NCBI GenBank assembly: GCA_034423175.1 | Contig: DAOUJA010000017.1 | Span: 20,638 to 84,637, forward strand | DNA: 64,000 nucleotides | Reading direction: 5' to 3' | From: Dehalococcoidia bacterium | GTDB taxonomy: Bacteria; Chloroflexota; Dehalococcoidia; Lucifugimonadales; Australimonadaceae | In this document: in pieces, positions 1-64,000 of the stretch | Layout of the letters: each line of letters opens with the position of its first letter | Position numbering within the stretch: the first letter of the stretch is position 1 | Position numbers and translations under genes: made by a program | The notes under the pieces: generated by a model | Told to the model about the DNA's origin: nothing | Seen by the model: only the letters and a program-made list of their open reading frames with translations | Database searches by the model: none

Positions 1-825
1 GGCGGCGACTGGCGCGACGCGCTCCCCGCGGCAGCGGCGCTGGAACTCGTCCACAACTTCTCGCTCGTCCACGACGACATCCAGGACGGCGATGAGACCC
101 GGCGCGGGACGCCCACGCTGTGGCGCATCCACGGCGTACCGGCTGCGCTCACCGCGGGCAACGCCATGCGCGTCGTCGCGGACCGGACGGCCGACAGGCT
201 CAACGCCGGAGGGGCAACGCCGGAGGTCGCACAGGGCACCATCGCGGAACTCACCCGGAGATACCTGGAGATGATCGAGGGGCAGTACCTGGACCTCTCC
301 TTCGAGGCCGCCGAGCACGTCTCGGTCTCAGACTACCTGGACATGATCGGGCGGAAGACGGGCGCGCTGATCGAGAGCGCGATGCACATGGGGGCGTTGG
401 TGGCGACGGGCGACGAGGCCACGGCGCGCGGGTTCGGGGAGTGCGGGAAGCGGCTCGGCCTCGCCTTCCAGGTGCGGGACGACTACCTGGGCGTCTGGGG
501 CGACCCGGCGTTCACCGGCAAGCCGGTGGGGGCGGACATCCGCAGGAAGAAGAAGTCTCTTCCGGCGGTCTACCTGTTCGACAATGCGCCGGACGACGAG
601 CGTCCGTGGCTGGAAGAGACGTACCGCGCCGACGAGATAGAGGGAGAGCGGCTGGACGGCGTCATGGCGATGCTCGAACGCCTCGGCGGCGGTCCGTACG
701 TGCAGCGCATCGCCGAGGAACAGGCGCAGCTGGCGGTCGTCGCGGTGGACGCGCTCGACATTCCGGCCGAGTCCAAGCAGCTCCTGACCTCGGTGGCCGA
801 GTTCTTCGTCAAGCGGGACATGTAG
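1..825 (+). CDS. polyprenyl diphosphate synthase (trans-prenyltransferase family), 5' end cut by window edge
   Basis: Frame 1 is open from base 1. Translation shows both Asp-rich motifs (LVHDDIQDGD near the start, FQVRDDYLGVWG later) and KPVGADIRRKKKSLP. Confidence 0.85.
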   Translation, partial: GGDWRDALPAAAALELVHNFSLVHDDIQDGDETRRGTPTLWRIHGVPAALTAGNAMRVVADRTADRLNAGGATPEVAQGTIAELTRRYLEMIEGQYLDLSFEAAEHVSVSDYLDMIGRKTGALIESAMHMGALVATGDEATARGFGECGKRLGLAFQVRDDYLGVWGDPAFTGKPVGADIRRKKKSLPAVYLFDNAPDDERPWLEETYRADEIEGERLDGVMAMLERLGGGPYVQRIAEEQAQLAVVAVDALDIPAESKQLLTSVAEFFVKRDM

Positions 826-890
826 GGACGGCGCAGGCGGGAAGCATCCTTCGCACCACCGGCCCTCAGGAGCAACCGGAGGAGAGAGTA

Positions 891-1127
891 TTGAGCATCG
901 GACCCTCCGTCGCCACCAGGATCATTCGCATCACGCAAGCAATCACCCGTCTGCTAGCCATAGTTTCCCAAGAGGTTGTTGGACGGAGTCGCAGTTGCTA
1001 CGTCGACCCGCCGCCGTGTCCTGTGTGCGGGGCTCCGATCACCCGCATGACGCCAGACCACATCATCTGCTCCCGCTGTGGGCGCGGCGTGTTCCTATCC
1101 CCCGTACACAGGAGAGATAACCCATGA
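891..1127 (+). CDS. possible small zinc-ribbon protein (78 aa, TTG start)
   Basis: GGAGGAGAG lies 4-8 nt upstream of the TTG at 891. The product contains CPVC...CSRC. The stop overlaps an ATG at 1124 (ATGA). No homology is recognised. Confidence 0.3.
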   Translation: MSIGPSVATRIIRITQAITRLLAIVSQEVVGRSRSCYVDPPPCPVCGAPITRMTPDHIICSRCGRGVFLSPVHRRDNP

Positions 1128-1285
1128 CCGAAATCAGAGACCCCACGGTCATTCTGCACCAGCCGTTCGCCTCGCTCTTGGCGGATCGGCACGAGACATA
1201 GAGGCGGTTACTGTTCGGAATTCGTGCGCTCGGTCTCACGCGGCGGAACCCTCGTCGCGTGCCCTCACCCAGCCCTCTTCTGCCA

Positions 1286-1377
1286 CCGCGTGCACTGACC
1301 GCGCACCCTAGATTCCCACCTGTGCGGGAATGACGGACCGTCGGTGGGGGTGCCTCTTCGTAAGAACGACGAGGCAC
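1286..1377. repeat. dispersed hairpin repeat, family 1 (core GATTCCCNCCNGTGCGGGAATGACGGACCG), copy a
   Basis: Near-identical core to copies at 5601-5690 and 28908-28969. The TTCCCG/CGGGAA stem is followed by a second hairpin, GTGCCTC...GAGGCAC. Confidence 0.65.
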
Positions 1378-1390
1378 ATGAATGGTAAAC

Positions 1391-1508
1391 CGAGCGGCGC
1401 GTCGAGACACGTGTATAGCAAAGGCCGGCAACGCGACGAGGCATGCGTGTGGTAGAGTGAGCGGCGATAGGGCACGTGTGTAGCAGGCCGAGCGGCGACA
1501 TGATGGGA
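1391..1508. repeat. degenerate tandem repeat, 3-4 units of about 33 bp (GAGCGGCG-N-CACGTGTGTAGCA)
   Basis: The units cgagcggcgcgtcgagacacgtgtatagca, ccggcaacgcgacgaggcatgcgtgtggtaga, tgagcggcgatagggcacgtgtgtagca and cgagcggcgacatgatggg were read directly. Confidence 0.5.
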
Positions 1509-1549
1509 ATCAGTCCTTGCCCGCTCGGGAACAACGAGGAGCGGAAGCA

Positions 1550-1744
1550 ATGAGCATCGACCTGGGAGCAATGACTGGCTGGCGGTCGTCGTGACGGCGG
1601 TTGCCGCCTACGTGCTGGGCGCCGTCTACTACATGGCGCTTGCGAAGCCGTGGATGGCCGCGGCGAAACTGACCCGCGAGATGATCAGTAGGGACGAGTT
1701 GTCCTGCCGTTGCAGTCCGGCGGCTGCAGGCAACCCGCCTCGAT
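1550..1744 (+). pseudogene. remnant of a DUF1761-like membrane protein gene (frameshifted near codon 7, C-terminally truncated)
   Basis: An SD-preceded ATG at 1550 gives MSIDLGA. A shifted frame then reads DWLAVVVTAVAAYVLGAVYYMALAKPWMAAAKLTREMI, which resembles DUF1761 N-termini. The ORF stops after about 58 aa. Confidence 0.35.
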
Positions 1745-1892
1745 AAGCTGAGTGTCGCGCAGATCCCGGTCTCAATAAGGTAGTCGCAACCCTGAAGCAT
1801 TGACTCTCCGTCACTCCGATGCTACGTTGATAGTCGTTGTACCAACGTCTGATCGCACCGCCACCATCGCAGGACCGCCCAAAGGACAAGGA

Positions 1893-2339
1893 ATGACGAG
1901 CACTACCGTAACCCGCCTGCGCATCGAGACGACCGGCGCCCCCGAGTTCTACGACATCACCGAGCACGTCCGATGGGCGCTCGCCGATTCCCGAGTGCGC
2001 GACGGATTGCTGTGTGTTTACTGCGCCCATACCACAGCAGCCATCGTCATCAACGAGCACGAGCCGCTGCTCATCGACGACATGAAGCGCTTCCTGCGCA
2101 ACATCGCGCCGGAAGACGCCTACTACGCCCACAACGACTTCGCCATCCGCACCGTCAACATGACGCCTGACGAGGCGCCCAACGGCCACTCGCACTGCGC
2201 GCACCTGCTCCTGCCGTCCAGCGAGACCATCCCCGTCATCGACGGCGAGCTTGCGCTGGGCACCTACCAGAGCGTGTTCATGGTCGAGCTCGACCATCCC
2301 CGGACGCGAGAGGTAATCATCAGCGTCTACGGCAGCTGA
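1893..2339 (+). CDS. yjbQ: YjbQ/UPF0047 family protein (secondary thiamine-phosphate synthase-like)
   Basis: FYDITEHV...LLCVYCAHTTAAIVINEHE...NGHSHCAHLLLPSSETIPV...LGTYQSVFMVELD. The ATG at 1893 follows AAAGGACAAGGA. Confidence 0.85.
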   Translation: MTSTTVTRLRIETTGAPEFYDITEHVRWALADSRVRDGLLCVYCAHTTAAIVINEHEPLLIDDMKRFLRNIAPEDAYYAHNDFAIRTVNMTPDEAPNGHSHCAHLLLPSSETIPVIDGELALGTYQSVFMVELDHPRTREVIISVYGS

Positions 2340-2347
2340 GGCCCCGC

Positions 2348-3286
2348 ATGGCCGTGTTCCATGCAACCGCCCAACCTCCTTCCCTGGCCGAGTCCTACGC
2401 CTACTGCGCCGACCTGGCACGCTCCCACTACGAGAACTTCACGGTCATCTCCCGGTTCACGCCCAGGAGGCACCGGTCTGCGCTGGAAGCCATCTACGCC
2501 TTCTGCCGCCATACCGACGATCTCGGCGACGAGGCCGCAGGCGACCGGCTCACGCTGCTCGACGAGTGGGACGCGGAGCTCTCCCGCGCCCTCACCCCCG
2601 CATCAAGTGCGGGGCAGGCTCCAGCCCTCTCCCAGGGGGAGAGGGGACCGGAAGGGCCCACTCACCCCATAATGGTCGCCCTTCAGGACGTCGTCAGGCG
2701 TTGCAGGATACCGGAGGAGCCGTTCCGCAAGCTGATCGAGGCGAACCGCATGGACCAGGGGTCGGGGCGCTTCGAAACGTACGGCGACGTCCTCCACTAC
2801 TGCGACCACTCCGCCAACCCGGTGGGGCGCATGGTGCTGCACGTTCTCGGTGCAGCCACCGAGGAGAACGTGCGGCTCTCCGACGCGACGTGCACCGCGC
2901 TCCAACTGGCCAACTTCTGGCAGGACGTCGCGCGCGACTATGCGATGGGCCGCATCTACATCCCACTGGAGGACATGCGGGCGTTCGGCTGCACCGAGGG
3001 ACAGATCGCGGACGGCGTCGCGGACGGAGCGTTCCGCGACCTGATGCGCTTCGAAGTCGACCGCGCCCAGGCGCTGTTCGAGGAGGGACTGCCTCTGGCG
3101 ACGCGGCTCAGCGGACGGGCCAGGCTCGCGGTCGCGCTTTTCAGCAGGGGCGGCCTGCGCGTGCTGGACGCCATCCGCAATCAGGGCTACGACGTACTGA
3201 GCAACCGACCGACCGTTACCCGATCCCGGAAGATGTGGCTCATCCTCTCAACGGCCGCCCGACTGACCGTGTTGCGACGCCCATGA
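2348..3286 (+). CDS. hpnC: squalene/phytoene synthase family, HpnC-like (hydroxysqualene synthase)
   Basis: N-terminus AESYAYCADLARSHYENFTV and AIYAFCRHTDDLGDE. It is followed by hpnD and hpnE homologs with overlapping stop/start codons. Confidence 0.8.
   Translation: MAVFHATAQPPSLAESYAYCADLARSHYENFTVISRFTPRRHRSALEAIYAFCRHTDDLGDEAAGDRLTLLDEWDAELSRALTPASSAGQAPALSQGERGPEGPTHPIMVALQDVVRRCRIPEEPFRKLIEANRMDQGSGRFETYGDVLHYCDHSANPVGRMVLHVLGAATEENVRLSDATCTALQLANFWQDVARDYAMGRIYIPLEDMRAFGCTEGQIADGVADGAFRDLMRFEVDRAQALFEEGLPLATRLSGRARLAVALFSRGGLRVLDAIRNQGYDVLSNRPTVTRSRKMWLILSTAARLTVLRRP
2581..2670. repeat. hairpin repeat family 2 (CCCTCACCCC...AGCCCTCTCCCAGGGGGAGAGGGGA) lying in-frame inside hpnC
   Basis: The nucleotide string matches the intergenic copy at 23334-23370. 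It also shares the CCCTCTCCC...GGGAGAGGG hairpin with the copies at 13061-13084 and 62386-62437. Confidence 0.6.
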
Positions 3287-4173
3287 CGACCGCGACGGAC
3301 AAGGCCGCGCTCGACGCCGCCTACGAGGAATGCCAGTCCATCACCAAGCGGGAGGCGCGCAACTTCTACTACGCCTTCCTGACCCTCCCCCACCCGCGCC
3401 GGCGCGCCATCTACGCCGCCTACGCGTTCAGCCGCCTCGCCGACGACATCGCGGACGGCGACGGCGCCCCGCCGCGGAAGCGGAGCGAGCTCGGGGCGCT
3501 GCGCGAACGCCTGCGCGACGCCTACGCCGGCCGGGCGGACGGCCCCGTCCTGACGGCGCTCGCAGACGCAGCCGCAACGTACGCCATCCCGGAGTCGCTC
3601 TTCCAGGACATCATCACCGGCGTTGAGATGGACCTGGAGCCCCGGCGTTTCGCGAGCTTCGACGAACTCCGACACTACTGCTACCACGTGGCGTCGGTCG
3701 TAGGCCTCGTCTCCATCCGCATCTTCGGCTACCGGGACGTGCCGCTGGCGCAGGAGACCGCGGTGGACTTCGGCCTCGCGATGCAGCTCACGAACATCCT
3801 GAGGGACCTGCGGGAGGACATCGAGCGCGACCGCGTCTATCTGCCTCAGAACGAGATGGCGCGCTTCGGTTATTCCGAGGACGACCTGCGGGAGGGGGTG
3901 GTCAACGACGCGTTCCGGCTCCTGATGCGCTTCCAGGCCAACCGCGCGGAACGCTACTTCGAGTCGGCCTCACGGCTGATGCCGCTCCTGGAGCCGGAGT
4001 CGCGCGGTTGTGCGGAAGGGCTGCACCACCTCTACAATCGCCTGCTGCGCAGGATGGACTCGCGCGGCTGGGACGTCTTCTCGGAGCGCGTCAGCCTGTC
4101 GTCCTGGGAGAAGCTCAAACTGACATGCAGACTGTGGACAACGGCCCGGCTCCGCAGCGTCCTGAAGCGCTGA
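3283..4173 (+). CDS. hpnD: squalene/phytoene synthase family, HpnD-like (presqualene diphosphate synthase)
   Basis: ATGA overlap with the hpnC stop. KREARNFYYAFLTLPHPRRRAIYAAYAFSRLADDIADG; second motif region NILRDLREDIERDRVYLP. Confidence 0.8.
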   Translation: MTTATDKAALDAAYEECQSITKREARNFYYAFLTLPHPRRRAIYAAYAFSRLADDIADGDGAPPRKRSELGALRERLRDAYAGRADGPVLTALADAAATYAIPESLFQDIITGVEMDLEPRRFASFDELRHYCYHVASVVGLVSIRIFGYRDVPLAQETAVDFGLAMQLTNILRDLREDIERDRVYLPQNEMARFGYSEDDLREGVVNDAFRLLMRFQANRAERYFESASRLMPLLEPESRGCAEGLHHLYNRLLRRMDSRGWDVFSERVSLSSWEKLKLTCRLWTTARLRSVLKR

Positions 4174-5516
4174 CCTCCGTCGCGGTGCTCGGAGGCGGGC
4201 TGGCGGGCATGGCCGCGGCGTGGCGGCTCGTCAACGCGGGCTACCGCGTGACGCTCGTGGAGCGCAGACCGTACCTCGGCGGCAGGGCGTACTCGTTCGT
4301 CGACCGCGAGACCGGGCAGGAGATCGACAACGGCCAGCACGTCTTCCTCGGCTGCTGCGACGCCTACCGGACGTTCCTCGACGAGATAGGCTCGCTCGAA
4401 CTGACGAGCCGCCAGAAGCGGCTGCGCGTGGAGGTGCGCGCGCCGGACGGAAGGCGGGGCGTGCTCTCCGGCCTCGCCCTGCCCGCGCCGTTCCACCTGC
4501 TGCCGTCGCTGCTGCGCTACCCTCACATCAGCATATTGGAGCGGCTCCGCGCGATACCCGCGCTCCTGCTCATATGGCTGGAGCGCAACCGCGACCGCCC
4601 CGCGCTCCGACGGCAGTCGCTCCACCGCTGGCTGCGGTCGCACTGGCAGTCGGAGCGTTCCATATCCGTGTTCTGGGACCTCATCGTCGTCCCGGCGCTG
4701 AACGACTCGGCGGAGGACGTATCCGCGAGCGCCGGGTTCATGCTGTTCCAGGAGGCGCTGCTGCGCGATCGGAACGGCGGCAACATCGGCTTCGCGAAGG
4801 CCGGACTCTCCGCCGTGATGGGCGACGCCGTGCGCGAGCGGCTCACGGCCGCGGGCGCCAGCGTGCTGCTCGACAGGACGGCGGACGCGCTCGTCGTGGA
4901 GGACGGGCGCGTCACCGGCGTCCGCTTCATGGACGGCGGGACGCTGCCCGTGGACGCCTGCGTGAGCGCTCTCCCGCCGGACGGCCTGCTCCGCCTGCTG
5001 CCGGAGGAGGTGCGGGAGCACGCGGCCTTCGCTCCCGCCGCCACGCACACGTGGTCGCCCATCGTGAACCTGCACGTCTGGTACGACCGGCAAGTCGCGG
5101 ACTTCGACTTTCTCGCGTTCGTGGACAGCCCCGTCCAGTGGGTGTTCAACCGGACGGAGATTGCGGGCCTTGAGGGTCCGGGGCAGTACATCACCGTGTC
5201 GCTCTCCGGGGCATGGGAGTTCTGGCCGATGAGCAAGGAGGCGCTCCGCGAGACGTTCATCCCGGAGCTGGCGCGTCTCTTCCCCGCCGCGAAGGACGCG
5301 GAGATCACGCGGTTCGTCATCGTGAAGGAGCAGCGGGCGACGTTCCGCTCGCTCCCGGACGGGCCGGACAACCGCCTGCCGGCCGCCACTCCCCTGCCCA
5401 ACCTGTTCCTCGCGGGCGACTGGACGGACACCGGCTGGCCTGCAACGATGGAGAGCGCCGTGCGCAGCGGCAACATCGCCGCGGAGGCGGTACAGAAACG
5501 TGAGGCATTTGCGTAA
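4125..5516 (+). CDS. hpnE: FAD-dependent amine-oxidase-like oxidoreductase, HpnE-like (hydroxysqualene dehydroxylase)
   Basis: Dinucleotide-binding N-terminus VAVLGGGLAGMAAAWRLVNAGYRVTLVERRPYLGGRAYSF and C-terminal LFLAGDWTDTGWPATMESAVRSG. The start is uncertain; the ATG at 4125 overlaps the hpnD end. Confidence 0.75.
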   Translation: MQTVDNGPAPQRPEALTSVAVLGGGLAGMAAAWRLVNAGYRVTLVERRPYLGGRAYSFVDRETGQEIDNGQHVFLGCCDAYRTFLDEIGSLELTSRQKRLRVEVRAPDGRRGVLSGLALPAPFHLLPSLLRYPHISILERLRAIPALLLIWLERNRDRPALRRQSLHRWLRSHWQSERSISVFWDLIVVPALNDSAEDVSASAGFMLFQEALLRDRNGGNIGFAKAGLSAVMGDAVRERLTAAGASVLLDRTADALVVEDGRVTGVRFMDGGTLPVDACVSALPPDGLLRLLPEEVREHAAFAPAATHTWSPIVNLHVWYDRQVADFDFLAFVDSPVQWVFNRTEIAGLEGPGQYITVSLSGAWEFWPMSKEALRETFIPELARLFPAAKDAEITRFVIVKEQRATFRSLPDGPDNRLPAATPLPNLFLAGDWTDTGWPATMESAVRSGNIAAEAVQKREAFA

Positions 5517-5600
5517 GCCATCCACCTCCCTGTCTCCGCAGGAATCGGTCAGGCCGTGTGAAGGAATGAAGAACGAGAGGCATCCCATCCCGGCCCCACA

Positions 5601-5690
5601 CCGCGTGCGCTGCCCGCGCACTCTGGATTCCCGCCGGTGCGGGAATGACGGACCGCCAGCGTGGCGCCTTCTTCACGAGAACAACGCCCC
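5601..5690. repeat. dispersed hairpin repeat, family 1, copy b
   Basis: ccgcgtgcgctgcccgcgcactctggattcccgccggtgcgggaatgacggaccg, then a gtggcgccttcttcacgagaacaacgcccc tail that parallels copy a. Confidence 0.65.
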
Positions 5691-5714
5691 TTTCTCCCCG
5701 GCGAGGGACGCTCG

Positions 5715-6737
5715 ATGAACACGCTCGTGCTTGCGCCGTTCTCCGATGACGGGCTCGGGCGCCTTGCAGCGCTGGGGCGCGTTGTGCATGAGCCGTGGAC
5801 AGAGACGCGCACGCTCTGGGACCCTGAGGAGTTGGGCGCGCGGCTGACGAGCGAGGGGTTCGACGCGCTCGCGGTCGAGGCCGACTTCCTCTTCGAGGAG
5901 CTGTTCGACGCCGCGCCCGGACTGCGCATCGCGGCCATCTGCCGCGGCGACCTCCACCATGCCGACCTCGACGCCGCGACCGAGCGCGGCATCGCCGTGG
6001 TGCGCACGCCCGCGCGGAACGCGCAGGCCGTCGCCGAGTTCGCGGTCGCACAGATGCTCGCGCTCGCCCGCCATACGAGTATCGGAGAGCGGTACGTGCG
6101 GGAGGGCCGGTGGGAGGACCCCACGGAGCCGTATGTGCGCTTCCGGGGACAGGAGTTGGCCGGGGCGACGCTGGGGATCGTCGGCTTCGGGGCCATAGGC
6201 CGCATCGTCGCGCGGATCGCCGCCGGGTTCGGCATGCGCGTCCTCGCTTACGACCCTTACGTGTCTGCGTCCGCTGCAGCGGACGTGACCGAGGGCGTTG
6301 AGATGACCGGCCTCGAAGCATTGCTCGCCGCTGCGGACTTCGTGTCGATGCACGTGCCGGACACGCCGGAGACGATGGGGATGCTGGACGAGGCGCGCAT
6401 CGCGGCGATGAAGCCGGGTGCGTACCTCGTGAACGTGACCAACTCGTCGGTGGCGGACCGGGCGGCGCTTGCGGCGGCGCTGGCCTCGGGCAGGCTCGCC
6501 GGGGCCGCGCTCGACGTGCACGAGGCGCACCCCATCCCGCCCGACTCGCCGTTCCTCGGGCTGCCGAACGTGCTGCTCACGCCCCACATCGGCGGGGCGA
6601 CGCAGGAGACGATCGAGCGGCACTCCGCGATGGTGGCCGAGGACTTCGAGCGCTTCGCGCGCGGCGAGCAGCCGCTGCGGCTGGTCAACCCGGACGTGTG
6701 GGGGCGGAGGAGGAACCCCGGCCCACGCTCAGTCTGA
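5715..6737 (+). CDS. D-isomer-specific 2-hydroxyacid dehydrogenase (PGDH-like)
   Basis: GATLGIVGFGAIGRIVARIA NAD-binding motif, MHVPDTPETMGM and LLTPHIGGATQE. Confidence 0.85.
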   Translation: MNTLVLAPFSDDGLGRLAALGRVVHEPWTETRTLWDPEELGARLTSEGFDALAVEADFLFEELFDAAPGLRIAAICRGDLHHADLDAATERGIAVVRTPARNAQAVAEFAVAQMLALARHTSIGERYVREGRWEDPTEPYVRFRGQELAGATLGIVGFGAIGRIVARIAAGFGMRVLAYDPYVSASAAADVTEGVEMTGLEALLAAADFVSMHVPDTPETMGMLDEARIAAMKPGAYLVNVTNSSVADRAALAAALASGRLAGAALDVHEAHPIPPDSPFLGLPNVLLTPHIGGATQETIERHSAMVAEDFERFARGEQPLRLVNPDVWGRRRNPGPRSV

Positions 6738-6741
6738 CCCT

Positions 6742-7419
6742 TTACTTCAGGGAAGAGGGGGACAAGGCCGGATGCAAACGATGCAAGCCATCCTCCAGTG
6801 TGTGCTGAACGGCGACGGCCCGTGCATACGACAATCCGCCCTTAGCGAGGTCGTCCAGAGCGCAGGCAAGGTCAGGGGCGAACTCCCGGACTTGGTCTGC
6901 CATCTCCGGCCGGGAGAGCGGCATGACTCCCCGCTTCAAGAGCAGGGCGCGCGCGAGGTGGCTGGCGGCGTACAGGGATTGCTCTTCGAAGGCGTCCGTG
7001 TCACCGGTCTCCAGGAGTTGCCGCGCCCATCTCAGCGACTTCCCTGCCCGCGCCACCTTGGCGGTCCAGTCCGGCGAGTGCGGGTGTCTCAGTTCGTCCG
7101 CCGCCGTCCGAGCCCACCAGCCATCGGGATCATGCAGCGCTTTGCCGTACAAGAGCGCCCAGACGGGATAATCATCGCCTTCGCCGAGCCGTTGCAGGAA
7201 ATGCGCCCTGCTCTCCTGTTGGAGATGGACCTCGATCGGGGGCCGGATGCCCAGCCGTTCTTCACCCGAGAAGACGACGAGCAGGTCGATGTCGCTCCGC
7301 CAGGTCTCGACGCCGCGAGCCGCCGACCCTATCAGGACGACTGAGGCGCGCGCGCTCAAGCCTGCCCTCTCCAGTTGCTGGAGCAGCCAGTCTCCATATT
7401 CCCTGGATCCTGTTTTCAT
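6742..7419 (-). CDS. nucleotidyltransferase-domain protein with C-terminal helical (KNTase_C/HEPN-like) region
   Basis: LIGSAARGVETWRSDIDLLVV (GS...DxD minimal NTase motif). The start overlaps the upstream gene's stop by 1 nt (TGATG on the minus strand). Confidence 0.7.
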   Translation of the reverse strand: MKTGSREYGDWLLQQLERAGLSARASVVLIGSAARGVETWRSDIDLLVVFSGEERLGIRPPIEVHLQQESRAHFLQRLGEGDDYPVWALLYGKALHDPDGWWARTAADELRHPHSPDWTAKVARAGKSLRWARQLLETGDTDAFEEQSLYAASHLARALLLKRGVMPLSRPEMADQVREFAPDLACALDDLAKGGLSYARAVAVQHTLEDGLHRLHPALSPSSLK

Positions 7420-7814
7420 CAGTCACCTGCCGAAGCGAAGAGCCCAGCCACCTCGTCGATAAAGGCCTCCAAGTCGGCGGCGAGATTCTCCAAGTCAACG
7501 TCGAGCAGATCCAAGCCGGGGAGACCGTATTGAACGTCCTTCCTGAGCTCGTTCAGCCGCTCCAGCTCGTCGCCGATGTCTCTGTGTACATGCTCGTTCA
7601 CATACAACTGACGCGCAACCGCGACCTTGTCGTAATGCACCCTTCGCCAAGGGAGGCCGAGCGCTTCAGCCGCCGCCACCACGCAGTTCTCGTAGGCATA
7701 GAAGGCCCAAGTGACGGCCTCTTCATGGTCTCCTGGGGGGAAAGCAGCGTCACTGACACGCTCCCAATGCTTGCGCGCCCTGTCAAGAGCGGCTTGCGCT
7801 TCCAAGCGTCCCAT
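7419..7814 (-). CDS. HEPN-like domain protein
   Basis: Helical 131-aa protein with AFYAYENCVVAAAEALGL and LNELRKDVQYG. It is paired and coupled with the NTase gene. Confidence 0.55.
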   Translation of the reverse strand: MGRLEAQAALDRARKHWERVSDAAFPPGDHEEAVTWAFYAYENCVVAAAEALGLPWRRVHYDKVAVARQLYVNEHVHRDIGDELERLNELRKDVQYGLPGLDLLDVDLENLAADLEAFIDEVAGLFASAGD

Positions 7815-7837
7815 AACAGCAGGTTACCACTATGCGG

Positions 7838-8974
7838 CTAACCCTCGAGGGCGTAGAGGCGGGCGCAGTTGTCCCAGAGCACCTTGCGGCGGGACTCGTC
7901 CGGGAGGTCGAGCTCGAAGAACTCGTCCATGGCGTGGGGGAAGGCGCTGTCCGGGTGGGGGTAGTCCGTGGAGATGACCATGATGTCGTTGCCGTAGCGT
8001 TCCATCACGTCCGCCGCGAGCTCCTCGTCCGCTTCCATGGAGAGGACGCACTGCCGCAGGAAGTACTCGCTCGGCCGAAGCGACAGGTCGGTCTCCACGT
8101 ACTTGGCGTACTGGTCGTCCAGCCGGTAGAGGAGCCAGGGCAGCCAGCCGCAGTTGGCCTCCAGGAACGCGACGCGCAGCGCGGGGTGACGCTCCAGCAC
8201 GCCGGTCATCGTGAGTCCGGCCATCGCGCCCATGATCTGCGTCGGGAAGCTGAGCGCGTGCGTCATCGTGCGGGGCGACGGGTGGCGCAGGAACTTGCGG
8301 CTGATGTCCTCGCGGCCCGGAGCGGTGGACGTGCCGTGGAGACAGACCGCGGCCCCCAGCCGCTCCACCTCCGTCCAGAGCGGCTCCACCTCCTCGTCGT
8401 ACAGCAGGCGTCCGTTGACCGGCTCCGTGTGAACGGTGACTCCCACGAAGCCCAGCTCCGTCACGGCGCGGCGCGCTTCCTCGATGGCGAGGTCGAGCGC
8501 CTGCAGCGGCAGGAGCGCGATGCCCTTCAGCCGGTCGGGGTCGGTCGCGCAGTAGTCGCGCATCCAGTTGTTGTAGGCGCGGCAGAGGGCCGCGGCGTAG
8601 TCGGGTTCGAGGTCGTCCAGTCCCACGATCCACGTGCCGCCGTTCGTGCGGAAGAGGGCGGCCACGTCGACGCCCTCGATGTCCATCGCTTCGAGGGTGG
8701 TCGCGGCGTCGAAGCCATGCTCGAACGCCTTGACCTGGAACGGCGTGCGCTCTTTCTTCGTCTTGAGCAGGGCGTTCGCCTTGAAGAACTCCGGCCACTC
8801 GTTCCAGAGCGGGAACGGTTTGCCGTCGATGACCCACGTGTCGACGCCGGTGACGTCGCTGCGCTGCATGACGGGCATGCGGGAGCGGAAGGGCGCTTCG
8901 AGGTAGTCCTCGAAAAGGCTCGCCGGTTCGATGACGTGGATGTCGCTGTCGAGGACCTTGAAGCCGTTCTTCAT
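7838..8974 (-). CDS. amidohydrolase 2 family metal-dependent hydrolase/decarboxylase
   Basis: VLDSDIHVIEP at the N-terminus, CLHGTS, and ISTDYPHPDSAFPH near the C-terminus. Confidence 0.8.
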   Translation of the reverse strand: MKNGFKVLDSDIHVIEPASLFEDYLEAPFRSRMPVMQRSDVTGVDTWVIDGKPFPLWNEWPEFFKANALLKTKKERTPFQVKAFEHGFDAATTLEAMDIEGVDVAALFRTNGGTWIVGLDDLEPDYAAALCRAYNNWMRDYCATDPDRLKGIALLPLQALDLAIEEARRAVTELGFVGVTVHTEPVNGRLLYDEEVEPLWTEVERLGAAVCLHGTSTAPGREDISRKFLRHPSPRTMTHALSFPTQIMGAMAGLTMTGVLERHPALRVAFLEANCGWLPWLLYRLDDQYAKYVETDLSLRPSEYFLRQCVLSMEADEELAADVMERYGNDIMVISTDYPHPDSAFPHAMDEFFELDLPDESRRKVLWDNCARLYALEG

Positions 8975-9048
8975 GGCGTCTTTCTACCGGAACCGGCGTG
9001 CTGCGGTCAATGCGGCGCGGTCCGGCGGGTGGTAGGCTTCCGCGCACT

Positions 9049-10530
9049 ATGGCGCGCGTGATACTCGTGCTCGACCTCGGCAGCAGCCGCCTGCGATGCG
9101 CGGTCGTCCCGCTCGACGGGGACGGTGCGCCAGTGGAGGCAGCGCACACCCCCTACCCCGCCGCGAGCGACCGCGCCGGTACGCTGGCGCACTCCTACAA
9201 CCCGCGGCTGCTCCGGGAGCGGCTGCTGCGCGTGCTGGCGGAGGGTGCGCGGACCGCGGGTCCGTGCGCCGTGGCTGCAATCACCGTGACCGCGCAGCGT
9301 CTCGCGACGTGCTTCTTCGATGAGGACCTCAACACGCTGAGCGCGGGCGCGAACAACGACACGCGCGCCGTCTTCCAGGGCGGCGCGATGGACGACGTCC
9401 ACGGTCCGCTCATCTATCGCACGACGGGCCACCTACCCTCCATGCTGTTCGCGCCAGCCAAGTACGCGTGGTGGCGCGAGAACCGTCCACGAAGGGCACG
9501 GCGCATCGCCAGGACGGCAGGGCTCGACGCCTGGGCCGCGCTGCAGCTGACGGGAACGCTCGCCGAGACGACGCCGGGGCTCGCGGAGTCCGGTCTGCTG
9601 GACGTGACGTCCGGCGCGCCGGCAACGGCGCTTCTGGAGCTGCTCGGCGTGCCGCCGGAACTGCCGGCGGACATGCTGCCCCCGGACATAGCCGTTGGAC
9701 GTCTGACCGCGGAGGCGGCGGAGGCGACGGGCCTGCCGGGCGAGACACCCGTACACCTCGCGGGGCCGGACTCGCACGCGGCCGCGATCGGTTGCGGCGC
9801 TGCGACTGACGGGGCGGCGGCCTGCGCCGCGGGGTGGAGCGCGCCGGTGCAGGTGACGACGCCATCGCCCTCTTTCGACGCGCAGGCGCGGACGTGGACG
9901 TCACTGCGGGGGGTCAGCGGGAAGTGGGCGGTGGAGGCGAACCCCGGCGACACAGGGCGGATGCTGCACGCGGTGCGGCGGTTGATCGCGCCACGCGCAT
10001 CGCTCGCGCGGTTCGACGCACTGGTGCGCTCCGCCTTCGAGAGCGGCAAGCCGGTCGCCGCGTTCCTCGGCCCGCGCGCGATCGACCTCTCCAACCCGGG
10101 CATCACGATGGGGGGCGTACTGATGCCCGCACCCATCACGCAGGAGGGGCTGGACCCCGCCGACGTCGCCCGAGCCGCCTACGAGAACGCCGCGTTCGCC
10201 ATCCGCGAGAGTCTCGAACTCGCGCGCAGCGTGGCCGGCAAGGGAACCGGGCCGTTCGCGCTCACCGGCGGGCTGGCGGAGAGCGCCGTGTTCCCGCAAC
10301 TGCTGGCCGACGCGCTGGGCGAGCCCGTGCGCGTGCACCGCAACGCTACGGCAACGGGTGCGGCGGCGCTGGCAACGACGCCCGCGAACGAACTCACGGG
10401 ACGCTGCTCGGACCTCGCGTCGAACGGCGTCAGCGTCGAGCCGGGGCCGCGTTCGCGGGAGTGCGGGGAGTCGTACGAGCGGTGGCTGAGGCTGCGGGAA
10501 CGGCTGGATGCGCTGACGGAGGATCTGTAG
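9049..10530 (+). CDS. FGGY-family carbohydrate kinase
   Basis: ILVLDLGSSRLRCAV N-terminal phosphate-1 motif and a C-terminal LTGGLAESAVFPQLLADALGEPV pattern. Confidence 0.75.
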   Translation: MARVILVLDLGSSRLRCAVVPLDGDGAPVEAAHTPYPAASDRAGTLAHSYNPRLLRERLLRVLAEGARTAGPCAVAAITVTAQRLATCFFDEDLNTLSAGANNDTRAVFQGGAMDDVHGPLIYRTTGHLPSMLFAPAKYAWWRENRPRRARRIARTAGLDAWAALQLTGTLAETTPGLAESGLLDVTSGAPATALLELLGVPPELPADMLPPDIAVGRLTAEAAEATGLPGETPVHLAGPDSHAAAIGCGAATDGAAACAAGWSAPVQVTTPSPSFDAQARTWTSLRGVSGKWAVEANPGDTGRMLHAVRRLIAPRASLARFDALVRSAFESGKPVAAFLGPRAIDLSNPGITMGGVLMPAPITQEGLDPADVARAAYENAAFAIRESLELARSVAGKGTGPFALTGGLAESAVFPQLLADALGEPVRVHRNATATGAAALATTPANELTGRCSDLASNGVSVEPGPRSRECGESYERWLRLRERLDALTEDL

Positions 10531-10540
10531 GGCCTTTCGC

Positions 10541-10645
10541 TGTCATTCCGAGCGTAGCCGAGGAATCTCTCGGTACGCCCACGCAGTGGGCCAACGCTCC
10601 CCGAGAGATGTTTCGACTTCGCCTCCGGCTCCGCTCAACATGACA
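10541..10645. mobile_element. MITE-like inverted-repeat element (family 3)
   Basis: The left arm tgtcattccgagcgtagccgaggaatctctcgg and the right arm ccgagagatgtttcgacttcgcctccggctccgctcaacatgaca form imperfect terminal inverted repeats. The right arm recurs at 23674-23719 and a fragment at 45843-45860. Confidence 0.6.
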
Positions 10646-10721
10646 ACACTCCGCCACGCCCGCATCCCGCGAGACTAACGATCGCCCTCGACTCCAACCT
10701 CGCGGGATCGATGAGGGCGAG

Positions 10722-10787
10722 GTTCCTGCCTGCGCAGGAACGACGGAAGAGGCACAGGAACGACGGATGAGGCACAGGAACGACGAA
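10722..10787. repeat. GTTCCTGC-N4-GCAGGAAC hairpin followed by three tandem copies of AGGAACGACG-containing 19-20 bp units
   Basis: Read directly as gttcctgcctgcgcaggaacgacggaagaggcacaggaacgacggatgaggcacaggaacgacgaa. The same perfect 8-bp stem occurs at 53841-53860. Confidence 0.6.
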
Positions 10788-10833
10788 GGGACGCTCCCAT
10801 GCCTGTCTTGTCCGCTGCTATGCTTAATCCGAG

Positions 10834-11502
10834 ATGACGTCGAACGGGACGACATACGAGCAGTTGCGGCGCGAGGTGATGGAGGCCGCGCGGGCGATGC
10901 ACCGCAGCGGGCTGGTCGTGGGCTCGTCGGGCAACGTGAGCACGCGAGTGAAGGGGGAGGAACTGCTCGCCATCACGACGGCGGGCAAGGACTACGAGAC
11001 GATGGGCCTCGACGAGGTGGTCGTCACCGACTTCGAGGGCGACGCCGTCGAGGGCGACGGCCTGCCGTCCACCGAGATGCTGATGCACGTCGCGATCTAC
11101 CGCGCCCGCCGGGACGTGCGCGCCGTGATGCACACGCACTCGGTGTACGCGAGTGCGCTCGCGGTCGCAGCCGAGCCGCTTCCGCCCCTCATCGACGAGA
11201 TGGTCATCGCGCTGGGCGACAGCATCCAGGTGTCCGAGTACGCGTTCCCGGCAACGGAGGAGTTGGGCGACGCGGTCGTCGCCGCGCTGGGCGAGCGGAA
11301 CGCCGCGCTCATCCGCAACCATGGGCTGGTCGGCGTCGGCGGAAGTCTCGCGGAGGCGTTGCACGTCTGCCAACTGGCTGAACACGTCGCGCACATCTAC
11401 GCCGCGGCGAAGACCCTCGGCACGCCCCGGGCGCTGCCGGAGGAGGCTATCGCTACTGAAATGGCACTCTTCCGCATGAGCAGGAAGGTGGAGAGCGCAT
11501 GA
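10834..11502 (+). CDS. class II aldolase/adducin family protein
   Basis: GSSGNVSTRV, MHVAIYRARRDVRAVMHTHS and LIRNHGLVGVG. Confidence 0.8.
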   Translation: MTSNGTTYEQLRREVMEAARAMHRSGLVVGSSGNVSTRVKGEELLAITTAGKDYETMGLDEVVVTDFEGDAVEGDGLPSTEMLMHVAIYRARRDVRAVMHTHSVYASALAVAAEPLPPLIDEMVIALGDSIQVSEYAFPATEELGDAVVAALGERNAALIRNHGLVGVGGSLAEALHVCQLAEHVAHIYAAAKTLGTPRALPEEAIATEMALFRMSRKVESA

Positions 11503-11882
11503 AGGTGCCCCCGTTCCTGCTCCGCAGGTTGTACGTGAAGGGCAGCCTGACTGCGACGGCCGACGGTTTCACGTTCCAGCTGCAGAACAGGCTCGGCTCC
11601 GGCTACGCGAAGCGGATGCTGCCGCTGACGCTGGACGGCGAGTCGCTGGACATGGCGACGTCGATATTCGAGATCGACGGAGAGGAGACGGTCTTCGACG
11701 CGGTCTCGGAGAGCGTGCCGTTCACGCTCGCGATGAACAAGACGACGACCATCGCCTACCGCGGCGGCGCGGTGACGCCGGGCCCGCACAGGGTCGGCAT
11801 GGCATTCGAAGTCGCGGGTCTCGGAGAGCTCGGGTTCGACTTCACGGACGAGGCTGCCGCGACAGAGCGCGGGACGGGGTGA
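11499..11882 (+). CDS. hypothetical protein (127 aa)
   Basis: ATGA overlap with the aldolase stop and GTGA overlap with the next gene. High-GC codon pattern; no family recognised. Confidence 0.5.
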   Translation: MKVPPFLLRRLYVKGSLTATADGFTFQLQNRLGSGYAKRMLPLTLDGESLDMATSIFEIDGEETVFDAVSESVPFTLAMNKTTTIAYRGGAVTPGPHRVGMAFEVAGLGELGFDFTDEAAATERGTG

Positions 11883-12991
11883 GCGCGCCACGCTCCGTCG
11901 CCGTCACCGGCGCGTCGGGATACATCGGCACGCGCCTCGTGCGGCGCCTGCTCGAGACGAAGGGCGTCGAGCGTGTGACGGGCGTTGACGTGCGCGGCCC
12001 GAGCATCCGGCACGAGCGCTATACCCACTTCCGGCAGGACATGACCTCCCCGCTCGACGACGCGTTCACAGGTGTGGACGCGGTCATCCACCTCGCATTC
12101 GTGCTTCGGCAGCTTCGCGACCGCGCGGAGGGCAGGCGCATCAACGTCGGCGGGGCGGAGAGCGTCCTGCGGGCCTGCGCGAGCGCGGGCGTGGAGCGCA
12201 TCGTCCTGATGTCGAGCGCGACGGTGTACGGTCCGCGTCCGGACAACCCGCCCGCACTGGCCGAGGACGCGCCGCTTCGCCCGCCTGCCGGGTTCGCCTA
12301 CGCGGAGGACAAGGCGGCGTGCGAGGCGCTCTTCCAGGCATTCGCGGAAGAACATCCCCAGGCATGCGTTTCCATCCTGCGCGGGTGCGTGGTCATGGGG
12401 CCGAACGCGGCGAACTTCATCACCGCCGCGCTGGACAAGCCGGTGCTGATAGGCGTCCGGGGCGACGACCCGGAGATGCAGTTCGTCCATGAAGACGACC
12501 TCGCCGAGGTGCTCTTGCGCTTCGCAGCCGAGTCACACGCCGGCGTGTACAACGTGGCGGGGGCCGGCAGCGTGCGCTGGAGCGAGGCGGTGTCGCTCGC
12601 GGGGAAACGGCTTATCCGGTTCTCCGCCCCGCTCGCCTACGGGCTGACAGGACTCGCATGGCGCACGCGAGCGCAGAGCGACTCTCCATCGGCCGGGCTG
12701 GGCTTCGTCCGGTGGCCATGGACGGTGAGCACGGAGAAGCTGACAGCGGAGACGGGTTACGCGTTCCGGCACACGTCGCGGGACGCACTGGAGGCGTACC
12801 TCAGGCGCCGGGCGCGCAGGAAGCGCACGAGACGCAGCCACATCTACCTGCGCCGGCCGGAAGAAGCAGACAGGCTCAGATACATGCCGGAAGAGATTGC
12901 GCCCACGTTCGGGAACAAGATGCGCTGGCGCCTCGCCGGACTACGCGGCAGGGTGCACACGCTCCTTGACAGGTTTACGCTACGGCCATAG
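11879..12991 (+). CDS. NAD-dependent epimerase/dehydratase family protein
   Basis: VAVTGASGYIGTRLVRRLL Rossmann motif and the YAEDKAACE catalytic YxxxK. Confidence 0.75.
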   Translation: MSAPRSVAVTGASGYIGTRLVRRLLETKGVERVTGVDVRGPSIRHERYTHFRQDMTSPLDDAFTGVDAVIHLAFVLRQLRDRAEGRRINVGGAESVLRACASAGVERIVLMSSATVYGPRPDNPPALAEDAPLRPPAGFAYAEDKAACEALFQAFAEEHPQACVSILRGCVVMGPNAANFITAALDKPVLIGVRGDDPEMQFVHEDDLAEVLLRFAAESHAGVYNVAGAGSVRWSEAVSLAGKRLIRFSAPLAYGLTGLAWRTRAQSDSPSAGLGFVRWPWTVSTEKLTAETGYAFRHTSRDALEAYLRRRARRKRTRRSHIYLRRPEEADRLRYMPEEIAPTFGNKMRWRLAGLRGRVHTLLDRFTLRP

Positions 12992-12994
12992 CCT

Positions 12995-13019
12995 ATTGTT
13001 GACCTCAGCAGTCGACAAT
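12995..13019. promoter_or_regulatory. imperfect palindrome ATTGTTGAC-N7-GTCGACAAT upstream of sufB (candidate operator)
   Basis: The 9-bp arms have one mismatch and lie about 75 nt upstream of the sufB ATG. Confidence 0.35.
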
Positions 13020-13060
13020 ACTGCAGAAGGGGACACCCACTCCGCGCGCTGAAGCGCGTT

Positions 13061-13084
13061 ACCCTCTCCCGAGGGGAGAGGGGG
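13061..13084. repeat. hairpin repeat family 2 copy (ACCCTCTCCCGAGGGGAGAGGGGG)
   Basis: Perfect CCCTCTCCC/GGGAGAGGG stem immediately upstream of the sufB RBS. Confidence 0.6.
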
Positions 13085-13092
13085 AAGGCGAA

Positions 13093-14544
13093 ATGACCAA
13101 CCGCACCGTTCAAGAACTCGCCGAGCAGTCCTACAAGTACGGGTGGACAACCGAGGTCGAGGAAGAGTCGGCTCCGCCCGGCCTCAGCGAGGAGATCGTG
13201 CGGTGGATATCCGAGCGGAAGGGCGAGCCTGAGTGGCTCCTGGAGTGGCGGTTAAAGGCATACCGGCACTTCATGCGCCTGCTGGGCGACGCGCAACTGC
13301 CCGCGTGGGCGAACGTGAGCCACCCCCCCATCGACTTCCAGTCGATACGCTACTACGCCGCGCCCAAGCCGAAGCTCGAGCTCGAGAGCCTCGACCAGGT
13401 CGACGCCGAGATCCTCAAGACGTACGAGAGGCTCGGCATCCCGCTCGAGGAGCAGAAGCGGCTTGCGGGCGTGGCGGTCGACGCCATCTTCGACAGCGTG
13501 AGCGTCATGACCACCGCGAAGGAGACGCTGGCGAAGTACGGCGTCATCTTCTCGTCCGTGTCGGAAGCGGTGAAGGACCACCCGGAGCTCGTGCGCAAGT
13601 ACCTCGGCTCCGTGGTCCCGCACTCGGATAACTTCTACGCGGCGCTGAACTCGGCAGTGTTCTCGGACGGCTCGTTCGTCTACATCCCGCCGGGCGTCCG
13701 CTGCCCGCTGGAGCTGTCCACGTACTTCCGCATCAACGCGGAGGGGTCGGGGCAGTTCGAGCGCACGCTCATCATCGCGGACAAGGGTTCGTACGTGAGC
13801 TACCTGGAGGGCTGCTCGGCGCCGATGCGGGACGAGAACCAGCTGCACGCCGCCGTGGTGGAGCTCGTCGCGATGGACGACGCTGAGATCAAGTACTCGA
13901 CGATCCAGAACTGGTACCCGGGCGACGACAACGGCCGGGGCGGCATCTACAACTTCGTCACGAAGCGCGGGAAGTGCGCGGGCGACCGCTCCCGCATCTC
14001 CTGGACGCAGGTGGAGACCGGCTCCGCCATCACGTGGAAGTACCCGAGCGTGCTGCTGCAGGGCGACTACTCGACCGGCGAGTTCTACTCGGTTGCGCTC
14101 GCCAAGGGACGCCAGCAGGCGGACACCGGCACGAAGATGACCCACATCGGCAGGAACACGTCCAGCCGCATCATCTCCAAGGGCATCTCCGCAGGCCACG
14201 GGAACAACACGTACCGAGGGCTCGTGAAGGTGCTGCCGAGGGCCGAGGGCGCGGTCAACTTCACGCAGTGCGACTCGCTGCTCATCGGCGACCAGTGCGG
14301 CGCGCACACCGTGCCGTACATCGAGGTGCAGAACCGCTCGGCGAACGTTGAGCACGAGGCTTCCACGACCAAAGTGAGCGAGGAGCAGCTCTTCTACTGC
14401 CAGCAGCGCGGGCTCGCACGGGAAGACGCGCAGTCCGTCATCGTCAACGGGTTCGTTCGTGACGTGGTGAAACGCCTGCCGCTGGAGTTCGCTGTGGAGG
14501 CGGACCGGCTGCTCGAAGTCAACCTGGAGGGAACGGTAGGGTGA
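13093..14544 (+). CDS. sufB: Fe-S cluster assembly protein SufB
   Basis: Full-length 483 aa with [13 protein letters not shown] and IQNWYPGD, followed by sufC and sufD. Confidence 0.95.
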
Positions 14545-15296
14545 TGCTGGAAGTGAGAGACCTCCACGCCGAGGTGAACGGCGTCGAGATACTGAAAGGC
14601 GTCAACCTCAGCGTCGGCGCAGACGAAACACATGCCATCATGGGGCCGAACGGCTCCGGCAAGAGCACGCTCGCCTACGTGCTGGCGGGGCGTCCGGGCT
14701 ACGAGATGACGGCCGGCAGCGTGACGTTCGACGGCGAGGACCTGCTTGCCCTGCCCGCCGAGGAGCGGGCCCGCAAGGGGCTGTTCCTCTCGTTCCAGCA
14801 CCCGGTGGAGATACCCGGCGTGCGGATGGACCACTTCCTGCGCGCGGGCTACAACGAGCTCCGCAAGAGCGCGGGCGAGGAGCAGTTGGACCCGCTGAAG
14901 TTCGACCGGCTGATACGCGGCAAGGCCAAGGCCGTCGAGATGGAAGCGGCGATGACCAAGCGGGCCGTCAATGAAGGCTTCTCCGGCGGCGAGAAGAAGC
15001 GGAACGAGGTGCTGCAGATGGCGGTGCTGGAGCCGCGCCTGCGCATCCTGGACGAGATCGACTCCGGGCTGGACGTCGACGCGCTGCGCGAGGTGGCACG
15101 CGGCATCACGGACCTCAGCGTCCCCGGTACGTCCACCGTCCTCGTGACCCACTACGACCGCATCCTCTCCTACCTCGAACCGGACCACGTCCACGTGCTC
15201 ATCGACGGCCGCATCGCGCGCTCCGGCGGAAGGGGGCTCGCAAAGGAGATCGAGGAGCGCGGCTACGACTGGCTCGAGGCAGGGGCAGGCGCCTGA
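14541..15296 (+). CDS. sufC: Fe-S cluster assembly ATPase SufC
   Basis: Walker [14 protein letters not shown] signature [11 protein letters not shown] and Walker [11 protein letters not shown]. Confidence 0.95.
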
Positions 15297-15303
15297 CGCT
15301 CCG

Positions 15304-16668
15304 ATGACCCAGCACGCGACCGCAACCGAGTCCTGGACCGAGCAGTTCCACCGCTTCGAGCGGAACGGCGCGGAGATCAGCCCCGCGTGGCTGCGCGACG
15401 TCCGACGGAGCGCGTTCGGCGATTTCGAGCGTCTCGGTTTCCCAACGGCCCGCAGGGGCAACGAGCCATGGAAGTACACCAACGTCCGACCGATAGCCGA
15501 GGCGGCCTTCGCGCTCGCGGAGCACGCGCCGGAGGCCGGCGCAGGCGTGAACCTGCATGCGTACGAACTCCCCTGCCCGCGCGTCCACCAGCTCGTATTC
15601 GTTGACGGCCACTACGAGCCGGGGCTCTCCACCGAGCCGGTCAGCGAGGCCGGACTGCACAGCGACGTGCTGGGACGCCACGGCGACGGCCCGGTCGTTG
15701 GCCGGCTCGCGGACGCCATCGAGTACCGCGTCCCGCTCGTACGCGAGCATCTGGGGCGGCTTGCTCCGGCCTCCGGCAACGCGTTCACCGCGCTCAACAC
15801 GGCGTTCCTGCGGGACGGCGCTTTCGTGCAGATACCGGATGGAACGTTCGTGCCGGAGCCCATCTACCTGCTCTTCATTTCCACTGGCGCGCAGGCTGTG
15901 GTTACACACCCCCGTGTGCTCATCGCCGCGGGCGCAGACAGCAGCGCGACGGTCCTCCAGAGCTTCCACAGCCTGGACGGCGGCACGTACCTCACCAACG
16001 CGCTCACGGAGGTCGTCTCCGCCCCCGGCGCGAACCTGCGCCTCTGTACGCTCCAACGCGAAAGCAACGACGCCTTCCACATCGCCACGACGCGCATGGA
16101 GCAAGCGCGCGACAGCCGCATCTCCTCCGTGACGGTCGACCTCGGCGGGCGGCTCGTGCGCCGCGACGTCGCGACGCTGCTGGGCGCGCCGGGCGCGAGC
16201 GTCAACCTCTGCGGGCTGTACCACGGCGCGGGCGAGCGTCACGTGGACAACCAGACGTTCGTCGACCACGCTGCGCCGGGGGCATCCTCGAACGAGGTCT
16301 ACAAGGGCATCCTGGACGACGCATCGCACGGCGTATTCTCGGGCGGCGTGCTCGTCAGGCCGGACTCACAGCAGACCGTCGCGCACCAGGTCAACAAGAA
16401 CCTGTTGCTCTCCTCCGACGCCGAGATCGACACGCAGCCGAAGCTGGAGATCTACGCGGACGACGTCACCTGCACCCACGGCGCGGCAGTGGGACAACTG
16501 GACGCCGACGCGCTCTTCTACCTCAAGAGCAGGGGCATCGGCGAGGACGTGGCCCGCAACCTGCTGATGCACGGGTTCGTGAGCGAGGTGCTGGACGCGA
16601 TAGAGGACGGGGCGGTTCGGCAGCACGTCGAGCAGGCCGTCGACGGGTGCCTGCACGGGAGCGGATGA
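15304..16668 (+). CDS. sufD: Fe-S cluster assembly protein SufD
   Basis: Sits between sufC and sufS. C-terminal TCTHGAAVGQLDADALFYLKSRGI is typical of SufB/D. Confidence 0.9.
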   Translation: MTQHATATESWTEQFHRFERNGAEISPAWLRDVRRSAFGDFERLGFPTARRGNEPWKYTNVRPIAEAAFALAEHAPEAGAGVNLHAYELPCPRVHQLVFVDGHYEPGLSTEPVSEAGLHSDVLGRHGDGPVVGRLADAIEYRVPLVREHLGRLAPASGNAFTALNTAFLRDGAFVQIPDGTFVPEPIYLLFISTGAQAVVTHPRVLIAAGADSSATVLQSFHSLDGGTYLTNALTEVVSAPGANLRLCTLQRESNDAFHIATTRMEQARDSRISSVTVDLGGRLVRRDVATLLGAPGASVNLCGLYHGAGERHVDNQTFVDHAAPGASSNEVYKGILDDASHGVFSGGVLVRPDSQQTVAHQVNKNLLLSSDAEIDTQPKLEIYADDVTCTHGAAVGQLDADALFYLKSRGIGEDVARNLLMHGFVSEVLDAIEDGAVRQHVEQAVDGCLHGSG

Positions 16669-17918
16669 TGTACGACATCGCACAGGTGCGGAAAGACTTC
16701 CCCATCCTGGACCGCGTGGTCAACAACGTGCCGCTGGTCTACCTGGACAACGCGGCGACGTCGCAGAAGCCCGCGTCCGTCATCGCCGCGCTCGTGGACT
16801 ACTACGAGCAGTACAACGCGAACGTCCACCGCGGCGCGCACACCCTCGCGATGGAAGCCACCATGGCCTACGAAGAGGCGCGCGAGAAGGTGGCGGCGTT
16901 CATCAACGCCCCGTCGCCGGAGAACATCGTCTTCGTGCGTAACACGACGGAAGCGATCAACCTCGTGGCGCACACGTGGGCCGCGGAGCGCGTCGGCGCG
17001 GGCGACCGCATCGTCAGCACGGAGATGGAACACCACTCCAACCTCGTGCCGTGGCAGCACGTCGCTCGCGTCAACGACGCCGAACTGCGCCTTATGGCCG
17101 TCGGCGCAGACTACACGCTCGACCTCTCCGACCTCGACGAGTTGCTGACGCCCAACACAAAGCTCGTGGCGCTCACGCACATGTCCAATGTGCTTGGGAC
17201 CATCACGCCGGTAAGGGAGATAACGGAGGCTGCACACCGGGTGGGCGCGCGTGTGCTGGTCGACGCCGCGCAGAGCGTCCCGCACATGCCCGTGGACGTG
17301 CAGGAGATCGGCTGCGACTTCATGGCGTTCTCCGGCCACAAGATGGCGGGACCAACCGGCATCGGGGGGTTGTACGTCTCCCCCGACGTCATCGACGAGG
17401 TCGAGCCGTTCCTGCGGGGCGGCGAGATGGTGCTGGAGGTCACGTACGAGAGCGCGACCTGGAGCCCTCCTCCGATGAAGTTCGAGGCCGGCACACCGAA
17501 CATCGCGGACGCCATAGCGCTCGGCGCGGCGGTCGACTACCTGAGCGGCCTCGGGATGGAGCAGGTCCGCGAGCACGAGATAGCGCTCACCGGCTACGCG
17601 CTGGAGCGCTTCCGCGAACTGGAGGACGTCGAGACGTACGGCCCGACCGACCTGTCGGTGCGCGGCGGGGTCGTCTCGTTCTACATGAGCGGCATCCACC
17701 CGCACGACATCAGCCAGGTGCTGGACAGCTTCGGCGTCGCGATCCGGGCGGGGCACCACTGCGCGATGCCGCTGGTGCGCAGCAAGCTGCACGTCCCGGC
17801 GACGGCGCGGGCGAGCTTCTACCTCTACAATACGGAGCAGGAGGTGGACGTGCTCATCTCCGCGCTCAGGCACACGATGGAGTACTTCAGCGATGCAGAT
17901 GCCCGACAGGCTCGATGA
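16665..17918 (+). CDS. sufS: cysteine desulfurase SufS (class V aminotransferase, group II)
   Basis: VYLDNAATSQKP, HMSNVLGT, FSGHKMAGPTGIGGLY (PLP Lys) and RAGHHCAMP (active-site Cys). Confidence 0.9.
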   Translation: MMYDIAQVRKDFPILDRVVNNVPLVYLDNAATSQKPASVIAALVDYYEQYNANVHRGAHTLAMEATMAYEEAREKVAAFINAPSPENIVFVRNTTEAINLVAHTWAAERVGAGDRIVSTEMEHHSNLVPWQHVARVNDAELRLMAVGADYTLDLSDLDELLTPNTKLVALTHMSNVLGTITPVREITEAAHRVGARVLVDAAQSVPHMPVDVQEIGCDFMAFSGHKMAGPTGIGGLYVSPDVIDEVEPFLRGGEMVLEVTYESATWSPPPMKFEAGTPNIADAIALGAAVDYLSGLGMEQVREHEIALTGYALERFRELEDVETYGPTDLSVRGGVVSFYMSGIHPHDISQVLDSFGVAIRAGHHCAMPLVRSKLHVPATARASFYLYNTEQEVDVLISALRHTMEYFSDADARQAR

Positions 17919-18360
17919 CCTCTACAAGGACATCATCCTGGACCACTACCGCCGCCCCCGGAACCAGGGCCTGATCCCCGAGCCGGACCTGCAATCGACG
18001 GGCTTCAACCCGTTCTGCGGCGACCAGGTGGTGCTGACCATCAGCCTCGGCGGCGACGGGCGCATCAGCGAGACCAAGTTCGAGGGCGAAGGCTGCTCGA
18101 TCAGCCAGGCGTCAGCCTCGATGCTCACGACGCACCTCTGCGGTCAGACGATCGATGAAGCCGAGGCGCTCGTGCAGACGTTCAAGGGCGTCATGCAGGG
18201 CGAGGAGCTCACGGAAGAGCAGGAGGACGCGCTGGGCGACATCGTGGCGCTGCAGGGCGTGCGGGAGTTCCCCATCCGCATCAAGTGCGCGCTCCTCGGC
18301 TGGACGACGCTCCAGGACGCCATCGCCGACTACCGGAAGTCGCAGACGGATAGAGGATAG
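17893..18360 (+). CDS. sufU: SufU/IscU-like Fe-S scaffold or sulfur acceptor
   Basis: LYKDIILDHYRRPRNQG, NPFCGD, GEGCSISQASASM and KCALLGW. Confidence 0.85.
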   Translation: MQMPDRLDDLYKDIILDHYRRPRNQGLIPEPDLQSTGFNPFCGDQVVLTISLGGDGRISETKFEGEGCSISQASASMLTTHLCGQTIDEAEALVQTFKGVMQGEELTEEQEDALGDIVALQGVREFPIRIKCALLGWTTLQDAIADYRKSQTDRG

Positions 18361-18393
18361 TACCTGTCAGTACCGATTCGTTGCATAGAACTA

Positions 18394-18422
18394 TTGACAA
18401 CCATCGGGAACTCCTGTAGGCT
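18394..18422 (+). promoter_or_regulatory. sigma-70-like promoter (TTGACA-17 nt-TAGGCT) for the ParB-like cassette
   Basis: TTGACA at 18394-18399, an exact 17-nt spacer and TAGGCT at 18417-18422. AGGAGG at 18435-18440 lies 8 nt before the ATG at 18449. Confidence 0.45.
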
Positions 18423-18448
18423 AAAGAAAACCACAGGAGGTGGTCACC

Positions 18449-19465
18449 ATGACCAACAACGGTTCAGTCCCTGTCACGATACGGTTGGGTAACCAGGACT
18501 TCATCTTGGAGAGGAAGGTGGTGCCCATCGATTGGCTGAAACTCGACCCTCGCAACCAGCGCCTCAGCCACGCACTGACCCAAGAGGGCAACACTCCGTC
18601 CGATGCCCGGCTCCAAGAGCTGCTGTGGTCTATCGACGCGGTGAAGGACCTCTACCAAAGCGTCCTTCAGAATGGCGGCCTCATTGACGACCCCATCGTC
18701 ACTCAGGAAGGGGTCGTTGTGGAAGGGAACTCGCGGACGGTCGTACTCCGTGAACTCCATAAGAAGTACCCAGCGGATCCGCGATGGAAAGAGACCTACG
18801 TTCGGCTCCTGCCACCTGACGTTACGCCTGAGCAAATCGTCACTCTGCTGGGAGAACTCCATATCGCAGGAAAGATCGAGTGGCGGGCCTACGAACAGGC
18901 AGAGTACGTCTGGCGCATGAACAAGGAGTTTGGACGCACCTACGATTTCCTCGCTGCCCACTTACGTTGGTCTCGGTCAAAGATAGCCCAGAAGATCGGG
19001 GCCTTCGAGGAAACTCGGGTCTACTTGGCTGAGTATGCTGACCCCCAGGGAGTAAACCGCTTCTCCCACTTTGAAGAGTTCATGAAGAAGAAAGACCTCC
19101 GCGAGCGCCGTGAGAGCGACCCTCTCTTCATGAAGGAGTTCAGACAGTGGGTGCATCAAGGGAAGTTCCCAGGCGCAACGGACATGCGCATCCTGCCGGA
19201 CGTGCTCGCGAACGACAAAGCACTAGCAGCGCTCCGAGAGTACAACATCCAATCCGCAGAGGCGGTTTTGAATGACGCTGACCCCTCGCGGAATTCCGAT
19301 CTGTACTACAGCGTTGACCAGACATGTCAGCAGCTTCGCAACGTGCCTCTCTCGGAAGTCAAGGCACTTCAGCACGGCTCTCCCACAAAGCTTGCGAAAC
19401 TCGCTGAACTACAAGCCGCTCTCGATGAACTGGCGCAGATGGCAGGGATCAGCGTGAGGCGCTAG
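18449..19465 (+). CDS. ParB/Srx N-terminal-domain protein with HTH
   Basis: VPIDWLKLDPRNQR, DPIVTQEGVVVEGNSRTVVLREL and a candidate HTH YDFLAAHLRWSRSKIAQKI. G+C about 53-56 percent. Confidence 0.7.
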   Translation: MTNNGSVPVTIRLGNQDFILERKVVPIDWLKLDPRNQRLSHALTQEGNTPSDARLQELLWSIDAVKDLYQSVLQNGGLIDDPIVTQEGVVVEGNSRTVVLRELHKKYPADPRWKETYVRLLPPDVTPEQIVTLLGELHIAGKIEWRAYEQAEYVWRMNKEFGRTYDFLAAHLRWSRSKIAQKIGAFEETRVYLAEYADPQGVNRFSHFEEFMKKKDLRERRESDPLFMKEFRQWVHQGKFPGATDMRILPDVLANDKALAALREYNIQSAEAVLNDADPSRNSDLYYSVDQTCQQLRNVPLSEVKALQHGSPTKLAKLAELQAALDELAQMAGISVRR

Positions 19466-19467
19466 CC

Positions 19468-19692
19468 ATGGAAGACAAGGTCATCAGCCGGCTCCGCAAG
19501 AACGCATCAGAAGAAATCAGAATCGCGTTTCGCGAATACCACGGCAGAAAACTTGTTGACATACGCATATTTGCCGGACCACGTGGGCAAGAGACCGTAC
19601 CCACTCCGAAAGGAGTCAGCGTACCCATAGAGATATTCGGCGAGTTCAAGAACGCCATCGACGACGCGGAGGAGTTTCTTGAGCAGAGGTAG
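19468..19692 (+). CDS. PC4/YdbC-like ssDNA-binding protein (74 aa)
   Basis: The pattern EEIRIAFREYHGRKLVDIRIF...TPKGVSVPIEIFGEFKNAI resembles bacterial PC4-fold proteins. It starts 2 nt after the upstream stop and has a GAGG SD. Confidence 0.5.
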   Translation: MEDKVISRLRKNASEEIRIAFREYHGRKLVDIRIFAGPRGQETVPTPKGVSVPIEIFGEFKNAIDDAEEFLEQR

Positions 19693-19694
19693 CA

Positions 19695-19747
19695 GGGGTA
19701 GAACGAACGCAGGCTTGGCGATGCCCAGCCTGCGTTCGTTCTACCCC
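19695..19747. terminator. perfect 20-bp-stem hairpin between convergent genes (bidirectional terminator candidate)
   Basis: ggggtagaacgaacgcaggc (19695-19714) pairs perfectly with gcctgcgttcgttctacccc (19728-19747). There is no U-tract. Confidence 0.55.
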
Positions 19748-19830
19748 TCGTCCCCTGCGGCGACCGCCGTCCTTCAGGCGGCACAGTCCAGGCGTGCCCC
19801 GCATCACCGTCGGCATGGCGCACCGCATCC

Positions 19831-20256
19831 TCACAAGACCCATAAACGCACGCGGTAGCACGGTCCACCGCCGGATTCCTCCCGGTAACGAACCTCCCGA
19901 ATCTGCCGGTCATCCTGATACAGCATCACCTCGGCGAGGGTCTCGAGGTGGCTAAGGTCGGCATTCACTCGGCGAGCTTGGAGTGCATCAGCAACGCCGC
20001 CGAGGAAGTTCGTGGCATCGGCGCGATCGTTCATCCCCGCAGGTTTGCCCGACGGTTCGGCCACGACAAGTTCGAGTCCAACGTGCCTCGCTTCAGGCGG
20101 CTGCCAATTCGAGCCAGGCAATGCTGCCTGCGCTGCCTCAAGAAGCGTTCGTACACGGGATGCAGAGCCGTGAGTCGGATTGAACATGGACAGTGCCTCA
20201 CCCTTAGCAGGAGGCCAGCCGTCCACATCAAACTCTATGCTCGGCGCGTTACTCAT
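19831..20256 (-). CDS. RusA-like Holliday junction resolvase fold protein
   Basis: FDVDGWPPAKGEA, DRADATNFLGGVADAL and YQDDRQIREVRY match the RusA pattern DxxNxxKxxxDAL...DDxQV by eye. The start overlaps the ybjQ stop. Confidence 0.5.
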   Translation of the reverse strand: MSNAPSIEFDVDGWPPAKGEALSMFNPTHGSASRVRTLLEAAQAALPGSNWQPPEARHVGLELVVAEPSGKPAGMNDRADATNFLGGVADALQARRVNADLSHLETLAEVMLYQDDRQIREVRYREESGGGPCYRVRLWVL

Positions 20257-20569
20257 CCTCCACGACGACGGCGGTGCCATAGGCGAGCAGTTCCGACGCG
20301 CCCGTCATCACCATGGACGTGACGAAGCGCATGCCGACTACGGCGTTCGCTCCCAGGCCCTCGGCCTGCTCCACCATCCTCGAGATGGCCTGCTCGCGCG
20401 ACTCGGCCATGAGGCGCGTGTACTCCGTCACCTCGCCGCCCACGATGTTGCGCAGGCCGGCGACGATGTCGCGTCCGATGTTGCGCGCGCGGATCGTGTT
20501 GCCCTGCACGAGGCCCTTCACCTCGGTGATGCGCTTCCCGGGGACCTGGTCGGATGTGGCAAGAATCAT
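20249..20569 (-). CDS. ybjQ: YbjQ/UPF0145 family protein
   Basis: GKRITEVKGLVQGNTIRARNIGRDIVAGLRNIVGGEVTEYTRLMAESREQAISRMVEQAEGLGANAVVGMRF. Confidence 0.85.
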   Translation of the reverse strand: MILATSDQVPGKRITEVKGLVQGNTIRARNIGRDIVAGLRNIVGGEVTEYTRLMAESREQAISRMVEQAEGLGANAVVGMRFVTSMVMTGASELLAYGTAVVVEDE

Positions 20570-20799
20570 CGGTCAACCTCCTCGAATCGTTCGGTCTTGC
20601 TTTCGCGTATCCGGTCGCGGATGACCGATGCCGCCAGCACCAGGAACCCTACGACAACCGCAAAGAGGGACAGCCTGATCGCCAACGGAACCTCGGCGGC
20701 GGCGAACAGCTCCGCCAGCGCGTAGTAGACCCCGACGCCCAGCAGCCCGGCCAACCCCACCAGCAACAGACCCAGGCCTACGGTTTGCATCTCGCTCAC
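20566..20799 (-). CDS. small membrane protein (2 predicted TM helices)
   Basis: Hydrophobic stretches GLGLLLVGLAGLLGVGVYYAL and LSLFAVVVGFLVLAASVI. 4-nt overlap with ybjQ. Confidence 0.6.
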   Translation of the reverse strand: MSEMQTVGLGLLLVGLAGLLGVGVYYALAELFAAAEVPLAIRLSLFAVVVGFLVLAASVIRDRIRESKTERFEEVDR

Positions 20800-20908
20800 C
20801 CCCGTGTGAAACCGGGCGAGATTCCTGCCTCCGCAGGGATGACGAAGCTGCGCGCCGCTGAGGCCGCGCTACCCCGACGCGCCCATTATACGGCAGGGCG
20901 AGGAGCCC

Positions 20909-23314
20909 CTACCGCAGCTCCACCTCGGTGGCGCCGTCGCCGCCACGCTCGCGCGGCGCGAACGCGTAGGAAGCGACCACGCTGCTGTCCGCGAGCCGCC
21001 GCCAGACGGCGTTGCGCAATGCGCCGGTCCCCTTGCCGTGCACGATGCGGACGCGCGTCAGGCCGTACGCGACGGCGCTGTCGAGGTAGGCGTCGAGCCG
21101 TTCGACCGCACCGTTGGCGCGCTCACCGCGCACGTCCAGCTCGATGCCGGGGGCAGGTGTGGAGAGCGGTATCGCGACGCCGGAGCGAGCGGGGCGCTGC
21201 GTCCGCTCGTCTTCCACCGGCTCTCCCGCGCGGCGGAGGCGCGAGACGTCCAGCTGTATCCGGGCCGAGCCGACGAGCACCTCGACGCGGCCCGCGCCGT
21301 CGGGCGCGGTCAGCACCGCGCCCTTGATGCCGAGCGCTCCCACCTCCACCGTCTCCCCCACCTGAAGCCTGGTCTTACGCCCCGTTGGCACGGGCGGCCG
21401 CTTGCCCCAGACGCGGGAGCGGAGGGCGCGCTGCACGTCGGCCACGTCGGCGGAGGCGGCTTCCATGACGCGCGGCGGAGGCGGCCCGCCGCGGAACGTC
21501 TGCCACTCCGCCGCGGACTCGGCCTGCTTCAGCTTCGCACGCACGCGGTCCGCCTCCTGCCGCAGCTCGGCCCGCACCTCCTCCACGACGGACGCCTGCG
21601 CGGATTCAAGCGCCTCGACCTGTTGCGTCAGCTCAGCAGACAGTTCCGCCGCGCGGGCGCGTTCCGCCTCGGCCTCGTCCAGCTTCTCGCGGGTGAGCGC
21701 ACGCTCCCAGCGTATCGCCGAGAGCAGACCCTCCGTCTCCCGGTGCACGGGACCGAGCCGCTGCTGCGCGGCCTCGATGATGCGCGCGTCCAGCCCGGTC
21801 CGCGCCGCGATGTCCATGGCGTAGCTCCTGCCGGGCAGCCCCATCGTCAGCTTGTACGTGGGGCGGAGCGTCTGCGGGTCGAGCTCGACGCTCGCGTTCT
21901 CCATCGCCTCGTGCTCCTCGGCGAGCGCCGCCAGCGGACGGTGGTGCGTCGTGACGACGCACGGCACGCCCTGCTCCGCAAGGTGCGCGGCGACCGCGCA
22001 GCCGAGCGCCGCGCCCTCTTCCGGGTCCGTCGACGTGCCGAGCTCGTCGAACAGCACGAGCGAGCGCGGGGTCGCGTGCGCCAGGATGCCGGCGATCGCC
22101 GTTACGTGCGAGCTGAAGGTGGAGACGGCGAGCTCGATGCTCTGCTGGTCGCCGATGTCGGCGTAGACGCCGTCGAAGAGCGGCAGCGACGTCTGAGCCG
22201 CGCACGGCAGTTGCAGGCCGCTCTGCCGCATGAGCGCCATGAGGCCGAGCGTCTTGAGCGCGACGGTCTTGCCGCCCGTGTTGGGGCCGGTGACGACGAG
22301 CACCGAGACCGGCGGCTCCAGCGCGAGCGAGACGGGAACGGCGCCGGTCTCGATCAGCGGGTGGCGCGCGTCCACGAGTTGCACGGAGGCGCCCTCCCCG
22401 ACCGCGACGCCCCGGTACGTGCGGGCGTAGCGCGCCTTCGCGAGCGCCGCATCCACCCGCCCCACCATCTCCAGCGCGTGCATCGCCTCCGCCCCGCGAC
22501 GCGCCACGCTCAGGGTGAGGCGCTGCAGGATGCGGCGCACCTCGTCCTGCTCGGCGTCGCCGGCCTCGCGCCAGCGGTTGGTGCGGTGCACGTTGGCGAA
22601 CGGCTCGATGAAGAGCGTCGCGCCGGAGTCGGAGGAGCCGTGGACGATGCCGGGCATCCTGCCCTTGAAGTCGGCCTTCACCGGCAGCACGAGCCTGCCG
22701 CCGCGCACCGTGTAGAGCCGGTCCTGCAGCACCTCGGCGCCGAGGTCGGAGTCGACGAAGGCCTGCATGCCCTGCGACGCGTTGTGATAGGCGTCGCGGC
22801 TCTCGGCGCGGAGCTGGCGCAGCAGGGGGCTGGCGTCGTCCTTGAGCTCGCCCGAAGGCGTCAGCTTCGCGCGCAGCTCGCGCTCCAGGGGGCGCAGGTC
22901 CGCGATGTTGCGCGTGAGCTTCCGCAGCAGGGGCGTCTGCGAGCGCGCCGAGCCGCCGAGCGCCTTGGCCGCGCGGGCGGCGTCGAGGCCGTCGGCGACG
23001 GCGACGAGTTCGCTGCCGGAGAGCGCGCTGCCCATGGCGGCGCGCTGGACCAGCGGACGCGGGTCGTGGGAGAGCGCGAGCGCCGGCGATTCGTCGAGCA
23101 GGAGCGCTGCCTCGGCGGTCTCCTGCTGCAGTTCGGCTACGGCTGCGGAGTCGTAGACGGGCGTGAGCGCGAGCACGCGTTCGGAGGACATCGGCGTGCG
23201 GGTATGGCTCGCCAGCGCCTCGCGGATGCGGGGGAACTCGAGGAGCCCCAGCGTCCGCTCGCGCAGTTCAGGCCCCGTCGCGGAGGCGGGCCGCACGTCC
23301 GGCAGGTTCGTCAT
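20909..23314 (-). CDS. mutS2: endonuclease MutS2 (MutS domain plus C-terminal Smr)
   Basis: Walker A VVTGPNTGGKTV, LVLFDELGTSTDPEEG and the C-terminal Smr VRIVHGKGTGALR. The start is set at MTNLPD (23314); upstream ORF sequence is a repeat element. Confidence 0.9.
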   Translation of the reverse strand: MTNLPDVRPASATGPELRERTLGLLEFPRIREALASHTRTPMSSERVLALTPVYDSAAVAELQQETAEAALLLDESPALALSHDPRPLVQRAAMGSALSGSELVAVADGLDAARAAKALGGSARSQTPLLRKLTRNIADLRPLERELRAKLTPSGELKDDASPLLRQLRAESRDAYHNASQGMQAFVDSDLGAEVLQDRLYTVRGGRLVLPVKADFKGRMPGIVHGSSDSGATLFIEPFANVHRTNRWREAGDAEQDEVRRILQRLTLSVARRGAEAMHALEMVGRVDAALAKARYARTYRGVAVGEGASVQLVDARHPLIETGAVPVSLALEPPVSVLVVTGPNTGGKTVALKTLGLMALMRQSGLQLPCAAQTSLPLFDGVYADIGDQQSIELAVSTFSSHVTAIAGILAHATPRSLVLFDELGTSTDPEEGAALGCAVAAHLAEQGVPCVVTTHHRPLAALAEEHEAMENASVELDPQTLRPTYKLTMGLPGRSYAMDIAARTGLDARIIEAAQQRLGPVHRETEGLLSAIRWERALTREKLDEAEAERARAAELSAELTQQVEALESAQASVVEEVRAELRQEADRVRAKLKQAESAAEWQTFRGGPPPPRVMEAASADVADVQRALRSRVWGKRPPVPTGRKTRLQVGETVEVGALGIKGAVLTAPDGAGRVEVLVGSARIQLDVSRLRRAGEPVEDERTQRPARSGVAIPLSTPAPGIELDVRGERANGAVERLDAYLDSAVAYGLTRVRIVHGKGTGALRNAVWRRLADSSVVASYAFAPRERGGDGATEVELR

Positions 23315-23333
23315 GCCGAGGAGCCTTTTGCTG

Positions 23334-23370
23334 CCCTCACCCCAGCCCTCTCCCAGAGGGAGAGGGGAGC
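23334..23370. repeat. hairpin repeat family 2 copy
   Basis: ccctcaccccagccctctcccagagggagaggggagc. Confidence 0.6.
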
Positions 23371-23414
23371 AAGCCAAGGGGGCCGGCGAAAGTTTGGGGG
23401 GAAATTACTGCGCA

Positions 23415-23543
23415 TTTCCGCTCATCAGCCTCGATTTCACCTCTGGACCCGCCTTGAATCGCGAGCGGTCCGACTGTGCAAAACCGCTCATCTGCCGCTC
23501 ATTTCCGCTCATCTGCCCTGCAAAACCGTTCATTTCCGTTCGG
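23415..23543. repeat. iteron-like direct repeats CCG(C/T)TCAT, five copies
   Basis: Copies at 23418, 23484, 23495, 23505 and 23526. The three central copies are spaced 10-11 bp apart. TGCAAAACCG(C/T)TCAT is duplicated. Confidence 0.5.
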
Positions 23544-23673
23544 CCGGTCTATCCGCGAGCGGCTACGCCACAAGCCAACGCCACACCCCAAGGACAGCGT
23601 ACGCGGCAAGGGGGCGATTGCGAAAGGGGCGCGTGTCGCGTCCGGGCGGGATGCGGGGAAGGGTTGCGGATTG

Positions 23674-23719
23674 CCCGAGGGATGTTTCGACTCCGCCTCC
23701 GGCTCCGCTCAACATGACA
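23674..23719. repeat. family 3 MITE right-arm copy
   Basis: cccgagggatgtttcgactccgcctccggctccgctcaacatgaca compared with 10601-10645. Confidence 0.6.
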
Positions 23720-23789
23720 AGGCCCCAGTCCCCCACTCCTGCGTAGTGCACGGGCGTTCTCGCGGAATGCGTTAGAATCGAGAGCACGT

Positions 23790-25338
23790 ATGAACCCGGA
23801 AGACCAGGCCCGTGAACACATAGACCAGATGCTTCGCGACAGCGGCTGGGTCGTTCAAGACTACAAGGCCATCAACCTGTACGCGGGGCTCGGGGTAGCA
23901 GTTCGGGAGTTCGTTCTGAAGGACGGGCATGGCCGTGCGGACTACCTGCTGTACGTAGACCAAGCCGCGGTCGGCGTCGTGGAGGCGAAGCCCGTGGGCC
24001 ACACGCTCTCTGGCGTGGAGACGCAGACGGACAAGTACAGCGACGGTCTGCCCGACGAGTTGCCGTATTACCGCAAACCGCTGCCCTTTCTCTACCAGAG
24101 CACCGGCGTAGAGACGTGCTTCACGAACCTGTACGACCCCGACCCGCGCAGCAGGTCGCTCTTCACGTTCCACAGGCCCGAGACGATTGCAGAGTGGCTG
24201 GGCGTGGGTCCGCACGACGCGGGGCTGCAGGCCGCGGAGATCAAACGCGCTCCCTTCGTGACCACGTTCCTTGTTGCGATGCAGAACAACATGCCCCTGT
24301 TGGACACGCAGGGGTTATGGGGCGCACAGATCAACGCCATAAGCAACGTGGAGCGTTCCCTTGCGAGAGGAGACCCGCGCTTGCTCGTCCAGATGGCAAC
24401 CGGCAGCGGGAAGACCCGAATGGCCTGCGCCCTCGCCTACCGGCTCATCAGGTACGCAGGGGTAAAGCGCATCCTCTTCCTCGTGGACCGGAGCAACCTG
24501 GCGCGGCAGACGTTCCGCGAGTTCCAGGGCTACGACACGCCGGACGACGGCCGGAAGTTCACGGAACTCTACAACGTGCAGCACCTGCGCTCGGACCGCA
24601 TAGACCGGGTCAGCAACGTGTGCATCTCCACCATCCAGCGCGTCTACTCCATCCTCAAGGGAGAGCCCCTGGACGAAGAATGGGATGAGAGGTCCACCTA
24701 CGAAGCGGGGATGCTTCAGGGGGCGCAGGCAACGGTGGAGTACAACCCCTCCGTTCCCATCGAAACGTTCGACATCATCATTGTCGACGAGACGCACCGC
24801 TCCATCTACAACCTCTGGCGGCAGGTGCTGGAGTACTTCGACGCGCGGCTCATCGGGCTCACCGCCACGCCGTCCAAGCAGACCTTCGGCTTCTTCAGGC
24901 AGAACCTCGTTATGGAGTACGGCCGCGAGCAGGCTGTCGCAGACGGCGTCAACGTCGACTTCGACGTCTTCCGCATCAGGACGGAGATCACAGAGGGAGG
25001 CAGCACGGTAGAGGCGGGCTACTACGTGGACAAGCGCGACCGCGAGACGCGCGCCGTCCGGTGGGAGAAGCTGGACGACGACCTCGAATACGCGGCGTCG
25101 GACCTCGACCGGAGCGTCGTCGCGGAGGACCAGATACGCACCGTGCTGCAGGCGTTCAGGGAAGGCCTGCCAACGATGTTCCCGGGCCGTGATGACGTGC
25201 CGAAGACGCTCATCTTCGCCAAGGACGACAGCCACGCCGAGGACATCGTGCGCATCGCCAGGGAGGTGTTCGGCAAGGGCAACGAGTTCTGCCAGAAGAT
25301 CACGTACAAGACGACGGGCGCGAAGCCGGAGGACCTCC
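23790..25338 (+). pseudogene. hsdR: type I restriction R-subunit-like nuclease/helicase, 3'-truncated
   Basis: PD-(D/E)xK-like GRADYLLYVD...VGVVEAK and helicase motifs MATGSGKT, IIVDETHRS and LTATP. The sensible frame ends after KITYKTTGAKPEDLL, before motifs V/VI. Confidence 0.7.
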
Positions 25339-26238
25339 TCCACCGCACTCGCCCGCGCCGAGGGCCGCGACTACGAGCACGCGTCTGTATTGTTGGAGCG
25401 GATCGCGAAAGAGCGTCAGGCCCGGTGGGAATCCAGTGATAAGAGGCGAGGTCAGTACAAGGCACCCACTACACCAGACACTTCCATTCTGCCAGAACTT
25501 CCTCCAGGATGGGTTTGGGGTAGCATAGAGCAGATATCTGAAGTTGGCACAGGCTCCACTCCCCTCAAATCCCGATCGGAATTCTATGCGAATGGAACCG
25601 TCCCTTGGGCTACCAGTTCAGCGTTAAATCACCCTGAAATCCGTGCTCCCATAAGCTTTGTTACGGAGAAAGCCGTCCAAGAGTGCCATCTGTCGTACTA
25701 TCCGCCGCACACTTTGCTTGTCGCAATGTATGGCGAGGGCAGGACGCGTGGTAAGTGCGCCGAATTGATGTTCCACTCAACAATCAATCAGGCAATTGCC
25801 GCAATAGTAATGGAAGAATCTGCTGCGAACTGTCGTCACTACACTAAACTGTTTCTCGAAAGCAACTACATAGAGACTCGGCGGCTCTCTTCGGGTGGAG
25901 TACAACCGAATCTAAACCTCACATTGATTAAGGAGATTGCTGTTCCACTGCCGCCCTCGGCAGAGCAACTACGCATCATCGCGGAGGTGGATCGAAGACT
26001 GTCGGTAGCAGGGCAGGCCGAGGCTGCGCTTGAGGCCAACCTGAAGCGCGCCGAGCGGCTGCGGCAGGCCATCCTCAAACGCGCGTTCGAGGGTCGGCTC
26101 GTTCCCCGGGACCCGGACGACGAGCCCGCCTCGGTGCTGCTGGAGCGTATCAGGACGGAGAAGGCGAGCAAAGAGCGGGAGAGGCCAGGGAGGAGGAGAC
26201 TGGAATATCTAGTACCTACGAGTGAGTATGCGGAATAG
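25339..26238 (+). pseudogene. hsdS: type I specificity subunit fragment (central conserved region, one TRD, C-terminal conserved region)
   Basis: ASVLLERIAKERQ...LPPGWVWGSIEQISEVGTGSTP...GGVQPNLNLTLIKEIAVPLPPSAEQLRIIAEV...ASVLLERIRTEKA. There is no ATG between the junction and the TRD. The G+C falls to about 50 percent in the TRD. Confidence 0.6.
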
Positions 26239-27202
26239 CCACCCACTGGCGCTGCGGCACCATGTTGATTCCCCTCTTTATGCATCTCGTGATTAGCATC
26301 CTCCCGTCAAGCCTGGAATCTTCTGCTGCGTTCATGTAGTGACTGATAACAGAATCTATTGTGCTTTCTGTTTCTGGGTCGTCTATGAGCAATCCCAATC
26401 TGATCATACCTCCCATGCTATGGTGGGTGCCGAAACTCACATAGTCGAACAAGTCGCGATTCATAACGAATTGGTAGATGGCAGGATATTCAAGCGACGT
26501 GAATGGACTCCATTCGTGCATATCGCACCAATCCTTGACAGTTGTTGGAGTTTTATTGGCGCGAGAAGGGTGCGCGCAGAAACCTTCTTCAATGCCCCAG
26601 AGGACCATTCCCATGGTGTTGTCGGGTTGGTAGTGCTGGCAATTTTGACAAGCTGCGCCACCGTGACGGTCAAATGGCGTTCCCGTTTCAGGGAGTAGTG
26701 TAATCAGCCTCCAGTGTTTCATGTTGCTTACAAACACAGCCCTATGAGGCACACCGTCTATGAAGCCTTGCAACACCAATCTTATTTCGCCATTCTTATC
26801 CTCTTCTCGGAGCGGCACCGCGTTAGCAAAATCAAACCTGCTGATCTCTGGCCAATCCGTTCTCTTTCCGTCATCTTTCGATGCGTGGTACCGTCGGTTT
26901 CTCTTACTCCACTCGACAATACCGAACGGCGTGGCGATTGCTTGGCTGTCGCAATGCGGGCATACCTCCAGCTGGCCACCTGTGGACAACCAAGCATGAA
27001 TGCCGTCAGGGGCACGTTCGCACTTGCCGTCGCGTGCCCTTCGTTCCTTCTCCATCAGTGCGTCGCGGTCGTAAACGCTCATCAGGTTTGCGCATCGCTC
27101 ACACCAGCGCGCGCCAAGCGAAAGCCTCTCGGCTACGATGCCGTCTGCATCGCCACAGAGAGCGCCGCCATTAGGGCGAACCTTATGAACAACGACGGAC
27201 AT
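26216..27202 (-). CDS. Cys-rich hypothetical protein (328 aa), no family recognised
   Basis: AAGGGAG SD 7 nt before the ATG. Three CxxC pairs (CERC, CPHC, CQNC). G+C about 50 percent. The 3' end overlaps the hsdS fragment's 3' end by 23 nt. Confidence 0.6.
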   Translation of the reverse strand: MSVVVHKVRPNGGALCGDADGIVAERLSLGARWCERCANLMSVYDRDALMEKERRARDGKCERAPDGIHAWLSTGGQLEVCPHCDSQAIATPFGIVEWSKRNRRYHASKDDGKRTDWPEISRFDFANAVPLREEDKNGEIRLVLQGFIDGVPHRAVFVSNMKHWRLITLLPETGTPFDRHGGAACQNCQHYQPDNTMGMVLWGIEEGFCAHPSRANKTPTTVKDWCDMHEWSPFTSLEYPAIYQFVMNRDLFDYVSFGTHHSMGGMIRLGLLIDDPETESTIDSVISHYMNAAEDSRLDGRMLITRCIKRGINMVPQRQWVAIPHTHS

Positions 27203-27341
27203 CCGCGAACTCCCTTTGGGCTGTAACTGCCCACTGACAACAGTCTACCGCACCGCCTTGTGAACAGAGACCTTGGCGTAGCTCGTCACGGAGCGCGGGC
27301 TGCGAGCGGTGCGTTATCCTGACGCTCCTCTGGAGGGGCGC

Positions 27342-28820
27342 ATGACGACGAACGGCCAGATCGGGCAGAAGGTGTGGAGCTACTGCAACGTCCTGCGGGA
27401 TGCGGGGCTCTCCTACGGCGACTACCTGGAGCAGATCACCTACCTGCTCTTTCTCAAGATGATGGACGAGCGCTCCAAGCCGCCGTACACGCTCATGCCC
27501 GGGCACGTTCCGCCGCCGATACCGGAGCACCACAACTGGCAGAGCTTGGTGGAGTTGGACGGGCCGGACTTGGAAACGCACTACCGCTCTACGCTGGCCG
27601 CGCTGGGGCGGGAGCGGGGGGCGCTGGGCCTCATCTTCCGCAGGGCGCAGAACAAGGTGCAGGACCCCGCGATGCTGCGCCGCCTCGTGGTCGACCTCGT
27701 CGGCACGGAGAACTGGTCGGCGATGGGAAGCGACGTGAAGGGCAGCGTCTACGAGGAGCTGCTGGAGCGGTACGCGCAGGACGTTAAAGCGGGTGCGGGG
27801 CAGTACTTCACGCCCCGCTCGCTCATCGCCGCCATCGTGGACGTGATGCACCCCGAGCCGGACACGACGGTCTGTGACCCCGCAGCCGGCACAGGCGGCT
27901 TTCTCCTCCGCGCCCACGACTACATCGTCGAGCACAATCCTCACCTGAGCAAGGATGAACTCGACGCGCTGAAGAACGACGCGCTCTCCGGCTGGGAGAT
28001 CGTGCAGCAGACGGCACGGCTCTGCGTGATGAACCTCTACCTGCACGGCATCGGCGGGGACGAGCCCACCATCACTGTGGACGACAGTCTTCGCTCCCGC
28101 CACGGCGAGTACGGGATGGTGCTCACCAATCCGCCGTTCGGCAAGAAGTCGTCGCTGTCGTACGGGCTGGACGAGGACGGGGCCGACGACGACCTCCTCG
28201 TGGAGCGGGATGACTTCTGGGCCACAACGAAGAACAAGCAGCTGAACTTCCTGCAGCACGTGCGCTCCATCCTGAAGATCAACGGGCGCGCCGCCATTGT
28301 GGTGCCGGACAACGTGCTGTTCGAGGGCGGCGCGGGCGAGACGATACGCAAGCGCCTGCTGCACGAGTGCGACGTCCATACGCTGCTGCGCCTACCGACC
28401 GGCATCTTCTACGCGCAGGGCGTCAAAGCGAACGTGCTCTTCTTCGACCGCAAACCCGCAAGCGAGACGCCGTGGACGAAGATGCTCTGGATATACGACC
28501 TGCGCACGAACAAGCACTTCACGCTCAAGACGAAACAGATGGGCCGTGCCGACCTCGACGATTTCGTGGCCTGCTTCAATCCCGCCAATCGCTACGAGCG
28601 GCAGGAGACGGAGCGTTTCCATTCTTTCTCCTATGATGACCTCGTCAAGCGCGACAAGGTCAACATGGACATCACCTGGCTCCGCGACGAGAGCGTCGAG
28701 GACGCCGCGTCGCTCCCGGAGCCGGAGGCGCTGGCGGAGGAGATCGTCGAGGACCTGCAGACGGCGCTGGACCAGTTCGCCGCGATCAGCGCGGACCTTG
28801 GCGCGGAGGCCTCTTCATGA
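27342..28820 (+). CDS. hsdM: type I R-M N6-adenine DNA methyltransferase subunit
   Basis: HsdM N-terminal domain (IGQKVWSYCNVLRDAGLSYGDYLEQITYLLFLKMM), motif I DPAAGTGGFL and motif IV NPPFG. Confidence 0.9.
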   Translation: MTTNGQIGQKVWSYCNVLRDAGLSYGDYLEQITYLLFLKMMDERSKPPYTLMPGHVPPPIPEHHNWQSLVELDGPDLETHYRSTLAALGRERGALGLIFRRAQNKVQDPAMLRRLVVDLVGTENWSAMGSDVKGSVYEELLERYAQDVKAGAGQYFTPRSLIAAIVDVMHPEPDTTVCDPAAGTGGFLLRAHDYIVEHNPHLSKDELDALKNDALSGWEIVQQTARLCVMNLYLHGIGGDEPTITVDDSLRSRHGEYGMVLTNPPFGKKSSLSYGLDEDGADDDLLVERDDFWATTKNKQLNFLQHVRSILKINGRAAIVVPDNVLFEGGAGETIRKRLLHECDVHTLLRLPTGIFYAQGVKANVLFFDRKPASETPWTKMLWIYDLRTNKHFTLKTKQMGRADLDDFVACFNPANRYERQETERFHSFSYDDLVKRDKVNMDITWLRDESVEDAASLPEPEALAEEIVEDLQTALDQFAAISADLGAEASS

Positions 28821-28907
28821 GACGCCGTGCGCCGGCACGGGAACCCTCACGCCGCCTGCGATGGCACATGCGATAACAGAGGGGAGTGCCCATCCCTGAC
28901 ACCCCTC

Positions 28908-28969
28908 CCGCGCGTGCTGCCCGCACGCCCTGGATTCCCGCCGGTGCGGGAACGACAGAATGGCGGGGG
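28908..28969. repeat. dispersed hairpin repeat, family 1, copy c
   Basis: ccgcgcgtgctgcccgcacgccctggattcccgccggtgcgggaacgacagaatggcggggg. Confidence 0.65.
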
Positions 28970-29123
28970 AGCCCTGCGGCTCCTGCTCAACATTTCACAG
29001 GGCTCCAACTCTGGTCCGTTTCCTTCGCAGCGACACCTATCACGCCTGCGTGTTCCGTGCTAAACTCAGCCATTGCGCTCTGGCACGAGCGATGCGGAGC
29101 GGGAACGGAGGACCCAGGACGAC

Positions 29124-29723
29124 GTGCGGGTCATCGGGCTGACGGGCGGGATCGGCACCGGCAAGAGCGAGGCCGCGCGCATCCTCGCTGAGTTCGGCGC
29201 AGCGGTGATCGATGCCGACGCCGAGGGGCACCGCGCCTACACCAAAGGGTCCATCGGCTGGAGACGTCTCGTCGAGCTCTTCAGCAGCGGCATCCTGAAC
29301 GACGAACAGGAGGTAGACCGCGCCAAGCTCGGCCAACTCGTGTTCGCCAACCCGCAGGCGCTCGCCTGGCTCAACGCCGCGATACACCCCCTCATCCGCC
29401 AGCAGGTGTCCCAGGCGATCGAGCGGCACCGGCAGGGCGGCGAACACGCCGTCGTCATCGACGCGGCGCTCCTCTACCAGGCGAAGTGGGACGACCTCGC
29501 GGACGAGGTCTGGGCCGTCTCCGCACGGCCAGACGTCGTACTGCAGCGCATGCAGCAACGCGGGCTGAGCCCGGAGGACGTGCGCCGCCGCTCCGACGCG
29601 CAGGGAGGCGGCGATACCGCACTGGGCAGAGCGGACGCTATCATCGAGAACTCGGGCCCGCCGGAGGACCTGCGGGCGCGCGTTCAAGAGTTGTGGGAAG
29701 AGAGAATCCTGTCCGTAAGGTAG
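29124..29723 (+). CDS. coaE: dephospho-CoA kinase
   Basis: GTG start. VIGLTGGIGTGKSEAARILAEFGAAVIDADAEGH. Confidence 0.85.
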   Translation: MRVIGLTGGIGTGKSEAARILAEFGAAVIDADAEGHRAYTKGSIGWRRLVELFSSGILNDEQEVDRAKLGQLVFANPQALAWLNAAIHPLIRQQVSQAIERHRQGGEHAVVIDAALLYQAKWDDLADEVWAVSARPDVVLQRMQQRGLSPEDVRRRSDAQGGGDTALGRADAIIENSGPPEDLRARVQELWEERILSVR

Positions 29724-29731
29724 TGGGACAC

Positions 29732-30598
29732 ATGGCAAACCAGACCCAGCTCTATCAGCAGCACAACATCGAAGAGTATTTCATCGAGAAGGAGCCGTTC
29801 TACTTGGAGGTCGCCGACGAGATCGACATCTTCGAGGCTGCTTACGCGCAGCGGGTGCCGATCCTGCTCAAGGGCCCCACCGGCTCCGGCAAGACCCGCT
29901 TCGTGGAGTACATGTCGTGGCGCCTCAACCAGGCGCGGAAGCGCGACGGGCGCGCCGACCAGATGTCGCCGCTCGTCACGGTCGCCTGCCACGAGGACCT
30001 CACCGCGAGCGACCTCGTCGGACGCTACCTGCTCGAGCCGGAAGGCACGCGCTGGATAGACGGCCCGCTCACCCGCGCGGTCAAGCACGGCGGCATCTGC
30101 TACCTGGACGAGGTCGTGGAGGCGCGGAAGGACACCACGGTGCTCATCCACCCGCTCTCCGACCACCGCCGCCTGCTGCACATCGAGAAGATCGGCGAGG
30201 TGCTGGAGTCGCACCCCAACTTCCTGCTGGTCATCTCCTACAACCCCGGCTACCAGAGCGCACTGAAGGACCTGAAGCACTCGACGCGCCAGCGCTTCAT
30301 CGCCATCGAGTTCGACTTCCCCCCGCGCGACCTCGAAGGGCCGATCATCGAGCACGAGAGCGGCGTCGACCGCCAGACGGCCCAGCAGCTGGCGCTGCTT
30401 GGCGAGAAGATACGCAACCTCATCGGCCAGGGGCTCCAGGAGGGTGTCAGCACGCGCCTGCTCATCTACGCGGGCAAGCTCATAGAGCATGGCATCGCGC
30501 AGCGCAGGGCGTGCGAGGTCGCCATCGTCTGGGGTCTCACCGACGACCACGAGACTCAAGCGAGCGTGATGGAGATAGTGACCTCCATCTTCCCGTAA
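29732..30598 (+). CDS. CbbQ/NirQ/NorQ-type (MoxR-class) AAA+ ATPase
   Basis: Walker A LLKGPTGSGKTRFVE, Walker B ICYLDEVVEARKD and YNPGYQ. Confidence 0.85.
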   Translation: MANQTQLYQQHNIEEYFIEKEPFYLEVADEIDIFEAAYAQRVPILLKGPTGSGKTRFVEYMSWRLNQARKRDGRADQMSPLVTVACHEDLTASDLVGRYLLEPEGTRWIDGPLTRAVKHGGICYLDEVVEARKDTTVLIHPLSDHRRLLHIEKIGEVLESHPNFLLVISYNPGYQSALKDLKHSTRQRFIAIEFDFPPRDLEGPIIEHESGVDRQTAQQLALLGEKIRNLIGQGLQEGVSTRLLIYAGKLIEHGIAQRRACEVAIVWGLTDDHETQASVMEIVTSIFP

Positions 30599-31245
30599 TG
30601 GCGGCCACCTTGCAGAAGACGCCGATACCGGCGGAAGCAGCCTCCCGCATGGAGGAGCTGCGGAACGCTCTCGCCACACGCGAGCCATCCGCGCCGTCCG
30701 ATACGGGCGGAGCACGGCCGGCCGGCGTCCTCATTCCCCTGCACTTCCACGACGGGGCGTGGCACGTGATCCTCAACGTACGTTCGCAGTTCGTGGGGCT
30801 GCACCAGGGCGAGATCGCCTTTCCCGGCGGAAAGTTCGAGCCGGCGGACCCGGACATGCTGGCCTGCGCCCTCCGCGAGGCCCACGAGGAAATGGGCATC
30901 GCCCCGGAGGACGTGGACGTGCTCGGCGCGCTCCACCCGGTCCTGACGCGGACCGACTACCTCGTCTGGCCCACGGTGGGAATCATCCCCTACCCCTACC
31001 GGTTCGAGGTCGACGAGAACGAAGTCGCCGAGATCATCGAGATACCGCTCGACGACCTGCTGACCGGCAGCGCAGAGCGCCACGAGGCGCGGCTGAACCC
31101 GGATGGCGCCCTGCTGCAGCGGAAGGCGTACGCCCACGGCCCGCACCTGGTGTTCGGCGCGACGGCGTGGATACTGGCGCAGCTGCTGGACCTGCTGAAG
31201 GACCTGCGCCCCGGCGACGAGGGGCGGGAGAAGGAGACGGCGTGA
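30598..31245 (+). CDS. Nudix hydrolase (CoA pyrophosphatase-like)
   Basis: TAATG overlap with the AAA+ gene. Nudix-box core FPGGKFEPADPDMLACALREAHEEMGI. Confidence 0.8.
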   Translation: MAATLQKTPIPAEAASRMEELRNALATREPSAPSDTGGARPAGVLIPLHFHDGAWHVILNVRSQFVGLHQGEIAFPGGKFEPADPDMLACALREAHEEMGIAPEDVDVLGALHPVLTRTDYLVWPTVGIIPYPYRFEVDENEVAEIIEIPLDDLLTGSAERHEARLNPDGALLQRKAYAHGPHLVFGATAWILAQLLDLLKDLRPGDEGREKETA

Positions 31246-34200
31246 CGAGCGAGCACGACAGCGTCATCCAGGAGCTCAAGAAGCACCCGTCCGCACTGAT
31301 CGCCGCCTACGAGGCGGTCAGCGACGAAGTGGCGGAAGCGCTCGGCCCCGCCCCCGCCCTGCGGTGGGCGCAGCAGGGCGTCCGCATCGCCGCGCAGGGG
31401 CCGCGCGCCTGGGAAGCCGCGACGGAGTACTTCAAGGCTTCACCCCAGGTCGTGCAGACGATCGGCTTCACCCAGTTCGAGCGGTGGGTGGAGAGCGGTA
31501 TCGAGCTCACGACGGAGGCGCCGGTCATCGCGGCGTCGTTCTTCCGCGCCAGCCCGCGCGTCCTGCCCACACTTGCGCCGCGCCATATCAGCGGATGGGC
31601 ATCGCTCGGACGTGGGCTCTCGAGGGGAACGTGGAAGTCGTCCAGCCTTGCGGCCCGCTTCTTCGACGTGAGCGACGACCTCGTGCAGCAGGTGAACTTC
31701 CACGAACTGCAGTTGTTCGTCTCGCTCGTGCAGACCCTCGCAAGCCGTTCCTACGACCTGGCGGCAGAGGCGCTCGTGCTCGGACAGCGCGTGCTGCCGG
31801 CCGTCAGCGAGCGCGAGGAGCTGATCTCGCTCGCTAAGGTGCTCGCGGAGACGAGCTGGCGCGAGGTACGGGGCTCGTTCGAGGCCGCGACCCGCGTCGG
31901 CAACACCGTTGACCGCCGCCTGCGCCCGCGCTACTTCGCGCTGAGCGAACGGCTCGCCCGGCAGGGGCTCGGCAACGTCTCGGCCTTCATGGTGGAGAGC
32001 GCGCAGTCGCTCGGTCAGCTCCCGCAGGAGTTGCAGACGATGGTGCTGGAGCGCGCCGAGGACCTCGCCGACAGCTCCGCCGAGGCCGTCAGCGCGTTCC
32101 TCCGCACTGCCCCCACCGTGCTTGACCGCATAAGCCCCGCGCAACTGGACACGTGGTTCGGACGCGGGCTGGAGTTCCTGCGCGACAACCCGGACGCGGG
32201 TATCGCCTACTTCCGGCTCGAGTCGGCGCGCGCCGAGACGCTCCTCGACCAGCTCTCTTCCAGCATCGAACTGGAGAAGGTGCACGGGCTCCTGCGCATG
32301 TACTCGAACGCCCTCGCAGGCACGGAGGTCGAACTGCAGGAGGCGAACGACATCACCCACCGCAACATCGGCTGGGTCTCCGTAGAGTTCGCCACGACCG
32401 ACGGCAAGAGCGTCTTCCTCCCGTCCACCGTCGACCTGCGCGACTCAAAGAGTGAGAACTTCGCCTGGCTCAAGGTGGTCACCACGCACCAGGTGGGCCA
32501 CCTGGAGTTCAAGAGTTTCGACTTCGATTTCCACGCTCCCTCGTCCGGCTTCAACGATTACCGGGAGGGCATCGCTGAAGGGCTCGGCACGACGCCCGGC
32601 TCCACCGAGGTGACATCGTTCTTCGACCTGTTCCCGGTGCGCGCCATGGCGGCCGACCTCTTCTCCACCACGGAGAGCGCGCGCATAGACCACCGCGTCA
32701 TGAACCAGTACCGCGGCCTGGCGCCCAGCTACGAGCGCGTCCAGACAGACGCCCTCGAGGCGCGCGGCCCCATCGAGATGATGCCCGCCCAGATGGCGCT
32801 CATGGAGACGCTCGTGCGGCTCAGCCTCGGGCAGACAGACGCCCGCGTCCCGTCCAGCTACGCACGGCAAGCCAGGCAGCTTGCGGGTCTCCTGCGCAGC
32901 GTGCGCAACCACGATGCCACGTCCGAGGACTCCGCCGAGGCGGCGCTCCGCATGTACTACACGCTCTCCCAGGTGCCCAACGAGTTCGTCGCGCTCGACG
33001 ACTGGGAGACCGTAGACATCCGCGACGCCGAGTTCGACGAGCCCACGCTCGAAGAGGTTGTGGCGCGGCTGCGCGCCGAGGCCGAGGAGGCCCAGGAGGA
33101 GACGCCCGGCGACGAATACGAGTCGCCGGACGACGTCGACTACCGCGGCGACTTCAAGCCGGAGATGGTGCAGCTGCTCGCCCAGATGCGCGGACAGGCC
33201 GAGCCCGGTGATGACGACGGCTCCGAGAGCGCCCAGGGTATGTCGCAGGCGGAGCTCGAGCAGGCGCTGCGCGACTCCACCGAGATCGACTTCGCCGACG
33301 ATGCGGAGGTCACGACCGTCGCGGCGAACATGATGAAGGAGATGGGCGCGGACGCGCCGCAGAACCCCGCGGGCTCCGGCTACAACCAGATACCCCACGT
33401 CGACGAGGAAGGAGGGCCGCTCGAAGCGCTCGAACCCCGCTCCTACGCCTACGACGAGTGGGACTTCCGCGCCAACGACTACCGGCCGCGCTGGTGCATC
33501 GTGCAGGAGCGGATCGCCGTTTCCGGCGAGACCGCCTTCTACAACGAGACGATGCACGCCTACGCGGGACTCATCGAGCAGATCAAGCGCCAGTTCGAGT
33601 CCGTGCGCCCGGAGATGTACCGCAAGGTGAAGCGGCTGCCGGAAGGCGAGGACGTGGACCTGGACGCCGGCATCGAGGCCCTCATCGACCTGCGGAACAA
33701 CATGACGCCGGACGAGCGGATCTACTGGCGGCGCAACAAGGACGAGCGCGACGTCGCCGTCGTCTTCCTCCTGGACATGAGCGCGTCGACCGCGGAGGCG
33801 GTCGAGGAGAGTTCACGCGACTCCGACTGGAACGCTCCCGGCGACCCCGTTGCCTACACGGCGTGGCTCCGCGCCCGCCGCGGCGAGACCGCGCGCCGTC
33901 CCTACAAGCGCATCATCGACGTCGAGAAGGAGTCGATGGTGCTGCTGATGAACGCGCTGGAGACCATCGGCGACCGCTACGGCGTCTACGGCTTCTCCGG
34001 CTTCGGGCGTGAGAACGTCGAGTTCTACGTCATCAAGGAGGTCGAGGAGCTGTTCACGGACCGCGTGAAGCGCCGCATGGACAAGGTGGCCCCGCTGCAC
34101 GCGACGCGCATGGGTCCGGCCATACGCCACGCGACCTCGAAACTCGCGGGGGTGGACGCCAAGACGAAGTTCATGTTCGTCATCAGCGACGGCCGCCCGC

Positions 34201-34433
34201 AGGACCGCGGCTACTCGCGCGAGGGCGTCGAGAAGGAGTACGCCGTGCAGGACACGCGCATGGCCCTGATGGAGGCGCGCAACGTGGACATCACGCCCTT
34301 CTGTCTCACCGTCGACCGCAACGGCCACGACTACCTCCGCACCATGACCGGCGACCTCAACTACGAGGTGCTGCCGGACATCATGGAGCTCCCTCGCCGC
34401 CTGCCGCAGCTCTACAAGAAGATCACGCTGTAG
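31242..34433 (+). CDS. large CbbO/NorD-like protein with C-terminal von Willebrand factor A domain (1063 aa)
   Basis: GTGA overlap with the Nudix stop. MIDAS VVFLLDMSASTAE. The long helical N-terminal region is unassigned. Confidence 0.75.
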   Translation: MTSEHDSVIQELKKHPSALIAAYEAVSDEVAEALGPAPALRWAQQGVRIAAQGPRAWEAATEYFKASPQVVQTIGFTQFERWVESGIELTTEAPVIAASFFRASPRVLPTLAPRHISGWASLGRGLSRGTWKSSSLAARFFDVSDDLVQQVNFHELQLFVSLVQTLASRSYDLAAEALVLGQRVLPAVSEREELISLAKVLAETSWREVRGSFEAATRVGNTVDRRLRPRYFALSERLARQGLGNVSAFMVESAQSLGQLPQELQTMVLERAEDLADSSAEAVSAFLRTAPTVLDRISPAQLDTWFGRGLEFLRDNPDAGIAYFRLESARAETLLDQLSSSIELEKVHGLLRMYSNALAGTEVELQEANDITHRNIGWVSVEFATTDGKSVFLPSTVDLRDSKSENFAWLKVVTTHQVGHLEFKSFDFDFHAPSSGFNDYREGIAEGLGTTPGSTEVTSFFDLFPVRAMAADLFSTTESARIDHRVMNQYRGLAPSYERVQTDALEARGPIEMMPAQMALMETLVRLSLGQTDARVPSSYARQARQLAGLLRSVRNHDATSEDSAEAALRMYYTLSQVPNEFVALDDWETVDIRDAEFDEPTLEEVVARLRAEAEEAQEETPGDEYESPDDVDYRGDFKPEMVQLLAQMRGQAEPGDDDGSESAQGMSQAELEQALRDSTEIDFADDAEVTTVAANMMKEMGADAPQNPAGSGYNQIPHVDEEGGPLEALEPRSYAYDEWDFRANDYRPRWCIVQERIAVSGETAFYNETMHAYAGLIEQIKRQFESVRPEMYRKVKRLPEGEDVDLDAGIEALIDLRNNMTPDERIYWRRNKDERDVAVVFLLDMSASTAEAVEESSRDSDWNAPGDPVAYTAWLRARRGETARRPYKRIIDVEKESMVLLMNALETIGDRYGVYGFSGFGRENVEFYVIKEVEELFTDRVKRRMDKVAPLHATRMGPAIRHATSKLAGVDAKTKFMFVISDGRPQDRGYSREGVEKEYAVQDTRMALMEARNVDITPFCLTVDRNGHDYLRTMTGDLNYEVLPDIMELPRRLPQLYKKITL

Positions 34434-34456
34434 TGGGCGAGAGCACAGCGACCGAA

Positions 34457-34500
34457 CGAAGCCCCCGCGCCGGCTGGCCGACGCGGGGGCTTCGTTTGTG
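34457..34500 (+). terminator. rho-independent terminator
   Basis: The 13-bp perfect stem cgaagcccccgcg/cgcgggggcttcg is followed by TTTGTG, 24 nt after the VWA gene stop. Confidence 0.65.
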
Positions 34501-34573
34501 CGACACACGGCCATTGCCCCTGCTTCCGGGAGCGTTCTACACTCGTCTGGACGGTTCTTATTCGGAGGAACAC

Positions 34574-34849
34574 ATGAATATCAGGCTGCCGTTCCCCCGC
34601 AGAAGCGTGGCTGCTCGCGGGCAAGCCATTTACCGGAAGAAGATACGCCCACTCGTCTACCCCGCGATGAAGGGCAGGATCGTCGTCATCGACGTGGACA
34701 GCGGTGACTATGAGATAGACGATGACGACGAGCGCGCTTTCGAAACCCTTATGACCCGGCGGCCCGGCGCACGCACGTGGGCTGAGCGGGTCGGCTACCG
34801 AGCCCTCTACAGCACCGGGGGAGGCGCCATCCCCGATGACGATGAATAA
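34574..34849 (+). CDS. small hypothetical protein (91 aa) partnered with retropepsin-like gene
   Basis: GGAGG SD 6 nt before the ATG. KGRIVVIDVDSGDYEIDDDDERAFETLMTRRPGA. Its 3' end overlaps the next start. Confidence 0.5.
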   Translation: MNIRLPFPRRSVAARGQAIYRKKIRPLVYPAMKGRIVVIDVDSGDYEIDDDDERAFETLMTRRPGARTWAERVGYRALYSTGGGAIPDDDE

Positions 34850-35212
34850 TGGGACGGTGCGCGGCAGGGAGGCTTTCGTCTCTCTGTCCATAGACGATGG
34901 CTCCGGCGGGTCCCAATCCGTTCCATGCGTGCTGGACACGGGCTTTACGGGCTACCTTGCGCTACCAAAGTCGATGATTGGTCAGTTGGGACTGGTCAGT
35001 GAAGGAGTAGGCCGAATCACACTGGCTGATGGAAGCGTGCAGATGCGCGACATCTACCGCACCGCGGTCGTATGGCACGGCGGGCGGCGGACGATTCCCA
35101 TAATGGAATGGGAGACAAACCTCTCATCGGAATGCGCTTGCTCACCGGCAGCCGTGTCACGCTGGACGTGGTCGAAGGCGGTGCCGTCGCCATCGAACCT
35201 CTCGTCGCTTAG
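34836..35212 (+). pseudogene. retropepsin-like (clan AA) aspartic protease with a frameshift at a G-run
   Basis: Active-site CVLDTGFTGYLALP is in frame 0. The conserved C-terminus GDKPLIGMRLLTGSRVTLDVVEGGAVAIEPLVA is readable only after shifting frame at 35109-35112 (tggg). Confidence 0.6.
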
Positions 35213-35256
35213 CATCCCCCGCTCCCGCGTCTGCCATCTGCTAACATCCGCCCGGT

Positions 35257-36492
35257 ATGGACTTCGAACTCGAATGGACGCCTGAGCAGGACGCCTTCCG
35301 CGCGGAGGCGCGCGCCTGGATCGAGGCGAACGTCCCCCACATCCCCGACCACCCGGACCCGGCGGACCTCACCCGCGAGGAGTACGAGTTGCAGCGCGAG
35401 TTCGGGCGCAGGCTGGGCGCGAAGGGCTGGCTCTACCCCACCATGCCCGCCGAGTACGGCGGGGGCGGGCTCTCCATGGAGCTCGCCATGGCGCTGGAAG
35501 AGGAGCTCGACCGCTACAACATGCCGCTTCCGCCCTACTACGACACCGGCGGCAAGCTCGGGGCCGTCGCCATCAACGTCTGGGGCACGGAGGAACAGAA
35601 GGCCCACTTCCTCCCGATGATCCTGCGTGGCGAGATACGCACCTGGCAGTTGCTCACCGAGCCCGAGTCCGGCTCCGACCTCGCCAGCGTCCGCACGACC
35701 GCTATCCGCGACGGCGACGAGTACGTCGTCAACGGCACGAAGATATTCGTGGGCAGCAGCCACGGCGCCGAGTATTCGTGGATGATCGTGGTGACCGACC
35801 CGGACGCGCCGCGCCACGAGAACCTCGGCTGGCTGATGATGCCGATGGACCTGCCGGGCGTCACGGTCGAGCAGATGGACCTGCTCTTCGTCGGAGGCGA
35901 GCGCGGGGCCGCGAGCGGCATCAAGAACACGGTCTACTTCGACAACGTGCGCGTTCCCGCGTTCAACCTCGTCGGCGGCGAGGGCAACGGCTGGAAGGTG
36001 GCGGGGACGCACCTGGAGATCGAGCACGGCCTGCTCCGCAGCGCCGTCCGCGACGACCCGCTCACCGAGCGCGTATTCGACTACGCTCGCAACGCGAAGC
36101 GCGGCGGCAGGCCGCTCCTGGACGACCAGGACGTGCGCGACCGGCTCGTGGACTTCTACATCGATGCAGAAGTGACGCGCCTGCTGCACTTCCGCAACTA
36201 CGCCTGGCGCGGCCAGGGGAAGCAGCTCACCTACGAGGGCGCGCAGGCGTACCTCTACCAGAAGCGCGGCCAACTCGCGAAGGCGCGCGCCGTGCTGGAC
36301 GTGATGGGCCCGCAGGCGCTCGTGGAAGCGCCGGACGAGTGGGCTGTCGCCGGCGGCCACGTCGAGGTGCACCAGCGCGGCGCCATCGTCGACCAGCATC
36401 CCGGCGGCACCGCGGAGATCCAGCGCGTCATCATCGCGCGGCGGCTCGGCATCGGGCGCGATGTCCGGGAGGAGCCCGGAAGGCTGCGGTAG
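35257..36492 (+). CDS. acyl-CoA dehydrogenase family protein
   Basis: LTEPESGSDLASVRTTA, NGTKIFVGSS and a C-terminal GGTAEIQRVIIARRLGI. Confidence 0.85.
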   Translation: MDFELEWTPEQDAFRAEARAWIEANVPHIPDHPDPADLTREEYELQREFGRRLGAKGWLYPTMPAEYGGGGLSMELAMALEEELDRYNMPLPPYYDTGGKLGAVAINVWGTEEQKAHFLPMILRGEIRTWQLLTEPESGSDLASVRTTAIRDGDEYVVNGTKIFVGSSHGAEYSWMIVVTDPDAPRHENLGWLMMPMDLPGVTVEQMDLLFVGGERGAASGIKNTVYFDNVRVPAFNLVGGEGNGWKVAGTHLEIEHGLLRSAVRDDPLTERVFDYARNAKRGGRPLLDDQDVRDRLVDFYIDAEVTRLLHFRNYAWRGQGKQLTYEGAQAYLYQKRGQLAKARAVLDVMGPQALVEAPDEWAVAGGHVEVHQRGAIVDQHPGGTAEIQRVIIARRLGIGRDVREEPGRLR

Positions 36493-36494
36493 CG

Positions 36495-37607
36495 ATGGAC
36501 CTGCTCCTGAACGAACAGCAGCGCATGCTGCAGTCCACCATCCAGGACCTGCTGCGGCGCGACCTCACGAAGGAGACGCTTGTCTCCATTGATGCCGGCA
36601 GCGTGGACGTGTCCCGGGGATGGTCCGCGCTCGCCTCCACCGGCCTGCTCGGCAGCCTCGTACCGGAGGAACACGGCGGTGTTGGCGGCTCGTTCGGTGA
36701 CGCGGGGGTGGTGTTCGAGGAGCTCGGACGCGGCCCCGTGCCCGGAGCGCACTTCTCATCCGGAGTTTTCGCAGCGCTCGCGCTACAGGAGTGTGCGAGC
36801 GCCGCGCAGCAGGCCGCGCACCTGCCCGCCATCGCATCGGGTGACCAGGTCTTCGCCGTCGCCGTCACCGAGCCGGAGTACGGCTGGGAGCGCGGCGACG
36901 TACAGACGACAGCCGAGCGCTCTGCGGACGGCTACACGCTCAGCGGCGTGAAGCTCCACGTGCCCGACGCCGCGCAGGCAACGCACCTGCTCGTGACGGC
37001 GCGCACCGGCGGAGAAAGCGTCGGGCTCTTCGTTGTCCCTGCGGATGCACAGGGCATCGCGTGTCGAACACTGCCGGGACTCTCGACCGGCCTTGGCGAG
37101 GTGCGGCTGGACGGCGTCGCGGTCGGCGAGGACGCGCTGCTCGGCGGCGCGGCGGAGGGCTGGGACGCGTTCGAGCGGGCGATGCTCAAGGCGACGGCAG
37201 TGCTCTGCGCGTACCAGGTCGGCGGCCTGGAGAGCGCCTTCCAGATGTGCCTGGAGTACAGCCGCACGCGGCGCCAGTTCCAGCAGCCCATAGGACGCTT
37301 CCAGCGCGTGCAGGACCACATCATCGACATCGTGAACCACCTGGACGCCGCCCGATGGACGACCTACGAGGCGCTCTGGAAGCTCGACACCGGACGCCCG
37401 GCCGAGAGCAGCGTGCACATGGCCGCCACTCTCGCGAGCGAGGGCTACTACCTCGCCTGCAACGCCGCCCACGACGTGCACGCGGGCGTCGGCATCGTCC
37501 GCGAGTACGGACTGACGCTGCACACCCGCATGTCCCGCACTCTCTACCACCACCTCGGCAGCCCCCGCCACCACCGACGCAGGCTCGCCGGGGCGCTCGG
37601 CCTCTAG
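36495..37607 (+). CDS. acyl-CoA dehydrogenase family protein (second, tandem)
   Basis: VTEPEYGWERGDVQTTA, YSRTRRQFQQPIGRFQRVQDHIIDI. It starts 2 nt after the preceding stop. Confidence 0.8.
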   Translation: MDLLLNEQQRMLQSTIQDLLRRDLTKETLVSIDAGSVDVSRGWSALASTGLLGSLVPEEHGGVGGSFGDAGVVFEELGRGPVPGAHFSSGVFAALALQECASAAQQAAHLPAIASGDQVFAVAVTEPEYGWERGDVQTTAERSADGYTLSGVKLHVPDAAQATHLLVTARTGGESVGLFVVPADAQGIACRTLPGLSTGLGEVRLDGVAVGEDALLGGAAEGWDAFERAMLKATAVLCAYQVGGLESAFQMCLEYSRTRRQFQQPIGRFQRVQDHIIDIVNHLDAARWTTYEALWKLDTGRPAESSVHMAATLASEGYYLACNAAHDVHAGVGIVREYGLTLHTRMSRTLYHHLGSPRHHRRRLAGALGL

Positions 37608-37623
37608 CCGGGCCCGCCTGCCC

Positions 37624-38850
37624 ATGCTCTCTCCGTACCGCGTCATAGACCTCGCAGACGACCGGGGCATCTTCTGCGGGCGTGTCCTCGCCGACCTCGG
37701 CGCGGAGGTGATCAAGGTCGAACCGACGGCAGGCGACCCCGCTCGCCGGATCGGCCCCTTCCACCGCGACGAGCCGGGCATCGAGAACAGCCTTTTCTGG
37801 CAGCTCTATGCCGCGAACAAGAAGAGCGCCGCGCTCGACATCGAGGCGGACGCCGCGCGCGATGCCCTGCGACGGCTCATCGCCTCCGCCGACTTCCTCA
37901 TCGAATCGTTCCGTCCCGGCTACCTCGAAGAGTTCGGACTCGGCTATGGCGACGTCCACGCACTCAATCCCGCGCTCGTCTACGTCTCCATCACGCCGTT
38001 CGGGCAGGACGGCCCGTATCGCGACTTCGCCGCAACCGACCTCACCGGTTCCGCGCTCAGCGGCTTCGCTTACCTCACCGGCGACCCGGATCGTCCCCCG
38101 CTGCGCGTGAGTGTGCCGCAGTTCTGGACGCTGGGCGGCGCGGCAGGCGCGGCAGGCGCCATGACGGCGCACGCGCACCGCGTCCACACCGGACGGGGCC
38201 AGCACGTCGATGTCTCCTGCCAGCAGGCGCTCACCCGCACGCTCTCCCACGCGCCGCAGTTCTGGGACATGAACGAGATCATCCTCAAGCGGTCCGGCCC
38301 CTTCCGCCCCATCGGCGACGGGCGCAACCTGCGCGTGAACTTCGAGTGCGCAGACGGCTACGTCAACTACATCCAGCCCGGCGGCGCGACCGGCGGACGC
38401 GGCATGGCCGCCCTCTGCGCGTGGATGGACGAGCACGGCGAGGGCCACCCGCTCCTGAACAGCACCGATTTCGGCGCCTACGGCTTCGGGCAGCTCCCCG
38501 ACGACGTGCTCGATGCGATGAGCGAGACGCTCGAGGCGTTCTTCCGCTCCCGCACGAAGCGCCACCTCTCCGAGGAAGCCATCAAGCGACGCGTCCTGCT
38601 CTTTCCCGTGAACGACCCCGCAGACGTCTGCTCCTACCCGCAGCTCGCTGCGCGCGGTTTCTTCCGCGAGACCGAGGCGCCGGACGGCGGCACGATGACC
38701 ACACTTGGCCCGTGGGTGAAGTCGAGCGAGCGCCCGCTGCAGCTCCGTCGCGCGCCGAGACTCGGCGAGCACACGGAAGAAGTACTCACCGGCCTCGGCC
38801 TCGGGGCGGATGAGATAGCGGACCTGCGCGCGTCGGGAGCGGCGCGATGA
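37624..38850 (+). CDS. family III CoA-transferase (CaiB/BaiF)
   Basis: YRVIDLADDRGIFCGRVLADLGAEVIKVEP. Confidence 0.85.
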   Translation: MLSPYRVIDLADDRGIFCGRVLADLGAEVIKVEPTAGDPARRIGPFHRDEPGIENSLFWQLYAANKKSAALDIEADAARDALRRLIASADFLIESFRPGYLEEFGLGYGDVHALNPALVYVSITPFGQDGPYRDFAATDLTGSALSGFAYLTGDPDRPPLRVSVPQFWTLGGAAGAAGAMTAHAHRVHTGRGQHVDVSCQQALTRTLSHAPQFWDMNEIILKRSGPFRPIGDGRNLRVNFECADGYVNYIQPGGATGGRGMAALCAWMDEHGEGHPLLNSTDFGAYGFGQLPDDVLDAMSETLEAFFRSRTKRHLSEEAIKRRVLLFPVNDPADVCSYPQLAARGFFRETEAPDGGTMTTLGPWVKSSERPLQLRRAPRLGEHTEEVLTGLGLGADEIADLRASGAAR

Positions 38851-40058
38851 CCCAGCCGTTCGAAGGGCTGCGTGTCCTCGACTTCTGCTGGGTCGTCATA
38901 GGTCCCATGACGACGCGCTATCTCAGCGATTTCGGTGCGGAGGTGCTGCGCGTCGAGTCCTCGCTGCGGCCGGACGTCATCCGCCACGGTCTGCCGTTCG
39001 CTGAGGGCAAGCCAGGGACGAACCGCAGCGGCTACTGGGCCAACTACAACAGCGGCAAGCTCGGCCTCGGCCTCAACATGGGCGATGAACGCGCCCGGAG
39101 TATCGCCTTCCGCCTGGCGACGGAGTGGGCGGACGTCGTCACCGAGAACTTCACTCCTGGCACGATGGAGAAGTGGGGGCTCGGCTACGACGCGCTGCGC
39201 GAGCACAACCCCGGCCTCGTCATGTTCAGCGCGTCGATGCTCGGACGCGGCGGCCCGTACGACTCCCAGCCCGGTTTCGGCCCCGTGCTGACCGCGCTCT
39301 CCGGCCACACGAACTTCACCGGCTGGCCGGACCGCGTGCCCGTCAGCCCCTACGGAGCGTACACCGACTTCCTCATCCCCCACATCGCGTTCTCCGCCGT
39401 TTGCGCCGCGCTGGACCACAAGCGCCGCACCGGGCGGGGGCAACATCTGGACCTTTCACAACTGGAAGCCGCCCTCTACTTCGCCGGGCCGCCGGTGCTG
39501 GACTACCTCGCCAACGGGCGCATCCAGACGCGCAACGGCAACCACGACCCCGACATGGCCCCGCACGCGGTCTACCGCTGCGACGGCAACGACCGCTGGT
39601 GCGCCATCGCCTGCCCCACCGACGCAGCGTGGCGTGCCCTCGCCGTGGTGATCGGCCGTTCCGACCTTGCCGACGACCCCGGCCTCGCCACGCTGGACGG
39701 GCGCAAGCAGCGCGAGGCAGAGCTCGACGCTGCGATGGAGGCGTGGACCATCACGCGCTCGCCGGACGAGGTCATGCAGGCCTGCCAGGCCGCGGGCATC
39801 CCCGCGGGCGCCGTGCGCGACTGCCGCGACCTCTTCGACGACCCGCAGGAAGCGCACCGCGGCCACTTCGTGTTCATGGACCACCCGGAGATGGGGCGCT
39901 ACGCCTCGGACGCCAACTGCTTCGTGCTCTCCGAAGCCGCGCCGGAGTACCGCCGATCTCCTCTGCTCGGCGAGCACACCGAGTACGTCATGCGCGACCT
40001 GCTCGGCATGCCCGAGGACGAGTACCGCGCGCTGTCAGACGACGGTGTGTTCGAGTAG
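38847..40058 (+). CDS. family III CoA-transferase (CaiB/BaiF), second copy
   Basis: LRVLDFCWVVIGPMTTRYLSDFGAEVLRVES. 4-nt overlap with the previous gene. Confidence 0.85.
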   Translation: MTQPFEGLRVLDFCWVVIGPMTTRYLSDFGAEVLRVESSLRPDVIRHGLPFAEGKPGTNRSGYWANYNSGKLGLGLNMGDERARSIAFRLATEWADVVTENFTPGTMEKWGLGYDALREHNPGLVMFSASMLGRGGPYDSQPGFGPVLTALSGHTNFTGWPDRVPVSPYGAYTDFLIPHIAFSAVCAALDHKRRTGRGQHLDLSQLEAALYFAGPPVLDYLANGRIQTRNGNHDPDMAPHAVYRCDGNDRWCAIACPTDAAWRALAVVIGRSDLADDPGLATLDGRKQREAELDAAMEAWTITRSPDEVMQACQAAGIPAGAVRDCRDLFDDPQEAHRGHFVFMDHPEMGRYASDANCFVLSEAAPEYRRSPLLGEHTEYVMRDLLGMPEDEYRALSDDGVFE

Positions 40059-40065
40059 AGCGCCC

Positions 40066-40749
40066 TCACCCCCGCCCTGCCATCCGGGCGACATGGCCCG
40101 CAGAGAGCATCCCTCCAACAAGGCCCGACGCCACGCCTGCCACAGCGGTGAGCGCAACAGTTGCCAGAGTCGCGTCGGTATCCAGCAGTCCGGCATCGGA
40201 TACTGGCTTCCTCAAGAGCAGCGGTGCCAGCGTCCAGAATGTCGCTCCGATGCCCGCCCATGCTCTCGCCATGGGCCAGGTCCAATCTTGCAAGCGCTCG
40301 TTCCGGCTCAAGCGGAGTGCGACTCCCATTGCGACGCCTGCCACGGCGCCGGCCGCGCACCCGGCCACCGGGAACATAAGGGCGAAGACACCCGACATGC
40401 AGGCGTCGGAGGAAGTGAGCTCACACCCGGAGCCGACAGCCAGAGTTACCATCGCTGCGGCCAGCCCCACGAATGCGCCAACAGCGGCACCGATGACCAG
40501 ACCCACCGCCGCCCTTGCCAACCACTGGATGGACCCGGAAAGGAGTCCCCACAGGATAAGGCACTGCACCACGAGTACGGGCGCACCGAAACTGACGCCG
40601 ACTGCTACCTGCCAGCGGGGCGAGGAGAGAAGGTTGTGCAAGCCGTTCTCACTCGCGACGGCGGCGCTCACAATCTCGGCCAAGCCTCCGCCAACCCCCA
40701 GCGCGATGGCCGTTCCAGATACCCAGAGTGGCAACAATCTTCTCTGCAT
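40066..40749 (-). CDS. integral membrane protein, unknown function
   Basis: Multiple Gly/Ala-rich hydrophobic segments. The only long ORF here that is not antisense to a recognisable gene. Confidence 0.5.
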   Translation of the reverse strand: MQRRLLPLWVSGTAIALGVGGGLAEIVSAAVASENGLHNLLSSPRWQVAVGVSFGAPVLVVQCLILWGLLSGSIQWLARAAVGLVIGAAVGAFVGLAAAMVTLAVGSGCELTSSDACMSGVFALMFPVAGCAAGAVAGVAMGVALRLSRNERLQDWTWPMARAWAGIGATFWTLAPLLLRKPVSDAGLLDTDATLATVALTAVAGVASGLVGGMLSAGHVARMAGRG

Positions 40750-40848
40750 CGCTCACAGCATATCCGGTCTCGCCGTCCCCATGTCCCACCGTGCCTCCCC
40801 GCGCCGTGATAGGCTTGCCCTGACACCCGCCGACACAGGAGGACGCGC

Positions 40849-41670
40849 ATGGCGGACAAGCCGCTGGAAGGGAAGGTCGCGCTCATCACCGGCGCGGGAA
40901 GCTCCATGGGGATGGGGCGCGAGATGGCGCTGGCGCTTGCAGAAGCCGGTGCGCGGGTCGCCCTCATGGACATCGACGCCGACCAGTTGGAGCGCAACGC
41001 GAACGACGCGCGGGAGGTCGGGGGCGACGGCTGCGCACTCCCCGTCGTCGGCAGCGTCAACAGCTGGGACGACGCACAGCGCGCCGTGAGCGAGACTATC
41101 TCCGGGCTCGGCGGGCTGCACGTCCTCGTGAACAACGCGGGAGTCCCCACTCACCGCACGGGCGGGTTCTGGGAGCTGCCGCCTGAGGAGTGGCTGCACG
41201 CGCTCAGCGTCAACTCCAGCGGACCGTTCCTCATGGCGCGCGCAGCCGTCGGCCACCTGCGAGAGCAGGGCTGGGGCCGCATCGTCGGCGTCACCACGAG
41301 CCTCGACACCATGATCCGCAACCTCCCGTACGGCCCTTCGAAGTCCGCGCACGAATCGTTCATCTCCATCATCGCCAGGCAGCTGGACGGCTCAGGGGTC
41401 ACCGCGAACGTCCTCATCCCCGGCGGGGCCACGAACACCGGCTTCATCTCGGACGACGCCGCACGCGACCGCGACGCCCTCATCCAGCCGCACGTGATGC
41501 GCGCGCCCATCGTCTGGCTCGCTTCCGATCAGGCCGACGACATCAACGGGCGGCGGATCATCGCCTCGAAGTGGGACGAGAGCCTGCCCATCGAACAGCG
41601 GCTGGAGACCGCGGCAGCGCCCGCCGCCTGGCCCCAGCTCGGACGCCCCGCCGCCGAACAGGGACCCTAG
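40849..41670 (+). CDS. short-chain dehydrogenase/reductase
   Basis: ALITGAGSSMGMG, NNAG and YGPSK (YxxxK). Confidence 0.85.
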   Translation: MADKPLEGKVALITGAGSSMGMGREMALALAEAGARVALMDIDADQLERNANDAREVGGDGCALPVVGSVNSWDDAQRAVSETISGLGGLHVLVNNAGVPTHRTGGFWELPPEEWLHALSVNSSGPFLMARAAVGHLREQGWGRIVGVTTSLDTMIRNLPYGPSKSAHESFISIIARQLDGSGVTANVLIPGGATNTGFISDDAARDRDALIQPHVMRAPIVWLASDQADDINGRRIIASKWDESLPIEQRLETAAAPAAWPQLGRPAAEQGP

Positions 41671-41680
41671 GGAGCACGCC

Positions 41681-43051
41681 ATGACCACCGACCCGCACGA
41701 CGAACTGCAGGACGCAGCGCTCAACCACCTCTGGATGCCGACCCAGGACTGGGCCGACCTCGCCGAGAACGGCGTGACGTTCATGGATGAGGGCGACGGC
41801 GTCCGCATCAGGACATCCGACGGCAAGTGGGGCTACGACGGCGTCGCCGGTCTGATGCTCGTGAACGTCGGTCACGGACGGCGGGAGATCGTGGACGCCG
41901 TCGCCGGGCAGCTGGGCAGGCTGCACTACGCCAACACGTTCAAGTACGGCTCGGAGCCCGTCGCGCGCTTCGCCGCCAAGGTCGCCTCGCACACGCCGGG
42001 CGACCTCAACCGCGTCTACTTCACCAGCGGCGGGTCGGAGGCGGTCGAGACCGCCCTGAAGGTCGCCTACCGCTATCACTACAACCGGGGCGAGCCCGGC
42101 AGGCGCAAGTTCATCGGGCGCGAGGGTTCCTACCACGGCACCACGCGCGGCGCGCTCAGCGTCTCCACTTCCGGCTACCTCGACCGCCCTTCCTACGACG
42201 AGATCCTGCCGGACAACTTCCGCGTCGCGCCTCAGCCCGCCTACTACCGCCGTGAGGACGAATCGCTCTCGCCGTCCGAGTTCAGCATCCGCTGCGCGCA
42301 GGCCGTCGAAGACATCATCCTGGAAGAGGGGCCGGAGACGGTCGCCGCCGTCATCGCCGAGCCGGTCTCCTTCTCCGCGGGGGTCGCCATCCCCGCCGCC
42401 GAGTACTGGCCGATGCTGCGCGACATCTGCGACCGCCACGGCGTGCTGCTCATCGCGGACGAGGTCATCACCGGCTGGGGGCGCACCGGCAGGTGGTTCG
42501 GCATCGAGCACTGGAACGTCGTGCCGGACATGATGACGATGGCCAAGGGCATCACCAGCGGCTACTTCCCGGTGGGCGCGTGCGTCGTCCGGGACGCGGT
42601 GTTCGCCGAGTTCCAGGGAGGGCCGGAGACGACGTACCGCCACGGCATCACCTACGGCGGACACCCGGCCGGCGGGGCCGCCGGCCTCGTGAACTGCGAC
42701 ATCATGGAGCGGGAGGACCTCATCGGCAACTCGGAGCGGATGGGCGAGCGCCTCCTCGCGCGGCTCGAAGCGATGCGCGAGCACCCCACCGTTGGCGACG
42801 TGCGCGGCCTCGGCCTCATGTGCGCAGTCGAGCTCGTATCCGACAAGCAGGCCAGGACGCTCCTCTCCGAGACTCCCGGCGCGGTCGAGTCGCTCAATGA
42901 ACGCCTGATGGACGGCGGGCTCTACACCCGCGCCACGCGCCAGGTCTTCTTCGCGCCCCCGCTCTGCGTGACCGCGGAGGAGATTGACGACATGGCGGAC
43001 ATCTTCGAGCGTTCACTGGCCGCCACCGAACAGGAGCTTGGCCTCAAGTGA
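41681..43051 (+). CDS. class III (omega) aminotransferase
   Basis: FTSGGSEAVETALK, LLIADEVITGWGRTG and MTMAKGITSGYFP (PLP Lys). Confidence 0.85.
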   Translation: MTTDPHDELQDAALNHLWMPTQDWADLAENGVTFMDEGDGVRIRTSDGKWGYDGVAGLMLVNVGHGRREIVDAVAGQLGRLHYANTFKYGSEPVARFAAKVASHTPGDLNRVYFTSGGSEAVETALKVAYRYHYNRGEPGRRKFIGREGSYHGTTRGALSVSTSGYLDRPSYDEILPDNFRVAPQPAYYRREDESLSPSEFSIRCAQAVEDIILEEGPETVAAVIAEPVSFSAGVAIPAAEYWPMLRDICDRHGVLLIADEVITGWGRTGRWFGIEHWNVVPDMMTMAKGITSGYFPVGACVVRDAVFAEFQGGPETTYRHGITYGGHPAGGAAGLVNCDIMEREDLIGNSERMGERLLARLEAMREHPTVGDVRGLGLMCAVELVSDKQARTLLSETPGAVESLNERLMDGGLYTRATRQVFFAPPLCVTAEEIDDMADIFERSLAATEQELGLK

Positions 43052-45831
43052 AGCGTCCGCGCCCCTTCGCGCGCAGAGAAACTACGCTCACCGTACTCGC
43101 GTGCGCCGCTGCCACACTGGCGATGGCCGCGTGCGCTCCCGCACCGACGCCCACGCCCACCCCGAGTCCAACGCCAACCCCAAGCCCGACGCCGTCCCCT
43201 ACCCCGACGGCTACGCCCACCCCCACCCCAACGCCCATCCCCGCCGCCTACGCCATCGATTACGACGGCGCGTCGTTCACCATGGCGGGCGAAGGCGTCG
43301 TGGAGGTCGTCCTCTCCTTGAGCGTCACCAACACCGGCGAAGCGACGGGCGAGTCCGTTGCATTGCGCGCCTCGTTCGGCGGGGATGCACCCGAAGTCGC
43401 CGACCGCATCGAGCGCCTCCCGGGCGGCGAGACGGCGGAACTCGTCGTGGAGCGCTCGCTCCCGCCCGGCGAGCACGCCGTGACGTTCAGCGTCGGCCAG
43501 GCGCGGCACACGGCTGATGTGAACGTACAGGTGGCCGACCTCACGCTCGAACTGCTGCCGGACTATGCCGCGTCCGAGGGCGGAGTGACCACCTTCGAGG
43601 CGCTCGTCACGAATAACGGCGACATCCCCGCCGAAGGCGTTACGCTCACTGTCGAGTGGACGCCGCAGCCCGGCGAGGACGGCGCCTCCGGCAGCGCAGA
43701 CCCCGCCGCCACGATCGAGCGCATCGAGCCCGGAGCGAGCGAGACCGCCAGCCTGGCCCTGCCCATCGCCGCGGGCGCGTACGACCTCGCTCTCACCGCC
43801 GCGACCACGTCGCTCGAGGCCAGGACCCAGGACAACGGTGCCGGCGCTCCCATCGAGGTCGAATACGTGGAGCTCGTCACCACCGTTACGGGGACCCGCA
43901 CGACCGGCTATCAGCGCGACGGCAGCGGCATCGTGGAGGTTACGCTGCGAGTATCGAACGAGGGCATCGCCCCCAGCGGCCCGCTTATGATCGGCGTCCT
44001 CTGCGCGAGCGATGCCTCTCCGTGCGGCGCGGATACGATGGTCGATTCCGTCTCGCCGGAGCGGAGCGCCAGCGCCGCGCTCACCCTCACGCTCCCGCAG
44101 GGCGCCACCGCCCTCATCGCCTACGCCGGAGCCGGGGACGACGGCTACCGCTGGGGCGAGCGCAACGTCGTCGACAGGCGCGTGACCGTGGCGGAGAAGC
44201 CCGCTGTCGAGTTCGTGCTCGACGTCCTCGTAGACGTGCTCGGCTACCGGCAGGACGGCACAGCGGAGATCGATCTCTCGGTGGCGTTCCAGAACGACGG
44301 CTACAGTCCCGCTCGAGACGCCCCCGTCCCCTCGCTGGAGTGCAGCCTGGACGGCGAGCCGCTGGACGGTTGCGGAATCCCGCTGGACGGCCTCGAGCTG
44401 ACAGACGGCTTCGGCCCCGCCGAGAGCACGGTCCGCCTGCGTGCGCCGATGGGCTCGGAGCTGCGCGCCGCGCTGAGCAGCGGGGCGGTCTCGAACGCCG
44501 TCACGGTCCCCGAGCGAGTCCTGGGCGTAGAACGGAGCATCTGGGAGTGCTTCAGCGACAGGCCGCTTCGCGAGGCGACACTTGAGAACGATTTCCTCGG
44601 CGGGTGCGGCGGGTGGACGTCAGCGACCGTGCTCAAATGGGACCAGGATGAGCCGGTGAGGGTGTGGGCCCACCCTTCCGGGGACGACCTCTACCTGCGG
44701 ATACTCGAAGAAGCGCTCGACCGGCTCTCGCCCCTGCTCAACCTCGAATTCGAGTGGGTGGAGACGGCGGAAGAGGCGACGCTCAAGGCGTTCGTCGGCG
44801 TCCCTCAGAGTTGGAGCGGGCGCGCCGGGTTCCCCTCGTACTGCGCCGACGCGGCGGGCTGCGCCGGGCCGGACGGCTTCGACGACGGCAGGATCACCAG
44901 CGCCTCGATGAGCGTCTGGCTGAACACGAACATCCGGAGTCAGCAGCAGCTCCGCGACGAGATCGAGTACGTCACTGTCCACGAAGCGCTCCACGCGCTC
45001 GCCGAGATGCACCACCGTCCCGGACCGTCCAGCATCATGTCGGTCAACGCCGCAGTGCGGCTGCCGTCCTTGAGCGCGTCGGACGAGGCGCTGCTGCGGT
45101 TGTACGCGCACCCGCTCGTACTTCCCGGCATGACCATGCCCCAGGTGGAGCGGCTCATCGTGTTCGCGGACGAGTTGCTCGATGCGCCCACCGACCCGGC
45201 GCCGTCGGAGGACGACGCAGTCCGCATCGCCGAACGTACCTACGAGGCACTGCTGGAAGCGGGCTCAGCACGCTACCGCGTCCGCGGCCGGTGGCCGGGC
45301 AGCGGCTGCGACCACATCTTCTCCGGGTTCCACGCGATAGGAGGGTTCGTCCGCGGTTACCCTTCAATCGTCCATTTCGACAACAACTCCGCCGACATCT
45401 TCCTCATCAACGACCCGGGCACAGGCTGGACCGGCTGGCGGCACATCGTCGGCGAGTGGAGGTCGGGCGGCATCGGTCAGGTCTACGACGTCACGAACTG
45501 GCGCCTGAGCTTCACCGACCCTGTCGAGATGCTCCTCAACGTCATCAGCTACGCCAGCCCCGGCGACATCGCCGTCACGCGGCCATCGGAGCGGACGATC
45601 ACGCTCGGTGGAACGATCGAGAACGTCCCGCCTCCGCCGTGGGCGAACGGCGCTATTCTCCACATCAGCATCACGCTGGACGCGGAGACGTACCGCATGA
45701 CGGACTACGAGATGCGCTGGCGGTTCGACGTGCGGAGCAGCGGTTCATGCCCACGCTACGAGGTGGACGCCACCGAGGGCGAGTACGGCGTGCCGATCGA
45801 CCTTCCCACCGCAATCGGCGGCGCCTCTTGA
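43048..45831 (+). CDS. secreted lipoprotein with Thr-Pro linker, repeated CARDB-like beta domains and a C-terminal metzincin-like motif
   Basis: Lipobox LAMAAC, a 35-aa TP-rich linker, repeated ...PG.SET..L.LP... modules, and HEALHALAEMH (HExxHxxAxxH). Confidence 0.65.
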   Translation: MKRPRPFARRETTLTVLACAAATLAMAACAPAPTPTPTPSPTPTPSPTPSPTPTATPTPTPTPIPAAYAIDYDGASFTMAGEGVVEVVLSLSVTNTGEATGESVALRASFGGDAPEVADRIERLPGGETAELVVERSLPPGEHAVTFSVGQARHTADVNVQVADLTLELLPDYAASEGGVTTFEALVTNNGDIPAEGVTLTVEWTPQPGEDGASGSADPAATIERIEPGASETASLALPIAAGAYDLALTAATTSLEARTQDNGAGAPIEVEYVELVTTVTGTRTTGYQRDGSGIVEVTLRVSNEGIAPSGPLMIGVLCASDASPCGADTMVDSVSPERSASAALTLTLPQGATALIAYAGAGDDGYRWGERNVVDRRVTVAEKPAVEFVLDVLVDVLGYRQDGTAEIDLSVAFQNDGYSPARDAPVPSLECSLDGEPLDGCGIPLDGLELTDGFGPAESTVRLRAPMGSELRAALSSGAVSNAVTVPERVLGVERSIWECFSDRPLREATLENDFLGGCGGWTSATVLKWDQDEPVRVWAHPSGDDLYLRILEEALDRLSPLLNLEFEWVETAEEATLKAFVGVPQSWSGRAGFPSYCADAAGCAGPDGFDDGRITSASMSVWLNTNIRSQQQLRDEIEYVTVHEALHALAEMHHRPGPSSIMSVNAAVRLPSLSASDEALLRLYAHPLVLPGMTMPQVERLIVFADELLDAPTDPAPSEDDAVRIAERTYEALLEAGSARYRVRGRWPGSGCDHIFSGFHAIGGFVRGYPSIVHFDNNSADIFLINDPGTGWTGWRHIVGEWRSGGIGQVYDVTNWRLSFTDPVEMLLNVISYASPGDIAVTRPSERTITLGGTIENVPPPPWANGAILHISITLDAETYRMTDYEMRWRFDVRSSGSCPRYEVDATEGEYGVPIDLPTAIGGAS

Positions 45832-45886
45832 CGAGACAGGCCGTCATGTTGAGCGAAGCCCGCTACTGACGCGCAACATCCTCCCG

Positions 45887-47017
45887 CTACCGTACCGCCA
45901 GCTCCGTCACCGCCGCGACCGCGCGCTCCACGTCGCTCGCGTCGTTGAACGCAGCCGTGCAGATGCGCACGCCGGGCGGATGCCCCACGTGCCGCGCCAC
46001 GACACGGTAGCGCTCCCACAGCGCCTCGACGAACGCGGGCGGCTCCCAGCCCTCCACGCTGATAACGGTGATGGCGCACGCGGTCGGACCGTCGGTGGGT
46101 CCGTTGAACCGCACGCCGTCGATGCCGGACAGCTCCGCGCGCAGCGCCGCCGCCAGCCCGCAGGTGTGCTCTTCCACGCGCTCCGGGCCCAGCTCCCGGT
46201 TGATGCGCACGGCCTCAGCATACCCCGCGCGCTCCGCCACCCCCTGCGACGCCAGCGCGTACGGGCCCAGCCCCGGCCGGTAGCTCGCGCCGGGCAGTCT
46301 CAGCAGCGGCTTCAGCAGCTCCCGGCGGTCCGGACGCACGTAGAAGGCGCCGCTGCCCGTGGGTCCCATCAGCCACTTCTGCCCCGACGTCGCGTAGAAG
46401 TCGACACCCATCGCCGCGAAGTCCATCGCGATGTGACCGGCCGTCTGCGCTCCGTCGAACAACACGAGAGCGCCCGCCTCGTGGGCGGCTGCCACGATCT
46501 CGTCCGCGGGCAATCGCAACCCGGTCGTGAACATCACGTGACTGAGCGCCGCGATCTTCACGCGCGGGTCCAGGCCTGAGCGGAACGCTTCCACGCAGGC
46601 GTCCGCCGAGCCGTCAGGCGGCATCGCCACGCGCCTGATCTCAACGCCGCGCTCCTCCAGCACCGCGACCGGCGAGTCGATGCCGGGGTGTTCGAGATCG
46701 GTCGTGAGCAGCACGTCCCCGGGCTGCCAGTCGAGCCCCAGCAGCGCGATGGCGACGCCCTCCGACGTCCCGTGCGTGACCAGCACGTCCGCCGGGTCCA
46801 CGTTGAAGAGGCCCGCCGCCTCCGTGCGCGCCTCCTCCTCGACAGACGACGCGAGCGCCCTGCCCTCCGGCCCCGCGGGCCCCGCGGCGCTCTCGCGCTC
46901 CACGGCCTCCCGCATCCGCTCCACCACGTGCGACGGGCTCGGTCCGGCCCAGCCTGCGTTCATGTAGGTCATCGACTCCATGCAGGGGACCGAATCGCGT
47001 AGCGAGGCGAAGTCCAT
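45887..47017 (-). CDS. class V aminotransferase (cysteine desulfurase/C-S lyase-like; EgtE-like by context)
   Basis: YMNAGWAGP, a FYATSGQKWLMGPTGSGAFY PLP-Lys region, adjacent to egtD. Confidence 0.75.
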   Translation of the reverse strand: MDFASLRDSVPCMESMTYMNAGWAGPSPSHVVERMREAVERESAAGPAGPEGRALASSVEEEARTEAAGLFNVDPADVLVTHGTSEGVAIALLGLDWQPGDVLLTTDLEHPGIDSPVAVLEERGVEIRRVAMPPDGSADACVEAFRSGLDPRVKIAALSHVMFTTGLRLPADEIVAAAHEAGALVLFDGAQTAGHIAMDFAAMGVDFYATSGQKWLMGPTGSGAFYVRPDRRELLKPLLRLPGASYRPGLGPYALASQGVAERAGYAEAVRINRELGPERVEEHTCGLAAALRAELSGIDGVRFNGPTDGPTACAITVISVEGWEPPAFVEALWERYRVVARHVGHPPGVRICTAAFNDASDVERAVAAVTELAVR

Positions 47018-47044
47018 CCGCGTACCTCCCTTTACCGTGCCTGT

Positions 47045-48043
47045 CTACACCCGCGCCAGCGCGAGCGCGAACAGGTCGTCCGGGTCCGTGTACCACTCGA
47101 CGCTGCCGAACCCGGCCGCTGCGAGCGTTCCGGAGAACGCTTCCCTCGTGAACTTGTACGAGCTTTCCGTCCAGATCGTCTCACCCGCCCGGATGCTCAC
47201 CGTCTCCCCGCTCGTGGGGAGCACGAACGACACGTCCCTGAGCGCCTCCAGGTGCATCTCGATCCGCGAATGTTCCGCGTCGAACAGCGCGCAGTGCCTG
47301 AACTGGTCCGTGTCTATCTCGACGCCGAGCAGGTCGTTCACCGCTTTCAGCGAGTTCAGGTTGAACAGGGCCGTCACTCCCCTCGCGTCGTTGTACGCCG
47401 CCTCGATGACGGACGTCTCCTTCACCAGGTCGGCGCCCACGAGGAAGGCGTCGCCCGGACTGAGCATGCTCTCGCGTATCTCCGACAGGAAGTCGCGTTG
47501 CTCCTCAGGATGCAGGTTGCCGATCGTCGATCCAAGCAGCGCGGCGAGACGCGTTCCCCCTGCCGGCGGCACTTCGCGGAGGTGGCGCCAGAAGTCGCCC
47601 ACAACCGCCGCGATCTCCTGCAGATCCGGGTACGCCGCCATCAGCGCTGCGCCTCCCTCGCGCAGCGCCTCCTCGCTGATGTCGAACGGCACGTAGCGCC
47701 GCAGCGCCCCCATGGCCAGCGCCGGGCCGATCAGCAACCCGCTCTTCGCGCTGTTCCCCGGTCCCAACTCCACGATGTCGTACGGCTGCACGCTCCGCAC
47801 GATCTCCGCGCCGTGGCGCTCCAGCAGATACCGCTCCACGCGCGTGGGGTAGTACTCCTCCAGCCGCGTGATCTCGTCGAACAGCTCGGACCCGTCCCCG
47901 TGGTACAGGAATTTCGGGTCCAGCGTCTTCGGCTCGGCGGTGAGCCCCCGCACGATGTCGTCCACTGCGGAGAGGCGTTCGTCGTCTGCCTGCGTGTGGA
48001 CGGCGACGCTGAGTCGGTCGGTCGTCAAGATGCTCTCCTCCAT
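47045..48043 (-). CDS. egtD: L-histidine N-alpha-methyltransferase (EgtD family)
   Basis: PKTLDPKFLYHGDGSELFDEITRLEEYYPTRVE, ELGPGNSAKS, YVPFDIS, LGSTIGN and SYKFT. The start is set at MEESIL (48043). Confidence 0.8.
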   Translation of the reverse strand: MEESILTTDRLSVAVHTQADDERLSAVDDIVRGLTAEPKTLDPKFLYHGDGSELFDEITRLEEYYPTRVERYLLERHGAEIVRSVQPYDIVELGPGNSAKSGLLIGPALAMGALRRYVPFDISEEALREGGAALMAAYPDLQEIAAVVGDFWRHLREVPPAGGTRLAALLGSTIGNLHPEEQRDFLSEIRESMLSPGDAFLVGADLVKETSVIEAAYNDARGVTALFNLNSLKAVNDLLGVEIDTDQFRHCALFDAEHSRIEMHLEALRDVSFVLPTSGETVSIRAGETIWTESSYKFTREAFSGTLAAAGFGSVEWYTDPDDLFALALARV

Positions 48044-48193
48044 CGCCTCGCGTTCTCGTGCGAGGCGGGCCGCTCGGGGCCGCGACGGCGGGAGCCGCCG
48101 CGCCATGCAGCCCGCGAGATGATAGCACTGCGAAGGCGTGCGCCCCGACGCCGACTGGTACAATCCCTCCAACCTGGCCACAGGGAGAACGCC

Positions 48194-48538
48194 ATGGCGA
48201 ACTACATCCTGCTGATGAAACTCACTCCGGAGGGGCAGCACGCCATCCTGTCGAACCCGGACTCCATAGCGATAGCTGCGTCGGAGGTGCACGTACAGGA
48301 CGTTACCGGCCTCGGCCTCTACGCCGTGCTGGGACCATACGACTTCGTCAGCATCATCCAGGCGCCGGACAACGAGGCCGCGGCGCGCTACTCCATCCAA
48401 CTCGGCGTCCGCGTCGGCGTCAGCATCACCACGCTTCCGGCCGTGCCCATCTCGCTCCTCCACGAGCGCGACGAGCCGGACATCGATTCCCTCATCGCCG
48501 GACGGGAGGCGCCGCTGGGCGAGCCCGCCGGGCCCTGA
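48194..48538 (+). CDS. GYD-domain protein
   Basis: MANYILLMKLTPEG...LGPYDFVSIIQAPDNEAAARYSIQLG. Confidence 0.7.
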   Translation: MANYILLMKLTPEGQHAILSNPDSIAIAASEVHVQDVTGLGLYAVLGPYDFVSIIQAPDNEAAARYSIQLGVRVGVSITTLPAVPISLLHERDEPDIDSLIAGREAPLGEPAGP

Positions 48539-48624
48539 CCTCCCCGCGGCGCACGCCCCGCGCTCACCTGCTAGAATTCGCGCGCACGAACGCGTACTGA
48601 GACAACACGATCGGGAGGAAGCAC

Positions 48625-49728
48625 ATGACCACCACCAACCTGGAGATCATCGTCGACGGCGACGGGCACATCATGGAGGACGTTCAGGCCATGGCCGAGT
48701 TCCTCCCGCCCAAGTTCCGCGACCATCCCGCCCGCAGGCTCAACTCCTCACTTTTCCCGCCGCTGGACCACCTCCACGCCGGGCACTTCGTCGAGACGCC
48801 AGGGCGCCGCGACCGCAAGGGCGCGTTCGTCGGGCCGGACGGCTGGGAGGTCTTCCTCACCGACGTCGGCATCGACGCCACCGTCCTCTACCCCACCACG
48901 GGCCTCTCCTACGGCAAGATCGTCAGCCGCGACTGGGCCATCGCAACCGCCCAGGCCTACAACGACTGGCTCTACGACACCTACGTCAAGCGCGACTCCC
49001 GCTTCCACGGCGTCGGCCTCATCCCCATGCAGGAGCCCGCCGAGGCGGTCAAGGAGCTCCGCCGCTGCGTCGAGGACCTCGGCTTCGTCGGCGCGATGCT
49101 CCCCTCCTTCGGCCTCCCGGACCACCTCGGCTCCAAGATCTACTGGCCCGTGTACGAGGAGGCAGACCGCCTGCGCTGCGCCATCGCCGTGCACGGCGGC
49201 GCGCACAGCGGCATCGGGCTGGACCACATGAACGTGTACGCCCCCATCCACGCCCTCGGACACCCCGCCGGACAGGCCATCGCTCTCGCGGGCATGGTCT
49301 TCAACGGCGTCTTCGAGCGCTTCCCCAACGCCCGCTTCGGCTTCCTGGAGGGCGGCATCGGCTGGTTCGTGATGTGCTTGGAGCGCTTCGACCGCTCCCA
49401 CAGCACCCATATGGAGTACCAACTCCGCGACGACGACATGCTCGGCCCCCAGATCGACGAGAGCGTTCAGGCCTACATCCAGCGCCAGATAGACAACGAC
49501 CGCCTCTTCATCGGCTGCGAGGGCGAGGAGCCCGCGATAGCCTTCGCGGTCAGCCAGGTCGGCAACAAGCCCTTCTTCTTCTCCACCGACTTCCCCCACG
49601 AGGTCACGACTGAGACCTGCCGCCACGAGCTGCAGGAGCTTCTGGACAACCCCCAGCTCACCGACGAGGACAAGGAGGCCATCCTCCACAAGAACTCCCG
49701 CCGCTTCTACCGCCTCGGCGAGGCGTAG
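48625..49728 (+). CDS. amidohydrolase 2 family hydrolase/decarboxylase
   Basis: IIVDGDGHIME, AIAVHGG and FFSTDFPHE. Confidence 0.8.
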   Translation: MTTTNLEIIVDGDGHIMEDVQAMAEFLPPKFRDHPARRLNSSLFPPLDHLHAGHFVETPGRRDRKGAFVGPDGWEVFLTDVGIDATVLYPTTGLSYGKIVSRDWAIATAQAYNDWLYDTYVKRDSRFHGVGLIPMQEPAEAVKELRRCVEDLGFVGAMLPSFGLPDHLGSKIYWPVYEEADRLRCAIAVHGGAHSGIGLDHMNVYAPIHALGHPAGQAIALAGMVFNGVFERFPNARFGFLEGGIGWFVMCLERFDRSHSTHMEYQLRDDDMLGPQIDESVQAYIQRQIDNDRLFIGCEGEEPAIAFAVSQVGNKPFFFSTDFPHEVTTETCRHELQELLDNPQLTDEDKEAILHKNSRRFYRLGEA

Positions 49729-49741
49729 GGGGCAGCCGGGC

Positions 49742-51685
49742 ATGACCACATTCACGACGAATCCCGTCACTCTCAAGACGCTGCTCCAACAGGTGAGCAG
49801 CGGAGAGATACGACTGCCCGACTTCCAGCGCGGGTGGATATGGGATGACAATCGCATTCGGGAACTGCTAGTAAGCATCTCGCGAGGTTTTCCCATCGGA
49901 GCCGTTATGACACTCCACACAGGGGGTGACATCAATTTCAACACTCGCTTGGTTCAAGGAGTGAATAACCAACAGGCCATAAGTGAGGTAAATCAATTCC
50001 TTCTCGACGGTCAACAGCGGCTTACTTCTCTATGGCAAGCACTAATGTCCCCAGAGCCAGTCTTGACCAGAGACAACCGCGGTGGCCACATCGAGCGTTT
50101 GTACTACGTTGATGTTCTCCAGGCGTTAGACGACTTTACCGATCAAGAGACGGTTGTTCGCAGTGTACCTAGTAACAGGCAGATAAGAGATTTCCGGCGT
50201 GAAATGATACTCGATGTTTCGACTCCTGAACTTGAATATCAGAACCATCTAATTCCTACCTGGCAAGTATTCAACGCAGTGAATTGGATATTTGGCTACG
50301 ATGCCTATTGGCGTGAGCAAGGCCGCGAGCATCCTAGTGGGGACCTCAACCTATTTAGGGAGCGTATTCAAAATGAGATAAGTAATGCTTTTGCCGGATA
50401 TAATATACCCGTCATCGCTTTAGGTGCAGAAACTCCAAAAGAAGCTGTCTGCACTGTTTTCGAAAAGGTCAATACAGGAGGTGTCCCTCTCACAGTTTTT
50501 GAGTTAGTGACCGCTTCATTTGCCGCAAGCGACTTCCCATTGCGGGACAACTGGGATGAGCGGCGTAAACGAATGCGTCGAGAATCTGTTCTCCACGGCA
50601 TTGAAGGCGAACAGTTCTTACAGGCTGTTGCGCTCCTGGCAACTCAAGAACGCCGGAGAGCCAAGGTTCAAGAGCAACCTGATGCTCCTCCCAACCAGAT
50701 TCCTCGTATCGGTTGCCAGAAACGCGATGTCCTCAGCTTGACTCTCGATGAATACCTAGTTTGGGCAGACAAGGTTGAACAGGGCTTCTTCGAAGCGGCA
50801 AAGTTCCTTCATTCGCAGTACGTCTTCAATGCTTGGGACGTACCCTACGCTACGCAACTAGTGCCGCTCGCAGTGCTATTCGTAGAACTCGGTAGCGACT
50901 TGGAAGACGCCAATGCAAGGGAACGACTGGAACACTGGTACTGGTCGGGAATCTTCGGCGAAGCCTACGGGAGCGCCATTGAGACACAGTACGCGCGCGA
51001 CTTGGAGCAGGTGGCAGTATACGTTCGGACGGGTGCAGAGCCCTTACTAGTGGAGGAGGCTAACTTCGTTCCCCAACGACTCCTCACCCTTCGGACACGC
51101 AACATCGCGGCCTACAAGGGGCTTTACGCTCTCCAAATGAAGAGCGGCGCGGCTGATTGGCGTACAGGCGAAAAACTCACCTTGGCAACCTACCATGACG
51201 AGGCCATCGACATTCACCATATCTTCCCTGTCGCATGGTGCCAAGCAGACCCACCCATTCCTGCAGACCTGTATAACTCCATCATCAACAAGACTCCTAT
51301 CGACGCAGGCACCAACAGGAGGATCGGCGGACGAGCACCTTCCGAGTACCTCCCTAGGCTCAGGACCCGCTATTCCAACCTTGACGAAGCCCTCCAAGCC
51401 CATTGGGTCAACCCTGAGCACCTAGAAGAGGACGACTTCTACACCAGTTTCATCGAGCGGGGTGAGCAGATGCTCAGCCTTATCGGCAATGCGATGCGGA
51501 AGGACATACAGGGTGGGAGAGAAGTGTTCCGCACCGCACTGCTTCGAGGCATGCCTGAAGACCTCATTCCTGAAGGCGAAGCCGAAGATGCAGACGACGA
51601 TGCCGAGCTACAGGAGTTCGACGACAACGAAAATGAGTATGATGACGTGAGTAATGCCGAGTACGGCGTAGAAGACGACGAATAG
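49742..51685 (+). CDS. GmrSD-type protein (N-terminal DUF262 ParB-like NTPase, C-terminal DUF1524 His-Me finger nuclease)
   Basis: LPDFQRGWIWDD, LLDGQQRLTSL and C-terminal AIDIHHIFP...NSIINKTPIDAGTNRRIG. G+C about 50 percent. Confidence 0.85.
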   Translation: MTTFTTNPVTLKTLLQQVSSGEIRLPDFQRGWIWDDNRIRELLVSISRGFPIGAVMTLHTGGDINFNTRLVQGVNNQQAISEVNQFLLDGQQRLTSLWQALMSPEPVLTRDNRGGHIERLYYVDVLQALDDFTDQETVVRSVPSNRQIRDFRREMILDVSTPELEYQNHLIPTWQVFNAVNWIFGYDAYWREQGREHPSGDLNLFRERIQNEISNAFAGYNIPVIALGAETPKEAVCTVFEKVNTGGVPLTVFELVTASFAASDFPLRDNWDERRKRMRRESVLHGIEGEQFLQAVALLATQERRRAKVQEQPDAPPNQIPRIGCQKRDVLSLTLDEYLVWADKVEQGFFEAAKFLHSQYVFNAWDVPYATQLVPLAVLFVELGSDLEDANARERLEHWYWSGIFGEAYGSAIETQYARDLEQVAVYVRTGAEPLLVEEANFVPQRLLTLRTRNIAAYKGLYALQMKSGAADWRTGEKLTLATYHDEAIDIHHIFPVAWCQADPPIPADLYNSIINKTPIDAGTNRRIGGRAPSEYLPRLRTRYSNLDEALQAHWVNPEHLEEDDFYTSFIERGEQMLSLIGNAMRKDIQGGREVFRTALLRGMPEDLIPEGEAEDADDDAELQEFDDNENEYDDVSNAEYGVEDDE

Positions 51686-51701
51686 CGAGGTGTAGGAGAA
51701 C

Positions 51702-52976
51702 ATGATTCCAAGCCACGTCAACGAGGAACTCACGCAGGTAGGCCCCGGCACGCCCATGGGCGAACTCATGCGCCGCTACTGGCACCCCATCGCCGCCGCC
51801 GGCGAGCTGATGGAGCGCCCCACCAAGGCCGTCCGCATCCTCGGCGAGGACCTCGTCCTCTACAGGGACAGGTCCGGCACCCTCGGCCTCATCGACCGCT
51901 TCTGCCCCCACCGCCGCGTCGACCTCTCCTACGGCATCCCTGAGGAGCACGGCCTCCGTTGCATGTACCACGGCTGGATGATGGACGAGACCGGACAGTG
52001 CATCGAGCAGCCCTTCGAGGAGACCGTCCACCCGGACGGACGCTTCAAGGAGAAGGTGAAGGTCGCCGGCTACCCGGTGCAGGAGCTCGGCGGACTCATC
52101 TTCGCCTACATGGGCCCGCAGCCCGCGCCGCTGCTCCCCCGCTGGGAGCAGCTCACCTACGACGACGCCGTCCGCGACATCGCCATCTCCCACCTGCCCT
52201 GCAGCTGGCTGCAGTGCCAGGAGAACTCCGTCGACCCCGTCCACACGGAGTGGCTGCACTTCTACTTCGGCAACTACGTCCGCAACGGCGTCGCCGCCGC
52301 CCCGGAGACCCAGCCAAAGACCATGAAGATCGCCTTCGACGCCTTCGAGTACGGCATCATCAAGCGCAGGCTGCAGCTGGGCTTCCCGGAAGACGGCGAG
52401 GACTGGGCCAAGGGCCATCCCATCATGTTCCCGAACATCCTCTTCGTCGGCGACCAGGTGCGCACCACCACCCAGTGGCGCGTTCCCATCGACGACGAGA
52501 ACACGTACCACGTCTCCTACTACGTCTACCGCGCGAAGCCCGGGACTCCCGTGCCGCAGCAGGATGTCGCGGCCTACCGCTACGTGCCGCTCTACGAGCC
52601 GGACGGGCGCTTCTACACCGGCGCGACGTTCAACCAGGACTACATGTGCTGGATAAGCCAGGGCGCCGTCGCCCGGCGCGACAAGGAGATGCTCGGCGAG
52701 TCCGACATCGGCCTCATCCTCTTCCGCAAGATGCTCCGCCAGCAGATGAAGGTCGTCGAGGACGGCGGCGACCCCATGAACGTCTTCCGCGACCCCGCGA
52801 AGGCCAACCACATCGCCCTGCCGATGGAGAGCGTCAAGCACGGCATCAAGCCGGACGGGCGCTACCGCCCCGGCGAGAACGGCGAGAGCCCCATCATCCC
52901 CATGATCGAGGAAGTGCTCCGCAGTTGGGTGCCGGAGGAGGTCGTCGCCCAGTCGGCGGACCTCGGTCTCTTCTAG
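51702..52976 (+). CDS. Rieske [2Fe-2S] non-heme iron oxygenase, alpha-subunit-like
   Basis: Rieske motif CPHRRVDLSYG...RCMYHGW. A downstream NSVDPVHTEWLH region is a candidate iron-binding site. Confidence 0.8.
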   Translation: MIPSHVNEELTQVGPGTPMGELMRRYWHPIAAAGELMERPTKAVRILGEDLVLYRDRSGTLGLIDRFCPHRRVDLSYGIPEEHGLRCMYHGWMMDETGQCIEQPFEETVHPDGRFKEKVKVAGYPVQELGGLIFAYMGPQPAPLLPRWEQLTYDDAVRDIAISHLPCSWLQCQENSVDPVHTEWLHFYFGNYVRNGVAAAPETQPKTMKIAFDAFEYGIIKRRLQLGFPEDGEDWAKGHPIMFPNILFVGDQVRTTTQWRVPIDDENTYHVSYYVYRAKPGTPVPQQDVAAYRYVPLYEPDGRFYTGATFNQDYMCWISQGAVARRDKEMLGESDIGLILFRKMLRQQMKVVEDGGDPMNVFRDPAKANHIALPMESVKHGIKPDGRYRPGENGESPIIPMIEEVLRSWVPEEVVAQSADLGLF

Positions 52977-53039
52977 GGACAATCCTGTCTCAATAGGTGG
53001 TAACATCGCTCGCGCATTCGCCACGCAAAAGGAGGCCCT

Positions 53040-53828
53040 ATGTCCCGCGAGATCGACGAGATCAAGTACGAAGTCGCAATGGCAACCCGCATCCTCTCCC
53101 ACATGGGCCTCGCCACCGGCGTGACCGCCGCCCTGGGACACGTCAGCATGCGCGTCCCCAACCAGCCCGAGCTGTTCGTGGTCAAGGGCCGGGGCTACGC
53201 CATCGACGCCCTGGAGGAGATGCAGTACTACGACATGATCGTCTGCGACCTGGACGGCTACAAGGTGGACGGCCCCGCGCGCTCCACGCAGTGCTCGGAG
53301 GTCAAGATCCACTCCTCCATCATGAAGGCGCGCCCGGACGTGAACTCGGTCGTCCACGTGCACCCGCGCAACGTCGTCCTCATGACCGTCCTCGAAGAGC
53401 CCATCCGACCGATGGCGCAGGAAGGCTCGCAGATGGTCATGGAGCAGCCCCACCCGGTCTACCCCCACACCAAGACCGTCTGGAGCCACGAGGAGGGGCT
53501 GGAGCTCGCGGAGTGCCTCGGCGACCACAAGTTCGTCCTCATGAAGGGCCACGGCGCGTCCATGACCGGCAACGACCCCCAGGACTCCGTCGTCAGCATG
53601 CTCCAGTTGGAGGAGCAGGCGCGCATGAACTACTGGGGCCTCGTCGCCAAAGGCTCGGACCACCCATACCTCTCCGACGAGCTCGTCATGGAATCATCGA
53701 ACCGCCCGCGCCAGGACGAGTACCCGCACTTCAAGGAGCTCATGCGCCGCATCGGCGGCAACCCGCCCCGCGACGGCGTCTGGAACTCCTACAAGAAGAA
53801 GGTCTCCGGCGACATGATCGCCCCGTAA
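53040..53828 (+). CDS. class II aldolase/adducin family protein
   Basis: GHVSMRV, IHSSIMKARPDVNSVVHVHP and LMKGHGASMTG. Confidence 0.8.
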   Translation: MSREIDEIKYEVAMATRILSHMGLATGVTAALGHVSMRVPNQPELFVVKGRGYAIDALEEMQYYDMIVCDLDGYKVDGPARSTQCSEVKIHSSIMKARPDVNSVVHVHPRNVVLMTVLEEPIRPMAQEGSQMVMEQPHPVYPHTKTVWSHEEGLELAECLGDHKFVLMKGHGASMTGNDPQDSVVSMLQLEEQARMNYWGLVAKGSDHPYLSDELVMESSNRPRQDEYPHFKELMRRIGGNPPRDGVWNSYKKKVSGDMIAP

Positions 53829-53882
53829 GCGGCCCTTGTCGTTCCTGCGCAGGCAGGAACCTCGCAGCCCATGTCTGTTCAA

Positions 53883-53910
53883 GGGGGCGGCCATCTGGCC
53901 GCCCCCTTCG
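53883..53910 (+). terminator. rho-independent terminator
   Basis: Perfect stem gggggcggcca/tggccgccccc with a 2-nt loop, followed by TT. Preceded by the GTTCCTGC-N4-GCAGGAAC hairpin at 53841-53860. Confidence 0.55.
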
Positions 53911-53968
53911 TCGCAGGATGCGTTGACACGACCTTCCTTACCTGACTATCCTGAAAGTAAGGGAATCC

Positions 53969-54214
53969 ATGATCATCAAGATCACATCGAAGCGCCAGGT
54001 CACGTTTCCCGCACGGGTGCTGGACGCGCTCGGCGTGTCGCCGGGTGACCGATTGGAGTTGATCGAGGGACCGGACGGTTTCATGCTCAAGCCCAAGCCC
54101 ATCGACCTGTCCAGGCTGGGCGGGCTGCGAGACAAGATAGCCCCGGACACTCCCGCGTTCGACATCCGAAAGTTCCGGGATGAAGGGTATGACCCAGCGG
54201 CGTATCGGGATTGA
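53969..54214 (+). CDS. vapB: AbrB/SpoVT-fold antitoxin (VapB-like)
   Basis: MIIKITSKRQVTFPARVLDALGVSPGDRLELIEG. Confidence 0.75.
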   Translation: MIIKITSKRQVTFPARVLDALGVSPGDRLELIEGPDGFMLKPKPIDLSRLGGLRDKIAPDTPAFDIRKFRDEGYDPAAYRD

Positions 54215-54587
54215 TACCTCCATTCTCGTGAGGCTGGTCACGGGTGACCCTCCCGACGCCTATGCGTACTGCGTGGAACGGTTGCACGCGCTCGTGGCGG
54301 GCGGCGCCGAGGTCTATGCGTCTAACCAGGTCATCGGAGAGGCTTTCATGGCAGTGCGGCATCACTATGGTGTAACGAGTGCGGATGCGTGCGCCGAACT
54401 CGCCAACACGCTCAAGAGCGGACTGGTTACCCCGCTGAATGGGCCTGCCGTTCTCGAAGCCCTCGCATCCACCGGCGGCACGGGACTCTTCGACCGGCTC
54501 ATCTCCAACGACTACCAGCGGTCCGACCTCGAGACGCTCACACTGGACCGGCAGATGGCTTCGCTGCCCGGCGCACGATTGCTCTAG
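54189..54587 (+). CDS. vapC: PIN-domain toxin (VapC-like)
   Basis: IGIDTSILVRLV (first acidic residue), VIGEAF, FDRLI and TLDRQ. Overlaps the vapB end. Confidence 0.7.
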   Translation: MTQRRIGIDTSILVRLVTGDPPDAYAYCVERLHALVAGGAEVYASNQVIGEAFMAVRHHYGVTSADACAELANTLKSGLVTPLNGPAVLEALASTGGTGLFDRLISNDYQRSDLETLTLDRQMASLPGARLL

Positions 54588-54762
54588 GACCGACAAGCTC
54601 CCCTCGCCCAGGATGAGAGGGCCAACACGGTGCCACCGCCTCCCGTAGCGCACCCTTGCCAACCTGTGGTACACTACCCCGCGATATGAATATCGCGCTC
54701 ACCACCTGCGCTTGTTGTTGTCGACCATAGGGCCGACAGTTCTCGCACGCCGACAGGAAACT

Positions 54763-54802
54763 GCGCCCTTCTCAGGAATCACGGAGAAGGGCGCTTTCTT
54801 TA
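54763..54802 (+). promoter_or_regulatory. terminator-like hairpin plus U-tract immediately upstream of the sulfite reductase RBS (attenuator candidate)
   Basis: An 11-bp perfect stem gcgcccttctc/gagaagggcgc (54763-54773, 54784-54794), then TTTCTTTA. The RBS AAAGGAGAAG and the ATG at 54819 follow within 25 nt. Confidence 0.5.
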
Positions 54803-54818
54803 TGCAAAGGAGAAGCAG

Positions 54819-56642
54819 ATGACCAGCACCGCGCCACGTCCCATCATCCGCGGCACCAAGACCGTCGACGAGAAGCTGCAGTACGACTACTCGAAGAGTG
54901 TGCTGCCCTACGTCCCCGAAGAGGTCGACGACTTCGAGACCGAGGCGACCCGCTACCTCAACGGCGAGTGGCCGTCCGAGGAGCAGTTCATCATGTATCG
55001 CCTCGTACGGGGCGTCTACGGGCAGCGGCAGCCGGACGTGCAGATGATGCGCATCAAGATCCCCGGCGGCGCGCTCACGCCCGGGCACCTCGAGGCCTTC
55101 GGCGACGTCGTCAGCCAGTACGCGCCGCTCAAGAAGGGCCACATCACCACCCGCGAGAACCTGCAGGTCCACTTCGTCAAGCTCGCCGACACCCCGCACG
55201 TCATGCGCATCCTCGGCGACGCGGGCCTCATCACCCGCGAGGCGTGCGGCAACACCGTCCGCAACGTCGCCGGCGACCCCCTCTCCGGCGTCAAGCTGGA
55301 GGAACCCTTCTACGTCGCGCCCTACCTCGCGGCCTACGCCCGCTACTTCGTCCGCCACGAGTACACCCAGGCGCTCCCCCGCAAGTGGAAGACCTCCTTC
55401 TCCAGCGGCGGCAACGACGACGTCGTCGCAGACATCCACGACCTCGCCTTCATCCCGAGGCTCCGCGAACGCGAGGACGGCGGCGAGCCGGAGAAGGGCT
55501 TCGAGATCCGCATCGGCGGCGGCACGTCCATCATGCCCCGCATCGCGTGGACGCTCTTCGATTTCGTCCCCGTCACCGAGTACCTCAAGGCGGCGGAGGC
55601 AGCCATCCGCGTCTTCCACCGCACCGACGAGCTCCGCAAGAACCGCATGCGCGCCCGCATCAAGTTCTACGTCGACCGTATCGGCATCGACGCCTTCCGC
55701 GAGGAGGTCGAGGAGGAGATGCGGGGCGACTGGGCGCAGGCCGACTTCGACCCCACGCCCTGGATGGAGCTCCCGCCCGAGATGATCGACGAGCCCCCCG
55801 CCCTCGTGCCGGTCGAGCCGCATGACGACCCGGAGTTCCTCGCGTGGCGCAGGGACAACGCCCACCCGCAGCAGCAGGAGGGCTACCACGCCGTCTACGT
55901 CACGCTGCCGCTCGGCGACATCTACGCGCACCAGTTCCCCGTGCTCGCCGACATCGGCCGGAAGTACGCGGGCGGGATCCGGGCCACCACCGAGCAGAAC
56001 ATCCTCTACCGCTGGGTGCCGGAGGGCCACCTGTTCGACGTCTGGGCCGCGCTCAGGGCCACGGGCCTCGCCGAGGACGGCGCGAACTCCATCACGGACG
56101 TCGTCGCCTGCCCCGGCACGGACAGCTGCAAGATGGGCATCACGTCCTCCATGGGAGTCGCCGAGGCGCTCCGGAACAGCATCCGCAGCCACGGCACGGA
56201 CGACCCCGGCATCAAGGACCTCCACGTCAAGGTCAGCGGCTGCCCCAACGGCTGCTCCCGCCACCACATCGCCAACATCGGCTTCCACGGCGCCGCCACC
56301 AAGGGCGACGGCAACCAGGTGCCCGCCTACGAGGTCTTCCTCGCCGGCAACTACGGCAACCAGGACCCCGTCCGCTTCGGCCACCGCGTGAAGGCCAAGG
56401 TGCCCGCCAAGCGCGTCCCCGCCTTCATGGACGGCATCCTCTCCCACTACCAGGACAACCGCGAGGAAGGCGAGTCGTTCAACGACTTCGTGGACCGCGT
56501 CGGCACCTCCCCGTTCGAGGAGCTCGCCGGACAGTTCCGCGAGGTGGGCGCCCTCAACAAGGAGAACCTGGACACCTACATCGACTGGGGCAAGTCCATC
56601 CTCTACAAGGTGGAGCGCGGCGAAGGCGAGTGCGCCGTCTAG
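54819..56642 (+). CDS. sir: ferredoxin-type sulfite/nitrite reductase hemoprotein (siroheme, 4Fe-4S)
   Basis: Cys cluster motifs ACPGTDSCKMG and SGCPNGCSRHH; duplicated NIR_SIR ferredoxin-like halves. Confidence 0.85.
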   Translation: MTSTAPRPIIRGTKTVDEKLQYDYSKSVLPYVPEEVDDFETEATRYLNGEWPSEEQFIMYRLVRGVYGQRQPDVQMMRIKIPGGALTPGHLEAFGDVVSQYAPLKKGHITTRENLQVHFVKLADTPHVMRILGDAGLITREACGNTVRNVAGDPLSGVKLEEPFYVAPYLAAYARYFVRHEYTQALPRKWKTSFSSGGNDDVVADIHDLAFIPRLREREDGGEPEKGFEIRIGGGTSIMPRIAWTLFDFVPVTEYLKAAEAAIRVFHRTDELRKNRMRARIKFYVDRIGIDAFREEVEEEMRGDWAQADFDPTPWMELPPEMIDEPPALVPVEPHDDPEFLAWRRDNAHPQQQEGYHAVYVTLPLGDIYAHQFPVLADIGRKYAGGIRATTEQNILYRWVPEGHLFDVWAALRATGLAEDGANSITDVVACPGTDSCKMGITSSMGVAEALRNSIRSHGTDDPGIKDLHVKVSGCPNGCSRHHIANIGFHGAATKGDGNQVPAYEVFLAGNYGNQDPVRFGHRVKAKVPAKRVPAFMDGILSHYQDNREEGESFNDFVDRVGTSPFEELAGQFREVGALNKENLDTYIDWGKSILYKVERGEGECAV

Positions 56643-56649
56643 CGCGCGC

Positions 56650-57024
56650 ATGGCCATCTCCCGGACGAAAGCCCTCGACTACGCGGAGCGCCTCATCAAC
56701 CGCCCGCGTGGCGACACGCCGGTCACGCTCCGCCGCAACCGGAACGGCTACACCCTGCTCCACAACCGGCGCGCGCTCACCAGGACGCACGCCTCAGGTG
56801 TGGGCGCGCTGCAGGCGCAGGCGATGGCCCTCGCCCTCGGCGTCGACCTCCCGCAGGAGGTCGGCGGCGAGGTGAGCACGAAGGTCGGCTCCGGCGTCCT
56901 CTACCGTGCGATCGGCGCGTCGTCGCTGGACCTGCGCCGCCCCGAGGCCCACGTCGTCCTTGAGCAACTCCTCGCCACCGCCGCCCTCCAGCGCGGCGTC
57001 TTCCGCACCCTGGAGATCGGGTAG
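56650..57024 (+). CDS. hypothetical protein (124 aa)
   Basis: High-GC codon pattern, starts 7 nt after the sir stop. No family recognised. Confidence 0.45.
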   Translation: MAISRTKALDYAERLINRPRGDTPVTLRRNRNGYTLLHNRRALTRTHASGVGALQAQAMALALGVDLPQEVGGEVSTKVGSGVLYRAIGASSLDLRRPEAHVVLEQLLATAALQRGVFRTLEIG

Positions 57025-57034
57025 ACGGTAATTA

Positions 57035-57796
57035 TCAGTACGCGGGAACGAGGTCGCGGAAGCGGTCGAACTCTGGGGGCAACAACCGCAGCAAGTCATC
57101 TGCCGTCATGCCATACACGTCATAGGTGAGGGAGAGATGATTCAGCACCGCCAGTAGCCGGGGCAAGCTGCCTGGAGGAGCCGCGGCATTGCTCATACCG
57201 CGCGTGCCCTCACGCAGCCGCCCAGTTCCTCTATCGGCGTACAGCAAATGCGCGAGGCGGACGACTCCCCTAGAACGAAAGACCTCCGGAGCCTGAACCA
57301 GCCGCAGTGTGAACTGGCTCATCGAACTAACAGGGTCGTTGAGCAACAGCCACGCATCCTCGCCGTGCCGCGTCCAGACATCGTAGGCGATCAGCAACCG
57401 ATGGTGAGAGCGGTCGCGCGAGTCTCGATTCACTGGATCAATCAGGTAAGCTGCCTCAGAGTATTCACCAATTCTACGCGCGCTATCCATGTCGCGTCTG
57501 GTGACCGCTTCCAAGTAAAACATCGCCAGCCACGACCACATATATGGATTATTGACGCCCCCAACAGCGGCAATAGGCTCAAGTTGCTGCGCAAGGTACT
57601 GACCTGCCTCCCTCCGATCCGCGAAGTCCCGCACCTGCACATACGCCTCCGGCTCCAAGGGTTCCGAATACCTATGGTCAGACAGCAACCCGGATGGTAG
57701 CTGCATCCACCCAATCTCGCGTATCGATTTCAGATATATCTTGGCCTGAAGCATGCCCTCTGCTGTTAGTTCACACACCACTGCACGTTCGGTCAT
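57035..57796 (-). CDS. GHKL-operon gene C, hypothetical protein (253 aa)
   Basis: ATG at 57796 lies 7 nt after the gene B stop with a GAGG SD. No motif recognised. Confidence 0.6.
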   Translation of the reverse strand: MTERAVVCELTAEGMLQAKIYLKSIREIGWMQLPSGLLSDHRYSEPLEPEAYVQVRDFADRREAGQYLAQQLEPIAAVGGVNNPYMWSWLAMFYLEAVTRRDMDSARRIGEYSEAAYLIDPVNRDSRDRSHHRLLIAYDVWTRHGEDAWLLLNDPVSSMSQFTLRLVQAPEVFRSRGVVRLAHLLYADRGTGRLREGTRGMSNAAAPPGSLPRLLAVLNHLSLTYDVYGMTADDLLRLLPPEFDRFRDLVPAY

Positions 57797-57803
57797 AGCT
57801 GCC

Positions 57804-58556
57804 TCAACGCTGGCCCAACGCGGCCGCATAGAAATCACTGGCATGGAAGTGGCGCTTCGTGAACGCCGCAACCGCCGCGTCAATCCAGTCCATTCGCGCC
57901 TCTCGCTCATCTCCGTCCCCATCGGATCCGAGCGGTTCTGCGTAAAAGCCGCGCACGAACTGCATCAATTCGCTCCAGTCGCCGCCCTCGTCATCAGGCG
58001 CGTAGTTGTCCACGACGAGCGCCCTCGTAAGCATCGCTCGCAGCACCTCCGGCATCACCAGACCCCGAAAGGCATTGTCGTGAAGAACTGCCTCGCCAAT
58101 GCCGTGGATGTTCTCGTTCACCAGTAGCGTGGGAGCACCTGTGCCGGCAAATTGCAAGCGCCAAACCTCTTTCCCTAAATCCTCTCCCTTCAACCAAACG
58201 AGTGAACCGTAGTGCTGCTCTCGGTGTGGCCTGACGCGGTTCGCCATCGCCAGCAAAACGCCCGATCCATCAGGTGTAACGACTTTAACTCGAAATGAAG
58301 GATTCACCGGCATATCCATCAGGCGACGGTCAAGCGGCGGAGCCAAGGCCCCTACTTCCCCCCATGCAAACCTGAGGGCAGCTCGTCCGCTGTACGCTTC
58401 AATGATCACCGACGCGTCGGACGGCAATTCTAGCCCGTCTAGATTTAACTCTGCCGTAAACGCTGGCGGTGCGCCATCATCCCTTTCCTCAATTCTGACG
58501 GCGACGCGCTGCTGGTCGATGCGTTTGCGCTCGGTGAAGTTAAACCTACGTATCAT
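57804..58556 (-). CDS. GHKL-operon gene B, hypothetical protein (250 aa)
   Basis: ATG at 58556 is preceded by GGAGG at 9 nt and overlaps the gene A 3' end by 11 nt. No motif recognised. Confidence 0.6.
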   Translation of the reverse strand: MIRRFNFTERKRIDQQRVAVRIEERDDGAPPAFTAELNLDGLELPSDASVIIEAYSGRAALRFAWGEVGALAPPLDRRLMDMPVNPSFRVKVVTPDGSGVLLAMANRVRPHREQHYGSLVWLKGEDLGKEVWRLQFAGTGAPTLLVNENIHGIGEAVLHDNAFRGLVMPEVLRAMLTRALVVDNYAPDDEGGDWSELMQFVRGFYAEPLGSDGDGDEREARMDWIDAAVAAFTKRHFHASDFYAAALGQR

Positions 58557-60537
58557 CGCTCGCGCCTCCACCGCCGGACCGACCATCATCAGTCCTCTGC
58601 ACGTCTACCAATAGGTCACGGCGAGCATCGAAACCCCGCACTGTCACGAAGAAAAGCGCCGGGGAGTCGATCTCCAAGAGCAACTCATTCCCCTTCTCGC
58701 CGTTCACAATTCGGCAGCCTTCTACGGTCACATCGAGCGCGCGTCCCCCATGGAGTCGAAAATCATGGGGGTTGTAGCTGGTCATTGCGTTCCCACGCGG
58801 AACCTCATAGGCAGCCCGCAGCCGAACGCGGCTGGGCGGTTTCTCAACACCTGATGCCAGCCGCAGACCAAACCCACCGTTCACCTGATGCAGGTCAAAG
58901 TCGGGGTGATGTGACGGGGGATCGGGATGGATCGGAATAGGGCCTTCCGGCGGTGCTCCATCTCGGCTCCTACGCGGTCGAGGACCGCCCCCAGCAGGGA
59001 AAATGTCAGCGAGCGCGTCCTTTTGCAGGCCCACCGGGGTCGCTTCCCAGATACTGAGGAGCGCCAATGGTGCCTCGCGGACTTGCTTGATGCGCCGATA
59101 AGGTGCTACCCACCGCTTCCCAACCCGCTCGTCCTGCGGGCGCCAGGATGTATGCGCTGGCGGCTCCGAGTCGCGCAGCATAGCCGCCAACGGCTCCTGC
59201 TCATCCACAATCAACAGTGTCCTAGCTGGGCGATGACCCAAGAAATCCTTCTCGGGTATGGAGAGCATGCCGCGAACATAGTAATCGTGCCCGCGAGGCA
59301 GCGAGTCGTCATGCTGCACGTATAACCGGAAAGACGTCTTCCGTTTGGGTTCGTTCTTCCTTTCGACCGTCATACCAACCCGAAACGCGAGCAGTTCGCC
59401 GCTGTCGTACCGAGAGCGCAATTCGGCAAGCTCTGCCCGATGTGTGTACCCTTGCGCATTCCGAGGAGGCGTACTCAGTTCCATATGCCTGTAAGCTGGG
59501 TCAAGCGCGGTTCGGCACATTTCAAATAGCCGCCGATAGCTTTCCTGGCTTCGCTCTCCACTGCTCTCCAAAGGGAGGCGTGTCAAGACTTCGTCTATCG
59601 TGTCCGCGTTGACTTCAACCGGCTCAGTGTCCTCTCCTTCATCCACTATCACCTTCAGCCGCCCCGCGATGATGGCGTAGAAGTAGTTGTGCGTCACAGC
59701 GTGCAGCACTTGCTCCCTGCTGATCTGTTCCTCCTCGTCAACGCGGGGGAAGGGAACGATCACAGACAGGCCGGGTTCCTCGCGAAAGCGTAGCCCGAAG
59801 TCGGCGATGCACTGCTCAACAAAGGATCGGTGCGCCGACTCCGACATCCGCAACGGAACAGGTAAGCCCTGTTCATCCTCTTCGGCGAAGAATCCATATG
59901 GTGCGTACCGATGTCCCTCGATAGTGTGCTTTGTAAGCACCGATTGCCCCATCAGAAGTGTCTCGCCGTCGGAGCGTCGACGCGTTACGGCGATATACGC
60001 GCTTGCGTGCGACGCGTCAGGAAACACCCACTTACCCAGCCCCCAAGAGCCGCCGTCCTCGTCTCCCTTGCCGGAACGCCCAATGTTGCGGAAGAACCAG
60101 TAAAAGTGATTGTTGTCGGCAGGCTCCTCTTCGGAGTCATCATACTGCCGCCAATCACCCTCCAGCCCGACCGTTCCAGCATCTTCCACGACTAGGTATT
60201 GCATCTCCTTGTCAGCCAGCCCACGCAACGTCGTTAGTCGACGGAAGTCGTCATCCCGGTCAAGCCCTTCCTTCAGGTGCTCATCCAATCCGTCCAAATA
60301 CTCGGATGCCCTGATTGCATCCAAGGGTTGATGAACGCCCTGCAGGGAAAACCGTACGCGAACCGGCTCGCTCGTAGAGCGATCCACACGCGCAATGCTG
60401 GCGTCGAGCGAGTTCTGCACCACCTCCCGGACGAGGCGCTCATTGAGGCTCTCTTCTGCAAACAGCTCCCGTTCCATCGGGTTCTGATTGATCTCCGCAG
60501 GTGACATCTCGCGGAAGCGCCAGTGCACATCGACCAT
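58546..60537 (-). CDS. GHKL-operon gene A, Bergerat-fold (GHKL/HATPase_c-like) ATPase with long uncharacterised C-terminal region (663 aa)
   Basis: N-box LVREVVQNSLDAS, G1 box YLVVEDAGTVGLEG and G2 box DGGSWGLGKWVF, in canonical order. The ATG at 60537 is preceded by GGGAG at 9 nt. Confidence 0.7.
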   Translation of the reverse strand: MVDVHWRFREMSPAEINQNPMERELFAEESLNERLVREVVQNSLDASIARVDRSTSEPVRVRFSLQGVHQPLDAIRASEYLDGLDEHLKEGLDRDDDFRRLTTLRGLADKEMQYLVVEDAGTVGLEGDWRQYDDSEEEPADNNHFYWFFRNIGRSGKGDEDGGSWGLGKWVFPDASHASAYIAVTRRRSDGETLLMGQSVLTKHTIEGHRYAPYGFFAEEDEQGLPVPLRMSESAHRSFVEQCIADFGLRFREEPGLSVIVPFPRVDEEEQISREQVLHAVTHNYFYAIIAGRLKVIVDEGEDTEPVEVNADTIDEVLTRLPLESSGERSQESYRRLFEMCRTALDPAYRHMELSTPPRNAQGYTHRAELAELRSRYDSGELLAFRVGMTVERKNEPKRKTSFRLYVQHDDSLPRGHDYYVRGMLSIPEKDFLGHRPARTLLIVDEQEPLAAMLRDSEPPAHTSWRPQDERVGKRWVAPYRRIKQVREAPLALLSIWEATPVGLQKDALADIFPAGGGPRPRRSRDGAPPEGPIPIHPDPPSHHPDFDLHQVNGGFGLRLASGVEKPPSRVRLRAAYEVPRGNAMTSYNPHDFRLHGGRALDVTVEGCRIVNGEKGNELLLEIDSPALFFVTVRGFDARRDLLVDVQRTDDGRSGGGGASDDT

Positions 60538-60574
60538 GGATGTGATCTCCCTTCTGAAAGTGCCAGATCGGGGG

Positions 60575-60603
60575 ATGCTAGCAATGCAGACCCATTGAAA
60601 CAA
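60575..60603 (-). promoter_or_regulatory. possible sigma-70-like promoter for the GHKL operon (TTGTTT-17 nt-TAGCAT on minus strand)
   Basis: The reverse complement of 60598-60603 is TTGTTT and of 60575-60580 is TAGCAT, with an exact 17-nt spacer about 38 nt upstream of the ATG at 60537. Confidence 0.3.
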
Positions 60604-60679
60604 CCCCTGCCCTTAGTGCGCCACGACCTGACGCCGTCTGCGGTATCATCGCGGCACCCTGCCCGTGCGGAGGCCCTCC

Positions 60680-61732
60680 ATGTCCAACCTGGAACTCTCG
60701 TTCGCCATCACCGCCTACGACCGCGTCATGCCGATAATCAACGGCGAGGTGCGACCGGACGGCATCACCCTCGACTACCAGGGGATGCCGGGGGCAGTGC
60801 CCCGTGTCTTCTACGAGCAGATCAAGTTCCACCGCTACGACGTCTCCGAGATGTCGATGTCGTCGTACCTCCGCATGCGGCCGCTCGGCTTCCCGTACCG
60901 GATGCTGCCCGTCTTCCACAACCGCACCTTTTCCTACACCAATGTCTACGTCCGCAAGGCGTCCGGCATCCGGCAGGACCACCCGGAGGACCTCAAGGGC
61001 AAACGCTTCGGCATCGGCGACTACCAGCAGTCCGTCGGACTCTGGACGCGCGGCATCCTGCAGCTGGAGTGGGGGATCAGGCCGCAGGACATGACGTGGT
61101 ACATGGAGCGCAGCGAGCACTTCAGCCACACCGGAGCGTCGAAGGACGCCGGCCTCGGCCTGCCCGAGGACCTCGACCTGCGCCACGCCACCACCGACTT
61201 CAGCTCCATGTACCTCGACGGCGAGCTCGACGCCTCGATCGGCATCGGCTCCGCGCAGGGCTCCGGCATCGACCGTATGCAGAGCGTCAACCTCATCGAC
61301 AACCCGGACTTCCCTACCCTCTTCTCCGACCCGAAGGCCGAGTCCGTCCGCTTCTTCCGCAAGCACGGCGTCTTCCCGCCGCACCACGTCACCGTCGTGC
61401 GCGAGAGCATCGTGGAGGAGCATCCGTGGGTCGCGGTGAGCCTCATGGAGGCGTTCGAGTCGTCCAAGCGGCTCGCCATCCAGCGGCTGCGCGCCATGCC
61501 GCCCACGCTCTACGTGTTCGGGCGCCAGTTCCAGCAGGAGGTCGACGGCGTGTTCGGGCCGGACCCGTTCGCCTACGGCATCACCGCGAACGCAAAGGCG
61601 TTCGACATGGCCCAGACGTTCTCCGTGGAGCAGGGACTCAGCGCCCGCAAGCAGCCGTGGGACGAGATCTTCCCGGAGGAGGTCTTCTACCGCGAGGAGC
61701 GCGCCGCGTCATCGGCGGGCGGCGGGCATTAG
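60680..61732 (+). CDS. 4,5-dihydroxyphthalate decarboxylase-like protein (PhtD/NMT1-like fold)
   Basis: LELSFAITAYDRVMPIINGEV...YDVSEMSMSSY...LPVFHNRTFSYTNVYV...DLKGKRFGIGDYQQSVGLWTRGIL matches the PhtD family pattern by eye. Confidence 0.7.
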   Translation: MSNLELSFAITAYDRVMPIINGEVRPDGITLDYQGMPGAVPRVFYEQIKFHRYDVSEMSMSSYLRMRPLGFPYRMLPVFHNRTFSYTNVYVRKASGIRQDHPEDLKGKRFGIGDYQQSVGLWTRGILQLEWGIRPQDMTWYMERSEHFSHTGASKDAGLGLPEDLDLRHATTDFSSMYLDGELDASIGIGSAQGSGIDRMQSVNLIDNPDFPTLFSDPKAESVRFFRKHGVFPPHHVTVVRESIVEEHPWVAVSLMEAFESSKRLAIQRLRAMPPTLYVFGRQFQQEVDGVFGPDPFAYGITANAKAFDMAQTFSVEQGLSARKQPWDEIFPEEVFYREERAASSAGGGH

Positions 61733-61747
61733 GTCTGCGGCACGGCA

Positions 61748-62371
61748 CTAATGAGCATGACCGTGCCCGTCGTCTTCGCCGAACACCTCCGGGTAGACGA
61801 AGGCAGCGAGTTTCTCAACAGTATCCATGAACCGTGGACTATCCGGGCTGAACGAATAGCCTTCGCGCAATACGAATATGTGATGGTCGATATGTGTCGC
61901 GTCCTGTGCCATATGCAGGTCCGATAGTTCGGGGTTTCCGATCACGCTGATTATCGAGTCCGTAATGATGATGTCGGGTTCGACCGCCACTATCGATTCC
62001 GGGCTGAGCTCCTGGTAGCCGTCGTGGGTGGCTATGTTCTCCAGTTTCAGCAGTTCGAAGACGTCGTTCATCAGCGTTTTTCTTCCGGGTGTGACCCAGT
62101 CTTCGCTGTAGAGATACACCGTCCATACCGGCTCGACCGGGTCCATCATCGTCCGGACAGCGTCGAGGCGAGCGCCGAGATTGCCCGCGATGCGCTCATC
62201 CTCCAGCCTCGGAGGCAGAGGCGTCGGCGTTGGCTCCGGTGTGGGGGTGGGCGTGGCCGTCGCTGTTGGTGCCGGGCCGCTGCACGCGGTCAGCAGCAGC
62301 AACACCGCCAGCGCCATTCCTATGAAGGTGGCCGTTGCAGATGTCTCTCGCGACAGCGTTCCGGTTCTCAT
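61748..62371 (-). CDS. short lipoprotein with TP linker and His-rich tail, periplasmic-binding-protein-like segment
   Basis: Signal/lipobox LLLLTAC, ATATPTPTPEPTPTP, SPESIVAVEPDIIITD and the C-terminal DDGHGHAH. The 3' half has about 50 percent G+C. Confidence 0.5.
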   Translation of the reverse strand: MRTGTLSRETSATATFIGMALAVLLLLTACSGPAPTATATPTPTPEPTPTPLPPRLEDERIAGNLGARLDAVRTMMDPVEPVWTVYLYSEDWVTPGRKTLMNDVFELLKLENIATHDGYQELSPESIVAVEPDIIITDSIISVIGNPELSDLHMAQDATHIDHHIFVLREGYSFSPDSPRFMDTVEKLAAFVYPEVFGEDDGHGHAH

Positions 62372-62385
62372 TGCATTCTCTCGTT

Positions 62386-62437
62386 CACCCTCACCCGCCG
62401 CTGCGCGGCTCCCTCTCCCTTCGAGGGCGAGGGGATC
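62386..62437. repeat. hairpin repeat family 2 copy
   Basis: caccctcacccgccgctgcgcggctccctctcccttcgagggcgaggggatc, between the convergent or adjacent genes. Confidence 0.55.
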
Positions 62438-63668
62438 ATTCGGACTGGAGCGCGCGGATGAGCTGGAGCAGCGCGGCGGTGACGGCGCGGTTGCGCACGA
62501 GGGGACGGCGCGACGGGAACTCGTGGCGCGTGACGTTCGCGTTCCCGGGCGTCGCGACGCCGATGTAGACGGTGCCCGCCTTGATGCCGTCCTGGTCGCC
62601 CGGTCCGGCGACGCCGGTGACGCTGATGCCGCAGTCTGCGGCGTAGGTGCGGCGGGCGGCGTCGGCCATCGCGCGGGCGGTCTCTTCGCTGACCGCGCCA
62701 TGCGCCTCGATCGTCTCCCGTGGCACGCCGGACTGCACCTTCATGTCGTCGGAGTAGGTGATGGCGCCGCCGACGAAGTAGTCGGACGAGCCAGAGATCT
62801 CGGTGAGCGCGGCGCCGATCATCCCGCCGGTGCACGACTCCAGCACCGCGAGCGTGTAGCCCTTCTCGCGCAGCAGATCGCCGACGCGCTCCGGCGGGTA
62901 CTCCTCATCGGTGCCCCAGATGTAGTCGCCCAGCGCCTCGCGCACCATCGTCTCGGCGCGGAGGAGGGTCGTGAGGGCCTCGCCCTCCGTGTCCGCCTTC
63001 GCGATGCCGCGCAGGTAGATGCCGTCCTGCTTCGCGTAGACGCCGAAGTCCATGCCGGGGACGTCGTAGACGTCGCGCACCATCTCGTCGACCGCGGCTT
63101 CGCTCAGGCCGATCGTCTTGAACGTACGCGCCATGATCTTCTGGCCGGGCAGCCGCTCCTTCAGGCGCGGGGCTATCTCGGTGGTCCACATGTTGGTGAG
63201 CTCGCGCGGCGGGCCGGGGAGTGTGATGAGGATCTTGTCTCCCTTCTCGATCCACCAGCTGGGCGCGGTGCCCATGGCGTTGCGGATGGCGACGGCGGAC
63301 GGGATGATGCCGGCCTGGCGGTAGTTCTGCTGCGGCATCGGGTTGACGTTGCGGCGCGCGAAGTTCTCCTCCAGCCAGACCCTGAGTTCCGGGTCCGTGG
63401 TGATCTGCTCGCCGAGCATGTTGGCGATGCCGTCGCGGGTCATGTCGTCGAGCGTAGGGCCGAGGCCGCCCATCGCGATGACGACGTCCGACCTGCGCCA
63501 CGCGCGGTCGAGCGTCTCCGTGAGGCGCGTGAGGTCGTCGCCGACGATGGTGACGAACTTGAGCTCGAGGCCGAACTCCGGCAGGCGCTGGCCGAGCCAG
63601 GACGAGTTGGTGTCCTGGGTCTCGCCCATGAGAAGCTCGGTGCCGACGGCGATGATCTCGGTGTTCAT
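62436..63668 (-). CDS. cinA: CinA family protein (MoCF-binding domain plus PncC nicotinamide-nucleotide amidase domain)
   Basis: MNTEIIAVGTELLMGETQDTNSSWL; C-terminal ESCTGGMIGAALTEISGSSDYFVGGAITYS. Confidence 0.85.
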   Translation of the reverse strand: MNTEIIAVGTELLMGETQDTNSSWLGQRLPEFGLELKFVTIVGDDLTRLTETLDRAWRRSDVVIAMGGLGPTLDDMTRDGIANMLGEQITTDPELRVWLEENFARRNVNPMPQQNYRQAGIIPSAVAIRNAMGTAPSWWIEKGDKILITLPGPPRELTNMWTTEIAPRLKERLPGQKIMARTFKTIGLSEAAVDEMVRDVYDVPGMDFGVYAKQDGIYLRGIAKADTEGEALTTLLRAETMVREALGDYIWGTDEEYPPERVGDLLREKGYTLAVLESCTGGMIGAALTEISGSSDYFVGGAITYSDDMKVQSGVPRETIEAHGAVSEETARAMADAARRTYAADCGISVTGVAGPGDQDGIKAGTVYIGVATPGNANVTRHEFPSRRPLVRNRAVTAALLQLIRALQSE

Positions 63669-63750
63669 GTCTCCCCTACCCCGAAATGGCAGTCCGGCGA
63701 GTATAGCCGGGAACCGACATCGATGGACAGGATGGTTCCCGTCGTTCCCC

Positions 63751-63900
63751 CCTTGACCAAGGTGCTCAACCACCTCGGCATTCTGAACCCCTTGGTCGCG
63801 GTCTACGAGTAAATCGACGGCTCCATCTGAGCATCTTGGTCACCTTGGTCAGGGGCATTTCCAAGGCCGTGGCCTGCTTCCCGCGACCAAGGGACCAAGG
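63751..63900. repeat. array of GACCAAGG/CCTTGGTC octamers in both orientations, including two tandem doublets forming an inverted repeat
   Basis: ttgaccaagg (63753), ccttggtc (63790), cttggtcaccttggtc (63835-63850), ccaagg (63861) and gaccaagggaccaagg (63885-63900). Confidence 0.55.
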
Positions 63901-64000
63901 CGCTCATCGAAAACAAAGTTTCGCCGCCGGACCCATAGGCCCGATTGATAGCTGGGCCCACGAGCCATAAACGCGGTCTATGGGTACTGCCAGCGCGACG

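Follow-up and report, generated by a model that had tools for sequence, protein, structure and literature searches.

The window, the whole 64,000-nucleotide stretch of Dehalococcoidia DNA that was analysed, contains a compact cassette at positions 18359-19748, made up of repeats, a promoter, a ribosome-binding site, two genes and a hairpin. At its left edge lie two AGTACC repeats (18359-18364 and 18369-18374, plus strand) that are 10 bp apart, overlap the sufU stop codon (GATAGTACCTGTCAGTACCGATT) and are candidate operator or loading sites for the ParB-like helix-turn-helix (HTH) protein encoded beside them. On the same strand, a promoter-like element at 18394-18422 (TTGACA at 18394-18399, 17 nt, TAGGCT at 18417-18422) is followed by AGGAGG (18436-18441), 7 nt upstream of an ATG. 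Gene 1 (18449-19465, plus strand) encodes a divergent ParB-superfamily protein of 338 amino acids; an alternative GTG at 18440 would give 341 amino acids, and the ATG at 18449 was preferred because it has the better ribosome-binding site. Gene 2 (19468-19692, plus strand), for a PC4-family protein of 74 amino acids, starts 2 nt past the stop of gene 1 and, with this gap, is probably translationally coupled to it. Re-reading the sequence placed the promoter, the ribosome-binding site and both genes where an earlier note on this DNA had put them.

At its right end the convergent cassette is separated from the minus-strand genes on the ybjQ side by a hairpin (19694-19748, unstranded; arms 19694-19719 and 19723-19748). 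It had been described as a perfect 20-bp inverted repeat at 19695-19747; its position was confirmed, and the arms are 26 nt long and 96% complementary, which makes the stem long and nearly perfect. Its folding energy is -54.9 kcal/mol (z = -9.5 against shuffled sequences), and it is unique in the window. It has no T-tract and is therefore not a canonical intrinsic terminator; it probably serves as a bidirectional terminator without one. Hairpins of differing sequence also trail the last cassette gene in relatives. No homology among relatives was found for the right-hand junction (19693-20248).

The G+C content is 56.4% over 18394-19747 (57.0% in gene 1 and 52.4% in gene 2), compared with 67.0% in the suf operon and 72.1% in ybjQ-mutS2, and GC3 is 70% and 63% in the two genes against a background of 91-93%. 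The previous estimate of 53-56% was correct in direction and slightly low in value. The cassette was also lower in G+C than its surroundings in eight of the nine other loci tested, L010 being the exception. In keeping with the earlier note, the 10 kb to each side of the ParB-like gene contain no called parA, integrase or replication gene. A search around the cassette for terminal inverted repeats and target-site duplications gave nothing convincing, and the sole 20-nt direct repeat (18311-18330 and 19646-19665, 85% identity) is probably due to chance. RusA was rejected as an identity for the minus-strand ORF at 19831-20280, which matched it only at E = 0.13-0.33 in Pfam and PHROG and at E = 1.2 in BLASTP against E. 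coli RusA; this ORF had no PDB match and was left unassigned.

A ParB-like and a PC4 fold

The AF2 model of the gene 1 protein (pLDDT 90.4) has a ParB/Srx-type N-terminal fold followed by an HTH. All 14 Foldseek PDB matches at E <= 1e-3 were ParB, Noc, KorB, Spo0J or pNOB8 ParB-N structures. The top matches (E = 3.5e-5 to 1e-3) covered 211-273 aligned columns and included alignments that span N-domain-plus-HTH structures, with the KorB-KorA structure 8qa9 (TM 0.39/0.57) among the best. HTH-only structures (6s6h, 1r71 and 3mkz) matched weakly, as did TIGR00180 (parB_part HTH) at residues 146-183. These matches agree with the original description of the 338-residue protein as a ParB-N-like domain plus HTH. 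From its N-terminus, the protein consists of a beta-hairpin, the ParB-N-like domain, the HTH and a helical C-terminal region, and it carries the motifs LDPRNQR, QNGGLIDDPI, VEGNSRT, GELHIAGK and RWSRSKIAQKI.

Sequence searches with gene 1 gave no match to Pfam ParB_N (PF02195) or to PDB sequences, and the sole Pfam match was ddrB-ParB at 17.2 bits, below its cut-off of 27.6. When aligned with hhalign to a canonical ParB_N protein (a single target sequence), the Box-I-like LDPxNQR fell on Box I and nothing beyond this stretch aligned; two DndB-like proteins, again single target sequences, showed no relation. Comparisons with single targets are weak tests. The Box II arginine patch GERRxR is absent. 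In agreement with the remark that GNSR stands in for GERR, the motif is E92-G93-N94-x-R96-T97 (EGN[C/S]RT), which is invariant. In PADLOC-DB v2, gene 1 matched the candidate system PDC-M38A at 1e-9, with a partial N-terminal match that covers 220 of the 715 positions in the profile. It also matched PD-Lambda-5_A, which we take to be a ParB-N-methyltransferase fusion, at 1e-3 over the ParB-N part only. The paper on PD-Lambda-5_A names the protein just 'methyltransferase'. In no PADLOC-DB v2 system did each component have a full-length match. Gene 1 encodes a ParB/Noc/KorB-like protein that has a ParB-N fold with a modified pocket, a ParB-type HTH and a helical tail.

The claim that this is not a chromosome partition locus was borne out. 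A canonical partition locus was rejected, as the GERR patch, a Pfam ParB_N match and a nearby parA are all missing, and among the relatives a parA-like gene occurs at one non-redundant place. There is no adjacent parA in the window, and where a ParA-stimulating N-terminal peptide was looked for, the protein has a predicted beta-hairpin.

Gene 2 matched Pfam PC4 (PF02229) at 37.2 bits (cut-off 25, E = 2e-9), and its profile matched BPSL1147 (2.9e-12), to which it is 33% identical, human PC4 (1.4e-8) and the phage T5 PC4-like protein 4bg7. In the AF2 model (pLDDT 93.6), DSSP assigned strands at residues 4-10, 15-24, 27-36 and 44-53 and a helix at 54-73. This is the PC4 arrangement of four antiparallel beta strands and a C-terminal helix, and Foldseek aligned it with BPSL1147 (5a4n) at TM 0.79/0.85 and an rmsd of 2.0. 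The PC4 fold that the earlier note had guessed for the 74-residue ORF from its sequence pattern is therefore present in the Pfam, profile and structural comparisons alike. No gene 2 match was found in PADLOC-DB v2. PC4 homologues are homodimeric binders of single-stranded DNA (ssDNA), and known members of the family act on ssDNA in repair and replication; for bacterial PC4 proteins, structures have been solved with essentially no known biology (PMC7145681).

Conservation and mobility of the gene pair

We found at least 224 homologues of gene 1 and a wider family of 1502 cluster representatives. Among 50% identity clusters, one representative scored 605 bits and the runner-up only 355, a gap suggestive of one tight clade. 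In 65 of 66 non-redundant loci the gene immediately after the ParB-like one encodes PC4, so the two genes, whose joint conservation the earlier note had made a test of its reading, are kept together across at least seven phyla. Hosts at 49-66% identity belong to Acidobacteriota, delta- and gamma-proteobacteria, Dehalococcoidia, Gemmatimonadota, Verrucomicrobiota and Planctomycetota. The PC4 partner is a single domain in 21 of the 65 loci and a tandem duplicate in 44; the tandem fusions fit the homodimeric ssDNA-binding unit of the family and would form a pseudo-dimer in a single chain. Neighbour clustering revealed no third conserved neighbour beyond the pair. In a Zixibacteria MAG (L040), a DndB-family protein of the ParB superfamily is independently paired with a tandem PC4. 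No paper in the searchable literature joins ParB with PC4-like proteins or PC4 with DndB, and PDC-M38 is not mentioned there; the ParB-like/PC4 pair is thus undescribed in that literature. The phased GTAC repeat array, the tandem-PC4 variants and the variable third gene in close relatives, described below, go beyond what was noted earlier.

The cis elements of the cassette recur with the genes. TTGACA is invariant in three relatives (L024, L025 and L026), with a TAnnCT hexamer 17-18 nt downstream. In 60 non-redundant upstream regions it occurs 39 times against 3 expected, being present in 35 of them and across phyla. A generic sigma-70 scan did not call the cassette promoter, because TAGGCT matches TATAAT at three of six positions. 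A GGAGG-type ribosome-binding motif is also kept in relatives. In the same upstream regions, hexamers with a GTAC core number 24-36 where about 3 would be expected (z = 10-14). Sites of the YRGTACYA type reach a density of 12.6 per kb upstream compared with 1.0-1.3 per kb in gene bodies and flanks, and their spacings cluster at 8-11, 18-21 and 26-31 bp. These data indicate that a TTGACA promoter within phased YRGTACYA repeats moves together with the gene pair. We infer that the phased repeats are bound by the ParB-like HTH protein, although their conservation could in part reflect shared ancestry of the cassette instead of binding.

Both genes have dN/dS values of 0.05-0.09 with saturated dS, whereas neighbouring sufU is under weaker purifying selection (0.22-0.32). 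Taken together, the data show an autonomous operon of two genes that was acquired horizontally and brings its own cis elements; the two genes are passed on as a unit, by descent and by transfer alike. The earlier interpretation stood where it excluded partition and was not supported where it allowed a remnant of a mobile element in the sense of decay. Of the three findings that the earlier note would have taken as refuting its reading, all were looked for and none turned up. That the cassette is a decaying, functionless piece of foreign DNA is strongly disfavoured, and we give it hardly any weight. Its G+C below that of the host, the lack in the window of a third gene present in two relatives and a right-hand junction without homology would suit such a piece, yet both ORFs are intact, the dN/dS values with dS saturated speak of constraint, and promoter, repeats and ribosome-binding site are conserved.

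Phage and plasmid origins were both rejected. Prophage flanks, which according to the earlier note would have marked the locus as phage cargo, were not found, and none of 50,697 phage records encodes a relative; the sole viral-contig match is 36% identical and belongs to a different system. In 72,556 plasmids, no relative exceeds 36% identity, those present being members of a different multi-gene system, and the tandem PC4 has no plasmid match. These searches also bear on the idea that the pair is a maintenance or establishment module of mobile elements. A KorB/ParB-like regulator or partition adaptor would then be teamed with an ssDNA-binding protein, the latter protecting or organising the DNA of an element as it enters or replicates, as in a plasmid leading-region or anti-restriction module, and the window would hold a stranded fragment. 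Integrases lie close by in three loci, transfer has been frequent and the G+C is atypical, the weak ddrB-ParB match is to a phage P1 Dar-type family, and 8qa9 is a KorB-KorA structure. Furthermore, at L036-L039, copies of one place and the only non-redundant one with parA, the pair has an SSB gene on one side and a ParA-like (CbiA/AAA_31) gene on the other, the latter with a small partner gene of its own. We nevertheless consider this explanation unlikely. Relatives above 36% identity are absent from the plasmids, as are matches to the tandem PC4, and from the phage records relatives are missing altogether. In most loci the cassette stands alone among housekeeping genes, with no gene for transfer, replication or an integrase, and a stranded fragment would not be expected to show such strong purifying selection in a chromosome.

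Neighbouring genes and possible functions

At about one-third of the loci, a variable and often defence-type gene lies directly downstream of the pair. Examples are a CAP12/Pycsar-type TIR (L049), a UvrD/GajB-like helicase (L065), Mrr_N (L089), an EcoRI-type methylase with GmrSD/DUF262 (L007 and L041) and DUF3800 (L024 and L026). In five loci (L031, L006, L062, L068 and L074) the downstream genes are a C5-methylase, a GHKL ATPase, an Mrr_cat-helicase and a putative Vsr-like ORF, the last assigned by reading its sequence. The remaining two-thirds or so, the window included, have no attached effector and no obvious toxic domain. Integrase, toxin-antitoxin and restriction-modification (R-M) genes lie near the pair in some loci. 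Other neighbours belong to DNA repair and recombination: MutS2 in the window and, elsewhere, LexA alongside ComEC, RarA/MgsA (L004), SSB and RmuC. The apparent enrichment in defence islands is moderate, because many neighbours are housekeeping genes.

The variable genes tightly downstream are often of defence type, and we read the pair as probably defence-associated. The 'two-gene DNA-sensing module' of the earlier note fits the anatomy of the locus and is the most likely reading. As a whole explanation we tentatively propose, at somewhat less than even probability, an operon core of the defence-island type for surveillance of double-stranded and single-stranded DNA. In this proposal, a dimer of the ParB-like protein would bind the helically phased GTAC repeats (TAGTACTA-type) through its HTH and autoregulate the operon, and a nucleotide in the modified ParB pocket would probably gate the protein. 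The PC4 partner would bind DNA that is unwound or single-stranded, for instance damaged DNA or the replication intermediates of phages and plasmids, and its contact with the ParB-like protein would shift the DNA occupancy of the latter. As a result, the operon and any attached downstream effector gene might be de-repressed, or the foreign DNA might be directly coated and silenced. The surveillance core could stand alone, as in the window, or carry swappable effectors.

For the defence reading we counted the linkage in 65 of 66 loci, the hopping between phyla, the atypical composition, the two folds, the cis array and the purifying selection, as well as the integrase, toxin-antitoxin and R-M neighbours and the independent pairing of a DndB-family protein with tandem PC4. 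Counted against it were that neither protein matches a validated defence system and that the PADLOC matches are partial, along with the loci that lack an effector, the many housekeeping neighbours, the possible shared ancestry of the upstream repeats and the neighbours that act in repair or recombination. A bolder version, which we regard as doubtful, is that the pair forms the sensor-regulator core of an unrecognised, modular and phylum-mobile defence family. Here a nucleotide-gated clamp on GTAC operators would be released or re-targeted when PC4 captures ssDNA of an invader, and would thereby turn on exchangeable effectors, namely TIR, GHKL-Mrr, R-M modules, UvrD-like helicase and DUF3800; where none is attached, it would silence the invader directly.

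The repair and recombination neighbours (MutS2, LexA, RarA/MgsA, SSB and RmuC) fit a repair role equally well. The pair could be a host accessory factor for repair, recombination or replication restart, in which PC4 would act like an SSB, as in the recombination-dependent replication of phage T5, with the ParB-like protein as its recruiter or regulator. The action of known PC4-family proteins on ssDNA in repair and replication (PMC7145681) agrees with this, as does the T5 homologue 4bg7. We hold such a role to be distinctly unlikely, since the patchy, phylum-hopping spread, the tight clade and the composition foreign to each host are unlike a core repair gene, the repair-gene neighbours vary between loci, and the attached genes are of R-M and effector types and not repair enzymes.

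It is more improbable still that the two genes form a toxin-antitoxin-like addiction pair, with one product that inhibits growth (an ssDNA protein that binds in excess, or an NTPase or nuclease with the ParB fold) and a second that counteracts the first and shuts down the promoter. The layout is reminiscent of such a pair: the genes are tightly coupled, the strong promoter comes with an array that looks like operators, the spread is sporadic, and the variable-region sites adjoin other toxin-antitoxin and R-M genes. ParB folds can also be toxins, as in CdiA-ToxB (bioRxiv 10.64898/2026.05.05.722872). However, neither protein is like a known toxin or antitoxin family, ToxB lacks the HTH that the gene 1 protein keeps, no toxicity is known for the PC4 fold, and PC4 duplication and attached effectors are atypical of such pairs.

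Comparison with known systems

ParB/Spo0J, Noc, KorB and pNOB8 ParB share the ParB-N fold and HTH with the gene 1 protein and are its only significant structural matches. The Box-I-like LDPxNQR is common to both, the recognition helix RWSRSKIAQKI presumably resembles that of ParB, and we take the short palindromic repeats beside gene 1 to be comparable to KorB operators and parS. In contrast to ParB clamps, the protein carries EGN[S/C]R in Box II instead of GERRxR and GELHIAGK in Box III instead of ENxxR. It adds a beta-hairpin at the N-terminus and ends in a long helical tail; it lacks a ParA partner and a ParA-binding motif, and its partner is PC4 and not ParA or KorA. ParB-fold NTP switches are turning up well beyond chromosome segregation. 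A 2025 survey of ParB folds makes no mention of PC4 or ssDNA (bioRxiv 10.1101/2025.10.10.680097). The gene 1 family matches no Pfam ParB model, and a survey based on domain models could therefore miss it.

Gene 2 shares PF02229 and the fold with the PC4/Sub1/YdbC proteins (human PC4, B. pseudomallei BPSL1147, the T5 protein, L. lactis YdbC and S. pneumoniae SP_0782), and its tandem versions mirror the homodimer of the family. It differs in being obligately paired with a ParB-like gene, a pairing that we did not find described in the literature. For both families, this almost never separated pair, with its own promoter and putative operators in at least seven phyla, provides a testable context. 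The YRGTACYA repeats, spaced by about 10 bp, are a defined candidate DNA site, and loci in which an effector follows the core offer naturally occurring variants with which defence could be assayed.

Among defence-related ParB-superfamily domains, DndB/DGQHR, DUF262 (GmrSD/SspE/NsnA), DpdB, PD-Lambda-5_A and PDC-M38A are linked to the pair by partial PADLOC matches and R-M-type neighbours. The [DE]G[QN]xR-type Box II presumably resembles their DGQHR/DGQQR motifs, and a DndB-family protein likewise pairs with tandem PC4. Gene 1, however, has no fused nuclease, methylase or DUF1524, and the pair lies outside the dnd, ssp, dpd and Menshen gene sets.

BrxR/CapW, CapH-CapP, RptR and the C-proteins of R-M systems are portable regulator modules upstream of varied defence operons. 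The folds of our pair are unrelated to these, and about two-thirds of its copies would regulate nothing but themselves. Like them, it is a small DNA-binding module with predicted autoregulation, and it too precedes, in the same orientation, many unrelated genes of defence type. If the sensor model is true, it would represent a new coupling of ssDNA detection to a ParB-type switch, and a putative input from ssDNA or damage would have its counterpart in the sensing by CapP and WYL-type proteins.

The cassette behind sufU

A sequence check recovered, in place, the promoter, AGGAGG, both ORFs and the inverted repeat that the earlier note had listed. After the sufU stop (18358-18360), a promoter-like element (TTGACA at 18394-18399, a 17-nt spacer and TAGGCT at 18417-18422) and AGGAGG (18436-18441) lead into gene 1, a 338-aa ORF (ATG at 18449, stop ending at 19465), and gene 2, a 74-aa ORF (ATG at 19468, stop ending at 19692). 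A generic sigma-70 scan did not call this promoter, because its -10 hexamer fits at just three of six positions. Gene 2 is followed by a nearly perfect inverted repeat (arms 19694-19719 and 19723-19748; folding energy -54.9 kcal/mol, z = -9.5), a hairpin that occurs once in the window and has no T-tract. The composition of the cassette is foreign to its host: G+C is 56.4%, compared with 67.0% in the suf operon and 72.1% in ybjQ-mutS2, and GC3 is 70% and 63% in the two genes, compared with 91-93% in sufU and sufS. We also observed a 20-nt direct repeat of 85% identity (18311-18330, TCCAGGACGCCATCGCCGAC; 19646-19665, TCAAGAACGCCATCGACGAC), whose copies bracket the cassette from the 3' ends of sufU and gene 2 and are probably due to chance.

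In three contigs of the same lineage, L024 (91% identity), L025 (84%) and L026 (76%), the pair also lies directly 3' of sufU. We found that dN/dS was 0.05-0.09 for both cassette genes, compared with 0.22-0.32 for sufU, and both are thus under strong purifying selection. This argues strongly against a decaying remnant, and the chance that the cassette is a functionless one is close to negligible. Cassette dS (0.95-2.5) was far above that of sufU (0.25-0.8), and the nearest relative differed by gene, being L024 for gene 1 (dN 0.05) and L025 for gene 2 (dN 0.10). These two results suggest recombination within the cassette, or that it was re-acquired or replaced at a fixed position. For gene 2, the copies from L024 and L026, two contigs that each carry a 281-aa DUF3800 protein 9 nt past it, grouped together.

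To the right of gene 2, L025 has an unrelated 83-aa ORF, and in the window the hairpin is followed, before ybjQ, by a minus-strand ORF (19831-20280; 149 aa, or 118 aa from an internal start) peculiar to this contig among the four relatives. No homology among the four was found in the 556 bp between gene 2 and ybjQ. The minus-strand ORF gave sub-threshold RusA-like matches (Pfam E = 0.13, PHROG E = 0.33), no PDB match, and E = 1.2 in BLASTP against an approximate E. coli RusA sequence; it may not be a real gene. A second variable spot was seen between mutS2 and coaE (23790-28820), where the window has a set of low G+C (49-58%) resembling type I R-M: a 549-aa HsdR-like protein with helicase domains only, apparently truncated, two ORFs without annotation, and HsdM. 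The same spot contains an Eco57I-type enzyme and a ParE toxin in L025 and nothing in L024.

The two proteins

Gene 1 had no Pfam match at gathering level. Weak or partial matches were obtained to ddrB-ParB (E = 0.006), to the HTH stretch of TIGR00180, to two PHROGs of unknown function and to the N-terminal part of PD-Lambda-5_A in PADLOC, which we take to be ParB-like; the PADLOC candidate PDC-M38A matched at 1e-9 over its N-terminal 220 positions only. No solved structure related by sequence was found in the PDB. An AlphaFold model built from a 29-sequence alignment had a mean pLDDT of 90.4, and its significant Foldseek matches in the PDB were without exception ParB-family CTP switches (M. 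xanthus, C. crescentus and B. subtilis ParB, Noc, Spo0J, pNOB8 ParB-N, and KorB, including the KorB-KorA complex), with alignments of 211-273 columns spanning the ParB-N domain and the HTH. Five motifs are invariant: LDPxNQR, which aligns with Box I of a canonical ParB_N protein; QNGGLIxDPI; VEGN[C/S]RT, standing where ParB has GERRxR; GELH[I/V]AGK, in the place of ENxxR; and RWSRSKIAQKI in the HTH helix. Gene 1 thus encodes a genuine, strongly divergent member of the ParB superfamily.

The product of gene 2 is a true PC4-family protein. It scored 37.2 bits against Pfam PF02229 (cut-off 25), and the family profile matched BPSL1147 (2.9e-12), human PC4 (1.4e-8) and a phage T5 PC4-like protein. 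Its model (pLDDT 93.6) has four beta strands and one helix, and fits onto BPSL1147 at TM 0.79/0.85 and rmsd 2.0 Å.

Conservation, upstream array and neighbours of the pair

A word search returned at least 224 homologues of gene 1, all unnamed, of about 340 aa and without Pfam domains. Scanning one genome per species and JGI metagenomes gave about 100 loci, 66 of which were non-redundant and had a high-scoring homologue and room downstream. A same-strand PC4 ORF lay directly 3' of the ParB-like gene in 65 of these 66. The partner is a single-domain protein (74-81 aa) in 21/65, in the clade that holds the window, and a tandem PC4-PC4 fusion (142-166 aa) in 44/65. PC4 proteins work as homodimers (PMC7145681), so such a fusion is expected if the working form is a dimer. 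Clustering of all neighbours revealed no third conserved gene.

The hosts (Acidobacteriota, delta- and gamma-proteobacteria, Dehalococcoidia, Gemmatimonadota, Verrucomicrobiota and Planctomycetota) share 49-66% identity in the ParB-like protein. Its wider family has about 1,500 cluster representatives, the best-scoring of which are mostly full-length (~340 aa); at 50% identity clustering the top one scored 605 bits and the runner-up just 355. These scores and the range of hosts suggest one tight clade that spread recently and quickly across phyla. Cassette G+C was below that of the surroundings in eight of nine other loci tested, the exception being L010.

Upstream of the pair we found a conserved array. 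Across 60 non-redundant upstream regions, TTGACA occurred 39 times (3.0 expected; present in 35 regions) and the GTAC-core hexamers TAGTAC, AGTACT, CAGTAC and AGTACC 24-36 times (~3 expected, z = 10-14). AGTAC/GTACT density was 12.6 per kb within 150 nt upstream, compared with 1.0-1.3 per kb in gene bodies and distant flanks. The repeat consensus, YRGTACYA, is palindrome-like. The sites are concentrated 10-40 bp before the -35 hexamer and 6-40 bp past its start, and the distances between them peak at 8-11, 18-21 and 26-31 bp, in steps of whole helical turns. In the window, AGTACC sites at 18359 and 18369, 10 bp apart, are followed by GAACTATTGACA, and TTGACA with a TAnnCT -10 hexamer is kept in all three close relatives. 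One subclade has TAGTCT- or TAGTAT-like variants instead. For intergenic DNA to stay recognisable at 50-65% protein identity requires constraint, and we infer that the ParB-like HTH protein probably uses the array as its operator or loading site.

At many loci the cassette stands alone in a housekeeping setting, such as suf/ybjQ in the window and comEC/lexA in L034, or a place near metK in L029. At about 15 of 53 loci a same-strand gene starts at most 60 nt after the PC4 stop codon, and the annotatable genes close 3' of PC4 are mostly of defence type: a CAP12/Pycsar-type TIR protein (L049), a UvrD/GajB-like helicase (L065), an Mrr_N protein (L089), an EcoRI-type methylase with GmrSD/DUF262-HNH (L007, L041), the DUF3800 protein (L024, L026), and a C5-methylase, GHKL ATPase (HATPase_c_3), Mrr_cat-helicase and putative Vsr-like ORF, the last assigned by inspection of the sequence rather than by domain scan (L031, L006, L058, L062, L068, L074). 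A role as a repair or recombination accessory is decidedly unlikely in our judgement.

No TTGACA/GTAC promoter of its own precedes the pair in L031, L006, L058, L060, L062, L067, L068 and L074, where it sits inside a longer co-directional operon. Pooled over these loci, with no single locus seen to have every member, the set comprises a CBS-domain protein (391 aa), a 98-aa protein, the ParB-like gene, tandem PC4, and the C5-methylase, GHKL ATPase, Mrr_cat-helicase and putative Vsr-like ORF; an integrase sometimes adjoins. Integrases, HicB, ParE, Gp49/HTH and R-M genes also occur near some pairs. Phage records gave no relative, and the plasmid and viral-contig matches (at most 36% identity) all come from a different system. 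We consider a mobile-element establishment or maintenance module unlikely, and a toxin-antitoxin-like pair very unlikely.

Interpretation and comparison with known systems

The pair is a self-contained, horizontally mobile operon of two genes that is maintained by selection and brings portable cis elements with it. One gene encodes a ParB/KorB-like HTH protein whose nucleotide pocket is modified, the other a PC4-type protein. We tentatively favour a reading, possible rather than probable, in which the ParB-like protein would bind the phased GTAC repeats and autoregulate the operon, and its PC4 partner would sense single-stranded or unwound DNA. As a pair they would make up a defence-island-type core for DNA surveillance, with possible control over attached effectors or direct action on foreign DNA.

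A Zixibacteria MAG (L040:112-4607) independently connects the ParB superfamily with PC4: in it, a DndB-family protein (PF14072) is immediately followed by tandem PC4 and a 907-aa TPR-like protein, with RmuC, DUF4268 and WYL genes in the vicinity. More distant ParB-like relatives (35-38% identity) occur as three tandem paralogues of ~345 aa each within a conserved multi-gene set (L012-L020, L107-L108, L112-L121, the viral contig L028, and L122, at 7815-17201 of Bradyrhizobium sp. 187 plasmid p187_1). The plasmid set includes a small protein, a DEAD/SNF2-type helicase, a GHKL-type 'ATP-binding protein', a radical-SAM protein and a DGQHR/DndB-like protein, most of which recur in the metagenome loci. 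These three-paralogue loci have no PC4 gene and appear to represent a distinct, uncharacterised system resembling those of defence or modification. Intermediate relatives (37-38% identity; L105, L109, L111) have one ParB-like gene each, with a nearby opposite-strand radical-SAM-like gene (~380 aa, GCIRRCxFC) and a small HTH-like ORF (67-81 aa), and additionally a DGQHR-like gene in L105 and a canonical ParB_N-like gene in L109.

In full-text literature searches, no paper linked ParB-like with PC4-like proteins or PC4 with DndB, or mentioned PDC-M38, and a 2025 survey of the ParB-CTPase fold (bioRxiv 10.1101/2025.10.10.680097) leaves PC4 and ssDNA unmentioned. Both folds are already known; their obligate pairing, the divergent ParB clade and its putative operator array appear to be undescribed so far.

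What the first reader, a model, noticed from the sequence alone, without database searches (positions are those of the whole stretch)
26216..27202. Low-GC Cys-rich orphan gene embedded antisense inside a type I R-M locus
Seen in the sequence:
- A 328-aa ORF on the minus strand has a good SD (AAGGGAG, 7-nt spacing).
- It sits between the hsdS fragment and hsdM. It is divergent from hsdM, sharing a 139-bp intergenic region.
- It is convergent with the hsdS fragment, and the two 3' ends overlap by 23 nt.
- G+C is about 50 percent, the lowest in the window.
- It contains three CxxC pairs (CERC and CPHC in the first 90 aa, CQNC centrally) plus further conserved-looking Cys and His residues (FCAHPS, WCDMHEW).
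- I recognise no family.

Established knowledge: type I R-M loci are known landing pads for extra defence genes. PrrC and RloC anticodon nucleases and Abi genes are found embedded in hsd operons.

Inference: this may be an R-M-embedded accessory defence gene or a regulator with zinc-ribbon modules.
Basis: partly seen in the sequence, partly recalled or inferred. Interest (0 to 1): 0.6.

Follow-up and report, generated by a model that had tools for sequence, protein, structure and literature searches.

The report
Orphan metal-binding gene in restriction-modification slot
A real but almost unique 328-residue cysteine-rich gene sits backwards in a frequently swapped cargo position between the specificity and methylase genes of a type I restriction-modification cassette; this is a known kind of arrangement for accessory defence or toxin genes, and its own function is still untested.

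Summary
The ORF is real. It spans window 26216-27202 on the minus strand, encodes 328 aa, and has an AAGGGAG Shine-Dalgarno site 7 nt upstream of the ATG. Against a 75%-identical homolog its dN/dS is 0.17. Its G+C is 52.9%, which is the second lowest in the window, not the lowest.

Only three copies were found among about 15 billion proteins and several contig collections. All three lie antisense between hsdS and hsdM of one clade of type I R-M cassettes with the order hsdR-hsdS-hsdM.

In 15 related loci this S-M junction is a variable slot:
- It is empty in 4 loci.
- Elsewhere it holds HicAB, a HigB/Gp49-like module, a DUF4160/DUF2442 pair, an antisense Fic gene, HEPN plus a STAND NTPase, or small tail-anchored proteins.
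- Close relatives at the same chromosomal site carry different cargo.

So "R-M-embedded accessory cargo" is supported. A regulator role is disfavoured. A defence role rests only on genomic association.

No library gave a significant hit, and AlphaFold2 failed (pLDDT 36-38). One weak lead remains: C185/C188/C209/C226 align with the four [4Fe-4S] ligands of HiPIPs (hhalign probability 68%).

In this window the host R-M itself is broken by a 1.9-kb hsdR-hsdS deletion.

Verdict: a new orphan member of a known kind, of moderate interest.

The parts
26216..27202 (-). Gene X: 328-aa Cys/His-rich orphan protein
   Evidence: ORF. The 75%-identical full-length homolog P0002 gives dN/dS 0.17. A third, partial copy is in L021. 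No family hit.
26195..27291 (.). X cargo cassette (~1.1 kb): the segment absent from related R-M cassettes
   Evidence: blastn against L006/L007/L009/L020. Homology to the hsdS 3' end stops at ~26191-26198 and resumes upstream of hsdM at ~27292-27306. The right-hand border is the same in all three X loci. No terminal inverted repeats or target duplication.
27203..27291 (-). Conserved 89-nt leader/promoter region of X, including the SD AAGGGAG at 27210-27216
   Evidence: Alignment of the three X upstream regions; sequence. The sigma-70 consensus scan found no promoter.
26951..27187 (-). N-terminal Cys/His groups (H6, C16, C34xxC37; C61, H69, C81xxC84): putative zinc knuckles or ribbons
   Evidence: Conserved in P0002. 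H6, C16, C34, C37, C61 and H69 are also conserved in the L021 fragment. Metal binding is inferred, not tested.
26510..26656 (-). Central 4-Cys motif (C185xxC188...C209...C226), HiPIP-like
   Evidence: Pfam HIPIP on the P0002 fragment: E=0.0068, 17.1 bits, below the cut-off of 22. hhalign against 5 PDB HiPIPs: probability 67.7%, P=4.9e-5, all 4 ligand Cys aligned. Shuffle controls: 1/300 and 0/300 reached the observed score.
25348..26238 (+). hsdS remnant (central conserved region, TRD2 and C-terminal conserved region); its last 23 nt overlap the X 3' end
   Evidence: Pfam Methylase_S E=1.9e-13. blastn/tblastn mapping onto intact hsdS genes.
23790..25439 (+). Truncated hsdR (homologous up to 25342, then an out-of-frame tail)
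   Evidence: Pfam ResIII/SWI2_SNF2/HSDR_N. Intact homologs are 936-942 aa and carry EcoEI_R_C. The deletion was mapped.
25342..25348 (.). Junction of the ~1.9-kb deletion that removed the 3' half of hsdR and TRD1 of hsdS
   Evidence: L002rc 5088-6977 has no counterpart in the window. The same junction appears against L007, L009 and L020.
27342..28820 (+). hsdM (492 aa), intact
   Evidence: Pfam N6_Mtase E=1.2e-64 and HsdM_N. 87-91% identical to the HsdM of related cassettes. dN/dS 0.17.
27292..27341 (+). hsdM-proximal upstream segment conserved regardless of slot content
   Evidence: blastn matches to L006, L007 and L020 start at 27292-27306.

Best explanation
X is a genuine, horizontally exchanged single-gene cargo cassette of about 1.1 kb.

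Where it sits. It occupies a recombination-prone slot between hsdS and hsdM. The host is a clade of type I R-M cassettes with the order hsdR-hsdS-hsdM and an HsdR that carries an EcoEI_R_C domain. The conserved hsdS 3' region and the hsdM 5' region flank the slot and probably act as homology arms. That would explain why closely related cassettes at the same chromosomal site carry different cargo.

What the product looks like. It is a cytoplasmic metalloprotein. It has two N-terminal Cys/His knuckle pairs that are probably Zn sites. It also has a central four-Cys motif resembling the [4Fe-4S] site of HiPIPs.

Most likely function (inference). The other occupants of the slot are HicAB, a HigB-like module, Fic, HEPN plus a STAND NTPase, and DUF4160/DUF2442. 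By analogy, X is most likely a self-contained accessory immunity or addiction effector that travels with the R-M system and complements it. In this reading the Cys/His modules bind nucleic acid, the cluster domain stabilises or gates an enzymatic activity, and triggering during phage infection halts growth or degrades nucleic acid.

Shown: coding status, rarity, position, slot variability, Cys conservation.
Inferred: metal binding, nucleic-acid targeting, the defence or toxin role, and any coupling to the R-M complex.
For: - Real gene. ORF and SD are present. dN/dS is 0.17 overall, 0.12 for the N-terminal half and 0.23 for the C-terminal half. The antisense frame gives 1.7.
- Cargo. GC3 is 0.51-0.58, against 0.90 for hsdM and hsdR.
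- Position. All three copies lie in the same antisense position and share the same cassette borders.
- Slot variability. L010, L016, L017 and L026 are empty. L006, L009 and L020 hold a 121-125 aa tail-anchored protein. L007 holds DUF5678 plus Gp49. L014 holds HicB/HicA. L015 holds an antisense Fic gene that overlaps the hsdS 3' end. L022 holds HEPN_RiboL-PSP plus NB-ARC/NACHT. L025 holds DUF4160/DUF2442.
- Cargo swapping between close relatives. L002 and L007 have 97% identical HsdM and the same downstream amidohydrolase gene, but carry X and a TA module respectively. The window and L020 share the mutS2 flank, but carry X and a small tail-anchored protein respectively.
- Metal motif.
- Published precedent for embedded defence genes in type I R-M loci: PrrC (PMC12707154), TgvAB (PMC11411939) and 'guilt-by-embedding' (bioRxiv 10.1101/2024.01.29.577857).
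Against: - There is no functional or expression data.
- There is no significant homology to any defence, toxin or nuclease family.
- Structure prediction failed.
- The family is extremely rare: three loci in about 15 billion proteins. That would also fit a drifting hitchhiker gene.
- X is intact in a window whose R-M is already broken. It is therefore not obviously dependent on, or lethal without, a complete R-M complex.
- The HiPIP signal is below Pfam's threshold, and the window's own sequence did not trigger it.
- Payne et al. report that more than half of embedded genes have no assigned function, so embedding alone is a weak predictor.
Confidence: 0.45

Rival explanations
1. X is functionally neutral or non-defence hitchhiker cargo. 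For example, it could be a redox or metal-binding protein from a lower-GC donor that was captured in a recombination hotspot. It would then persist without contributing to immunity or addiction.
For: - The family is extremely rare.
- It has foreign codon usage.
- No defence-family hit.
- The only weak similarity is to an electron-carrier family, HiPIP.
- More than 50% of embedded genes lack an assigned function (10.1101/2024.01.29.577857).
Against: - Purifying selection (omega 0.17) has been maintained over dS of about 0.8.
- The other slot occupants that could be annotated are TA-, Abi- or defence-type rather than metabolic.
- The same position and orientation is kept in three loci.
Confidence: 0.25
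2. X is a PrrC-like guard that is physically coupled to the type I R-M complex. It would be held inactive by HsdM/HsdS/HsdR and released when a phage anti-restriction protein inhibits the enzyme.
For: - X is found exclusively inside this R-M cassette.
- Precedent of PrrC within EcoprrI (PMC12707154).
Against: - There is no similarity to PrrC or RloC and no NTPase motif.
- X is intact in a window where hsdR and hsdS are deleted. A de-repressed guard would be expected to be counter-selected there.
- The slot's cargo is exchangeable and of unrelated types, which argues for autonomous modules.
Confidence: 0.1
3. X regulates the R-M system. It would act either as a Zn-finger DNA-binding controller of the divergent hsdM promoter, or through its antisense transcription across the hsdS 3' end.
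For: - X is divergent from hsdM across a 139-bp spacer and overlaps the hsdS 3' end by 23 nt.
- It has a conserved 89-nt leader.
- It has Cys/His knuckles.
Against: - X is present in only 3 of 15 related cassettes, and four cassettes have S and M directly abutting.
- The hsdM-proximal 50 bp is conserved independently of the cargo.
- No HTH or other DNA-binding family was detected.
- 328 aa is large for a C-protein-type controller.
Confidence: 0.1
4. X is an orphan DNA endonuclease, either type IV/modification-dependent or type II-like. Restriction endonucleases typically lack detectable homologs and often carry Cys4 metal sites.
For: - Orphan status, size and low GC.
- Cys/His clusters.
- Precedent of type IV TgvAB embedded in a type I locus (PMC11411939).
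Against: - No HNH, PD-(D/E)xK, GIY-YIG or GmrSD signature was detected by any profile.
- No structural model is available to test for a nuclease fold.
Confidence: 0.08
5. The ORF is spurious, or the real gene is on the opposite strand.
For: ORFs of 119 and 170 aa exist on the + strand within the region. The 170-aa ORF has a counterpart of the same length in L002.
Against: - The X frame has omega 0.12 and 84% aa identity. The exact-complement 170-aa frame has omega 1.7 and 59% identity.
- The antisense ORF stays open only because TTA, CTA and TCA codons are absent from the first 165 codons of X.
- The 328-codon frame and the SD are kept in all copies.
Confidence: 0.02

Closest known systems
Genes embedded in type I R-M, BREX, DISARM and Hma systems ('guilt-by-embedding' candidates; Payne et al. 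2024, bioRxiv 10.1101/2024.01.29.577857)
   Same: - A single gene nested between the subunits of an otherwise canonical type I R-M operon.
- It recurs in independent loci and is not a mobility gene.
- Neighbouring cassettes carry known defence or TA genes in the same place.
   Different: - X matches none of the PADLOC v2.0.0 models.
- It is antisense to the operon. Payne et al. required all R-M system genes to lie on one strand.
- It is far rarer than their abundance cut-offs.
PrrC / RloC anticodon nucleases embedded in type I R-M loci (PMC12707154, PMC3874168)
   Same: An accessory gene located inside an hsd locus that travels with it.
   Different: - No sequence similarity, no ABC-ATPase/NTPase domain and no anticodon-nuclease motif.
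- It sits between hsdS and hsdM on the opposite strand.
- It is intact where the R-M is broken.
TgvAB, a GmrSD-like type IV system embedded in the Vibrio cholerae VPI-2 type I R-M cluster (PMC11411939)
   Same: Demonstrates that genes interrupting a type I operon can be autonomous defence systems that complement the R-M.
   Different: - TgvAB is a two-gene system with DUF262/DUF1524 domains, and X has neither.
- A separate GmrSD_N gene does exist elsewhere in this window at 49742-51685.
Antisense Fic/DOC gene in the same slot (locus L015, Gemmatimonadales MAG)
   Same: A single large gene on the opposite strand between hsdS and hsdM. Its 3' end overlaps the hsdS 3' end. The architecture is the same as for X.
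   Different: Unrelated protein. Fic has the HPFx[D/E]GNGR motif and Pfam PF02661, and X has no such motif.
High-potential iron-sulfur proteins (HiPIP, Pfam PF01355; PDB 1CKU, 2HIP, 1HPI, 1HLQ, 8Z82)
   Same: - The C-x2-C...C...C pattern has the matching local context (CxNCxxY, GxC, V-x-x-WC).
- All four cluster ligands align.
   Different: - HiPIPs are free-standing electron carriers of about 55-85 residues; from my own knowledge they are periplasmic and exported.
- Here the motif is an internal segment of a 328-aa protein. On reading the N-terminus I see no signal peptide; no predictor was run.
- The score is below Pfam's cut-off.
- There are 6- and 3-residue insertions in the loops.

Membership tests
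R-M-embedded accessory cargo (guilt-by-embedding class) | Located between subunit genes of an otherwise complete type I R-M system | tested here: met
   In L001/L002/L003 the order is hsdR (940 aa), hsdS (504 aa), X antisense, hsdM (492 aa), and all are intact. The window has the same order, but hsdR and hsdS are truncated.
R-M-embedded accessory cargo (guilt-by-embedding class) | The embedding position is variable: related systems lack the gene or carry other cargo there | tested here: met
   15 related loci were examined. 4 are empty, 3 carry X and 8 carry other cargo.
R-M-embedded accessory cargo (guilt-by-embedding class) | Not a mobility gene (transposase, integrase or IS) | tested here: met
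   No Pfam, NCBIfam or PHROG hit. No terminal inverted repeats or target duplication. No additional copies elsewhere.
R-M-embedded accessory cargo (guilt-by-embedding class) | Confers phage resistance, abortive infection or addiction | not testable with these tools
   Requires cloning and phage, toxicity or plasmid-stability assays.
PrrC/RloC anticodon nucleases | N-terminal ABC-ATPase-like NTPase domain and C-terminal anticodon-nuclease domain, detectable with PADLOC or Pfam models | tested here: not met
   No PADLOC or Pfam hit at E<=1. On reading the sequence I found no Walker A motif.
HiPIP (PF01355) | Four Cys ligands in the pattern CxxC-(n)-C-(n)-C with conserved aromatic/Gly context | tested here: met
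   C185, C188, C209 and C226 align with C43, C46, C63 and C77 of 1CKU. They are conserved in both full-length copies.
HiPIP (PF01355) | Score at or above Pfam's gathering threshold (22 bits) | tested here: not met
   17.1 bits (E=0.0068) for the P0002 fragment and 13.4 bits for full-length P0002. The window's own sequence gave no hit. phmmer against the PDB did not retrieve HiPIPs.
HiPIP (PF01355) | Profile-profile similarity beyond the Cys spacing | tested here: inconclusive
   hhalign probability is 67.7% for the domain and 38.5% for the whole protein. The observed score was reached by 1/300 full column shuffles and 0/300 shuffles with the Cys columns fixed. The comparison was chosen after seeing the Pfam hit.
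HiPIP (PF01355) | Small free-standing exported electron carrier | tested here: not met
   The motif is internal (residues ~183-231 of 328). On reading the N-terminus I saw no twin-arginine or other signal peptide; no signal-peptide predictor was run.
Type II toxin-antitoxin module | Two adjacent small genes (toxin plus antitoxin) in one cassette | tested here: not met
   The 1.1-kb cassette holds only X. The BrnT_toxin lead (E=0.11) was rejected: hhalign probability 0.3%, and 52/200 shuffles reached the observed score.
R-M controller (C) protein / transcription regulator | HTH or other recognised DNA-binding domain, and co-distribution with the R-M it controls | tested here: not met
   No HTH family hit. 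X is present in 3 of 15 related cassettes.
Zinc-ribbon proteins | Two CxxC (or Cys/His) knuckles separated by a short beta-hairpin region that bind Zn | tested here: inconclusive
   The pattern C16...C34xxC37 and C61...C81xxC84 is conserved. No zinc-ribbon profile matched and the AF2 model is unreliable.

The most novel reading that the evidence does not exclude
X founds a new family of iron-sulfur/zinc-containing anti-phage effectors. These would be carried as exchangeable cargo in the hsdS-hsdM slot of R-S-M-ordered type I R-M cassettes, and would be functionally coupled to the R-M system. One form of coupling would be sensing its inhibition, or DNA damage, through a HiPIP-like redox-active cluster.
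Probability: 0.12. Interest if true: 0.65.

Novelty: new member of a known kind. Interest (0 to 1): 0.38.

Why it matters
If X is an active effector, it would add a new sequence-orphan protein family to the set of defence genes nested inside R-M systems. A HiPIP-like cluster has not, to my knowledge, been described in a defence protein; one literature search for HiPIP together with restriction-modification returned nothing relevant.

Independently of X, the comparison shows a compact hot-swap slot in this R-S-M-ordered type I clade. The clade spans Chloroflexia, Armatimonadetes, Gemmatimonadales, Nitrospirales and Solirubrobacteraceae MAGs. The hsdS-hsdM junction is bounded by conserved coding sequence, so it could be mined systematically for new TA or defence cargo.

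As it stands the finding is an uncharacterised orphan in a known type of context.

Tried and rejected
- Family libraries. Pfam, NCBIfam, PADLOC and PHROGs gave nothing on the full protein. Fragment scans at E<=10 gave only sub-threshold noise: Jiv90, HAND, Znf_XAF1_N, YokU and BrnT.
- BrnT_toxin lead. Rejected by hhalign against PDB 7VD7/3U97: probability 0.3%, and 52/200 shuffles reached the observed score.
- Homolog searches:
  - The word-indexed search of 5.8 billion clusters, with the single sequence and with the 2-sequence profile at E<=10, found only self and P0002.
  - The exhaustive phmmer search of 1.84 billion representatives found only self.
  - Back-translated scans of genome, metagenome and viral contigs found nothing new.
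  - tblastn against the phage and plasmid collections found no match.
- PDB sequence searches with the profile and with fragments gave nothing meaningful.
- AlphaFold2. The full-length 2-sequence alignment gave pLDDT 35.9. The 76-residue Cys domain gave pLDDT 38.2. No fold search was run, because such models give meaningless matches.
- IS or transposon idea. No terminal inverted repeats or target duplications, and no multiple copies.
- Opposite-strand gene. Rejected by frame-specific dN/dS.
- RNA elements. No Rfam family or tRNA anywhere in the window. No sigma-70-type promoter or convincing terminator around X.
Full report
**1. The observation**

The minus-strand ORF at window 26216..27202 exists and encodes 328 aa from an ATG. 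AAGGGAG lies at 27210-27216, followed by a 7-nt spacer and then the ATG at 27202.

Its 3' end overlaps the + strand ORF carrying the hsdS remnant (25189..26238) by 23 nt. Its start is 139 bp from the hsdM ATG at 27342. CERC, CPHC, CQNC, FCAHPS and WCDMHEW are all present.

Two compositional statements need correcting:
- G+C is 52.9% (GC3 58%), not about 50%.
- The lowest-GC kilobase of the window is 49844-50830 at 48.8%. That stretch belongs to a GmrSD_N-domain gene.

The contrast with the neighbours is nevertheless real. hsdM has GC3 of 0.905 and the hsdR remnant 0.878.

**2. It is a real gene**

A full-length homolog, P0002, is 328 aa and 75% identical with no gaps.
- Nei-Gojobori dN/dS is 0.17 (dS 0.84). 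This equals the 0.17 found for hsdM between the same two loci (dS 0.41).
- The N-terminal 163 codons give omega 0.12 and the C-terminal half 0.23.
- A 170-aa ORF on the opposite strand (26714..27226 +) has a same-length counterpart in L002. It lies in the exact-complement frame. It stays open only because X uses no TTA, CTA or TCA codon in its first ~165 codons. Its omega is 1.7 and its aa identity 59%, so it is a by-product.

**3. Rarity**

No further relative turned up in any of these searches:
- the word-indexed search of 5.8 billion clusters, at E<=0.01 with the sequence and at E<=10 with the two-sequence profile;
- the exhaustive phmmer search of 1.84 billion representatives;
- back-translated scans of GTDB genomes, JGI metagenomes and IMG/VR;
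- tblastn against phage and plasmid collections.

A third, partial copy was found by chance at the edge of contig L021 while inspecting HsdM relatives. Its first 70 codons have a GTG start and are 83.7% nt identical to the window. H6, C16, C34, C37, C61 and H69 are conserved.

**4. Context**

In L001/L002/L003 (GCA_001753005.1, JGI 3300002734) X lies inside an intact cassette. The order is hsdR (940 aa, with ResIII/SWI2_SNF2/EcoEI_R_C), hsdS (504 aa), X antisense, and hsdM (492 aa). The chromosomal flanks differ from those of the window. L021 also has X antisense upstream of hsdM.

The window has the same order, but about 1.9 kb is missing. L002rc 5088-6977 has no counterpart, and the junction is at window 25342/25348. 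As a result:
- hsdR is cut after about 520 codons and runs into an out-of-frame tail.
- hsdS has lost TRD1.
- Restriction must therefore be dead here, while hsdM and X are intact.

**5. The hsdS-hsdM junction is a variable cargo slot**

I examined the nearest HsdM relatives, their contigs and GTDB loci. The order hsdR-hsdS-hsdM holds down to 55% HsdM identity, in MAGs labelled Chloroflexia, Armatimonadetes, Gemmatimonadales, Nitrospirales and Solirubrobacteraceae.

| Slot content | Loci |
|---|---|
| Empty, S and M abutting or overlapping | L010, L016, L017, L026/27 |
| 121-125 aa protein with a hydrophobic C-terminal tail | L006, L009, L020 (L020 also has a 57-aa RelB-like ORF) |
| DUF5678 plus Gp49/HigB-like | L007 |
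| HicB, HicA and an HTH protein | L014 |
| 497-aa Fic gene, antisense, overlapping the hsdS 3' end | L015 |
| HEPN_RiboL-PSP plus an 882-aa NB-ARC/NACHT protein | L022-24 |
| DUF4160/DUF2442 | L025 |
| X, antisense | window, L001-3, L021 |

Cargo does not follow cassette phylogeny.
- L002 and L007 have 97% identical HsdM and share the downstream amidohydrolase gene. They carry X and a TA module respectively.
- The window and L020 share the mutS2 flank and have 89% identical HsdM. They carry X and the small tail-anchored protein respectively.

Against these relatives the X-specific segment is about 26195-27291. The right-hand border (…TCGTGACGAG…) is the same in all three X loci. The 89-nt leader is conserved. 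No terminal inverted repeats or target-site duplications flank it.

Slot genes in general have lower GC3 than hsdM, 0.51-0.83 against 0.87-0.98. The simplest reading is cassette exchange by homologous recombination between the conserved hsdS 3' and hsdM 5' sequences. This is inference.

**6. What the protein is**

No Pfam, NCBIfam, PADLOC or PHROG hit at E<=1, and nothing in PDB sequences. AlphaFold2 on the two-sequence alignment gave pLDDT 35.9. On the 76-residue Cys domain it gave 38.2. No fold search was justified.

Fragment scans at E<=10 produced two leads.

(a) HIPIP (PF01355).
- The score on P0002 residues 179-227 was E=0.0068 and 17.1 bits, below the cut-off of 22. The window's own fragment did not hit.
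- I recovered authentic HiPIP sequences from the PDB (1CKU, 2HIP, 1HPI, 8Z82, 1HLQ).
- hhalign against X residues 169-244 gave probability 67.7% and P=4.9e-5. C185, C188, C209 and C226 aligned with the four cluster ligands. With the whole protein the probability was 38.5%.
- In 300 column shuffles, one reached the observed score. With the Cys columns fixed, none of 300 did.
- I regard a HiPIP-like 4-Cys iron-sulfur site as plausible, at roughly 40-50%, but not established.

(b) BrnT_toxin (E=0.11).
- This lead was rejected. hhalign against 7VD7/3U97 gave probability 0.3%, and 52/200 shuffles reached the observed score.

The N-terminal C16...C34xxC37 and C61/H69...C81xxC84 groups are conserved and look like zinc knuckles. 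This is pattern reading only.

**7. Mechanism**

Shown: X is a conserved coding gene, and it is exchangeable cargo of a slot that otherwise carries toxin-antitoxin, Fic, HEPN/STAND and small tail-anchored-protein genes.

Inferred:
- X is an autonomous accessory immunity or addiction effector that accompanies the R-M system.
- The Cys/His modules contact nucleic acid.
- A cluster-binding domain supports or gates an activity that is triggered on infection.

Published precedents for functional genes nested in type I loci are PrrC (PMC12707154), RloC (PMC3874168), TgvAB (PMC11411939) and the guilt-by-embedding survey. That survey also states that more than half of embedded genes have no assigned function (10.1101/2024.01.29.577857).

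I give about 0.45 to the defence/addiction reading as a whole. The rivals are:
- neutral hitchhiker cargo, 0.25;
- a PrrC-like guard coupled to the complex, 0.10, weakened because X is intact beside a broken R-M;
- an R-M regulator, 0.10, weakened by patchy distribution, the absence of a DNA-binding family hit, and a cargo-independent hsdM upstream segment;
- an orphan endonuclease, 0.08;
- a spurious ORF, 0.02.

**8. Comparison and novelty**

The arrangement is a known kind: accessory genes embedded in type I R-M operons. The protein itself belongs to no described family, fails the membership tests for PrrC/RloC, TA toxins and C-proteins, and only partly meets those for HiPIP.

Two details are unusual but not unique. 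One is the antisense orientation with 3' overlap of hsdS, which is shared by the Fic gene in L015. The other is the R-S-M gene order. From my own knowledge, the classical E. coli type IA and IB loci are ordered R-M-S and type IC is M-S-R.

I classify it as a new member of a known kind, with moderate interest (0.38). A specialist would not be surprised by an orphan gene in this place. The hot-swap slot and the possible Fe-S effector are nevertheless worth an experiment.

Noticed in passing
window 23790-26238 (junction 25342/25348): A ~1.9-kb deletion relative to intact homologous cassettes fuses hsdR (after about 520 codons) to the central conserved region of hsdS. The type I system in this window can no longer restrict, although hsdM and X are intact.
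   Followed up: yes
window 49742-51685 (+): A 647-aa gene with a GmrSD_N domain (PF03235, E=3e-28). By eye it also has a C-terminal HHIFP His-Me-like motif. It lies in the lowest-GC patch of the window (48.8%) and is probably a separate type IV restriction gene.
   Followed up: partly
window 23334-23371, 23595-23637, 23675-23719; L002 4753-4837; L007 4892-4961 and 5724-5800; L020 7569-7608 and 8066-8109; L021 ~320-400, 465-504 and 898-987: Short REP-like repeats (CCCTCTCCCT..AGGGGAGAGGGTTAGGGTGAGGGTG) recur next to the R-M cassette and inside the S-M slot of several loci, in both orientations. They may mark or promote the rearrangements.
   Followed up: partly
L006 2703-3077; L009 7615-7980; L020 6973-7350: A family of 121-125 aa proteins occupies the same slot in three cassettes on the sense strand. 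They share the motifs LDAMP and WLVPLI and a hydrophobic C-terminal tail, and have no Pfam hit. This is another uncharacterised cargo family.
   Followed up: partly
L015 1669-3162 (-): A 497-aa Fic/DOC gene lies antisense between hsdS and hsdM and overlaps the hsdS 3' end by about 98 nt. This is the same architecture as X with an unrelated protein.
   Followed up: yes
L022 3523-6943: The slot holds a HEPN_RiboL-PSP protein (240 aa) followed by an 882-aa NB-ARC/NACHT STAND NTPase. This is defence-type cargo in the same position.
   Followed up: partly
L022 1246-1905; L025 4211-4843; L026 4788-5381: A second insertion position exists between hsdR and hsdS. In the more distant cassettes it is occupied by a 197-219 aa gene without a Pfam hit.
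   Followed up: no
L006 1126-2621: hsdS is split into two half-genes of 257 aa and about 228-269 aa, each with one target recognition domain.
   Followed up: no
window 26714-27226 (+) and L002 4901-5413 (-): A 170-aa ORF lies exactly antisense to the X 5' half and is kept open in both loci. Frame-specific dN/dS (1.7 against 0.12 for X) shows it is a codon-usage by-product.
   Followed up: yes
window 27230-27250 (-) and equivalents in L002/L021: The conserved X leader contains GTGCGGTAGACTGTTGTCAGT. This includes a TAGACT -10-like hexamer and an ACTG-N4-CAGT inverted repeat in the window and L002. It could be a promoter or operator.
   Followed up: no

Follow-up and report, generated by a model that had tools for sequence, protein, structure and literature searches.

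A putative GmrSD/BrxU-family nuclease gene in a polymorphic slot of a catabolic operon from a Dehalococcoidia/SAR202 bacterium

The 64,000-nucleotide stretch of DNA analyzed here (the window) carries an open reading frame (ORF) between the amidohydrolase and Rieske oxygenase genes of a catabolic operon. We judge, with somewhat better than even confidence, that its product is a stand-alone GmrSD/BrxU-family nuclease, belonging to an uncharacterized clade and kept as a segregating, mosaic accessory gene. The principles involved are known, and the locus is a solid example of them, not a new kind of system: the putative defense gene is of a textbook kind, and its population dynamics are unusually clear. 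With empty, filled and mosaic alleles in one operon junction of uncultured SAR202 bacteria, the locus amounts to an unusually clean natural experiment.

Insertion site and composition of the ORF

The neighbors of the ORF in the window are, by Pfam, GYD, Amidohydro_2, Rieske/LigXa_C and class II aldolase genes (Table 1), and the upstream amidohydrolase is 87 to 97% identical across 25 related genomes. The codon usage of the ORF is foreign. Its G+C content is 0.526, versus 0.672 and 0.667 in the flanking genes, its GC3 is 0.56 versus 0.95 in both, and the codons AAT, CTA and ACA occur at 12 to 23 per 1,000 in the ORF and at 0 per 1,000 in the flanking genes. An initial annotation, made from the sequence alone, had described a solitary 647-aa ORF with DUF262 signatures and the strings DGQQRLTSL and IDIHHIFP, a G+C content below that of its neighbors, spacers of 13 and 16 nt between three genes on the same strand, and a C-terminal end dominated by Asp and Glu. 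All of these features were found again in the DNA and its translation, and no defense partner adjoins the ORF in the window. No exact match to the window's protein is on record.

TABLE 1 Coordinates of the ORF, its parts and its neighbors in the window
Feature	Position (nt)	Strand	Description	Basis
Upstream host gene	48625..49728	+	Amidohydro_2 family, 367 aa, GC3 0.95	Pfam
Left junction spacer	49729..49741	+	13 nt, amidohydrolase stop to DUF262 start	
DUF262 GmrSD/BrxU-like ORF	49742..51685	+	647 aa, ATG start	ORF calling
9-bp direct repeat, copy 1	49754..49762	+	ACGACGAAT, codons 5-7	
DUF262/GmrS ParB-Srx-like NTPase domain	49772..50521	+	Residues 11-260	Pfam PF03235 GmrSD_N
QR motif	49823-49831	+	F28-Q29-R30	
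DGQQR motif	50006-50020	+	Residues 89-93, preceded by L88	
FxxxN motif	50459-50473	+	F240-E-K-V-N244	
Recombination breakpoint	50812..50824	+	About codon 358-361, inside helical linker	
Predicted beta-beta-alpha His-Me (HNH) nuclease core	51206..51325	+	Residues 489-528	AlphaFold2 model
DIHHIFP	51209-51229	+	Residues 490-496	
N516	51287-51289	+		
N525	51314-51316	+		
Acidic C-terminal tail	51548..51682	+	Residues 603-647	
9-bp direct repeat, copy 2	51675-51683		ACGACGAAT, last codons and T of stop	
Right junction spacer	51686..51701	+	16 nt, CGAGGTGTAGGAGAAC	
Downstream host gene	51702..52976	+	Rieske/LigXa_C-type oxygenase, 424 aa, GC3 0.95	Pfam
Class II aldolase-like gene	53040-53828		3' of Rieske gene	

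At the left junction, a purine-rich AGGGGG overlaps the stop codon of the amidohydrolase gene. The right spacer, CGAGGTGTAGGAGAAC, is native intergenic sequence that is common to empty sites and contains the AGGAG ribosome-binding site of the Rieske gene; in L006 to L020, which are empty, the Rieske ATG follows the identical string. The insertion therefore keeps the downstream ribosome-binding site intact. A string ACGAnCGA, similar to the direct repeat ACGACGAAT found near both ends of the ORF, is native to empty sites, and the repeat may offer microhomology for integration or deletion. The insert is essentially a lone ORF, without integrase or transposase. A scan for the sigma-70 consensus (Chloroflexota promoters may differ from it) turned up nothing better than chance expectation that could serve as a promoter or terminator between the ORF and the operon, which makes read-through transcription plausible; from the absence of such signals, the ORF is probably transcribed together with the operon.

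Occupancy of the slot in related genomes

In 18 species-level relatives the amidohydrolase and Rieske genes are directly adjacent, 14 to 140 nt apart, and nine other genomes harbor a homologue of the ORF in the same slot; the orthologous sites thus comprise 18 empty and 10 filled ones. This comparison agrees with the earlier proposal of an insertion between two catabolic genes and indicates that the ORF is an insertion into the amidohydrolase-Rieske junction of the operon. The idea of a one-off, single-gene insertion had to be given up. Synteny in the nine other genomes rules out a recent private event, and the slot holds a multiallelic, recombining presence/absence polymorphism. A position conserved among relatives, together with native G+C content, had been named as the finding that would speak against an insertion. 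The homologues in nine genomes supply half of it: the position is conserved, but the composition is never native, with GC3 at 0.54 to 0.72 in the same-slot alleles versus 0.77 to 0.98 in the adjacent genes.

On the backbone tree, sites with and without the insert are intermingled, even among near-identical backbones. Losses have left a trace in the empty site L014, where the ORF's first ~28 nt persist as a deletion scar. The junctions differ among the core clade, L003, L022, L027 and L029; an exact 15-bp direct repeat marks the junction of L003, and a direct repeat of ~90 bp that of L022. On inspection of the junction sequences, the boundaries of independent inserts shared no end motifs and showed no inverted repeats. 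Flank sequence showed no association with the filled or empty state: in every 150-nt window, identity was the same whether two filled sites, two empty sites or one of each were compared, and no fixed flank differences between filled and empty sites were found. This null result counts against homing and says little either way about flank-mediated exchange. Given the missing association, recombination through the flanks is deduced from the mosaic and the tree and is not seen as transferred tracts.

The same polymorphism could be read as the work of a selfish, homing-like element, whose His-Me nuclease would cut the empty junction or a nearby site so that the gene is copied in when the break is repaired from a filled allele, in the manner of free-standing HNH and GIY-YIG homing genes between conserved phage genes; defense would then be secondary or absent. 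Presence or absence in one slot between two highly conserved genes, the foreign composition of an ORF-only unit lacking integrase and transposase, an HNH-type nuclease, repeated colonization of the slot by different lineages, and a deletion scar that fits a cycle of gain, decay and loss would all be expected of such an element. We nevertheless consider homing very unlikely. There is no signal of flank co-conversion at any distance from the junction, and insertion points and junction types vary between lineages. Strong purifying selection acts on both domains in alleles that are old and intact, and the 647-aa protein combines an NTPase switch domain with a full-length BrxU fold. Moreover, clade members in other taxa lie among restriction-modification genes or on plasmids, with no recurrent host slot.

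Allele divergence, mosaicism and selection

The allele in the window is a recombinant, a chimera of an N-terminal and a C-terminal module. In terms of sliding-window identity, its 5' 1.1 kb is L001/L013-like and its 3' 0.85 kb is L002-like. Left of the breakpoint 282 of 317 informative sites are L001-like, right of it 214 of 230 are L002-like, and none of 2,000 permutations reached the maximum chi-square of 361. The window allele has a dS of 0.41 to L001 in its N-terminal half and of 0.20 to L002 in its C-terminal half; dS is 0.18 to 0.29 in the flanks and ranges from 1.0 to saturation in all other pairs of allele segments. Such a natural chimera is at odds with earlier work in which separate transfer of the two GmrSD domains was not expected (Machnicka 2015).

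In every comparison dN/dS was 0.06 to 0.10 (0.07 between the window and its nearest allele segments), and all same-slot alleles are intact ORFs, except for a frameshift in the tail of L002, which lies on a contig of 5x coverage. Gene calls of 576 to 592 aa in relatives are not truncated pseudogenes; they reflect start-codon choices, and the full ORFs are intact. Fast in situ evolution of the protein was also ruled out as the source of allele divergence: since dS is saturated and dN/dS does not exceed 0.1, the excess divergence reflects age and not relaxed constraint. The alleles are thus far older than the backbone and yet under purifying selection, and their intact ORFs and low dN/dS speak for a functional gene. 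In neighbor-joining (NJ) trees, the L022 allele is nearest to homologues P0012 and P0013 and that of L029 to P0023, all three from genomic contexts other than the slot, and the core same-slot alleles (window, L001 to L005 and L013) cluster in both half-gene trees. The polyphyly seen in these NJ trees, which are without bootstrap, suggests that the slot was colonized more than once.

The clustering of the core alleles, the losses shown by the deletion scar, and the two allele segments with dS equal to that of the flanks could also reflect a single ancient insertion, followed by vertical descent and repeated losses. Allele diversity would then stem from faster evolution of a weakly constrained gene, without balancing selection, allele import or repeated integration. 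This scenario is already disfavored and in our estimate distinctly unlikely. Allele dS is saturated where flank dS is 0.2 to 0.3, at a dN/dS of at most 0.1, and the window allele is clearly chimeric. The junction structures of L003 and L022 differ, and the nearest NJ homologues of the L022 allele and of the L029 N-terminal half lie in other contexts. In addition, GC3 has remained at 0.54 to 0.72 next to genes of 0.77 to 0.98.

The tight spacing, the strand shared with the operon genes and the lack of a detected promoter of its own might suggest that the ORF serves the host as part of the catabolic operon, or that it is a decaying pseudogene without current role. Of the 22 orthologous loci with both flanking genes in a genome scan, 18 lack the ORF, which shows that the operon can do without it. 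The foreign use of AAT, CTA and ACA and the restriction-modification context of the family elsewhere further argue against a host function, and intact ORFs with a dN/dS of at most 0.1 rule out a pseudogene. We therefore regard this explanation as scarcely credible.

Domain architecture and predicted fold

From the N to the C terminus, the protein is predicted to consist of a DUF262 NTPase domain, a helical linker, a His-Me nuclease domain and an acidic tail. The N-terminal domain matches Pfam PF03235 with E = 3e-28 (99.7 bits against a cutoff of 33.2). In the translation, RLPDFQRGWIWDD is located at residues 24 to 36, LLDGQQRLTSL at 87 to 97 and IDIHHIFP at 489 to 496. GmrS proteins are defined by the motifs QR, (I/V)DGQQR and FxxxN (Machnicka 2015); in the ORF, Q29-R30, D89-G-Q-Q-R93 and F240/N244 are invariant in a 51-sequence alignment (A2).

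In the nuclease domain, the invariant residues of the 51-sequence alignment are H492, H493, F495, P496, N516 and N525. The AlphaFold2 model (pLDDT 85.9) places strands at residues 489 to 493 and 517 to 521 and a helix at 522 to 528. The Asp/Glu position of the E/D-H-N-N motif is His in the ORF, and D490 lies two residues upstream. Colicin-type nucleases have HH-N-H sites, with which H492-H493...N516...N525 is compatible. The initial annotation had assigned this region to a DUF1524 His-Me finger, of which the finger is supported by the model but the DUF1524 label gained no Pfam profile support. PF07510 gave no match at E <= 10 with either the whole protein or its C-terminal 347 aa, NCBIfam had no match to the protein, and the sole C-terminal Pfam match, to HNH_4 at residues 475 to 503, was subthreshold (E = 0.04 to 0.12). 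Without a profile, the label rests on the motif and the predicted fold.

Sequence searches of the PDB, with the single sequence and with a profile, reached only the N-terminal domain. With Foldseek, the only significant PDB match was BrxU (7p9k_A), over the full length (E = 5.1e-12, probability 1.00, 650 aligned columns); the next matches had E values of at least 0.2, and that to the NmeCas9 HNH domain was local. TM-scores to BrxU were low (0.38 to 0.42) because the domain orientation differs. PADLOC gave PDC-M55C as the best match, followed by HEC-05 (i.e., BrxU), NsnA and SspE, all confined to the N-terminal domain, and its HEC-06 models matched weakly (E = 3e-4 to 3e-3) and at the N terminus only. 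The full-length match of the predicted structure supports a place of the ORF in the GmrSD/BrxU structural family, in keeping with the GmrSD type first assigned to it.

Acidic C-terminal tail

The last 45 residues contain 22 Asp or Glu and no Lys or Arg and include the clade-conserved motif EFDDnENEYDDVsnAEY. Residues 618 to 647 are predicted to be disordered (pLDDT 31 to 39 in the AlphaFold2 model). The suspicion that such a tail is unusual was not borne out. EFDDxExEYDxVGxxAY occurs in about 72 to 76 of the 117 close homologues, and throughout the wider clade acidic tails are general; the tail is a feature of the whole clade, not peculiar to the window's copy. In a weak alignment, the 587-aa BrxU stops near the counterpart of ORF residue ~595, apparently without the acidic tail of ~45 to 60 residues. 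Beside the predicted disorder, autoinhibition or DNA mimicry by the tail is purely conjectural.

Wider clade and possible partner genes

Homologues of the whole protein make up at least 8,000 clusters at 90% identity, and the nuclease module alone yields 246, 915 and 1,813 clusters at 50% identity with E values up to 1e-30, 1e-10 and 1e-3, respectively. The clade extends to plasmids of bacteria and archaea, including conjugative ones. Its members neighbor genes for type I and type III methylases, SNF2/ResIII helicases, HsdS, DUF4391, WYL and EVE; no single fixed partner was found in the wider clade, the recurrent neighbors being generic restriction-modification components. Among viral sequences, matches were limited to 19 IMG/VR contigs at ~40% identity and 4 phage records that are weak or lack annotation; these lend no support to viral delivery of the SAR202 alleles. 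Literature searches gave no characterized clade member, no paper on PDC-M55 and nothing specific on defense in SAR202. Annotation pipelines label the clade as DUF262 only, and current nuclease profiles miss it.

The PADLOC result raises the question of whether the ORF is an orphan component of a multigene system of the SspE-like or Menshen/PDC-M55-like kind. To act, the nuclease would need a partner (a DNA modification module, an OLD/ABC ATPase or a helicase) encoded elsewhere in the genome, and the nuclease would sense the modification state of the host's own DNA and not that of the phage. The best match, PDC-M55C, is part of a multigene candidate system, with NsnA and SspE also matched, about one-third of the wider-clade members have helicase or methylase neighbors on the same strand, and in L004 and L023 the operon's next slot harbors AriA/OLD-like ATPases. 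The matches to SspE, NsnA and PDC-M55C, however, span only the DUF262 domain, and the immediate neighbors are catabolic genes in the window and likewise at each of the nine other filled sites. No conserved partner gene was found at the slot, and none covaries with the ORF: the ATPase is present in L004 and not in the window, L001, L002 or L013. BrxU, GmrSD and HEC-06, furthermore, act as single proteins. We thus hold an orphan component to be unlikely, while granting it some weight.

Proposed function and maintenance

For the preferred reading, a stand-alone nuclease, a mode of action may be proposed by homology. The N-terminal ParB/Srx-like DUF262 domain, with its QR, DGQQR and FxxxN motifs, would bind and hydrolyze NTP and act as a conformational switch, upon which the C-terminal beta-beta-alpha His-Me finger would cut DNA via H492-H493...N516...N525, which we infer to be the family's D/E-H-N-N site in a colicin-like HH form. 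Its likeliest target would be modified or otherwise nonself phage DNA, as in type IV restriction. Dependence on modification is assumed from the relatives; as SspE, a member of the family, is a phosphorothioate-sensing nickase, the trigger of the ORF could differ. For the disordered tail, which bears a conserved aromatic-acidic motif, the most plausible role is regulation of the enzyme: it could fold back onto the DNA-binding surface or recruit a partner.

At the population level, the slot is a long-lived polymorphism of the lineage, with an empty allele and several deeply diverged filled alleles. Homologous recombination, within the gene and probably also via the conserved flanks, reshuffles these alleles, and independent integrations and deletions add variation. 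We interpret this pattern as fitting phage-driven, frequency-dependent selection on an immunity gene. A more elaborate version would make the ORF a mobile defense cassette of its own, repeatedly entering operon junctions through a homing-like His-Me nuclease or Campbell-type integration of a circle (15 to 90 bp of homology). It would keep the downstream translation signals so as to use host operon transcription, its tail would be an intramolecular DNA mimic that holds the nuclease off until triggered, and poor codon adaptation would have been selected for a low nuclease dose. We assign this version a low probability.

Comparison with known systems

BrxU (PDB 7p9k/7p9m; HEC-05 in PADLOC), a BREX-associated type IV enzyme of the GmrSD family, has the same architecture of DUF262 domain, helical linker and His-Me nuclease as predicted for the ORF, with DGQQR conserved, at a sequence identity of ~15%. 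S42 of BrxU, its dimer/monomer switch residue, aligns with S45 of the ORF, and its RLFDS motif is partly kept (ELLVS). DHIYP of BrxU aligns with HHIFP, so that the catalytic Asp is His in the ORF. Whereas the BrxU subfamily is embedded in or adjacent to BREX or other defense systems, the ORF is not, in the window or the nine other same-slot loci. GmrSD (EcoCT596 GmrS/GmrD and Eco94GmrSD), the founding type IV enzyme that targets glucosyl-hmC DNA, has the GmrSD_N domain, the QR, DGQQR and FxxxN motifs and the H-N-N core in common with the ORF, which also resembles it in its single-chain fusion form and its distribution prone to horizontal transfer. The ORF differs from GmrSD in the absence of a PF07510 match, in HH instead of D/E-H and in the acidic tail.

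SspE (771 aa; PDB 6jiv), the phosphorothioate-sensing DUF262-DUF1524 nickase of SspABCD-SspE, is similar in its N-terminal DUF262 domain including DGQQR (PADLOC E = 1.9e-8; PDB E = 0.005 to 0.017), but the match is limited to ORF residues ~2 to 98, with no match in Foldseek, and Pfam identifies the genes adjoining the ORF in the 64-kb window as catabolic ones (Amidohydro_2, Rieske and aldolase II) and not as ssp or dnd. The HH variant of the active site and the conserved acidic tail are the concrete differences from BrxU, GmrSD and SspE. HEC-06, a GmrSD-like single-gene defense in Hma systems (Payne et al., bioRxiv 2024), is divergent like the ORF, carries the nuclease motif EHICP and is embedded in another defense system, while the ORF lies in a catabolic operon. 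It is protective, and both BrxU and HEC-06 are experimentally validated defenses that depend on DGQQR and nuclease motifs; HEC-06 thereby shows that distant GmrSD-like clades are real defenses.

Free-standing homing endonuclease genes share with the ORF the intergenic insertion between conserved genes, the presence/absence polymorphism and the HNH-type nuclease, but the ORF locus is without flank co-conversion or a single conserved insertion point. The "immigration control region" of E. coli, hsd-mcr-mrr, is a fixed chromosomal slot at which restriction genes reportedly vary in the manner of cassettes. The ORF locus resembles it in its conserved flanks, in diverged contents or an empty state in close relatives, and in a putative exchange by flanking homologous recombination. 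Here, however, the slot is a single intergenic junction in a metabolic operon, holding one ORF without a detected promoter, and its alternatives are alleles of one family that recombine inside the gene as well. The locus would show how immunity genes can persist and be exchanged where defense-like genes sit singly among metabolic genes.

A low-GC DUF262 gene inserted in an operon junction

Inspection of the sequence had suggested a GmrSD-type gene of low G+C content and strongly acidic tail, closely packed between an amidohydrolase and a Rieske oxygenase gene, and recalculation confirmed this. The ORF translation includes RLPDFQRGWIWDD, LLDGQQRLTSL, and IDIHHIFP, its G+C content is 0.526 compared to 0.672 and 0.667 in the neighbours, the spacers have exactly the described lengths, and the final 45 residues comprise 22 Asp/Glu and no Lys/Arg. 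The contrast is far sharper in GC3 (0.56 versus 0.95) than in total G+C, and the codons AAT, CTA, and ACA, used 12 to 23 times per 1,000 in the ORF, are absent from three flanking genes.

An amidohydrolase-based genome scan yielded 25 orthologous loci (87 to 97% identity), all from Dehalococcoidia/SAR202-cluster Chloroflexota MAGs. In 18 of them, the amidohydrolase and Rieske genes are immediate neighbours, 14 to 140 nt apart, and in four (L013, L022, L027, and L029) an ORF homolog separates the two. Five more metagenomic contigs, retrieved by protein search, are filled at the same slot, with the gene order GYD, Amidohydro_2, DUF262 gene, Rieske/LigXa_C, and aldolase II. The DUF262 gene is thus an insertion, as proposed, and is not private to the window genome. 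The initial annotation had set a conserved position with native GC against an insertion; the position is conserved, but the composition is not native, with a GC3 of 0.54 to 0.72 for the DUF262 gene versus 0.77 to 0.98 for adjacent genes in every filled locus.

From the amidohydrolase to the aldolase gene, neither sigma-70-like promoters nor intrinsic terminators exceeded chance expectation, and the only promoter-like site lies upstream of a downstream MazE-PIN pair. Together with the short spacers, this fits transcription of the ORF by operon read-through. Rieske translation signals are intact in every filled junction, and all same-slot alleles are intact ORFs, apart from a tail frameshift in L002. 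It is scarcely credible that the gene serves the operon's function or is a pseudogene.

Features of the window and of related loci (L numbers; bare coordinates refer to the window)
Feature	Position	Strand	Remarks
DUF262 ORF	49742-51685	+	ATG start, 647 aa
Left spacer	49729-49741		13 nt
Right spacer	51686-51701		16 nt
Direct repeat ACGACGAAT	49754-49762, 51675-51683		9 bp
Recombination breakpoint	50812-50824
MazE/AbrB-type antitoxin and PIN-domain toxin	53969-54214, 54180-54587	+	between aldolase-like and sulfite/nitrite-reductase genes
Promoter-like site	53923-53952		upstream of MazE-PIN pair
Scattered single low-GC3 genes	18440-19465	+
Scattered single low-GC3 genes	6742-7419, 7419-7814, 26216-27202, 57035-57922, 58546-60603	-
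REP/MITE-like palindrome CGTCATTCCnGCGnAGGCnGGAATCC	1310-1335, 5625-5650, 10720-10745, 20819-20844	-
Leader ORF	L022:9153-9230		25 codons
NYN + OST-HTH/LOTUS gene	L029:9218-9904		228 aa, GC3 0.71
AriA/OLD/GajA-like AAA_15/AAA_21 ATPases	L004:13402-14946, L023:11086-12795		Rieske-aldolase slot
Recurrent low-GC3 protein	L015:10477-11196, L025:10429-11106, L027:12353-13189		225-278 aa, no family match, Rieske-aldolase slot
Frameshift in acidic-tail region	L002:11650-11800

Loss and repeated colonization of the slot

A backbone tree of the two flanking genes has filled sites intermingled with empty ones, and several near-identical backbones occur in opposite states (L013/L019, L002/L015, L003/L026, and window/L007). 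Losses of the gene occur and have left remnants: the "empty" site of L014 kept ~28 nt of the ORF 5' end, fused to a REP-like hairpin, and L007 retains GACGACGAATAG, the last codons of the ORF. Junction structure varies between lineages. Inserts of the core clade are bounded by CAGCCGG on one side and ACGAnGA...CGAGGTGTAGGAGAAC on the other, while the L003 insert has an exact 15-bp direct repeat, GACGCATAAGCGAAG, at both bounds, including the amidohydrolase stop codon; the related, empty L026 holds a single copy. The L022 insert is flanked by a ~90-bp imperfect direct repeat that covers the ribosome-binding site and the 5'-terminal 57 nt of the Rieske ORF. Its upstream copy forms a leader ORF (19 Rieske codons plus 6 new ones). 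The leader's stop codon and the DUF262 start share bases (ATGA), a sign that the inserted gene might be translationally coupled to a fossil of the Rieske gene start. Only in the L029 lineage, an NYN-LOTUS gene was co-inserted directly upstream.

The 9-bp repeat ACGACGAAT is found near both ORF ends, as codons 5 to 7 (a family-conserved T-T-N) and as the last codons plus the first stop base. Since empty junctions natively hold a similar string, ACGAnCGA, microhomology may guide integration or excision.

In neighbor-joining trees of gene halves, calculated without bootstrap support, the L022 allele is nearest to homologs P0012/P0015, followed by P0013, the N-terminal half of L029 to P0023, and L027 to P0009, followed by P0023. 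P0012, P0013, P0023, P0016, and P0022 all reside in unrelated genomic neighborhoods, that of P0012 being defence-island-like. The slot was therefore most likely colonized more than once. In three contigs (L201, L202, and L203), ~500 nt separate P0022 (61% identical) from a tnpA-tnpB pair of an IS200/IS605 element, which could serve to carry the gene from one locus to another.

Recurrent insertion at one slot is also what a homing-like selfish element would produce. However, no association of flank SNPs with the filled or empty state was detected at any distance from the junction, which argues against homing-type co-conversion, and with the variable junctions makes this explanation very improbable. 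Exchange of alleles via their flanks, of which this SNP comparison gave no direct sign either, is presumptive.

Alleles older than the genomic backbone

Between the window and L001, L002, L004, and L005, flanking proteins are ~95% identical, but DUF262 proteins only 73 to 85%. The dS of the flanks is 0.18 to 0.29, and that of most allele-segment pairs ranges from 1.0 to saturation. With dN/dS at 0.06 to 0.10 in all comparisons, relaxed or accelerated protein evolution was rejected as the cause of this divergence. Two exceptions were found: the window 5' half is close to L001/L013 (dS 0.41, about 90% nucleotide identity) and its 3' half to L002 (dS 0.20, about 95%), with reciprocal half-gene comparisons at just 50 to 73% identity. 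A maximum chi-square test revealed one breakpoint (0 of 2,000 permutations matched the observed value), with 282 of 317 informative sites L001-like to its left and 214 of 230 L002-like to its right. The window allele is therefore a recombinant of two deeply diverged haplotypes, joining an N-module (DUF262 and half of the linker) to a C-module (remaining linker, nuclease, and tail). A single ancient insertion followed by simple vertical descent is disfavoured by the dS values, the mosaic allele, and the junction differences, and is quite unlikely. In the operon junction, the DUF262 gene persists as an accessory gene that segregates and recombines.

Other variable genes and repeats

The PIN toxin gene has a GC3 of 0.76, below its neighbours, and L004 and L005 carry PIN pairs in another junction of the same gene cluster. 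The scattered low-GC3 genes (0.58 to 0.77 versus ~0.9 in surrounding metabolic genes) include those for a ParB-like protein (PADLOC PDC-M38A, E = 1e-9), a PDC-M33A-like 685-aa protein (E = 3e-18), and an NTP_transf_2/HEPN protein, as well as two without a family match. The window's defence-like genes appear to be single inserts, not an island. The operon has another variable slot at its next junction, between the Rieske and aldolase genes. The palindrome CGTCATTCCnGCGnAGGCnGGAATCC occurs four times in the window (0 expected) and also in the amidohydrolase-Rieske junction of L005, L012, and L014, where in L014 it meets the ORF remnant at a shared CCCGTCA string.

A putative BrxU-type nuclease with a conserved acidic tail

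The sole Pfam report for the protein was GmrSD_N/DUF262 (residues 11 to 260, E = 3e-28), beside a sub-threshold HNH_4 match (475 to 503), and no NCBIfam model matched. The initial label "DUF1524" did not withstand direct testing, as PF07510 gave no Pfam match even at E ≤ 10. An AlphaFold2 model based on 51 homologs (mean pLDDT 85.9; residues 618 to 647 predicted disordered) had BrxU (7p9k_A) as its sole significant solved-structure match (full-length, E = 5e-12, probability 1.0), and the Cas9 HNH domain matched more weakly and locally.

The GmrSD family is characterized by four motifs, QR, (I/V)DGQQR, FxxxN, and E/D-H-N-N (Machnicka et al.). Invariant in our alignment are Q29-R30, D89-R93, and F240...N244, as well as H492, H493, F495, P496, N516, and N525 on a predicted strand-strand-helix element (489 to 528). 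Judged by alignment, the nuclease motif would be an "HH" variant of E/D-H-N-N: DIHHIFP aligns with DHIYP of BrxU and EHICP of HEC-06, in which mutation of D/E and H abolishes defence. The invariant S45 aligns with BrxU S42, which controls the dimer/monomer switch.

PADLOC matches, all limited to the N-terminal domain, were led by PDC-M55C, a component of an uncharacterized candidate system, followed by HEC-05 (BrxU), NsnA, and SspE. Dependence of the protein, as an orphan component, on a partner encoded elsewhere is rather unlikely; it probably acts alone, in anti-phage or anti-MGE restriction, as an NTP-switched His-Me nuclease of the GmrSD/BrxU type. Its modification dependence, tail function, read-through transcription, and selective regime are presumptive.

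Full-length protein search gave at least 7,999 passing matches. Clade members are uniformly ~630 to 655 aa, with DUF262 as their only annotation, and the C-terminal module (residues 364 to 647) alone matched 246, 915, and 1,813 clusters (50% identity) at E ≤ 1e-30, 1e-10, and 1e-3, respectively. At about 100 loci with homologs of 40 to 58% identity, recurrent same-strand neighbours were SNF2/ResIII helicases, type III and type I methylases, HsdS, DUF4391, and WYL proteins; on annotated conjugative plasmids, the gene adjoins methylases, an HNH endonuclease, a helicase, and an EVE-domain protein. This is defence-island company, which supports an immunity role. A literature search found no named or characterized clade member.

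The acidic tail is no oddity of the window copy: the motif EFDDxExEYDxVGxxAY occurs near the C terminus of about 72 to 76 of 117 close full-length homologs, and the wider clade, without this motif, has a median of 13 acidic and 6 basic residues among the last 50. BrxU (587 aa) appears, in a weak alignment, to stop near the position of residue ~595 of the window protein. The tail may reasonably be assumed to be regulatory, by autoinhibition, DNA mimicry, or binding of a partner. In L002, a frameshift truncates the allele (gene call of 576 aa), and the out-of-frame DNA, ~95% identical to that of the window, still encodes the tail; as contig coverage is just 5x, sequencing error and true mutation are equally likely.

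Comparison with known systems

Horizontally mobile GmrSD-family nucleases and cassette-like variation at a fixed locus are already known. Different here are the uncharacterized clade with its putative HH active-site variant, missed by the DUF1524 profile, and conserved acidic tail; the unusual placement as an ORF-only unit within a catabolic operon; and an unusually clear case of ancient mosaic alleles with repeated integration. The clade and its acidic tail merit bench testing, as a variation on GmrSD/BrxU-type enzymes and not as a new category of system.
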